Shown here: positions 1 through 27,709 of the stretch, one piece after another
Numbering within the stretch: the first letter of the stretch is position 1
Layout: each line of letters begins with the position of its first letter
Origin: Victivallales bacterium
Lineage (GTDB): Bacteria > Verrucomicrobiota > Lentisphaeria > Victivallales > Victivallaceae
NCBI GenBank assembly: GCA_030634125.1
Contig: DAOWBJ010000001.1
Coordinates: forward strand, 1 to 27,709
Length of the DNA: 27,709 bases
Reading direction: 5' to 3'
Made by a program: the position numbers and the translations under genes
The notes under the pieces: model-generated
What the model was told of the DNA's origin: nothing
The model's input: the letters and a program-made list of their open reading frames with translations, nothing else
Database searches by the model: none

Positions 1-2
1 CA

Positions 3-1640
3 TCAAAATCTGAAATTGATAAAGAAATCGAAGCAATACAGCAAAAACGCGCGAAACTTCAGGATATTGTGAATGAATTCGATAAAATTAGTGATGAATT
101 TGAGGTTATTGATGAAGAACTCAGGAAAGCTCACCTTAAAATACTCAAAGAACGTGAAAAAGAGTTAAAAGAGCATGATAAAAAAATCAAGGAACTGAAA
201 CTTAAAAGAAAATCCATGAAAAAAACTGAATTCGCATCAAAAAAACTAATTTTTTCATCTGATCCCATCGGGAAAGAGAAAATTATACAGTCAATTCTCG
301 CGAATGACGGATATACCGACTGGGACGACATGTATTTCCTCGGATTTACTACAGATGACATCCATGAAGCGCAGAAACTCGATTTGTGGACAAATGATTT
401 GATTCGCGCGTACAAAGACGGGAAAACCGACATAAAAGAAATGGCAAAGGAAAAAGCTCTCATCCAAGCCGAGAAACAGAAACAAAAAGCATTGAAAATC
501 ATTGAAGACATCGATTCAGGTAAACATCTTGAAATAATTGATGACAAAATGGGTCCACAACCTTGTATGATGCCTTTTTCCACAGAAACGAAGCTGAAGT
601 TTGAATCTGACCCCGTTTTCAAGAAAGCATACATGGAAAGTGCAAAAAAGATGGGTTTTGCGGCTTCAGGTGAAAGGGAGTATTCTCGGGGCGGGAATCC
701 CGAAAATACCGGTGAATTCTCACAAAATGCCGGCGCTGGCGGTGAAACCGCACCAAAAACAGATGAAACCGCACCAAAAACCGACGAAACTCAACCAAAA
801 ACGGACGGAACACAACCAAAAACGGACGGAACTCAACAGACACAGCAACCGGCACCACAACCACCTGCACAGCAGCAACAAAAACAGCAAAGAAATTATA
901 CACCTGACGAAATCGAGCAACGCAGTTATTACAAAGAGAATTACGACAATATCGACGACGAATATCTCGATTTAGCCGACGATTTGGGTGTTAGTTATGA
1001 TGATATCGCATCTTTCCAAGATAACGGATTTTATTTAACGCCTGAAGAAGTCCTCGAAGCCAGAAATCTTGGAGTTACCGCCCAAGACGCATGGAACGCA
1101 TGGTCAATTACAGGTGAAGATGACATAGATTTAGCCGACGTCCAACAAATATTAGCAGAAAATAACCAGCAATTTGGAAGTGTCAAAACATTGGGATTTC
1201 AGACGAAAGAGGTAAAAACACCTGAGAAATCCACAATTAAGATCGAAACTTTTGATTCAAAGCTGAAATTCCGGGCTGGTGATAAAAAACAGTTGAAAAA
1301 GAAGGTAAAACCTGTAAAAACCACTGTTACCACAACAACTTACCTGAAAAAGAAAGAGCCAAAGCGCGCAAAACAGCAAAAACGCGGGGACGTTGACCCA
1401 GAGAACATTCCCCAGAAGAAAGAAGTGAAATTTTCATCGGATTCGGACAAACCTGAAGATGGATATAAAAAGCCGGACAAACCTGAAAATATGTCACAAG
1501 ATGATTACGACATGGCAATACAAATCATGATTGGTGGCGGAAACTTTGAAACTAGTGAAGAATTTCCTGAATGGGTTCAGAAAGAACAAAAAAGACTGAA
1601 AGGTGTTGCAAGAAGGTTGGGATTTAACGTTGACGATTAA
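3..1640 (+). CDS. Large charged low-complexity phage protein, 5'-truncated (>545 aa), possibly virion or head associated
   Basis: The frame is open from base 3 (SKSEIDKEIEAIQQKRAKLQDIVNEF...), so the track start at 69 (GTG) is probably not the true start. It has a Lys/Glu coiled-coil N-part, an EYSRGGNPENTGEFS motif, a TQPKTD repeat linker, an acidic helical block and a basic C-part, and lies upstream of tail-like genes. Confidence 0.8.
   Translation, partial: SKSEIDKEIEAIQQKRAKLQDIVNEFDKISDEFEVIDEELRKAHLKILKEREKELKEHDKKIKELKLKRKSMKKTEFASKKLIFSSDPIGKEKIIQSILANDGYTDWDDMYFLGFTTDDIHEAQKLDLWTNDLIRAYKDGKTDIKEMAKEKALIQAEKQKQKALKIIEDIDSGKHLEIIDDKMGPQPCMMPFSTETKLKFESDPVFKKAYMESAKKMGFAASGEREYSRGGNPENTGEFSQNAGAGGETAPKTDETAPKTDETQPKTDGTQPKTDGTQQTQQPAPQPPAQQQQKQQRNYTPDEIEQRSYYKENYDNIDDEYLDLADDLGVSYDDIASFQDNGFYLTPEEVLEARNLGVTAQDAWNAWSITGEDDIDLADVQQILAENNQQFGSVKTLGFQTKEVKTPEKSTIKIETFDSKLKFRAGDKKQLKKKVKPVKTTVTTTTYLKKKEPKRAKQQKRGDVDPENIPQKKEVKFSSDSDKPEDGYKKPDKPENMSQDDYDMAIQIMIGGGNFETSEEFPEWVQKEQKRLKGVARRLGFNVDD
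744..836 (+). repeat. In-frame 21-bp tandem repeat, about 4.5 units
   Basis: gaaaccgcaccaaaaacagat / gaaaccgcaccaaaaaccgac / gaaactcaaccaaaaacggac / ggaacacaaccaaaaacggac / ggaactcaa, encoding ETAPKTD-ETAPKTD-ETQPKTD-GTQPKTD-GTQ. Confidence 0.95.
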
Positions 1641-1656
1641 ATAATAAGGGGAACTA

Positions 1657-2004
1657 ATGCCGAATGATGAAAAAAAGCTAGAAGTAATTAATCCCGCTAC
1701 TGAAGAAAACCTGGCGCGGATTATGCATTATGGCGGCGTTCCATTACTTCAGGAGTTCAATATTCTAATCACGGCTTCGAAATTTGTTGACGCTATGATA
1801 CTTTTACAGATTTCCGAAGTAGGATATTACAGAAACCTGCTCGACAAAATAATATTACAGACAGAACCGGAAAAAATGAGACAAATTATCATCCAGAAGA
1901 TAGGGAAAGAGGATGAAGCTGAGGATTCATTAATTGATACGATTTTAGATGAATCAGAGCGATCTTTAGAAGGAATATTGGACTTTAATCAACCTGGAGA
2001 GTAA
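1657..2004 (+). CDS. Hypothetical helical protein, 115 aa (position fits a head-tail adaptor or chaperone)
   Basis: SD AAGGGG before ATG; tightly packed between its neighbours. Function inferred from position only. Confidence 0.7.
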   Translation: MPNDEKKLEVINPATEENLARIMHYGGVPLLQEFNILITASKFVDAMILLQISEVGYYRNLLDKIILQTEPEKMRQIIIQKIGKEDEAEDSLIDTILDESERSLEGILDFNQPGE

Positions 2005-2427
2005 ATGGCTGACGAATACACTATCGCGAAGTCAATTGAAACGCTTATAGTCGCTGCCGGCTATAAGCGTACTAAAATTATTGACTCGTTCCCTCAAAAA
2101 AAGCTCCAGAATCATCCTGATAAACAGGTTTTCATACAGATTGTCAACGCGGACATGAATATTTCCGATACTGATAAACGCGGACTGGTAACAATATTAG
2201 TAACAATCATCGTTAAATCACAAAATGATTCCTGGGGTGTGAAAAATACCAAAGAAGTATTCGAACATAAGACAATTATCGAGAAATTACTGTCGGAATA
2301 TCGTCAAAGCGATGCGAATCAAGGATATATCAAAAATGTCAAGAAATCGGGCTATCCTGTCTCAAAAAATGCTCAATGGGTATCAGCATTAACAATAATA
2401 TTTATTTCACCGTTCGAGATAACATAG
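2005..2427 (+). CDS. Putative tail terminator / head-tail completion protein, 140 aa
   Basis: SD GGAGAG; starts directly after the upstream TAA. Size and the helix then alternating beta-strand pattern (QVFIQIV, LVTILVTIIVK, WVSALTIIFI) fit lambda gpU-like terminators. No direct homology test. Confidence 0.5.
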   Translation: MADEYTIAKSIETLIVAAGYKRTKIIDSFPQKKLQNHPDKQVFIQIVNADMNISDTDKRGLVTILVTIIVKSQNDSWGVKNTKEVFEHKTIIEKLLSEYRQSDANQGYIKNVKKSGYPVSKNAQWVSALTIIFISPFEIT

Positions 2428-2436
2428 GAGGTACAA

Positions 2437-3189
2437 ATGACAATGCAAATACAAAATTACATGAAAGAATTAGGGATTTCAGCGGGAATTCTGTCGTTAA
2501 TTGGCATGGGGAAGTTCCCGGGGTTAATTCCGGTTCGATTATCAGGTATAAATGCAGACGTTGACACAACTGACGAAGGTATTTGGGAAAAAGGCGGTGC
2601 TTTCACATGGTTATCGGCTGCTGAAAAACTGCAAGTGAAAAGTTCCGACGGTAAGGACACTTCTGACGGTGTGGGCGCGCGTACAATAGAAATAACAGGA
2701 CTTGACGCCGATTATGCGATTCAAACCGAAACAGTCATCATGTCAGGTGCAGCGGCGAAGGAAACCGCGAATACTTATCTCAGATTTCTAGGCGCCGAGG
2801 TAAAAACAGTCGGGACCGAACTCGATAATGCCGGGAATATCACGATAAATGATAACGCCGACACAAATACCATCGGCTACATCCCTGCGGGGTATAATAA
2901 ATCATCCGGTGTTTACTTTACAGTGCCAGTTGGTAAAACTTTGTATGTTTGCAGCCTGAATATGAGTGAGTCCAACATAAAAATAGCGAATTTTGCGATT
3001 ATTTACAAAAAATTCGGTTCACCGCTTACAAAATCTATAATTTGTTCAATCGAGAATAACACATCGAACATATTTGTTGAATTCCCGTATAAAATCGAGG
3101 AAAAATCAGATGTTTACGTTGTGGCGGCGTCTCCGGATTCAGACGCATACGCTTCCTGCATATTATTCGGGTTTTATGAAACAAATTAG
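2437..3189 (+). CDS. Conserved beta-rich phage protein, 250 aa, probable virion component
   Basis: SD AGGAGG. The motif string GINADVD..EGIW..GG.FTW...SSD..D...GVGARTIEITGLDADY...NAGNITI...FTVPVGKTLY matches a family I recognise from environmental phage structural regions. Confidence 0.7.
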   Translation: MTMQIQNYMKELGISAGILSLIGMGKFPGLIPVRLSGINADVDTTDEGIWEKGGAFTWLSAAEKLQVKSSDGKDTSDGVGARTIEITGLDADYAIQTETVIMSGAAAKETANTYLRFLGAEVKTVGTELDNAGNITINDNADTNTIGYIPAGYNKSSGVYFTVPVGKTLYVCSLNMSESNIKIANFAIIYKKFGSPLTKSIICSIENNTSNIFVEFPYKIEEKSDVYVVAASPDSDAYASCILFGFYETN

Positions 3190-3196
3190 GTAAGAA

Positions 3197-4057
3197 ATGG
3201 CAAAAAAGCAGAATTTACCGCCAGGAATAAGCAGATTCGATGTTGAACAGCCTGAAATGACATCGAGTTCAGACGACGATATGCGCTTGAAGGAAACAAT
3301 AAAAGAAGCGTTCCTGGAAGCATTGCGCGAACATCATTCTGAAATCCGATCAGAAACACAGCAAGAAGGCGAAAAACGCGAAAAAAGAATCGCGGACGAA
3401 GAAGAAGCGAGTCCCAAAGGATTGTCAGCCGCTTTCGAATATGTCAAAAATGAAATAACCGGCGGGATTTTTGATAAAGAAGGAGGAGGACTGACCGCGA
3501 CGCAGGTCGGCGCTTTAACAACAGTTGGAACCGGAATATCAAGCTTAACTGACCCGATGACATCAAATTTGCGTACAGCGATAGATGTTGGACGGCAGGC
3601 GACAAAAGCGTCAATTTATACTGGCACAAGCGCAGCTTTAACCGCTGGTTCCGCAGGACAAATGGACACAATGTCCAAACACCAATTATCGAAATGGGCT
3701 TCTGATATCGCGGTGGCGTTATTCGACGGAATAACACGGAAAATAAGCATGATGGAGTCGGAAACCGTATCGGGATTAGGCGGACAATTTCAGGAATTGC
3801 AAAAAGCAGGACTTTTGGAGAAACTATCGCACACTGAAAAGAGTGAACTCGCAGATATTTATGCAGCGCAAGCAAAACGATCAGTTGACGCACAAACGCA
3901 AGCTGCAAAATATGGCGGCGCAGCGGTCGGACGCACTTTAGACGAAAGGGAAGCGGGATATATTGAAGTTAAAATGCGGGGCGCCCAAGAACAGAAACAA
4001 ACCGATATCGATCAATTAATTAAATCTTATAAAGTAAAGAAAGTTGATGACAGGTGA
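3197..4057 (+). CDS. Ala/Gly/Thr-rich helical protein, 286 aa, short tape-measure-like or ejection protein
   Basis: Charged coiled-coil N-terminus, a G/A/T-rich hydrophobic middle and a helical Ala/Gln-rich C-terminus; lies just upstream of Dit/hub-like genes. Confidence 0.45.
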   Translation: MAKKQNLPPGISRFDVEQPEMTSSSDDDMRLKETIKEAFLEALREHHSEIRSETQQEGEKREKRIADEEEASPKGLSAAFEYVKNEITGGIFDKEGGGLTATQVGALTTVGTGISSLTDPMTSNLRTAIDVGRQATKASIYTGTSAALTAGSAGQMDTMSKHQLSKWASDIAVALFDGITRKISMMESETVSGLGGQFQELQKAGLLEKLSHTEKSELADIYAAQAKRSVDAQTQAAKYGGAAVGRTLDEREAGYIEVKMRGAQEQKQTDIDQLIKSYKVKKVDDR

Positions 4058-4060
4058 TAA

Positions 4061-5461
4061 ATGACAATAGCACCAAAATATGGGGACTACACGATACTTA
4101 ATCCAGTTGGGGATCCAAGCTACACGCAAGTTGGACGTCAGGCGACCTACACAATTGCTTTTTTGCTTCAAAGTTCGTCTGATTCTGGATTACTTGCTCT
4201 CGAAACCGCGGCGCGATCGGCAATAAATAAAAATAATCAAAAATTAACAGTAAAAAAGGGATTATCGACAAATTATACTTTCGCGGTAGCGGATAAAACC
4301 GCTATTGAAATATCCGGGAAGTTCGACCGCTTGGAATCAGTCGGCTTCACTTATTTATGCCGCGCTTCTTTCACAATTGAACTACCTTCAGACGTTTTAG
4401 GCATCGCCGCCACCGGAAAAACGCCTTATGCCGCTGGAATGAGTGATTTGACTGTCGATTTACGGTTCACCACATCAGAATTAATGAACGCGGAATTTAC
4501 CGGCGTTTACACAGCCGCTTCTGGAACCGACGCAGAAACTAATTATGCAAACGCCACTTCAGGCGCCAAGGCAGTCGCGGAATTATGGCTGACAGATTTC
4601 GGTGGTGACTGGGAATTGCAACCAGAAGTTAAAAACTATAACGAAACAGATACACGGATAAACTTTTCTTTATCTTATCAACAAAGATTGGTTGTAAAAG
4701 GTGCTTCGGGCGATTCTTACAAATGGCGGTCAATCAGAATCGTAAAAGATGCTGGTAAAATATCAATCGCCACTGCTCCAGAATACGCATTTTTACAAGG
4801 CAAACAATCTGGTCCAATTCCAGTAGCGGAAGCAACTTTCAATTATAATATTCATGCGATTGTTGACGTTTTAGTATCTAAGAAAACTTATACATCGAAA
4901 GAGCTTGAAGATTTATTCGATGATGACATCAGAGGAACCTTATTAACGATATTGGGTGACACGTTCGAATCGGATGCACAAATCAACACAAAACGGATAG
5001 AATGTGACCCCGTGCAAAATACCATTGTTGTATCAATGACATTAAAACAATCAACATCAGCCGGAATTTACACACTTCGATACAAAGAAAGTTTAACTTT
5101 CGAATCAATGTCGAGAATTCTAAAAAAACCTGATTCTTTGTCACACACAGCGGATATATTCGAGCCTGGCGCAGAAATCCACATGACACAAATTATTTCG
5201 GCAACAACAGAAAAACCTATAAATTTATGGTCAGGAAATTTTATGCCAGGAAAAATATGGGCGCCGGGAACTCCAGGCTGGAAATTAATGCGCGCGCAAG
5301 ACGACTTGGAGGATGAAGTGTTTCCTGAAGATGATGAAGGCGCGATCACTTTCACACAATTTATGACGCGAACGTTTATCTGGTTAAGCAGTGACGTCCA
5401 AGCACGACAAGCACCACAAACAGATATGCCGAGCGCGGCAACTGGAAGATTATCGATTTAA
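4061..5461 (+). CDS. Beta-rich structural protein, 466 aa (distal-tail/Dit-like position)
   Basis: Long clean ORF with repeated alternating beta-strand segments (ATYTIAFLL, CRASFTIEL, INFSLSYQQ, FTQFMTRTF). Role inferred from position. Confidence 0.5.
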   Translation: MTIAPKYGDYTILNPVGDPSYTQVGRQATYTIAFLLQSSSDSGLLALETAARSAINKNNQKLTVKKGLSTNYTFAVADKTAIEISGKFDRLESVGFTYLCRASFTIELPSDVLGIAATGKTPYAAGMSDLTVDLRFTTSELMNAEFTGVYTAASGTDAETNYANATSGAKAVAELWLTDFGGDWELQPEVKNYNETDTRINFSLSYQQRLVVKGASGDSYKWRSIRIVKDAGKISIATAPEYAFLQGKQSGPIPVAEATFNYNIHAIVDVLVSKKTYTSKELEDLFDDDIRGTLLTILGDTFESDAQINTKRIECDPVQNTIVVSMTLKQSTSAGIYTLRYKESLTFESMSRILKKPDSLSHTADIFEPGAEIHMTQIISATTEKPINLWSGNFMPGKIWAPGTPGWKLMRAQDDLEDEVFPEDDEGAITFTQFMTRTFIWLSSDVQARQAPQTDMPSAATGRLSI

Positions 5462-5469
5462 GGAATATT

Positions 5470-7755
5470 ATGGCAACACGGATTAATGAGTTTTTCAAAT
5501 TAGTAAAAGGAAACGACGAGGGTTCCGGCGGTGTTTCATATATCCCATTATTTAAACTTGGTGGCGTACAAATAACCTGTCCAGAAGGTTTTATTTGGCG
5601 TTTTATTTCAGGTTTGTCGCCTTACATGACTTTTTACGTTGATTTAGATGATACCATAAACGACATTTATGATGCAGCTGGCGGGGCGCTTCAAGATTTA
5701 GCAATTAGTTTTGAATACAAAATTTACATGCTTTCGACTTCCGGGATAGCATATTTCGAGGGAACGATCCCAAATTTGTTCGTCCTCGAGCGCAGAATCG
5801 AAAAAAGACAAGGGTTGTCATCGTTATTAATATCAGACGCGAGGTTTTATCTCAAAAATATTCAATATCCTTCAAGGTTCAACCTTAAAAGAAAAATTCC
5901 AAGGAATAAAGTTCTAGAAGATTTGGCACGAAAATTAAAAGATGTCTATTCACTGCCAACGTGGGCTTATTATCCTGAGACGCTTAACAACGGAGTACCG
6001 TGGACAGCTCTGGAAATCGCGGATGAGATGTTAAAATCATACCTTAATTTTTATGAAGGCGAAATCGAAATAGTAAAACCATTGCCCGGACAAACCGACA
6101 ACAAAGGACCGCAACCTGACGACCAGGATATAATCGGTATTCAAGTTAAAGACGTAATCGAATCGAATTTATTGCGCGCGCGTCGAAATTTAGGGTTTTT
6201 TCCTGATGGAAAATTTTACATATACGATTTAGACGACGACGATTTCACTCGGTATTTAGCTTTGGGCGGATTAACATTGGAGGAAAAAGAGAAACATATT
6301 AATCCTACTTCAGGGGCTTTATTCTTAAATAGTTTGTGGAAACAACGCGCTTATAAAGCAAACATCGGATTTTACAAAGAATATGAAATATTGGCGGAAT
6401 TCAACACAAATTTTGACACTTCCGAGCAAGAAGAAGCATATCTAAGCGAAGATACTGTAATTGTTGATGCACACGAAGATGGTGAAGAAATAAAAGACGC
6501 GCCGGACACTTTTGGGTATCCAAAAACACCGCCAGTATTCGAAAAACAACCAAGTAAAGTAAAATTGCACACAACAATGATAAATGTTGCACCAGCACCG
6601 TTCAGAATGACAATTCAGGGTAAAGAAATCGCTGCTGGGACATATTTACCGATAAAATTCTATTTAGAAGAATGGAACATCGACGAACAATTAATACTCG
6701 ATAAGTGGTTCGGGCATTATTGGAAATGGGATATTCTCATAGAAGAATTCAAAACCTCAAAGATAGCGACTGACCTTATAATGTCAACGCCAGAATATCG
6801 CGCTAAAGTTAATCTTGTATTGAATCATTGGAGTCAAACCTTCCAAATAGATCCAAATTACATGAAATCTGTTGAATCTTTGCGTGCATCAAGAACAATG
6901 GTTATAGATTCAGTATCCGGGACCATACTACCGTCTGTAGCATGGACAAATTATACAGTATTTCCAGCGGTTTATCCGCCGATTGATTTTTGCGAGGAAT
7001 TCGGGATAGATACTTCCGAGCTTAAAATGGGCGAACCGATTATTCACGCACCAATGGATGAAAACATAACAACTGTGATAAAAAATCAGACATCGGATTA
7101 CACTATAAACTTAGTGCCTGGACAAGAAAAAGCCGGAATAATAAATATATCACCGATGGCAGATGTCCACGGCGTGAATTATCAAATGGTTCATCGAGAC
7201 GCCATAGCTGATACCCTTCCGAAAGTTCCAAAAAGCACAGGCGCGATCCCATTTATGAAAACTAAACTGAATCCAAACTGGCGGTTAGTAGTTTTACTAT
7301 CAGCAACGTTTTTAGTCCCAAATAATCGTAAACAGGTGCATTGGGAAACAATAAAGGCGTCAGAACGAGGGGAGAAAGGTAATAGTTTTGTCGCTTACGA
7401 AAAAATATCCCGCGCGATAGTCGCAAGGCATGAAATAGATACTGACGACGAAGATGATGTCATTTTGTCAGTAACTAAAGAACCATCAAATAAAAAAGCA
7501 ATTGAAGCAATCGCAAAATCAGAAGCTATGGTTTATTATCATCAATTATCAGATAGAATTGATGGACACGAAACTTATAATGGGATTTACCCGATTCCAC
7601 TTTTTGCAAATATCGGCGCAATAAGTTACAATTTTGGAATCGAAGGCGTAACGACACATATAAGTGCAGAACAAATTCCGCCGGTAAAGGATACACTCGA
7701 TAATTTGCCAAAAGATTTAAGACGAAAAATGAGACAATGGTTAGCGATAAAATAA
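5470..7755 (+). CDS. Putative baseplate hub / tail tip protein, 761 aa
   Basis: SD AAGGAA. Beta-rich N-terminus then WTALEIADEML...VKDVIESNLL...LGFFPDGKFYIYD, a pattern typical of gp27/Tal-like hub N-terminal domains. Confidence 0.55.
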   Translation: MATRINEFFKLVKGNDEGSGGVSYIPLFKLGGVQITCPEGFIWRFISGLSPYMTFYVDLDDTINDIYDAAGGALQDLAISFEYKIYMLSTSGIAYFEGTIPNLFVLERRIEKRQGLSSLLISDARFYLKNIQYPSRFNLKRKIPRNKVLEDLARKLKDVYSLPTWAYYPETLNNGVPWTALEIADEMLKSYLNFYEGEIEIVKPLPGQTDNKGPQPDDQDIIGIQVKDVIESNLLRARRNLGFFPDGKFYIYDLDDDDFTRYLALGGLTLEEKEKHINPTSGALFLNSLWKQRAYKANIGFYKEYEILAEFNTNFDTSEQEEAYLSEDTVIVDAHEDGEEIKDAPDTFGYPKTPPVFEKQPSKVKLHTTMINVAPAPFRMTIQGKEIAAGTYLPIKFYLEEWNIDEQLILDKWFGHYWKWDILIEEFKTSKIATDLIMSTPEYRAKVNLVLNHWSQTFQIDPNYMKSVESLRASRTMVIDSVSGTILPSVAWTNYTVFPAVYPPIDFCEEFGIDTSELKMGEPIIHAPMDENITTVIKNQTSDYTINLVPGQEKAGIINISPMADVHGVNYQMVHRDAIADTLPKVPKSTGAIPFMKTKLNPNWRLVVLLSATFLVPNNRKQVHWETIKASERGEKGNSFVAYEKISRAIVARHEIDTDDEDDVILSVTKEPSNKKAIEAIAKSEAMVYYHQLSDRIDGHETYNGIYPIPLFANIGAISYNFGIEGVTTHISAEQIPPVKDTLDNLPKDLRRKMRQWLAIK

Positions 7756-7764
7756 GGAGCGAAA

Positions 7765-8001
7765 ATGATTACAGAACGCGATGTCGATAAATACGTGAAA
7801 TTTATTACACCTGTAGAACCGTGTCCACCAGACACGATAGCTCAAATACGAAATGTTGACGGCGAAATGATTATTGTTCATGCGATGAAACTTGGAATAT
7901 TAATAAGATTCGACTCACAAGAAGAATTTACCGAATCTACGACGATAATCGAAGTCGCACGCTGTGAGCATTGCGGAAGCATCACTGGTGAAAAAAAATA
8001 G
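7765..8001 (+). CDS. Small hypothetical protein, 78 aa, with C-terminal CxxC
   Basis: SD AAGGAG; in the operon; ends RCEHCGSITGEKK. Confidence 0.8.
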   Translation: MITERDVDKYVKFITPVEPCPPDTIAQIRNVDGEMIIVHAMKLGILIRFDSQEEFTESTTIIEVARCEHCGSITGEKK

Positions 8002-8010
8002 GAGAATAAA

Positions 8011-11000
8011 ATGTCAGGTGGCGCAGTATTAGGAGCATGGGATAATTCTTTAGGTCGAGACCATCGCGGATACAATTCCGCCGCCGCTACCGCTTACATA
8101 GCGCGAATAACAGGTGATTATCCCGATTACACACTGACCGACGGAGGAGAAAAAGGTGCGCGGTATTTTACACCACCGGCAAGTATTGGAGGTGCTGGGA
8201 AAGGTATTACGTTTACCGAAACCAAAGGATATGGTTATTGGGCGCCTTTGTTAATGCTAACCAATGTTTACATCAATAGAAACGCGGAAGAAAATGTCGA
8301 AGGCGGCTATGCAGGAATTAGACCAGAATTATTAGCTAATTTTGATTATAATACCGTTGACGGAACTTTGCAGCCGGTTATTGAAAAAGAAAAATGCGCG
8401 AATGACGGGAAGCCTACATTGTTGGGTCAAGTCTATTTACAAACACAAGCAACTGACGCATCAAACTATCAACGCCTGATTTATCCGATTGTTGAAATGA
8501 TCGCGGATCACACAGGCGAAGATTCAATTCATTCAACAGCAGTTTATGGCACTTACGATGGCGGATTGGACCGGCGCATAAACGCCGGGATGCATACTTT
8601 TTGGTGGGTAAAGCAACGCGAGAATTCCAAATGGAATATAGCTTGGAATCAACGAGAAAGCGATCAAGACGATACCGGATACGGGTTCGAATGCCATTTA
8701 GGAGACGCAGAAGGCACACCAACAATATTAAACGAGTCAACTGAAAATCCATCCGACATAATAGAAGGCACCGCGGCAGACGAAAGAGAAGATCATACTA
8801 CGCTGGCATATTGCAGTTGGTTAAAATACGGACATCATCATCCCGGACACAGCAAGAACGATAAACACAAATACGGCGAAAATTCTGACGGAGAATCAAT
8901 CAACGCGAATCATATCTGGATGAAATCGTTCTTTTACTATAATCAGCAATTAGACGCGCCACTGGATTATGAACCGGTTTACAATCCACGCCCGGGACCA
9001 TTGCCAAATCGAGTGCGCGTTCATTTCCAGACAGATCCAGACAGAAAACACGATTTCGAACTCGGAGCGCGACAAGACATTCATTATTGGTGGGCGGAAG
9101 CCGTTTTTGACCCGCCAACTTGGACTCCGCCTACAAGAATCAACGGCGTTCCGCCAGAGGAGCCAATTGATACGGGTTATGTTCCCGTCAGTGTAGACGA
9201 CACTAATGTTTATGAAACATCAAGGGGTGGAAAATATACAACCTCACATCAAAGGAATACAAAAAGAGTATTGAAGATAAAAGAAGCGAATTCACCTTTC
9301 CAAATTGGTTCGCCTGGCTTTGTAGCGCGCGCAGAAACCAAAACGCAGGATGGTCAAGAATATGGTGGTGAATGGGGTCCAACTGAAAATAAAGAAACAA
9401 GTTACGAAACTTGGGATCCAAAAGAATATGAATATGGCACACCAATCGGGCGAATACCAGAAAATTCAGGATACAACCATATTTACCCATTGGCACAAGA
9501 AGAAGTGAAAGAGCAAAAATATGTTTTATCTCCGATTATAGCGCACATGAATTTCATAGGTAAAATAGATGCACAAAAAGAATGGGGTTATAGCGAACAA
9601 ACCGAAAACTCTAATTTTGATGGTGGAACAGCTAACGGCGGCGTATGGATTACTCCGCCAGAATTTACTTACAAAGTTCCAGATTCCGGAACATATTCAG
9701 ATACTTTTTTCGGTTTTCATCACTCGATGAGTTTTGGCTGGGGCGCTGTTGATAATGACAATATAAATAATGACGGAGCGATATTTTCGCTTTCTGGATC
9801 ATCAGGAAGTTACGATCTTAATTTAGATTTTTACAACGCGACTCCAGCTTCTAGCGCGGGCGTATTTAATGTAAACGGTTACATATCCGCGACTGAAGTC
9901 GGTGGTGCTGGCGGTTTTTGGCTACCAGACGACACACAAATAGGATTTGGGAACACAGCAGCAACCCCAGACGCAAGCATTTACTGGCAATCGGCGAATA
10001 ATAGATTGCGCATGACCGCGGACAGAATTTATGTTGATGAAACTCAAACAAGCACCATAGCATCATATAACCTACAAGAAGCAATATTCAGAATAAATCC
10101 TGGTGCTAACACAGCACGTCAGTATTTTGCTGGGAAGGATACTTTATTTCTTCACAGTGTAAATAATTATACGTCTTTTTCTGGTGCAAGATATATAGCA
10201 GCACACAATTATAGTACTGGCACGGTTTCAAATTTATTTGGATTATTCAACCAGGCGTATAATGTTTCAAGTGGACAAGTGAATCTATTGGTAGCGGGTG
10301 ATTATGATGCAAGAAGTACACAATCAGGTACTGCAATCACCATGATCGCCGGTCAATTTAAGGCATACGCACAGCATTCCGCTGACGTTACAATCGGATA
10401 CGGTCTTAAAATCTTGGGCGGTAATTATGGCACAGGCAATTACACGCAATATAATGGAATACGATTAATGACACCTGTGAACGTCGGGGGCGGCGCACTT
10501 GGGACAGCCGTCCAGCTTTATATTGAGGATGGAACAGCAGCCGGTACTAATTACGCGATTTATGTTGCTGGAGGAGAATGCTTGTTTAACGCAAGTGGAA
10601 ATCAGGTTGATTTTGGGATTAATTCTGACACCGTAACAATTCTGAAAGTTGACGGAACCAATAATTTAATCGCTTTTGGTGATACAGGTGGCGCAAACTA
10701 CATGACCATCAATGACACAGGAAAATTGCAGCCTTTTGGAACCGCAAATTATTTGTCAACAACAGGGAATCCGGGAATCACCGAAAATGGGACAGATGTG
10801 CAGCAATATGATTTGACAGTAGAAAACGGATTAATCGTTGCTTTTACTGAAAAAGAAGCCGTTAGCGATGTCAGAGTTATTAATGCAAACCAAACAATGT
10901 TAATTACTGACCAAATTGTCGAATGCACAAACGCAATAACATATACATTATTGGCAGTTGCCGCTGCGGGAGTTGGGAAAGTTGTAACAATAAAAAACTT

Positions 11001-11130
11001 CGACTCTGTGAACTCGATGACAGTTACTGGTAATGGTGTTGAAACAATAGATGACGATTTAAGTCAAACCCTTGCTCCTTATGAGGCATTAAAGATATAT
11101 GCAAACAGCACAAAATGGGGGTCAATATAA
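8011..11130 (+). CDS. Tail tip / fibre / receptor-binding protein, 1039 aa
   Basis: SD AGGAG. Modular: acidic His-rich N-half, Pro-rich hinge, an N/G/Y/T/A-rich beta-helix-like region (to TNYAIYVAGG), and a C-terminal module (TYTLLAVAAAGVGKVVTIKN...ETIDD...ALKIYANSTKW) common at the ends of phage fibre proteins. Confidence 0.75.
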   Translation: MSGGAVLGAWDNSLGRDHRGYNSAAATAYIARITGDYPDYTLTDGGEKGARYFTPPASIGGAGKGITFTETKGYGYWAPLLMLTNVYINRNAEENVEGGYAGIRPELLANFDYNTVDGTLQPVIEKEKCANDGKPTLLGQVYLQTQATDASNYQRLIYPIVEMIADHTGEDSIHSTAVYGTYDGGLDRRINAGMHTFWWVKQRENSKWNIAWNQRESDQDDTGYGFECHLGDAEGTPTILNESTENPSDIIEGTAADEREDHTTLAYCSWLKYGHHHPGHSKNDKHKYGENSDGESINANHIWMKSFFYYNQQLDAPLDYEPVYNPRPGPLPNRVRVHFQTDPDRKHDFELGARQDIHYWWAEAVFDPPTWTPPTRINGVPPEEPIDTGYVPVSVDDTNVYETSRGGKYTTSHQRNTKRVLKIKEANSPFQIGSPGFVARAETKTQDGQEYGGEWGPTENKETSYETWDPKEYEYGTPIGRIPENSGYNHIYPLAQEEVKEQKYVLSPIIAHMNFIGKIDAQKEWGYSEQTENSNFDGGTANGGVWITPPEFTYKVPDSGTYSDTFFGFHHSMSFGWGAVDNDNINNDGAIFSLSGSSGSYDLNLDFYNATPASSAGVFNVNGYISATEVGGAGGFWLPDDTQIGFGNTAATPDASIYWQSANNRLRMTADRIYVDETQTSTIASYNLQEAIFRINPGANTARQYFAGKDTLFLHSVNNYTSFSGARYIAAHNYSTGTVSNLFGLFNQAYNVSSGQVNLLVAGDYDARSTQSGTAITMIAGQFKAYAQHSADVTIGYGLKILGGNYGTGNYTQYNGIRLMTPVNVGGGALGTAVQLYIEDGTAAGTNYAIYVAGGECLFNASGNQVDFGINSDTVTILKVDGTNNLIAFGDTGGANYMTINDTGKLQPFGTANYLSTTGNPGITENGTDVQQYDLTVENGLIVAFTEKEAVSDVRVINANQTMLITDQIVECTNAITYTLLAVAAAGVGKVVTIKNFDSVNSMTVTGNGVETIDDDLSQTLAPYEALKIYANSTKWGSI

Positions 11131-11906
11131 TGAGTCAATTTAATGTTATGCGCGGTGAATATGAATCAGATTTGTTCGATTATATAAAAATTGACAAAAC
11201 AACAAACACTTTACAAACAATTGAATATCCTCACCATGAGATTCATTCAGGAAATCATTATTATCTTGAAGGATATATAACTTTAGGAGTAGGTGGGAAT
11301 TTGTTCGTAAAACTTGTAACACCAAATACTGCAAAATGGGGACATTTTGTTTGGGAATTGCATTCAAGCGGTATTTTAACGACAACACTTGAGGAAGATG
11401 CAACAGGCGGCATGGCTGGAGGGTTAAGACCAACAATTCACGCAAACAACAGGAATATAGATTGCTGGACTGGATTTCACACTGGCGGCGCACACGCAAC
11501 AATTTTAACAGATGCAACAAAGGCGTGGACGATTGATGCGCTTATTGGGTATCAAGTGTTTAATACAAAAGATGGATCATCGGGAATAATTGTCTCGAAT
11601 ACACCGACAACTGCAACTGTAATCGCGTTAGTTGGTGGCACAGCAAATCAATGGGCGTTAAATGATAATTATGAAATAAACAAATCAGGCTTTGTGATTA
11701 CATCTGGAGTAACTGTGAATACTGGACATACTCAAATATTAAGCAACACAAGTTTTGGTACGAAGTCAGCAGGCGGAATATCATCAAGGATTGAAGAAAT
11801 AATTCTAAAACAAAATACTGTATATTTAAGAAGCTTTGCATCAGGCACAGCAGCTAATATAGTCGGTTTTAAAGCAAGTTGGTACGAACATACAGACAAA
11901 CATTGA
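11130..11906 (+). CDS. Beta-rich structural protein, 258 aa
   Basis: More likely starts at ATG 11130, overlapping the upstream stop (TAATG), than at 11115. Carries TNTLQTIEYPHHEIHSGNHY and a Thr/Gly-rich internal module. Confidence 0.7.
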   Translation: MSQFNVMRGEYESDLFDYIKIDKTTNTLQTIEYPHHEIHSGNHYYLEGYITLGVGGNLFVKLVTPNTAKWGHFVWELHSSGILTTTLEEDATGGMAGGLRPTIHANNRNIDCWTGFHTGGAHATILTDATKAWTIDALIGYQVFNTKDGSSGIIVSNTPTTATVIALVGGTANQWALNDNYEINKSGFVITSGVTVNTGHTQILSNTSFGTKSAGGISSRIEEIILKQNTVYLRSFASGTAANIVGFKASWYEHTDKH

Positions 11907-11926
11907 TATAAGGATGAGGAGAAAAC

Positions 11927-12325
11927 ATGAGCGACGAACAAAAAGGACTGACATCTGAAGAAACCCAAAGATTAAGCTCAGGGAATCTTCAAGAGCGAGC
12001 AATCGGACATTTGCTGAATAATTCCGAACGCACAGCACAGGAAATATCTGAAATAAAAACAGATATTTCAGAGATCAAGCAATCGAATATAAAATCTATA
12101 AATAAAAGCGATAATTTAGAGATTCGCACTCACAGAATAGAAAAGAACGTTATGGAAATGAAAGCGAATTATGAAAATAGCGCGGTAAAAAAACTTGCTG
12201 AGTTCATCGAGAATGGAAAGAGGTTTATTTTGACCGGGAAAAAATTGTGGCTTTTTGCTGGTGCGCTCATCGCTCTTATCTCAGGTATTACAATTGCAGT
12301 ATTATATATCAAAGACATTCTTTAA
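11927..12325 (+). CDS. Coiled-coil protein with C-terminal TM helix, 132 aa (XhlA-like holin architecture)
   Basis: SD GAGGAG. Heptad-like stretch (ISEIKTDISEIKQSNI...LEIRTHRIEKNV) then a hydrophobic helix LWLFAGALIALISGITIAVLYI; sits where lysis genes usually do. Confidence 0.6.
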   Translation: MSDEQKGLTSEETQRLSSGNLQERAIGHLLNNSERTAQEISEIKTDISEIKQSNIKSINKSDNLEIRTHRIEKNVMEMKANYENSAVKKLAEFIENGKRFILTGKKLWLFAGALIALISGITIAVLYIKDIL

Positions 12326-12336
12326 CAGGAGGATTT

Positions 12337-12888
12337 ATGTCAACAAAATGGTATCATTGGTTAATTAGCGTTGTGGTTTGTATCAGCGGAATCATGGCTG
12401 TGTCAGTAGATATTCCGCCAGAAATGCAAACAATTCTTGTCGCAATTTCCGCGTTTATACTCGGGATAATGAAAACTAAACTTCCGACATTGCCGCCGGT
12501 CGTTGTCGATATCCTGACCGTCGGGATTACAACACTGATCCGGTATTTCAAGAAGAAGAACCGCCCACCGCAGTATTGTCTATTATTTCTATTATTCGTT
12601 CCTTTATTATTATTCGGATGCTCTGTAAATCTGTATGCTGAAAAAATGTCGAAAATCGCTGTTCAGGACTGCCAATCATTATTTTTAGATAGATTACCTG
12701 GCATGGTCCCGAAACCGTTTACACAAAATGAAATAGAACTATATTTAACAGGATTCATGCGCGCGAATAAAGTCAGTCAGGCAGATTCGCTTGAAATCAT
12801 CAAACAATTACGTGAAAACGGATACAAAGTAAACAAAAATATTCAAAATATATTAATGAATTATGGGATAGAATTATTACCGGAATAG
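12337..12888 (+). CDS. Multi-TM membrane protein with internal lipobox-like signal, 183 aa (holin/spanin-like candidate)
   Basis: The real start is probably ATG 12337 after AGGAGG, not 12247. Two N-terminal TM helices, then KKKNRPPQYCLLFLLFVPLLLFGC (Cys95). Confidence 0.65.
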   Translation: MSTKWYHWLISVVVCISGIMAVSVDIPPEMQTILVAISAFILGIMKTKLPTLPPVVVDILTVGITTLIRYFKKKNRPPQYCLLFLLFVPLLLFGCSVNLYAEKMSKIAVQDCQSLFLDRLPGMVPKPFTQNEIELYLTGFMRANKVSQADSLEIIKQLRENGYKVNKNIQNILMNYGIELLPE

Positions 12889-12896
12889 GAGAAAAA

Positions 12897-13112
12897 ATGG
12901 ACTCAAAATTTAATTTAGATGACATAATAACAGCCGCGAAAGACTCGCAGCTGTGTAGCCCGGAATGGCTTGATTTTTTATTGGAGAAAGCCGAAAACTG
13001 TAAAACGAACCGGGAATTTCTATTACTCGAAGTACATTTCGAATCAGAACTCAAGGAAATCGGAAATAAAATGTTCTGGAATTTCCTCAAAGTCCTGCTA
13101 AAACTACTATGA
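12897..13112 (+). CDS. Hypothetical protein, 71 aa
   Basis: SD AGGAG; last gene of the + block. Confidence 0.75.
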   Translation: MDSKFNLDDIITAAKDSQLCSPEWLDFLLEKAENCKTNREFLLLEVHFESELKEIGNKMFWNFLKVLLKLL

Positions 13113-13337
13113 TTCGCGAAAACTGATTAAAAATTCTCCAGTGTCTCTAAAACGTTTTAATTCGATATCTCGTTTATACTCGAATTTTACCATTTCATCA
13201 ATTTGAAGTTTATTTAATCCTGAATGTATCGTTTCAGCAATAATATTCCATGCTAACATAACTTCGGGGTTTCCCTGTTTTTCTGCGAACTGAGCTTGAT
13301 ATTCAGCATATCTTTTCAACATATTTATATCAATCAT
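13107..13337 (-). CDS. Hypothetical protein, 76 aa
   Basis: SD GGAG; last gene of the leftward block. Confidence 0.75.
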   Translation of the reverse strand: MIDINMLKRYAEYQAQFAEKQGNPEVMLAWNIIAETIHSGLNKLQIDEMVKFEYKRDIELKRFRDTGEFLISFRES

Positions 13338-13368
13338 TACTAATTCTCCAATAAATCAACATTTTTCC

Positions 13369-13405
13369 TATTTGTTGCTGTATTTCAATAATTCTGAACC
13401 TAAAA
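13369..13405. repeat. 37-bp direct repeat, copy 1
   Basis: tatttgttgctgtatttcaataattctgaacctaaaa; 36/37 identical to 13789-13825. Confidence 0.95.
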
Positions 13406-13576
13406 TCTCGGTTTTACATAAAATCCAACTGTTTTAAGCGGTTTCCCAATTTGTGGAAATTCTTCAAATATTGGGAACACATCCATTGGCGGTGGAACTA
13501 ATCCTTTTATGATGTATTCATTTTCTCTGCGCTTTTTTTCTGCTTTAGCGGCTTCAATCATCTTTTCACTCATCAT
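13400..13576 (-). CDS. Hypothetical protein, 58 aa (not in ORF track)
   Basis: Hand translation MMSEKMIEAAKAEKKRRENEYIIKGLVPPPMDVFPIFEEFPQIGKPLKTVGFYVKPRF*; SD GAGGA; overlaps the end of the upstream gene. Confidence 0.7.
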   Translation of the reverse strand: MMSEKMIEAAKAEKKRRENEYIIKGLVPPPMDVFPIFEEFPQIGKPLKTVGFYVKPRF

Positions 13577-13778
13577 TCCTCACTTTCTGTGTTATTTTCT
13601 GCATATCATTTATAATGTCTAATTCAGCCCTTTTGAATATTGCCATTTGTTCATATTTCTTATTGTGTTTATCAAAATGATATTTCCACGCATCAGTGTT
13701 TTCTTTCATATACTTGCTTCGTGTTTCGCTAAGTTCTTTAAGTTGATTCGATAATTCTTGTAGTGCGTTTTTAGACAT
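13566..13778 (-). CDS. Hypothetical coiled-coil protein, 70 aa
   Basis: SD AAGGAGG. Confidence 0.8.
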   Translation of the reverse strand: MSKNALQELSNQLKELSETRSKYMKENTDAWKYHFDKHNKKYEQMAIFKRAELDIINDMQKITQKVRNDE

Positions 13779-13787
13779 GGTTCCTCC

Positions 13788-13958
13788 TTATTTATTGCTG
13801 TATTTCAATAATTCTGAACCTAAAACGCGTACTTTGTGTAAACCGCGAATCCTTTTCAGTTGACCGCTGGATATTCTCACCCGCACGGACGTTTCACTTA
13901 TTTTAAGTATCTTCGCACACCCTTCTAACGTGTAAACCTTGTTCTCGATTATTTCCAT
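13788..13958 (-). CDS. Excisionase-family (HTH_17/MerR-like) DNA-binding protein, 56 aa (not in ORF track)
   Basis: Hand translation MEIIENKVYTLEGCAKILKISETSVRVRISSGQLKRIRGLHKVRVLGSELLKYSNK*, fitting the YT.eE.A.iL.vS..Tv...I..G.L...R.....Ri...dL..y pattern; SD GGGGTG. Confidence 0.8.
   Translation of the reverse strand: MEIIENKVYTLEGCAKILKISETSVRVRISSGQLKRIRGLHKVRVLGSELLKYSNK
13789..13825. repeat. 37-bp direct repeat, copy 2 (3' end of the xis-like gene)
   Basis: tatttattgctgtatttcaataattctgaacctaaaa, exactly 420 bp from copy 1. Confidence 0.95.
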
Positions 13959-14015
13959 ATATCACCCCACACTTTAGTATTAAAACACGGTTAAAACTCG
14001 CACCTGCGCAAAGTC

Positions 14016-14348
14016 TCAGCGTCGGTATTCGCGCGGATATTTCATTCTCAACGTATCAACGTTCGCGAATAAAATCGTAAGGATTTTTTCATAATTTTCC
14101 ATAAGAGATTCTAAGAAGGTATCCTGGTTGATAAAAATATCAGGCAGAAATTCGTTCCCTTCGAGTTCTTCCGTAGAAATACCGGAAAGGGCTTGGAAAA
14201 TATCAGTTTTTATACTCGACATTCTCGTATCAAGAGAAACATCGGCGTCAATCATCGCTTGATGCGCATCCGCAAGCAATATTTTGTCTTTTTCAAAGAA
14301 TCTACCATCAGATGTTTGAAAACCGTCTACTCTTTTAATTTCAGTCAT
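14016..14348 (-). CDS. Hypothetical protein, 110 aa
   Basis: SD GAGGAG; N-terminal GFQTSDGRFFE motif of a type common in small phage proteins. Confidence 0.8.
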   Translation of the reverse strand: MTEIKRVDGFQTSDGRFFEKDKILLADAHQAMIDADVSLDTRMSSIKTDIFQALSGISTEELEGNEFLPDIFINQDTFLESLMENYEKILTILFANVDTLRMKYPREYRR

Positions 14349-14360
14349 TGTTTAATCTCC

Positions 14361-14630
14361 TCAATGTTTTGTTTTTTTGTTTAGTTCTTCCCATTTTCTT
14401 AAGCAATCACGGCGACGTTTTGATGCATCGTCATATTCCTTAGTGAGTGTTTTATTCCCAGCATTGAGATTTTCACAAATCAAAGCCGCATCGAGATATT
14501 CGGACCATGCGGTAGATCTTTCGCGGTCGATTTTGTCCTGGATCCTTCTTTTACGTGTAGAGTTCCGCAACACCGCATAAATCGCCAGCGCCAAGAAAAA
14601 AAACATTATCAATATATCAGCTTCACTCAT
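14361..14630 (-). CDS. Membrane-anchored hypothetical protein, 89 aa
   Basis: N-terminal hydrophobic helix ILIMFFFLALAIYAVL followed by a basic RKRR patch; SD GAGGA. Confidence 0.75.
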   Translation of the reverse strand: MSEADILIMFFFLALAIYAVLRNSTRKRRIQDKIDRERSTAWSEYLDAALICENLNAGNKTLTKEYDDASKRRRDCLRKWEELNKKTKH

Positions 14631-14658
14631 AAATCCTCGCTTTCTTCATCGTTTTTTA

Positions 14659-14919
14659 TTATGTGCCAACATTTTCGATGTTTTTTAGTATTTTCTCTAG
14701 TTCTTCAGCTTTTGCTTTGACTGCCCGCATAAATGCGTTTACATCTTCCTCATAGCTTGTGTCTGGATCATAATATTCTATATCAAATAATCTGTTAAGT
14801 TTCTTTGCTATTTCTTCGCAGAAAATCATGTCGTATATTAATGACCACTCTGCCCCGCTGTCCCAGATTGCTTTTGCTTCGTTGTAGATGCTAAGAAATT
14901 TATTAATTTTATTCTTCAT
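14659..14919 (-). CDS. Conserved phage hypothetical protein, 86 aa
   Basis: Contains YYDPDTSYEEDVNAF, a motif I recognise from small phage ORFs of unknown function. Confidence 0.8.
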   Translation of the reverse strand: MKNKINKFLSIYNEAKAIWDSGAEWSLIYDMIFCEEIAKKLNRLFDIEYYDPDTSYEEDVNAFMRAVKAKAEELEKILKNIENVGT

Positions 14920-14927
14920 CGTTCCCG

Positions 14928-14951
14928 CCTTTCCGCCCGCAGGCTGTTAAT
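14928..14951 (-). promoter_or_regulatory. Intergenic UNCG-hairpin + SD cassette, copy 1
   Basis: Minus strand ATTAACAGCC-TGCG-GGC-GGAAAGG; near-identical to 15199-15221. Confidence 0.55.
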
Positions 14952-14955
14952 ATTA

Positions 14956-15189
14956 TTAAAACGCCCTTGAACAAACAGATTTAATACATTTTTTGCATTT
15001 TTCGGATGAATATAGCGAACTTACTGGATGATTTACAATGCGCATTGTTAGGAATTGTTTATATTTTCGGCAAAACCCGAGATTTTCACTTATTGCGGAT
15101 TCCCTTAAATTGGGACATCTTTTTTTTCTTGTTCGACAAAACGTAGAATCATTATTCATAATTTCTTCTGTTTTTCTCTTAGGTAACAT
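14956..15189 (-). CDS. Cys-rich hypothetical protein, 77 aa
   Basis: C-x6-C, FC..Y and C-x2-C-x3-C motifs suggest metal binding; SD AAAGGGG. Confidence 0.7.
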   Translation of the reverse strand: MLPKRKTEEIMNNDSTFCRTRKKRCPNLRESAISENLGFCRKYKQFLTMRIVNHPVSSLYSSEKCKKCIKSVCSRAF

Positions 15190-15198
15190 AAATTTTCC

Positions 15199-15221
15199 CC
15201 TTTCGCCCGAAGGCTGTTAAT
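15199..15221 (-). promoter_or_regulatory. Intergenic UNCG-hairpin + SD cassette, copy 2
   Basis: Minus strand ATTAACAGCC-TTCG-GGC-GAAAGG, beginning at the upstream gene's TAA. Confidence 0.55.
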
Positions 15222-15459
15222 CATCATAAATTCCGTAGGTAAAATCATTGGAAGCGAGAATATTCACCGTGATTAAATATCCGATGCACCAAATATTGAA
15301 AAAGATCCGATTGTAATATCCCTTGCTCAAACATTCGTCAACAACCAGCTGGATATCGGTATCAGGCGCGAAAGAGTGAACATTCCCGAACTGGTCCGTA
15401 AAAGAATACCTGACAATAGAATAATCCTTCAAAACCGCCTTAATTACGTCTAATCGCAC
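15217..15459 (-). CDS. Hypothetical protein, 80 aa
   Basis: GTG start after AGGAGG. Confidence 0.7.
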   Translation of the reverse strand: MRLDVIKAVLKDYSIVRYSFTDQFGNVHSFAPDTDIQLVVDECLSKGYYNRIFFNIWCIGYLITVNILASNDFTYGIYDD

Positions 15460-15620
15460 GGATCACCCTCCTGTACGTATTTTATCCTCGTAGCGAAGTA
15501 AATCACGCACACGAACATTATGAGAGAAATTATCCCTGTGTCGCAGATACCGCCGATGCACAAAACCAGAAATATAAGTGAAACCCAGACATAATTCTTC
15601 GATGCTTGCAAAACCGACAT
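15450..15620 (-). CDS. Small two-TM membrane protein, 56 aa
   Basis: Probable start is ATG 15620 after TTGGAGG; the track start at 15632 lies inside the SD. Two hydrophobic helices. Confidence 0.75.
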   Translation of the reverse strand: MSVLQASKNYVWVSLIFLVLCIGGICDTGIISLIMFVCVIYFATRIKYVQEGDPCD

Positions 15621-15650
15621 AATTTCCTCCAAAAATTATATTATTATCAA

Positions 15651-15950
15651 TTAATCAGCTTGAATCTTTCCATGTTTAATTATTGAACTAACCATCCAAT
15701 CATAACCACAAAAACCTTTTAACTTCTTTTGGGTTCCTTTGACATCCTTTTTAGATATTTCCTCAACAGAAACACTTGCACACCATCCATCACCAAAATT
15801 GTAGTAATACGATCCGTTGTCTAAAATTGTTTTTGCTTTGTCTTCATCGGATGCACGAATAATACCATAAAAAGAACCTTCACCAGACCATTTACCGTTC
15901 CAAGAGTTATTATTCGGCATTGAAAGAGTAAATAAAATATGAACCATCAT
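15651..15950 (-). CDS. Conserved aromatic-rich phage protein, 99 aa
   Basis: Probable start is ATG 15950 after TTGGAGG. Motifs LSMPNNNSWNGKWSGEG, YYYNFGDGWCASV and KGFCGYDWMVSSII match a family I recognise from phage genomes; function unknown. Confidence 0.8.
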   Translation of the reverse strand: MMVHILFTLSMPNNNSWNGKWSGEGSFYGIIRASDEDKAKTILDNGSYYYNFGDGWCASVSVEEISKKDVKGTQKKLKGFCGYDWMVSSIIKHGKIQAD

Positions 15951-15983
15951 TTCCTCCAAAAAGTGTTAAAATTGCAAAAGTCA

Positions 15984-16202
15984 TTAATTTGAGTGTTGAT
16001 TAATAGAATCCTCATACATTTGCTTCCCTAATTGCACAACCAGGAAGTCAAGACAGAAAAGAACCTCTTTTTTAGTCAGTGGAACCAGGTTGATAATATC
16101 GGAAAGTTCTTTTTTGTCTAAAACACACGCACGCACGATCTGACGCACATTAAACGGCAGCGTTTTAGTCTCTTCGATAAATTTCCGTTGTATTTCATCC
16201 AT
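15984..16202 (-). CDS. Hypothetical protein, 72 aa (weak HTH-like C-half)
   Basis: SD AAGGAG; helical pattern only. Confidence 0.7.
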   Translation of the reverse strand: MDEIQRKFIEETKTLPFNVRQIVRACVLDKKELSDIINLVPLTKKEVLFCLDFLVVQLGKQMYEDSINQHSN

Positions 16203-16204
16203 AA

Positions 16205-16411
16205 TTACGATGTCTCCTTAAAAACGAACCAATCTTCTCTGAGAATCCAATGAGTCTTGATTTCTGGTTCATATCCCGAAGAACAAGTAAAAGAATCATC
16301 TTTGATTGAAAACCAATGTGGATTACCATTATCAAAATGTGAACCGAATGCACCGAGATAAAACTTTTCACCTTTTCGCATTCTTGGTAACGCTTCCTCG
16401 AATTTCATCAT
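16205..16411 (-). CDS. Mini Tad2/DUF2829-like protein, 68 aa
   Basis: Begins MKFEEALPRMRKGEK and ends WILREDWFVF, matching the family's terminal motifs; SD AGGAGG. Confidence 0.5.
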   Translation of the reverse strand: MMKFEEALPRMRKGEKFYLGAFGSHFDNGNPHWFSIKDDSFTCSSGYEPEIKTHWILREDWFVFKETS

Positions 16412-16628
16412 TTCCTCCTAAAAAGTTGAATTTAATCAATAATTTATTTTTTATCAGTTTTGCTTCGGCAAGTCCGCATAATTCACCTTCAGCGAATCCA
16501 GTTTTCCACAATTCATAAAACAGCACTTTCGGGAAAGGTTTTCCATCAAGCCGGACATCAAGTTCAGGAAACCCAGCTTTTTCGTACAATTTGTTAAAAA
16601 TCGGTTGCAATTCAGAATCTTTCATCAT
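16368..16628 (-). CDS. Hypothetical protein, 86 aa, first gene of the leftward block
   Basis: SD GGGGG; directly downstream of the promoter array; its 3' end overlaps the next gene's RBS. Confidence 0.7.
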   Translation of the reverse strand: MMKDSELQPIFNKLYEKAGFPELDVRLDGKPFPKVLFYELWKTGFAEGELCGLAEAKLIKNKLLIKFNFLGGNDEIRGSVTKNAKR

Positions 16629-16653
16629 CGTCCCCCGTGTTAAGATTAAAAAG

Positions 16654-16740
16654 CTCTAATAGTCGCTATCTGTCTATAATAATACTCTAATAGTCGCTGT
16701 CTGTCTATAATAATACTCTAAATGACGCTACCTGTCAAAT
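16654..16740. repeat. 31-bp tandem repeat, 2 full units plus a degenerate third
   Basis: ctctaatagtcgctatctgtctataataata (16654-84), ctctaatagtcgctgtctgtctataataata (16685-715; 1 mismatch), ctctaaatgacgctacctgtcaaat (16716-40; 18/25). Confidence 0.95.
16679..16738 (-). promoter_or_regulatory. Two tandem leftward sigma70 promoters
   Basis: TTGACA(16738-33)-N17-TATTAT(16715-10) and TAGACA(16707-02)-N17-TATTAT(16684-79). Confidence 0.85.
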
Positions 16741-16887
16741 CAAAAAGCGAACTATTTTCGGAAATTCATGCATTTTTCTGCATAATTCACGTAAAATAAA
16801 TGAGGGCGGTATAACTCTAATTATATTTACAGTTATGATGGTGAAAAAATAAAAGCAATAATCAGCAATAAAAACGGGGCAAATAAT

Positions 16888-16915
16888 TTGACATCGACGT
16901 TATCGTGAGTAAACT
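16888..16915 (+). promoter_or_regulatory. Rightward sigma70 promoter
   Basis: TTGACA(16888-93)-N16-TAAACT(16910-15), about 50 bp upstream of the 16966 ATG. Confidence 0.75.
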
Positions 16916-16947
16916 TACTAACGACACGAAAGAACTTACTAACGACA
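16904..16947. promoter_or_regulatory. Candidate operator: palindrome plus 15-bp direct repeat
   Basis: CGTGAGTAA-AC-TTACTAACG (16904-23; arms 8/9 complementary) spans the -10; AACTTACTAACGACA occurs at 16912-26 and 16933-47. Confidence 0.65.
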
Positions 16948-16965
16948 TAATCAAGGGACGAAACC

Positions 16966-17652
16966 ATGAGTTTCATATCTGATATAAAAAAAGAATTGGG
17001 AAAGCGTATTAAGGTAATTCAGGCATTAGAATTAGGCACTTCAAGCACTGGTTATTTGAAATCAGAAACGAAATTACGATCAAAATTATTACGTTTTATC
17101 ATTCTGGGTAAAATGCGGAAGCGCAGCAAGTATTTCGAACTACAGGAATATTACGAACATGACGCTTTAACCATTATTATTGATAAAATACTGAAATTAG
17201 TTGATTCTGGATTCAAACTGCGTTACAGGGACATCAAAGCGACCGTGATTTCATGGAAAGTGGTTCACAAAAAAGGAAAAATACCTAAATTTCATGTAGA
17301 AAAGCTCCAGGTCAAGATAAAAAAGCATTATTTCAGATGTAAGTTGAGATATTATCCTTATTGCCCCAATTGTGGAAATATGGCTTACAAAATTAAAATA
17401 GATTATAATACGCAACCTGTATGGAATACATGCGGTCATATGATTGCATACTTTAACAGTGGTGCTGATATTGAAATATTTTGTACCTGTGGAACACTTC
17501 ACGATATAAATTATGGAGTAATTAGTGTACATCGTAACTCATTTATTGAATCACAAGTGAAATATCAGCCTAAAATCATCGAATTAGTGAAAAAAAGGTT
17601 TGAAAGACGTTTTCCACCAATATTTTTACCAGGAGGTAATCATGTCCAATAA
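16966..17652 (+). CDS. Basic protein with Cys/His metal-binding motifs, 228 aa
   Basis: Very Lys/Arg rich; CPNC...CGH...CTCGTLH; first gene after the rightward promoter. Confidence 0.75.
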   Translation: MSFISDIKKELGKRIKVIQALELGTSSTGYLKSETKLRSKLLRFIILGKMRKRSKYFELQEYYEHDALTIIIDKILKLVDSGFKLRYRDIKATVISWKVVHKKGKIPKFHVEKLQVKIKKHYFRCKLRYYPYCPNCGNMAYKIKIDYNTQPVWNTCGHMIAYFNSGADIEIFCTCGTLHDINYGVISVHRNSFIESQVKYQPKIIELVKKRFERRFPPIFLPGGNHVQ

Positions 17653-17842
17653 TTTATCAGCGATTTATGCACAAATAACCAGCATTGTTGATTCTATTGA
17701 TGCAATTACGCAAGGTATTAAGGGACATTCATCAAAAACACCTAAAATGGGTCGGAAGTCTGAAGAAAAGATATTGGATAACCTAATCCGCGCAAAAATC
17801 CAGATGGATTTCGCTGCCGGTTACTTCGAAAGGAAAAAATGA
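17642..17842 (+). CDS. Hypothetical helical protein, 66 aa
   Basis: Probable start is ATG 17642 after AGGAGG, not 17600. Confidence 0.75.
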   Translation: MSNNLSAIYAQITSIVDSIDAITQGIKGHSSKTPKMGRKSEEKILDNLIRAKIQMDFAAGYFERKK

Positions 17843-18090
17843 AAGAAGCTTCACACAAATTGAACGCATTGTTAATGCGGGTGCATGAATTTATCGGATC
17901 GACCGTGCAGATCCTTGACATGGACGTCCAAGAACGCACCCGCGCTGCTTTTGTTGAAATATCCGACGTAATTCAACAGGTGCAGGGAATCCTCGAGAAT
18001 AACTGCGACAAACCTGTAAAACCACGCAAACCACGTAAAAAATCGGCGAACAACAACAAAAAAGTAGAGAAAACCGATGAAACAGAGTAA
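17839..18090 (+). CDS. Hypothetical protein, 83 aa, basic C-tail
   Basis: ATGA overlap with the upstream stop. Confidence 0.75.
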   Translation: MKEASHKLNALLMRVHEFIGSTVQILDMDVQERTRAAFVEISDVIQQVQGILENNCDKPVKPRKPRKKSANNNKKVEKTDETE

Positions 18091-18244
18091 TAAATACGGG
18101 TTTTTAACCCCAGGTAATCCAAAGGATGATAAACACCGCCTATTTGATGAAATTAAAATAATTCATTGCTGCATGGATCAACCCGACCAAGAAAAAAGAA
18201 CAACATATTCTGATATTATAAAGGAAATGAAACATGGTATATAA
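18077..18244 (+). CDS. Hypothetical protein, 55 aa (not in track)
   Basis: Hand translation MKQSNKYGFLTPGNPKDDKHRLFDEIKIIHCCMDQPDQEKRTTYSDIIKEMKHGI*; fills the gap and overlaps both neighbours. Confidence 0.55.
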   Translation: MKQSNKYGFLTPGNPKDDKHRLFDEIKIIHCCMDQPDQEKRTTYSDIIKEMKHGI

Positions 18245-18407
18245 AAACGGTGTATCCTGTCCTTTTTTTACAGAAATCGTGGAAGCAATCAAGAAAGTAC
18301 ATGAAGATTTCGGGGATACACCAATTGACAATGATTTTGTACAATTACTGATTAAACTCGAAAATTACGTGATAAATAAAATTGAGGATCACAAAAAACG
18401 AAAATAA
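18234..18407 (+). CDS. Hypothetical protein, 57 aa (not in track)
   Basis: Hand translation MVYKNGVSCPFFTEIVEAIKKVHEDFGDTPIDNDFVQLLIKLENYVINKIEDHKKRK*; SD AAGGA. Confidence 0.65.
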   Translation: MVYKNGVSCPFFTEIVEAIKKVHEDFGDTPIDNDFVQLLIKLENYVINKIEDHKKRK

Positions 18408-18416
18408 CCACCAAAA

Positions 18417-18442
18417 TTAACTTTTACGAAAGGGAAATCATG
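18417..18442 (+). promoter_or_regulatory. Start-associated sequence, copy 1
   Basis: TTAACTTTTACGAAAGGGAAATCATG; 24/26 identical to 19308-19333. Confidence 0.6.
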
Positions 18443-18733
18443 GCAGTAATACATTTTGATAACAGGATAATTAACTTGGACACGGGAATTGTTGTCGTTT
18501 TTACATCATCGGGATTAGAAAAAGGTGAATTAACTTGTATTCCTGGAATACAACTATATTCAATGCACGTTCCAGACGAAAGTTGTGTAGAAAACATTAC
18601 TTTTCGTTCACATGCAAAAAAAACACATGATGAAGCGAAAGAATTTGCACGGAAGAAAACAGTGCAAATGTTTTCAAGTGAAAGACAAGTATTTCTAACA
18701 AACCCTCATTCCAAGGATGAAAATATTAAGTAA
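18440..18733 (+). CDS. Hypothetical protein, 97 aa
   Basis: SD AAAGGG. Confidence 0.75.
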   Translation: MAVIHFDNRIINLDTGIVVVFTSSGLEKGELTCIPGIQLYSMHVPDESCVENITFRSHAKKTHDEAKEFARKKTVQMFSSERQVFLTNPHSKDENIK

Positions 18734-18878
18734 TTAAACTCCAGGAGATTAAAAATCATTCTAAAAACATTAAAACTCACACGGAGGATATCATGCGATG
18801 TTAATAAATGAAATTGACGCCAGATTAAGGACAAATATGTGAAGGGGGACATATTTTATCCTGTTTGTCTGGGTTTCT

Positions 18879-19019
18879 ATGCGCATCGTAGCGGATCGGC
18901 GCGAGCATACCATCCCCACCGATTATGGGAAGTCAGAACCATGCAATAAGATAGGGATTAACCCCGGGGATGTCGCAGCCCTCGCGAATCTGACAGCGGA
19001 AATTAAAACTGAAAGGTAA
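18879..19019 (+). CDS. Possible 46-aa ORF (alternative to a structured RNA)
   Basis: MRIVADRREHTIPTDYGKSEPCNKIGINPGDVAALANLTAEIKTER*; stops 3 nt before the next ATG but has no good SD. Confidence 0.3.
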   Translation: MRIVADRREHTIPTDYGKSEPCNKIGINPGDVAALANLTAEIKTER

Positions 19020-19022
19020 ATC

Positions 19023-19277
19023 ATGCCAAACTTGGACGTAATAATGGAATGTTCGTTACTGGCTTATGACGTACTCAAATATGATGAGAAATCGAAAGAA
19101 ATCATCAAAGCACTCGACGAAGAAGAAACAGACGCAGGGATTATCGAAGCTATAAAAAAAGCAGCGCAAAGATTAGACGATGTTAATCCTTTAGTGGCGA
19201 AGACAATACGCAAAAAAATGGGATTTACGGATCCAGGTGAAAAAAAAATCAGTAAAGATGTCAACTGCACCGGATAA
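19023..19277 (+). CDS. Hypothetical helical protein, 84 aa
   Basis: SD GAAAGGT. Confidence 0.75.
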   Translation: MPNLDVIMECSLLAYDVLKYDEKSKEIIKALDEEETDAGIIEAIKKAAQRLDDVNPLVAKTIRKKMGFTDPGEKKISKDVNCTG

Positions 19278-19307
19278 GACAAATTATGTGAAACATAGGT
19301 ATTAACT

Positions 19308-19333
19308 TTAACTTTTACGAGAGGAAAATCATG
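19308..19333 (+). promoter_or_regulatory. Start-associated sequence, copy 2
   Basis: TTAACTTTTACGAGAGGAAAATCATG. Confidence 0.6.
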
Positions 19334-20431
19334 AATTATGATGAATTGAATACCGGGGATTTATTTTGTTTTATTGATGTACAAGCGCCGTACATAAAAA
19401 CATGCATCGGTCATACAAACCTTGAAACAGGGGTGAGAAAAACAGAAAGCGATGCAAAAACTCATGTGCTAAAGAGGAGTTTAGATGAAGTAGGTCGTTA
19501 CTGTGCAATCTCGGCAGCTGACTTGGATGAAAGAATCAAATTGTTTCTTGCTTATGCAGAGCAAGAAAAAATGGACAACGAAAAAGTTTCTCCAGAACCA
19601 GATGAAAAACCGAACGGATTTGACGAACCCGCCAAAAAACACAAAACACGCGAACAAGTCTTCGATGAATCCAGGATAATATTGAAAAAAGAATTAGAAG
19701 CAGCTCTAAATGAGTTAGAAGAGAAACCAAAACCCGAAAAATATGGAATTACAGTCGATGTTTCAAAAGAAGGTGAAAAACCGAAAGAAATATTCATCCC
19801 AGTTACGGGAAATGATGAAAAAATCATTAAAAGACCGTTGAACGCTAACTGCTTAGGCATGTCTGTGACTGACTGCCCAAATGAAAAAAATGATTACTCC
19901 ATAGGAACAGACGATTGCAAAACTTGCGAATATTTTCGTGGGGTATCTAAAATTAGTATTCCTACCGAAACCGAATTAATTAAAGAAGCGGGTTTTGTCG
20001 AATGTAAATGGCTTTCAGAAGATGAAAAAAAGGGTGAAAAACACAAGTTCGCGCAAAATGATGAAAAAGAAGCGATACCGCCAGGAATGAAAATTATTCG
20101 GAAATATGTAAGTCAGCGCATACTTGACTTGCAAGCTGTTGGGAACCGGATCATTGTTTTACCTGACACGCCCGAAACAATGTCACAAGGCGGCATTCAC
20201 ATACCCCAGAAATCCGAAGAAGCTGTCGAATTCGGCTGGGTAATCTCTGAAGGTCCCGATTGTACAAATAAATGGGTTGGTAAATATATTTGGTACGGGC
20301 GCTGGTTAGGCGCGAAGGCTGAACTTGACGGGCTGGAACTCAGGGTTTTTGATGAAGATGAAAATTATCCGCTCGCTGTGGTACAAACAAACAAAATTCT
20401 CAGACTCCAGGTCAGTCCGACAGACAATTAA
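19331..20431 (+). CDS. Multidomain protein with C-terminal GroES/Cpn10-like domain, 366 aa
   Basis: The C-terminal ~95 aa (LQAVGNRIIVLPDTPETMSQGGIHIPQKSEEAVEFGWVISEG...VGKYIWYGRWLGAKAELDGLELRVFDEDENYPLAVV) align by eye with GroES, including the mobile-loop GGIxI; preceded by about 265 aa containing a Cys cluster. Confidence 0.85.
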   Translation: MNYDELNTGDLFCFIDVQAPYIKTCIGHTNLETGVRKTESDAKTHVLKRSLDEVGRYCAISAADLDERIKLFLAYAEQEKMDNEKVSPEPDEKPNGFDEPAKKHKTREQVFDESRIILKKELEAALNELEEKPKPEKYGITVDVSKEGEKPKEIFIPVTGNDEKIIKRPLNANCLGMSVTDCPNEKNDYSIGTDDCKTCEYFRGVSKISIPTETELIKEAGFVECKWLSEDEKKGEKHKFAQNDEKEAIPPGMKIIRKYVSQRILDLQAVGNRIIVLPDTPETMSQGGIHIPQKSEEAVEFGWVISEGPDCTNKWVGKYIWYGRWLGAKAELDGLELRVFDEDENYPLAVVQTNKILRLQVSPTDN

Positions 20432-20441
20432 AGAGGTTATT

Positions 20442-20672
20442 ATGCAAAAAGCAAAAAAAACCATTGAACATTACATTGTGTTTTACATGGACAAGCTGGG
20501 GGAAGCGCAACAAGAGCGATATTTACGTCAAAACAAACTAATAAGTGAAATCGCAGGTCGGATTAAAATGCTTATAGAGTTACACAAAATACTTTATGAC
20601 GGGATTATCGATAATGTGCATATGGAAGTTGGTGGCAAACCCGGAGAAATTAAATTCATCAAAAAACCATGA
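20442..20672 (+). CDS. Hypothetical protein, 76 aa
   Basis: Probable start is ATG 20442 after AGAGGT, not 20325. Confidence 0.7.
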   Translation: MQKAKKTIEHYIVFYMDKLGEAQQERYLRQNKLISEIAGRIKMLIELHKILYDGIIDNVHMEVGGKPGEIKFIKKP

Positions 20673-20687
20673 AAAAGGGGGCGAATT

Positions 20688-20918
20688 ATGGAGAATGAAT
20701 CATTGGATGTACGAATACAACGAATGACACTATTTCATAAGCTAACTGAAATAGGTGAAAGAATTAAAGGATTGAGAATAAACTTTTCTGATGGAAATCG
20801 CATCTTGGATCATGCAGAAATCGAGGAATTCAAAAAACGATGCACGAATTTATTTTGCGATTTTCGGGACTTCGAAAAAGAAGCAAATAAGTTTCTGGAA
20901 AATCGGGGGAAAGGTTAA
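20688..20918 (+). CDS. Hypothetical helical protein, 76 aa
   Basis: SD AAGGGGG. Confidence 0.75.
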   Translation: MENESLDVRIQRMTLFHKLTEIGERIKGLRINFSDGNRILDHAEIEEFKKRCTNLFCDFRDFEKEANKFLENRGKG

Positions 20919-20921
20919 ATT

Positions 20922-21179
20922 ATGGCTGATTTTAAAATTGAACCAGCTTATTTAGATGCTTTGCTGTCAACGGATGCACTAAAACCGCCAAAAATGTATG
21001 TATTTCATGTGAGATATAGAACGCAACGAAAAACAAGATATGTTGTTTACGCAGGTTTCAAAATAAAAGTTATGAAGGAATATATTTATGAGGAGCTGCA
21101 ATATTTACGTCAACAGAAACCTATCTGGATAGAATCAATTGAATGTTGTGAAATAAACAGAGGATTTCATGCAAAATAA
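20922..21179 (+). CDS. Hypothetical protein, 85 aa
   Basis: SD AAGGT; overlaps the next gene. Confidence 0.7.
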   Translation: MADFKIEPAYLDALLSTDALKPPKMYVFHVRYRTQRKTRYVVYAGFKIKVMKEYIYEELQYLRQQKPIWIESIECCEINRGFHAK

Positions 21180-21750
21180 TGATAATGTTGATAAAATGTT
21201 GAAAAACGCGCGGGATGTTGATTTATCACCACGCAAGGCGAAGTCCACGCGCGGAGGTAGTGAAACCGTGAATGCAGGCGCGGAGTATGAACGTGACGTC
21301 GCCAGGCGTCTAACAGAAGCGTTTAATCATGACTTTTCGCGCCGGGTGCGTAAATATAAAGGTGATCACGACCTGGAAACCCCGTATGAATTCCCGTTCA
21401 TCATCGAGGTCAAAGTAATGGCTTCTATAGACATTTATTCCGCTGTCGCTAACATCCAGAGAGAAAAAAAGAATAAAACGGGTAAGAAGACAGAAGTTAC
21501 CACGCAATTGATGAAATGGTGGCTTCAAGCTGTGAATCAGTGCAATAGAGTTTCAACAAAGCGCGGGATCATTAAATATCCGCTGTTAATCTGGAAACAG
21601 AAGGGTAAACAGTGGCTGGTTTCCGCGCCCATACCTTTTATGAGCTTTGTCGGACAATTCGCGGTCCTGCATCATTATGGCTTCGGTATTATGACATTAA
21701 AACGGTTTACTGAAATAAATTACGAAACAATCATCAATTACAAGGAATAA
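21169..21750 (+). CDS. Hjc-like Holliday junction resolvase (PD-(D/E)XK), 193 aa
   Basis: GAEYERDVARRL...R...GDHDL...FIIEVK catalytic pattern and WWLQA...YPLLIWKQKGKQWLV, typical of phage Hjc-type resolvases. Confidence 0.75.
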   Translation: MQNNDNVDKMLKNARDVDLSPRKAKSTRGGSETVNAGAEYERDVARRLTEAFNHDFSRRVRKYKGDHDLETPYEFPFIIEVKVMASIDIYSAVANIQREKKNKTGKKTEVTTQLMKWWLQAVNQCNRVSTKRGIIKYPLLIWKQKGKQWLVSAPIPFMSFVGQFAVLHHYGFGIMTLKRFTEINYETIINYKE

Positions 21751-21753
21751 AGG

Positions 21754-21954
21754 ATGAAAGCAGCGGGAAAGTGGGGAAATAATATAAAAATAGATGAATG
21801 GTGCGAACTTTCAAAGTATCAACAGGATAAATTAATATTTTCATCTATGGAATACATTTGCACTGGTCACTACGAAAGCTTCGTGCCGCTATTGAGCGCA
21901 CAATTCGAAAAAGAATATGAAAAGTTAAAAATAAAATACCAGGGAAATAAATGA
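21754..21954 (+). CDS. Hypothetical protein, 66 aa
   Basis: Packed in the operon; SD AAGGA. Confidence 0.7.
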   Translation: MKAAGKWGNNIKIDEWCELSKYQQDKLIFSSMEYICTGHYESFVPLLSAQFEKEYEKLKIKYQGNK

Positions 21955-22277
21955 TAATTCAGAAGGCAAAATGTAGCGCAGAGTCCGGGAAAATAAAATT
22001 CGAGGCTTTAGAATCGCGTCCGAGACAGGGACAGCGTGACCCGACAGGATTTTCAATACATAAATCTTTTATCGGTGGTATGTGGAAGTTCGAGGAAACT
22101 TTTAAGGAAAATAATAATGAAATCACACTGTTTATGATCGTTTTGTTGTATAAAACCGGTGGAACCGACCCTCTATTATTTGAGTATCGAGAACATCGGG
22201 ACCAGGTGTATGATTTTATTGATTCACATACCAACGAAGAAGAATATTCACAATCCGATACCCTTGATATAAATTAG
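21951..22277 (+). CDS. Hypothetical protein, 108 aa
   Basis: ATGA overlap with the upstream stop. Confidence 0.75.
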   Translation: MIIQKAKCSAESGKIKFEALESRPRQGQRDPTGFSIHKSFIGGMWKFEETFKENNNEITLFMIVLLYKTGGTDPLLFEYREHRDQVYDFIDSHTNEEEYSQSDTLDIN

Positions 22278-22284
22278 GTGAAAA

Positions 22285-23094
22285 ATGCTCGCAGCTGACA
22301 TTATAATCGCGCTAAAGAAAAAGCACAACGGTCATAAATGGCGGAATTTCACTGAATTCAGAGAAACCACCGGTTACCTGGGAAAAGGTGCTAATATAAT
22401 AGATTTCCTGGCATTCGGTGTTTATAACTCAGCTGGCGCGGATAAGGTCGTGGCATACGAAATAAAGCAGGTTAAAAGTGATTTTCGCAAAGATGTTAAC
22501 GATTTCAAGACAAAACAGAGGATAGCATTAGAAATATCTAACGAATTTTATTATATTTGTCCACACGGCATCATTTCTATGGACGAAGTACCGGAAATCG
22601 CTGGATTAGCTTACGTTACAGCGACAAAACGCATTAAAATCATAAAACAAGCGCAATATCGCGAATTACAAGGAATACCTTATTACGTGGTAAAGAACTT
22701 ATTATTACAAGCGGTTGAACAGGAACATTTGTCAGATATTCCCATCAAATACATCGGTCAGGAATTAACTCAGAAAGATTTCATGGAATTGGTTAAAAAA
22801 GAAGCAGCTAAAACAAACGAATATAGAATAGAAAGCGAAGCGGAAAAAATACATGAAAAACTAGTTAAAGAAAGAGACGAAGCGGCAGGAATGTTACATG
22901 ATATACACCGGGAAGCAAAATGCACTTGGCATTACGGAAATAGTCATCTAACACCAAAAGAAAAGCACGAAAAAAGCGTCGCAACTATGAAACATGCAAA
23001 CAGCATCACAGAAGCGATTGAAGAAATATCTAAAAAAGCGTTGGAAATATTAGACGCGTCGAAATCACTGACAGAACTAAGCAAAAAACCTTAA
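22285..23094 (+). CDS. MmcB-like PD-(D/E)XK nuclease with C-terminal coiled coil, 269 aa
   Basis: IIDFLAF...AYEIKQVKSDF...SNEFYYICPHGII..DEVPEIAGL matches the MmcB family pattern. Confidence 0.75.
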   Translation: MLAADIIIALKKKHNGHKWRNFTEFRETTGYLGKGANIIDFLAFGVYNSAGADKVVAYEIKQVKSDFRKDVNDFKTKQRIALEISNEFYYICPHGIISMDEVPEIAGLAYVTATKRIKIIKQAQYRELQGIPYYVVKNLLLQAVEQEHLSDIPIKYIGQELTQKDFMELVKKEAAKTNEYRIESEAEKIHEKLVKERDEAAGMLHDIHREAKCTWHYGNSHLTPKEKHEKSVATMKHANSITEAIEEISKKALEILDASKSLTELSKKP

Positions 23095-23109
23095 TTAAGG
23101 AGGATTTGT

Positions 23110-23373
23110 GAGATTGAAAACAAAGTTGAAGAAGTATTACGCGGAGTTTACAAGCTAACGATTTTTAATGAAAATGCACCAGTTGTTGACGGTTAATGCC
23201 CCCGTTTTGAAACACTTGTTGAATTAATCTTAGACTCAGGATTATATGAAATAATCATCGGAATTGATAATTATGGCAGCATTTATATATCTGACATAAA
23301 AAACGCACATGAACAAATCGAAAAAGTATTAAAAAAGCATTTTAATAAAGTATTTACCCGAATCATTAATTAA
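23110..23373 (+). pseudogene. Interrupted ~87-codon frame
   Basis: EIENKVEEVLRGVYKLTIFNENAPVVDG*CPRFETLVELILDSGLYEIIIGIDNYG...TRIIN*, with an in-frame TAA at 23194-96. The strong SD AAGGAGG is followed by a GTG (23108) that is out of frame with this reading. Confidence 0.5.
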
Positions 23374-23382
23374 GGAGGAATT

Positions 23383-24042
23383 ATGAGTGAATTGGTATCA
23401 ATTGATTTACATCAATGCTTTTACATCCCTTACGGGCTTAAAAAGCGGATTAAGAAGACGAATTTCGATTTGCAGGATGTTTTGTATGACGCCTTATCGG
23501 AATCTGATCTCAAGAAAAACATTAGAGGCGAGTTCGACAAAACTGAGTTATCGCCCGAAGAAATGAAACGCAGGAACAAATTGGCGATGCGCATCGAAAT
23601 CCGGTATGACACCGACCGCGAGATAGAATTTACGCTAAAAGAAGTGAAAATGTTGTGCAAATTGTTGACGAAACCCTTGACACGTGATTTCGTACCGCTT
23701 GTTATCGCTCAGGCAATCGCTTATGTCGAAGGCACATACGACGAATCACTTTATTTCCGCGATAAGTACGCAAAACAACCGGAAGCTACACACAAAGTAC
23801 TTTCTCAAGAAAAAATCACTGAAATCATCTCGAACCTGTCAATGATAGGGATGACACCAGCTGATATAATCCGCGCGATAATTTATGAAAACGACTCGGA
23901 ATTAAAGGAAACACCCGGCAAAATCACAGCGGAATTCATTGATATCATCGAACCGGACGAAGAATTAGAAACAATCGAACTTCTGGACGAAAATGACTCA
24001 GAAGATGAAAATGAGAATGAAAAACCAAAGGAAGTAGGCTAA
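23383..24042 (+). CDS. Hypothetical protein, 219 aa, acidic C-terminal tail
   Basis: SD AAGGAGG; ends in a D/E-rich tail. Confidence 0.8.
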   Translation: MSELVSIDLHQCFYIPYGLKKRIKKTNFDLQDVLYDALSESDLKKNIRGEFDKTELSPEEMKRRNKLAMRIEIRYDTDREIEFTLKEVKMLCKLLTKPLTRDFVPLVIAQAIAYVEGTYDESLYFRDKYAKQPEATHKVLSQEKITEIISNLSMIGMTPADIIRAIIYENDSELKETPGKITAEFIDIIEPDEELETIELLDENDSEDENENEKPKEVG

Positions 24043-24045
24043 ATC

Positions 24046-24402
24046 ATGGATTATTCTCCAGCATTGATTAAATTAAAAAAAGGATGCTTCATCGCTCGCA
24101 AGAATTGGGGAAAGGGGACATTTATCTATCTTGTTGAAGGTTCTTATATAAAAAGGTCCATTTTACGCAATGAAGCCGCGACCGCCGACGATTATTATCT
24201 TAAAATGATGAAATTAAGAGGTATTCCGACACACATTAGTATCAATTCTCATATTGATATGCACACTTCAGACGATAGTATTATTGTTGGTTGGGTTGCA
24301 TCACAAGCTGATACGTTGGCGAACAATTGGTATGTTCTCTACGAACCTGAGGAAACTAATACAACGCTTGATAATTTCACCGGTATTTGTGATCCTGCAT
24401 AA
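24046..24402 (+). CDS. tad2: Tad2-like / DUF2829 anti-defence protein, 118 aa
   Basis: ALIKLKKGCFIARKNWGKGTFIYLV...INSHIDMHTSDDSIIVGWVASQADTLANNWYVL matches the DUF2829 pattern (AL..LK.G..vaR.gW.g.gmfiyL...HIDm.t.dg....GW..SQ.D.LA.DW). Confidence 0.85.
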   Translation: MDYSPALIKLKKGCFIARKNWGKGTFIYLVEGSYIKRSILRNEAATADDYYLKMMKLRGIPTHISINSHIDMHTSDDSIIVGWVASQADTLANNWYVLYEPEETNTTLDNFTGICDPA

Positions 24403-24431
24403 AAGTCTCTCCTCCGAGAGAAAAGGGTAAA

Positions 24432-24464
24432 GGGAAGGTGGTTTCGATCATCTTCCCGATTTTA
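24432..24464 (+). terminator. 11-bp UUCG hairpin with a short U run (possible intrinsic terminator)
   Basis: GGGAAGGUGGU-UUCG-AUCAUCUUCCC (two G-U pairs) followed by GAUUUUA; the U-tract is weak. Confidence 0.45.
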
Positions 24465-24474
24465 GAGAGGAATT

Positions 24475-24723
24475 ATGATGGAAATCTCAACAAATGCGGT
24501 GATTTGCAGGTATTGCAAAAAATGTGATACAACACTTTCAATATTCAACAGGGTATCACAGCATTTCGGACATTATTATGTTTGCAGACGGTGTTTATAT
24601 CGGGAAATTGACAGACTTTCCATTGAATTTATTAACACAATACCTGACGCAAAAATACGCGATAAATTACTAAAATTAAAGCGAGGATTAAATGATAATG
24701 CCAACAACGAGCAGACAAATTAA
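24475..24723 (+). CDS. Zn-finger-like protein, 82 aa
   Basis: CRYCKKC ... HYYVCRRC; SD GAGAGG. Confidence 0.7.
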   Translation: MMEISTNAVICRYCKKCDTTLSIFNRVSQHFGHYYVCRRCLYREIDRLSIEFINTIPDAKIRDKLLKLKRGLNDNANNEQTN

Positions 24724-24931
24724 TAAAACCATGCAGCATGTCATTTCAATGGCGAAGGAGTTTCATAATTCAGCTGACGCCAAGCCCATGCAGAAATATT
24801 TCGTTGTTTGTCATCAAGAATTAGCTGGAAAGATAAATGGGATTGAAAATCATTGTAAAATGATCGCTGAAGTATCGATCGATGAAAAAATTGACGATCC
24901 TAAAATATTTTACGTTTACATGAGCGAATAA
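24692..24931 (+). CDS. Hypothetical protein, 79 aa
   Basis: SD GAGGA. Confidence 0.7.
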   Translation: MIMPTTSRQINKTMQHVISMAKEFHNSADAKPMQKYFVVCHQELAGKINGIENHCKMIAEVSIDEKIDDPKIFYVYMSE

Positions 24932-25345
24932 ATGGGCAAAATAGTAACGACGATAATAACCTGGCAGTCTAAGGAAATATTATTGCTTCCGAAGTCGCCA
25001 ATTCCCTGGTTTACTATTCAGGTTACAAGGACGCCGGTCAGGCACCGGAAATATAAAACTGGTGCATGGTTACCAATCTTAGGCAATCATCCTCGCGCAA
25101 TTATAGGCACTCCTGCGGGCGATTCAGAGTATTCCGACTATTTAACACGAATTAGTTCAAAACGAGCGTTCAAGGCAGCTTTTGAGATGCTGCGCAGGGA
25201 TCAATGGGTGTGTTTGATATGTTTCTGCGCTGAATATGAAAAATGTCATCGTCGCGTACTATTAAATTGGTTGGTCGAGAATTATCCGGAAGATTTCAGG
25301 AAATATGAATCATTCGCACTTATCGAGAAAGTTTACAAGAAATGA
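24932..25345 (+). CDS. DUF488-like protein, 137 aa
   Basis: C-terminal VCLICFCAEYEKCHRRVLLNWL matches the DUF488 signature (LlC.e.....CHR..l...L); the N-half is divergent. Confidence 0.6.
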   Translation: MGKIVTTIITWQSKEILLLPKSPIPWFTIQVTRTPVRHRKYKTGAWLPILGNHPRAIIGTPAGDSEYSDYLTRISSKRAFKAAFEMLRRDQWVCLICFCAEYEKCHRRVLLNWLVENYPEDFRKYESFALIEKVYKK

Positions 25346-25650
25346 CGAAAGGAAAGCGAGGAAAAATGAGTGAAAATAATTACAACGAAGTATTCTTTAT
25401 GAATGTTGACGACATAGACGAAGAATACTACGAAAAAGTAGAAGAAGTAACAACGAGATTTGAGATTGGAGATGAGATAAAATTTATACGTTATGACGAC
25501 AAAGGACAAGAAAAACACTACGCACTTTGTAAAGTAGTAGAAAAACCAAAAGATAGCGCACAGCACGTTATAACAATTGGTTTAGCTTTTAACCATTATC
25601 AAACGTATGTTTCTATCAAAATACTCGAAACAATAAATAACGAAGGGTAA
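25342..25650 (+). CDS. Hypothetical protein, 102 aa (ASCH/DUF3850-like pattern)
   Basis: EYYEKVEEVTTRFEI...GDEIKF.RYDD loosely resembles phage ASCH-like domains; this family assignment is weak. Confidence 0.6.
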   Translation: MTKGKRGKMSENNYNEVFFMNVDDIDEEYYEKVEEVTTRFEIGDEIKFIRYDDKGQEKHYALCKVVEKPKDSAQHVITIGLAFNHYQTYVSIKILETINNEG

Positions 25651-25655
25651 ATTAA

Positions 25656-26432
25656 ATGGGACGTAATTCAGGAATACCTTGGACACAAGGGACATGGAAT
25701 CCTATATCGGGTTGTACTTTCGCATCGGAAGGTTGCCAAAATTGCTATGCAAAGCGCGACCACAATAAAAGATATAACGCTTATCAAGCAGGTAAGAAAT
25801 TACCCGAGTGTTATTCACAACCGTTCCATAATGTTAGGTATTTTCCTTCACGTTTTGCTTATATAACACCTAAACAAAAACCGCGCACATATTTTGTGTG
25901 CAGCACCGGCGATTTGTTCCACGAACACGTTAAATTCCAATGGACATACGAAATATTTGAAAAAATGCAAGAATGTCATCAACATACTTTCCTATTATTA
26001 ACAAAACGCCCCGGCGTAATGATAAAAGCATTAGAAAATGTTTATTACCATTTATTAGATGTAGGAAAATATGATCAGCAAAAAAGATATCTAAATAATG
26101 TGTGGTTAGGCGCGACAGTAGAATCACAAGAACAATTATATAGAATTGATGAATTGCTCAGTGTAAAAGCTGCAAAACATTTCATTTCGGTCGAACCGAT
26201 GTTGTCAGGCGTTTATATACCGGTAGAACAATTGCAGAAATTAGATTGGGTGATAATAGGCTGTGAATCAGGAAAATACAGGCGCGAATGTCACGATATA
26301 TGGGTAAAAAACCTAATTAAATTATGCACGGCTTTCGATATACCCGTATTCCTTAAACAGTTAGAAATAAATGGTAAAATAGTCAAAGAACCGGAAATAT
26401 CCGGTAAAAAGTATCTACAATTCCCTAAATAA
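25656..26432 (+). CDS. DUF5131 / phage Gp37Gp68-family radical-SAM-like protein, 258 aa
   Basis: IPWTQGTWNPISGCTFASEGCQNCYA (Cx6Cx2C), FVCSTGDLFHEHV, HTFLLLTKRP, NVWLGATVE, FISVEPML, LDWVIIGCESG, VFLKQL. Confidence 0.95.
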   Translation: MGRNSGIPWTQGTWNPISGCTFASEGCQNCYAKRDHNKRYNAYQAGKKLPECYSQPFHNVRYFPSRFAYITPKQKPRTYFVCSTGDLFHEHVKFQWTYEIFEKMQECHQHTFLLLTKRPGVMIKALENVYYHLLDVGKYDQQKRYLNNVWLGATVESQEQLYRIDELLSVKAAKHFISVEPMLSGVYIPVEQLQKLDWVIIGCESGKYRRECHDIWVKNLIKLCTAFDIPVFLKQLEINGKIVKEPEISGKKYLQFPK

Positions 26433-26437
26433 AAGGA

Positions 26438-26737
26438 ATGATTATGCAATGTACACTATGTTTGCACGAACGGAATCTGTTTCCTCTCTGGATTACAAAA
26501 AAAGACGGTGAAAGTCGAACCCATGTTCGAATTTGTGATGTTTGCATGGAGCAAATGGAATTATGCCCGAAAGAATTAAAGGACGAATTCACTATCGAAA
26601 ACATGAACAAATTATTAATAAATGCAGTCAAAGACGATATAAAAATGAAAAACTACGCTAAAAATATCATCGGTTTGCATATTGGGTTAGAGAATCAGAC
26701 ACAAGACAGAAAATACGGGATAAAACGAGCATTATAA
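26438..26737 (+). CDS. Zn-finger-like protein, 99 aa
   Basis: CTLC ... ICDVC; SD AAGGA. Confidence 0.7.
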   Translation: MIMQCTLCLHERNLFPLWITKKDGESRTHVRICDVCMEQMELCPKELKDEFTIENMNKLLINAVKDDIKMKNYAKNIIGLHIGLENQTQDRKYGIKRAL

Positions 26738-27130
26738 TTTTAGAAACAGCGCATTTTTATAAATTCTACCTTGATTTCCAGACACATTAACGTTTATCAT
26801 GCACTTTTTACCAATAATACCGGATTTACCAGGATCAACTAAATAATCGGGAAGGATCTCCTGAACACCACAAAGCTTCAGGAAATTAAAGAATTTTAGA
26901 CACTCATTATCACCAGCTTCGATAAAATACATTTGTTGCAGCGAAATTGAGTAATCACCTATGTAAAAAGTTACACAAATGCATCTGCGCTGTTCATCGT
27001 AACAAATCTTTGTGATTTCCGCGGGATAGTCGCCCAACGGTAAATCAGAGTAAGAAAAGTAAGGATACCGCGCACCGTTTATGAATTGTGATATTAATTC
27101 ATTAATTGGTGTTACTTTTTCAGTTTTCAT
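26732..27130 (-). CDS. DUF669-like OB-fold ssDNA-binding protein, 132 aa
   Basis: LPLGDYPAEITK...VTFYI...KFFNFLKLCG...IIGKKCMINV....GRIYKN follows the DUF669 pattern; SD GGAGG. Confidence 0.55.
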   Translation of the reverse strand: MKTEKVTPINELISQFINGARYPYFSYSDLPLGDYPAEITKICYDEQRRCICVTFYIGDYSISLQQMYFIEAGDNECLKFFNFLKLCGVQEILPDYLVDPGKSGIIGKKCMINVNVSGNQGRIYKNALFLKL

Positions 27131-27618
27131 TCTTTCGTCCCTCCAATTTCAGTAGAAAAGTTATTCAAACGTTCTTTTCGGTAAGTTTCGAACTTATCTT
27201 GGTAATATTTAGCTTCTTCATCAAACTTTTTCAAGTTAGCATCATCAGGATGAATAATTAATGATTGAACAGCCCGCAAGTAGTCTAAGGTCGCAATTGA
27301 GAAAGATTTTTCAGAAGGCTTAAGATCCGTCGTGTTTTTACTATCAGATAAGAATTTTATTGCATCGAGCGGTTTTTTTGTGTCACGAATCACGCTGCTT
27401 AGGAGACGTGGAAAACTTTTCACCTTAGTGAGATCAACCAACTTACTTGTGTAAAGTTTCGAGAAATTCGAATCTTTCATCCAGTCTAAAAATATTTTGT
27501 TCGTCAATCCGTCGGTTTTCTCAATTGCAACGGTCAAGAATTCCGAATCATCAACATCGGAATTAAGAATCAAATTAACCAGACAATCCAAGAACTTGTC
27601 AAATAATGCGGCGTTCAT
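27127..27618 (-). CDS. Hypothetical helical protein, 163 aa
   Basis: SD AAGGAGG; ATGA overlap with the downstream gene. Confidence 0.8.
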   Translation of the reverse strand: MNAALFDKFLDCLVNLILNSDVDDSEFLTVAIEKTDGLTNKIFLDWMKDSNFSKLYTSKLVDLTKVKSFPRLLSSVIRDTKKPLDAIKFLSDSKNTTDLKPSEKSFSIATLDYLRAVQSLIIHPDDANLKKFDEEAKYYQDKFETYRKERLNNFSTEIGGTKE

Positions 27619-27635
27619 AAAACCTCCTTAAAATT

Positions 27636-27663
27636 ATGATAATGAATCCCGTGTAAAAGTCAA
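27636..27663 (-). promoter_or_regulatory. Leftward sigma70 promoter
   Basis: TTGACT(27663-58)-N16-TATCAT(27641-36), just upstream of the 27618 start. Confidence 0.65.
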
Positions 27664-27681
27664 GCGAACTGGCGGGAAAAA

Positions 27682-27693
27682 AACTTACTAACG
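27682..27693 (+). promoter_or_regulatory. Third copy of AACTTACTAACG
   Basis: Exact 12-mer match to 16912-23 and 16933-44, in a promoter region. Confidence 0.6.
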
Positions 27694-27709
27694 CACTTAT
27701 AAATTAAAA

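What the first reader, a model, noticed from the sequence alone, without database searches (positions are those of the whole stretch)
19331..20431. Phage GroES domain fused to a ~265-aa multidomain N-terminal extension
Seen: one uninterrupted 366-aa ORF with a small beta-domain, a charged helical/linker region, a Cys cluster (C-x7-C-x13-C-x2-C...C) and a GroES-like domain from ~20129 with an intact mobile loop (ETMSQGGIHIP). Only 6 residues separate EG and WVG, versus about 16 in E. coli GroES, so the roof hairpin is missing. Established: GroES is a ~10-kDa heptamer, and T4 gp31 also lacks the roof loop, enlarging the folding cage for capsid protein. Inference: a heptameric lid carrying seven large appendages could recruit specific substrates to host GroEL, redirect or block host chaperonin, or act as a scaffold. 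I know no characterised example of such a fusion.
Basis: partly seen in the sequence, partly recalled or inferred. Interest (0 to 1): 0.72.

Follow-up and report, generated by a model that had tools for sequence, protein, structure and literature searches.

The report
Phage GroES with long N-terminal arm
An uncultured cold-seep phage encodes a GroES-type chaperonin lid subunit fused in one reading frame to a ~250-residue front part found nowhere else. The lid domain is ordinary for phages; the fusion is real in the DNA, but it is a one-off and its function is untested.

Summary
Window 19331-20431(+) is one 366-codon ORF with a good Shine-Dalgarno site. Residues ~262-353 are a genuine Cpn10/GroES domain: Pfam 27.9 bits against a cut-off of 21.1, a profile of 62 relatives at E 9e-33, an AF2 model with pLDDT >90, and top Foldseek hits to GroES chains.

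The short roof and the GGIHIP loop are normal for this viral GroES subfamily, not special to this gene.

What is unusual is the front part, residues 1-243. It has no relative among 1.84 billion representative proteins, no Pfam or PHROG hit, and no confident fold.

The only close relative of the lid domain (P0002, 63% identical) is recorded as a stand-alone 124-aa protein. Its start aligns with residue 241 here. The fusion is therefore lineage-specific and seen once.

A second assembler, working on the same reads, bridges the junction with no indel.

Best reading (0.5): a phage co-chaperonin for host GroEL that carries an external arm with a probable metal-binding Cys cluster. Main rival: a recent, possibly neutral, gene fusion.

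This scan has noted other phage GroES fusions on other DNA (zinc fingers, an alpha-CTD-like domain), so appended lids may be a recurring theme. I found no paper describing one.

The parts
19308..19333 (+). 26-nt leader with the ribosome-binding site (GAGGA 19321-19325, 5-nt spacer, ATG 19331). It is a 92% copy of the leader of the 97-aa ORF at 18440.
19331..20431 (+). Whole ORF: 366 aa plus a TAA stop (P0001).
19331..19585 (+). Residues 1-85, the N-terminal head. It has three Cys (13, 25, 58) and predicted helices 39-58 and 62-85 (pLDDT 76-84 for residues 61-80 only). It has no relatives. It shows weak similarity (E 0.035) to the neighbouring 97-aa ORF at 18440.
19586..19846 (+). Residues 86-172, a K/E/P-rich linker: 43% charged, 9 Pro, with one long predicted helix at 107-131 (pLDDT 75-89). 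Otherwise low confidence.
19847..20059 (+). Residues 173-243, the Cys-cluster module: C174-x7-C182-x13-C196-x2-C199 ... C225, H238. Metal binding is inferred. It has no family hit and no confident fold.
20060..20428 (+). Residues 244-366, the part shared with the stand-alone relative P0002 (63% identity): a short N-terminal helix (251-265) followed by the Cpn10 beta-barrel.
20129..20359 (+). Pfam Cpn10 (PF00166) match, residues 267-343.
20168..20230 (+). Mobile-loop region, residues 280-300 (TPETMSQGGIHIPQKSEEAVE), with the G-G-I-H-I-P motif.
20252..20281 (+). Shortened roof, residues 308-317 (GPDCTNKWVG). The roof hairpin of cellular GroES is absent.
20087..20089 (+). Met253, the only in-frame start codon near the domain boundary. 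AGGA abuts the ATG with a spacer of 0, so there is no usable Shine-Dalgarno site.

Best explanation
The gene encodes a phage co-chaperonin of the viral 'GroES-only' kind. Its subunit carries a lineage-specific N-terminal arm of about 250 residues.

Shown:
- One ORF with one good ribosome-binding site.
- A C-terminal Cpn10 domain with the subfamily's mobile-loop motif and short roof.
- An N-terminal part that codes for protein but has no relatives.
- A groES-groEL operon in all 20 searched genomes of the putative host's genus, family and order (a PVC-group bacterium, if the binning is right).

Inferred:
- The Cpn10 domains assemble into a seven-fold lid that docks on host GroEL through the GGIHIP loops.
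- The N-terminus of Cpn10 lies on the outer rim of the dome (from the GroES/gp31 structures, recalled from memory and not tested here). The seven arms would therefore hang outside the folding chamber on flexible K/E/P-rich linkers.
- The Cys-cluster module binds a metal.
- The arm gives the lid an added specificity. It may bind phage clients or another partner, much as J-domain co-chaperones combine a chaperone-docking domain with a client domain.
For: - Single ORF with an SD at the proper spacing. Openness is far beyond chance, and the codon-position GC pattern is coding-like.
- Cpn10 membership: Pfam above the gathering score, phrog_3188, and a profile of 62 relatives built without the query that matches residues 262-353 at 99 bits, E 9e-33.
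- Fold: AF2 pLDDT >90 over residues 260-350. Foldseek top hits are GroES chains within GroEL-GroES complexes (TMt up to 0.73) and virioplankton GroES.
- The loop motif and short roof match the subfamily consensus and the published viral GroES features (PMC5649160).
- The domain is 63% identical to P0002 over 116 residues, so it is a conserved domain.
- There is no usable SD before Met253, the only internal start candidate.
- All 20 relatives from genus to order carry groES-groEL.
- The Logan contig of run X1 bridges 18000-20199 with no indel, confirming the junction in a second assembly.
- Other Cpn10 proteins among the hits carry added modules, including Cys-rich tails (P0115, P0150) and TIR (P0092).
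Against: - The fusion is seen once. The full-length protein is a singleton among 5.8 billion clusters and 1.84 billion representatives.
- The only close relative is recorded as a stand-alone 124-aa protein. There is therefore no comparative evidence that selection maintains the fused form.
- The N-terminal part gave no confident fold.
- Heptamer formation, GroEL binding, metal binding and expression are all untested.
- The phage contig was placed in the MAG by binning only, and the MAG itself holds no groESL (80% complete).
- The gene lies in the early block, not next to head genes as in many phage GroES cases.
Confidence: 0.5

Rival explanations
1. Recent, possibly neutral, gene fusion. A stand-alone 124-aa-type phage GroES gene lost its own start region or the upstream stop, and became joined in frame to one or more upstream early orphan genes. 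The lid domain still does the usual GroES job, either tolerating the arm or being made separately by weak internal initiation at Met253 or by cleavage. The arm adds nothing to chaperonin function.
For: - The nearest relative, P0002, is 124 aa, and its Met1 aligns with residue 241 of this ORF.
- No homologue of residues 1-243 exists anywhere, not even as a separate protein.
- Residues 6-51 weakly resemble the neighbouring 97-aa early ORF, and the two genes share a 26-nt leader. This suggests the head derives from a duplicated small early gene.
- The region is packed with small orphan ORFs.
Against: - There is no usable SD before Met253 and no other in-frame start nearby.
- No relic stop or SD is evident at the boundary.
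- The whole 366-codon frame is intact with a coding-like composition.
- Added modules on viral Cpn10 proteins recur in other lineages.
Confidence: 0.27
2. Docking hook rather than folding lid. The Cpn10 domain serves mainly to attach the N-terminal module to a seven-fold host ring, either GroEL or possibly ClpP. This would block or redirect the ring, or place an effector there, as an early host-takeover or counter-defence function.
For: - The gene sits in the early rightward block with a nuclease and a Tad2-like anti-Thoeris gene, not beside head genes.
- PDB entry 7ekq (CrClpP-S2c) contains Cpn20/Cpn23 co-chaperonin chains, and these are the best sequence match to this domain. Cpn10-type lids can therefore sit on a ClpP ring.
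- A TIR-Cpn10 fusion (P0092) shows the domain being reused in conflict-type proteins.
Against: - There is no direct evidence.
- The N-terminal part matches no known effector, anti-defence or PADLOC family.
- The domain keeps every feature of ordinary viral GroES.
Confidence: 0.18
3. Assembly or sequencing artefact. The long ORF comes from a chimeric join or an indel or substitution error that merges two genes.
For: - The fusion is a singleton from a metagenome bin.
- Logan's assembly breaks inside the gene at 20173-20199, with a step in depth from 9.45 to 11.9.
Against: - The Logan contig spans 18000-20199 with no indel, so it bridges the arm/Cpn10 boundary at ~20060.
- The break lies inside the Cpn10 domain, and that domain aligns continuously with P0002 across it.
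- Pieces of the arm are identical in contigs from two other samples: 19507-19823 and 19498-19691.
- Merging two same-frame genes would need the exact loss of a stop codon.
Confidence: 0.05

Closest known systems
Viral 'GroES-only' co-chaperonins of the virioplankton (Marine et al. 2017, ISME J, PMC5649160; phrog_3188)
   Same: The Cpn10 domain, a mobile loop with a polar middle residue, and roof-hairpin deletion. These proteins are the best structural matches in BFVD. The phage encodes no GroEL of its own.
   Different: The BFVD matches listed are 75-183 aa. This protein is 366 aa, with a 256-aa N-terminal part that is not Cpn10. It has no kinesin-like or head-gene neighbour.
T4 gp31 and RB49 CocO (phage co-chaperonins that replace GroES on host GroEL)
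   Same: Phage-encoded Cpn10-fold lid without the roof hairpin. gp31 (1g31, 2cgt) is found by Foldseek.
   Different: gp31 is a stand-alone ~12-kDa subunit with a longer mobile loop, and it is only a weak match here (E 1e-2). No N-terminal arm is known in either protein (from memory).
P0002, a 124-aa metagenomic protein (Logan contig of 7 kb)
   Same: 63% identical over residues 244-359, including the N-terminal helix, the loop and the short roof.
   Different: Recorded as stand-alone, with its Met1 aligned to residue 241 of this ORF. Its genomic context could not be fetched.
Chloroplast Cpn20 (tandem Cpn10; chains in PDB 7ekq)
   Same: A natural Cpn10 fusion protein. It is the best PDB sequence match (E 1.3e-6), and its first domain also lacks the roof insertion.
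   Different: In Cpn20 the added part is a second Cpn10 domain. Here the added part shows no Cpn10 signal at all.
Phage J-domain co-chaperone Rki of RB43 (PMC3486835): an analogy of principle only
   Same: A phage protein that combines a host-chaperone docking domain with an orphan part in order to redirect a host chaperone.
   Different: It belongs to a different chaperone system (DnaK) and is unrelated in sequence. The analogy is inference.

Membership tests
Cpn10 / GroES (PF00166) | Sequence match to the family profile above the curated threshold | tested here: met
   27.9 bits against a cut-off of 21.1, residues 267-343. A subfamily profile matches at 99 bits, E 9e-33.
Cpn10 / GroES (PF00166) | GroES beta-barrel fold | tested here: met
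   AF2 pLDDT >90 over residues 260-350. Foldseek gives probability 1.0 and TMt 0.65-0.73 to GroES chains.
Cpn10 / GroES (PF00166) | Mobile loop with a conserved Gly followed by a hydrophobic tripeptide that binds GroEL | tested here: inconclusive
   The loop has full length and the motif G-G-I-H-I-P. The middle residue is His rather than hydrophobic, as in 20 of 62 relatives and in the 23% of viral GroES with a charged or polar residue at the second or third loop position (PMC5649160). Binding competence was not shown.
Cpn10 / GroES (PF00166) | Heptameric ring | not testable with these tools
Cpn10 / GroES (PF00166) | Binds GroEL and caps the folding chamber | tested here: inconclusive
   A 1:1 complex prediction with GroEL from a same-genus genome gave no verdict. 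This is evidence neither for nor against. The partner exists in the host lineage.
Cpn10 / GroES (PF00166) | Stand-alone subunit of about 10 kDa | tested here: not met
   The protein has 366 aa, with 256 aa ahead of the domain. This is a typical trait rather than a strict definition, since Cpn20 is also a fusion.
Roofless phage co-chaperonins (gp31-like trait) | Absence of the roof beta-hairpin | tested here: met
   9-residue gaps against 3nx6. There are 8 residues between the flanking Gly residues, as in 45 of 62 relatives.
Tandem Cpn10 proteins (Cpn20-like) | A second Cpn10 domain in the same chain | tested here: not met
   hmmsearch --max at E<100 with the subfamily profile finds nothing in residues 1-243.
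Zinc-ribbon / zinc-finger modules | Paired CxxC knuckles or a match to a known Zn-binding family | tested here: inconclusive
   Only one CxxC (C196/C199) plus C174 and C182. There is no Pfam hit and no confident model.

The most novel reading that the evidence does not exclude
Phages build modular GroES lids. The Cpn10 ring would serve as a docking platform for host GroEL, and lineage-specific external modules (here a 250-residue arm with a metal-binding cluster) would select clients, place the chaperonin at an assembly site, or reprogramme it. That would give the chaperonin system adaptor-type co-chaperones comparable to the J-domain proteins of Hsp70.
Probability: 0.25. Interest if true: 0.75.

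Novelty: new variant of a known kind. Interest (0 to 1): 0.5.

Why it matters
GroES is regarded as a minimal, uniform lid. Client choice in the GroEL system is attributed to GroEL itself and, in T4, to the size of the chamber. A lid subunit carrying a large external module would be a different way for a virus to steer a host folding machine.

Together with the other appended viral Cpn10 proteins seen here (Cys-rich tails, TIR), it suggests that the Cpn10 ring is reused as a seven-fold docking scaffold.

On present evidence, however, this case is a single sequence from one metagenomic contig, with no conserved relatives and no functional data. It is a lead for experiment rather than a demonstrated new mechanism.

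Tried and rejected
- Searches for relatives of the fusion: the search for related loci in viral contigs with P0002 and with alignment A1 found nothing. Genome contigs with A1 found nothing. Metagenome contigs returned only ordinary or distant GroES genes, none fused. tblastn against 50,697 phage records found only two distant GroES genes. megablast of 9 kb found nothing. Forty relatives of the MAG had no match.
- GroEL binding: complex prediction with a same-genus GroEL plus residues 244-366 scored 0.13 against a mark of 0.32. No verdict.
- N-terminal part: folding residues 1-250 alone gave mean pLDDT 37. Two ESM Atlas look-ups (residues 1-245 and 140-250) gave no usable hit. PADLOC gave no hit. 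tblastn of the arm against the whole MAG found no paralogue. A profile test for hidden Cpn10 repeats in the arm was negative.
- Expression: no RNA holder is listed among the sequencing runs. Expression is therefore unknown.
- Other samples: contigs from X2 and X3 cover only parts of the arm and do not bridge the junction.
- The 97-aa ORF at 18440 has no homologues, so no profile could be built to test its weak likeness to the arm.
- Phage type: the structural ORFs (3-1640 and 5470-7752) match nothing in the phage collection, so the phage type stays undefined.
- Literature: four searches found no described phage GroES fusion. The library holds open-access papers only.

Full report
**What is there**

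Window 19331-20431(+) is one uninterrupted ORF of 366 codons ending in TAA. The frame is open for only 13 further codons upstream, with no earlier start. GAGGA lies at 19321-19325, 5 nt before the ATG. That is the spacing seen before most genes on this contig.

The reading frame is not open by chance. Stop trinucleotides make up 5.1% of the contig, which gives about 3e-6 for the 243 codons ahead of the Cpn10 domain. The longest open run in 200 shuffles of the contig was 178 codons. GC at codon position 1 exceeds positions 2 and 3 along the whole ORF, as in the neighbouring long genes.

**The C-terminal domain**

- Pfam Cpn10 matches residues 267-343 at 27.9 bits, above the 21.1 gathering score.
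- PHROGs gives phrog_3188 'co-chaperonin GroES', and nine NCBIfam GroES models match weakly.
- A profile built from 62 relatives, without the query, matches residues 262-353 at 99 bits, E 9e-33, with no gap at the roof.
- AlphaFold2 with that alignment gives pLDDT above 90 for about residues 260-350.
- Foldseek's best PDB matches are GroES chains in GroEL-GroES complexes (TMt up to 0.73). T4 gp31 appears further down.
- In the viral library the best matches are the 'uncultured virus' GroES proteins.

Among the 62 relatives, 45 have the same 8 residues between the two Gly residues that flank the roof. His is the commonest middle residue of the G-G-I-x-I-P loop motif, occurring in 20 of 62. Marine et al. 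2017 (PMC5649160) had already described roof-hairpin deletions, and found charged or polar residues at the second or third loop position in 23% of viral GroES.

**The N-terminal 243 residues**

An exhaustive phmmer search of 1.84 billion representative proteins returned 159 hits. In each of the 150 listed, apart from the query itself, the best-matching stretch lies in the C-terminal part (from residue 244 on, in one hit from 200). None has its best match in the arm. The full-length protein is a singleton in the 5.8-billion-cluster collection.

There is no Pfam, PHROG, NCBIfam or PADLOC hit in this part. It contains no hidden Cpn10 repeat, has no paralogue in the MAG, and gave no ESM Atlas lead.

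The AF2 models are of low confidence, apart from long helices at about 62-85 and 107-131.

By composition the part falls into three pieces:
- A head, residues 1-85, with three Cys.
- A K/E/P-rich linker, residues 86-172 (43% charged, nine Pro).
- A Cys-cluster module, residues 173-243 (C174-x7-C182-x13-C196-x2-C199, then C225).

Metal binding by the cluster is my inference.

**Is the fusion real?**

The window is a whole 27.7-kb contig of a cold-seep MAG. Logan's independent assembly of the probable source run has one contig covering 18000-20199 with no indel. It therefore bridges the boundary between the arm and the Cpn10-homologous part at about 20060.

Logan breaks at 20173-20199, inside the Cpn10 domain. 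The alignment to P0002 is continuous across that point. Pieces of the arm are identical in contigs from two other samples of the same study.

These are the same reads or low-coverage fragments, so the check is useful but not fully independent.

**Is the fusion conserved?**

No. The only close relative, P0002 (63% identity, E 6e-41), is recorded as a 124-aa protein. Its Met1 aligns with residue 241 here.

Among the 150 nearest Cpn10 proteins, this one has by far the longest extension that is not Cpn10 (256 aa). Next come:
- a TIR-Cpn10 fusion (140 aa);
- P0113, with 62 aa before and 99 aa after its Cpn10 domain;
- tandem or triple Cpn10 proteins;
- two proteins with Cys-rich C-terminal tails.

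Added modules on viral or metagenomic Cpn10 proteins are therefore not unique, but this arm is.

Notes from this scan report other phage GroES fusions on other DNA: N-terminal zinc fingers, an alpha-CTD-like domain and a zinc-ribbon tail. I did not test those notes.

**One product or two?**

Met253 is the only in-frame start near the boundary. Its AGGA abuts the ATG with no spacer, unlike the 4-8 nt seen elsewhere on the contig. The sequence therefore favours a single 366-aa product, although weak internal initiation or cleavage cannot be excluded.

**Context**

The contig has a rightward block of large orphan genes followed by lysis-like genes (1-13112). A leftward block of small genes follows (13107-16628). 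A divergent control region comes next, then a rightward early block starting at 16966.

The fusion gene lies about 2.4 kb into that early block, among small orphan ORFs. Downstream are:
- a RusA-like/PDDEXK_15 nuclease;
- a Tad2-like gene;
- DUF488;
- DUF5131.

The gene is not next to any recognisable head gene.

The MAG's RecA is closest to Kiritimatiellota, Victivallaceae and Lentisphaeria MAGs at 69-72%. The MAG (80% complete) has no groESL of its own. All 20 searched genomes from its genus to its order have a canonical groES-groEL operon. A GroEL partner should therefore exist if the binning reflects the host.

**Mechanism**

The best-supported reading is a phage co-chaperonin for host GroEL that carries external arms (confidence 0.5). 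The steps from 'Cpn10 domain' to 'heptamer on GroEL, with the arms outside' rest on established GroES/gp31 structural knowledge. I recalled this from memory and did not test it here. The one complex prediction gave no verdict.

The main rival is a recent and possibly neutral fusion of a stand-alone GroES gene with upstream early orphan gene(s) (0.27). It is supported by:
- the stand-alone relative;
- the orphan status of the arm;
- a 26-nt leader shared with the 97-aa ORF at 18440, which also resembles residues 6-51 weakly (E 0.035).

A third reading treats the Cpn10 ring as a hook that brings the arm to a seven-fold host ring, GroEL or ClpP, for takeover or counter-defence (0.18). It draws on the early-gene context and on PDB 7ekq, in which Cpn20/Cpn23 chains are part of a ClpP complex.

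An artefact is unlikely (0.05).

**Verdict**

This is a new variant of a known kind (phage GroES), interesting mainly as one more case of appended viral GroES lids. It is limited by being a single, uncharacterised sequence.

Noticed in passing
window 18417-18442 and 19308-19333: A 26-nt leader (TTAACTTTTACGAnAGGnAAATCATG) is repeated at 92% identity in front of two early genes, the 97-aa orphan ORF at 18440 and the GroES fusion. The two N-termini are weakly alike (E 0.035, both Cys aligned). This may be a duplicated small early gene.
   Followed up: partly
P0092 (237 aa, ENA metagenome contig of 1 kb): A TIR domain (TIR_2 at 6e-18, with ThsB-like PADLOC hits) is fused to a full Cpn10 domain (2e-17). 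This domain pair suggests that Cpn10 is reused in defence-type proteins.
   Followed up: partly
P0012, P0005, P0010, P0082, P0056, P0106 (metagenomic hits): Tandem and triple Cpn10-like proteins occur outside chloroplasts. P0012 (371 aa) has three Cpn10-profile matches.
   Followed up: partly
P0115 and P0150 (metagenomic Cpn10 hits): These Cpn10 proteins have Cys-rich C-terminal tails that look like zinc ribbons (for example CPEC...CRNC).
   Followed up: no
window 20173-20199: Logan's assembly of the source run breaks here, inside the Cpn10 domain, and mean word depth steps from 9.45 to 11.9. This may be a strain variant or a graph branch. It is unexplained.
   Followed up: no
whole MAG G000: No GroEL, and no Cpn10 other than the phage one, is present in the 80%-complete bin. 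All 20 relatives searched have a groES-groEL operon, so the host operon is probably unassembled or unbinned.
   Followed up: yes
window 1-13112: The large rightward ORFs (545, 466, 761, 1039 aa and others) have no Pfam or PHROG hits, apart from phrog_8198 for 2437-3189. Two of them were checked against 50,697 phage records (3-1640 and 5470-7752) and matched nothing. The virion module is highly divergent.
   Followed up: partly
window 21169-21750, 24046-24402, 24932-25345, 25656-26432: Family hits downstream in the same early block: PDDEXK_15/RusA-like nuclease (1e-11), Tad2-like anti-Thoeris domain (6e-17), DUF488 (3e-6) and DUF5131 (8e-62).
   Followed up: partly
window 16966-17652: The first gene of the rightward early block encodes a 228-aa orphan protein with several Cys pairs (CPNCGN..., CGH..., CTCG). 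It has no Pfam, PHROG or PADLOC hit.
   Followed up: partly
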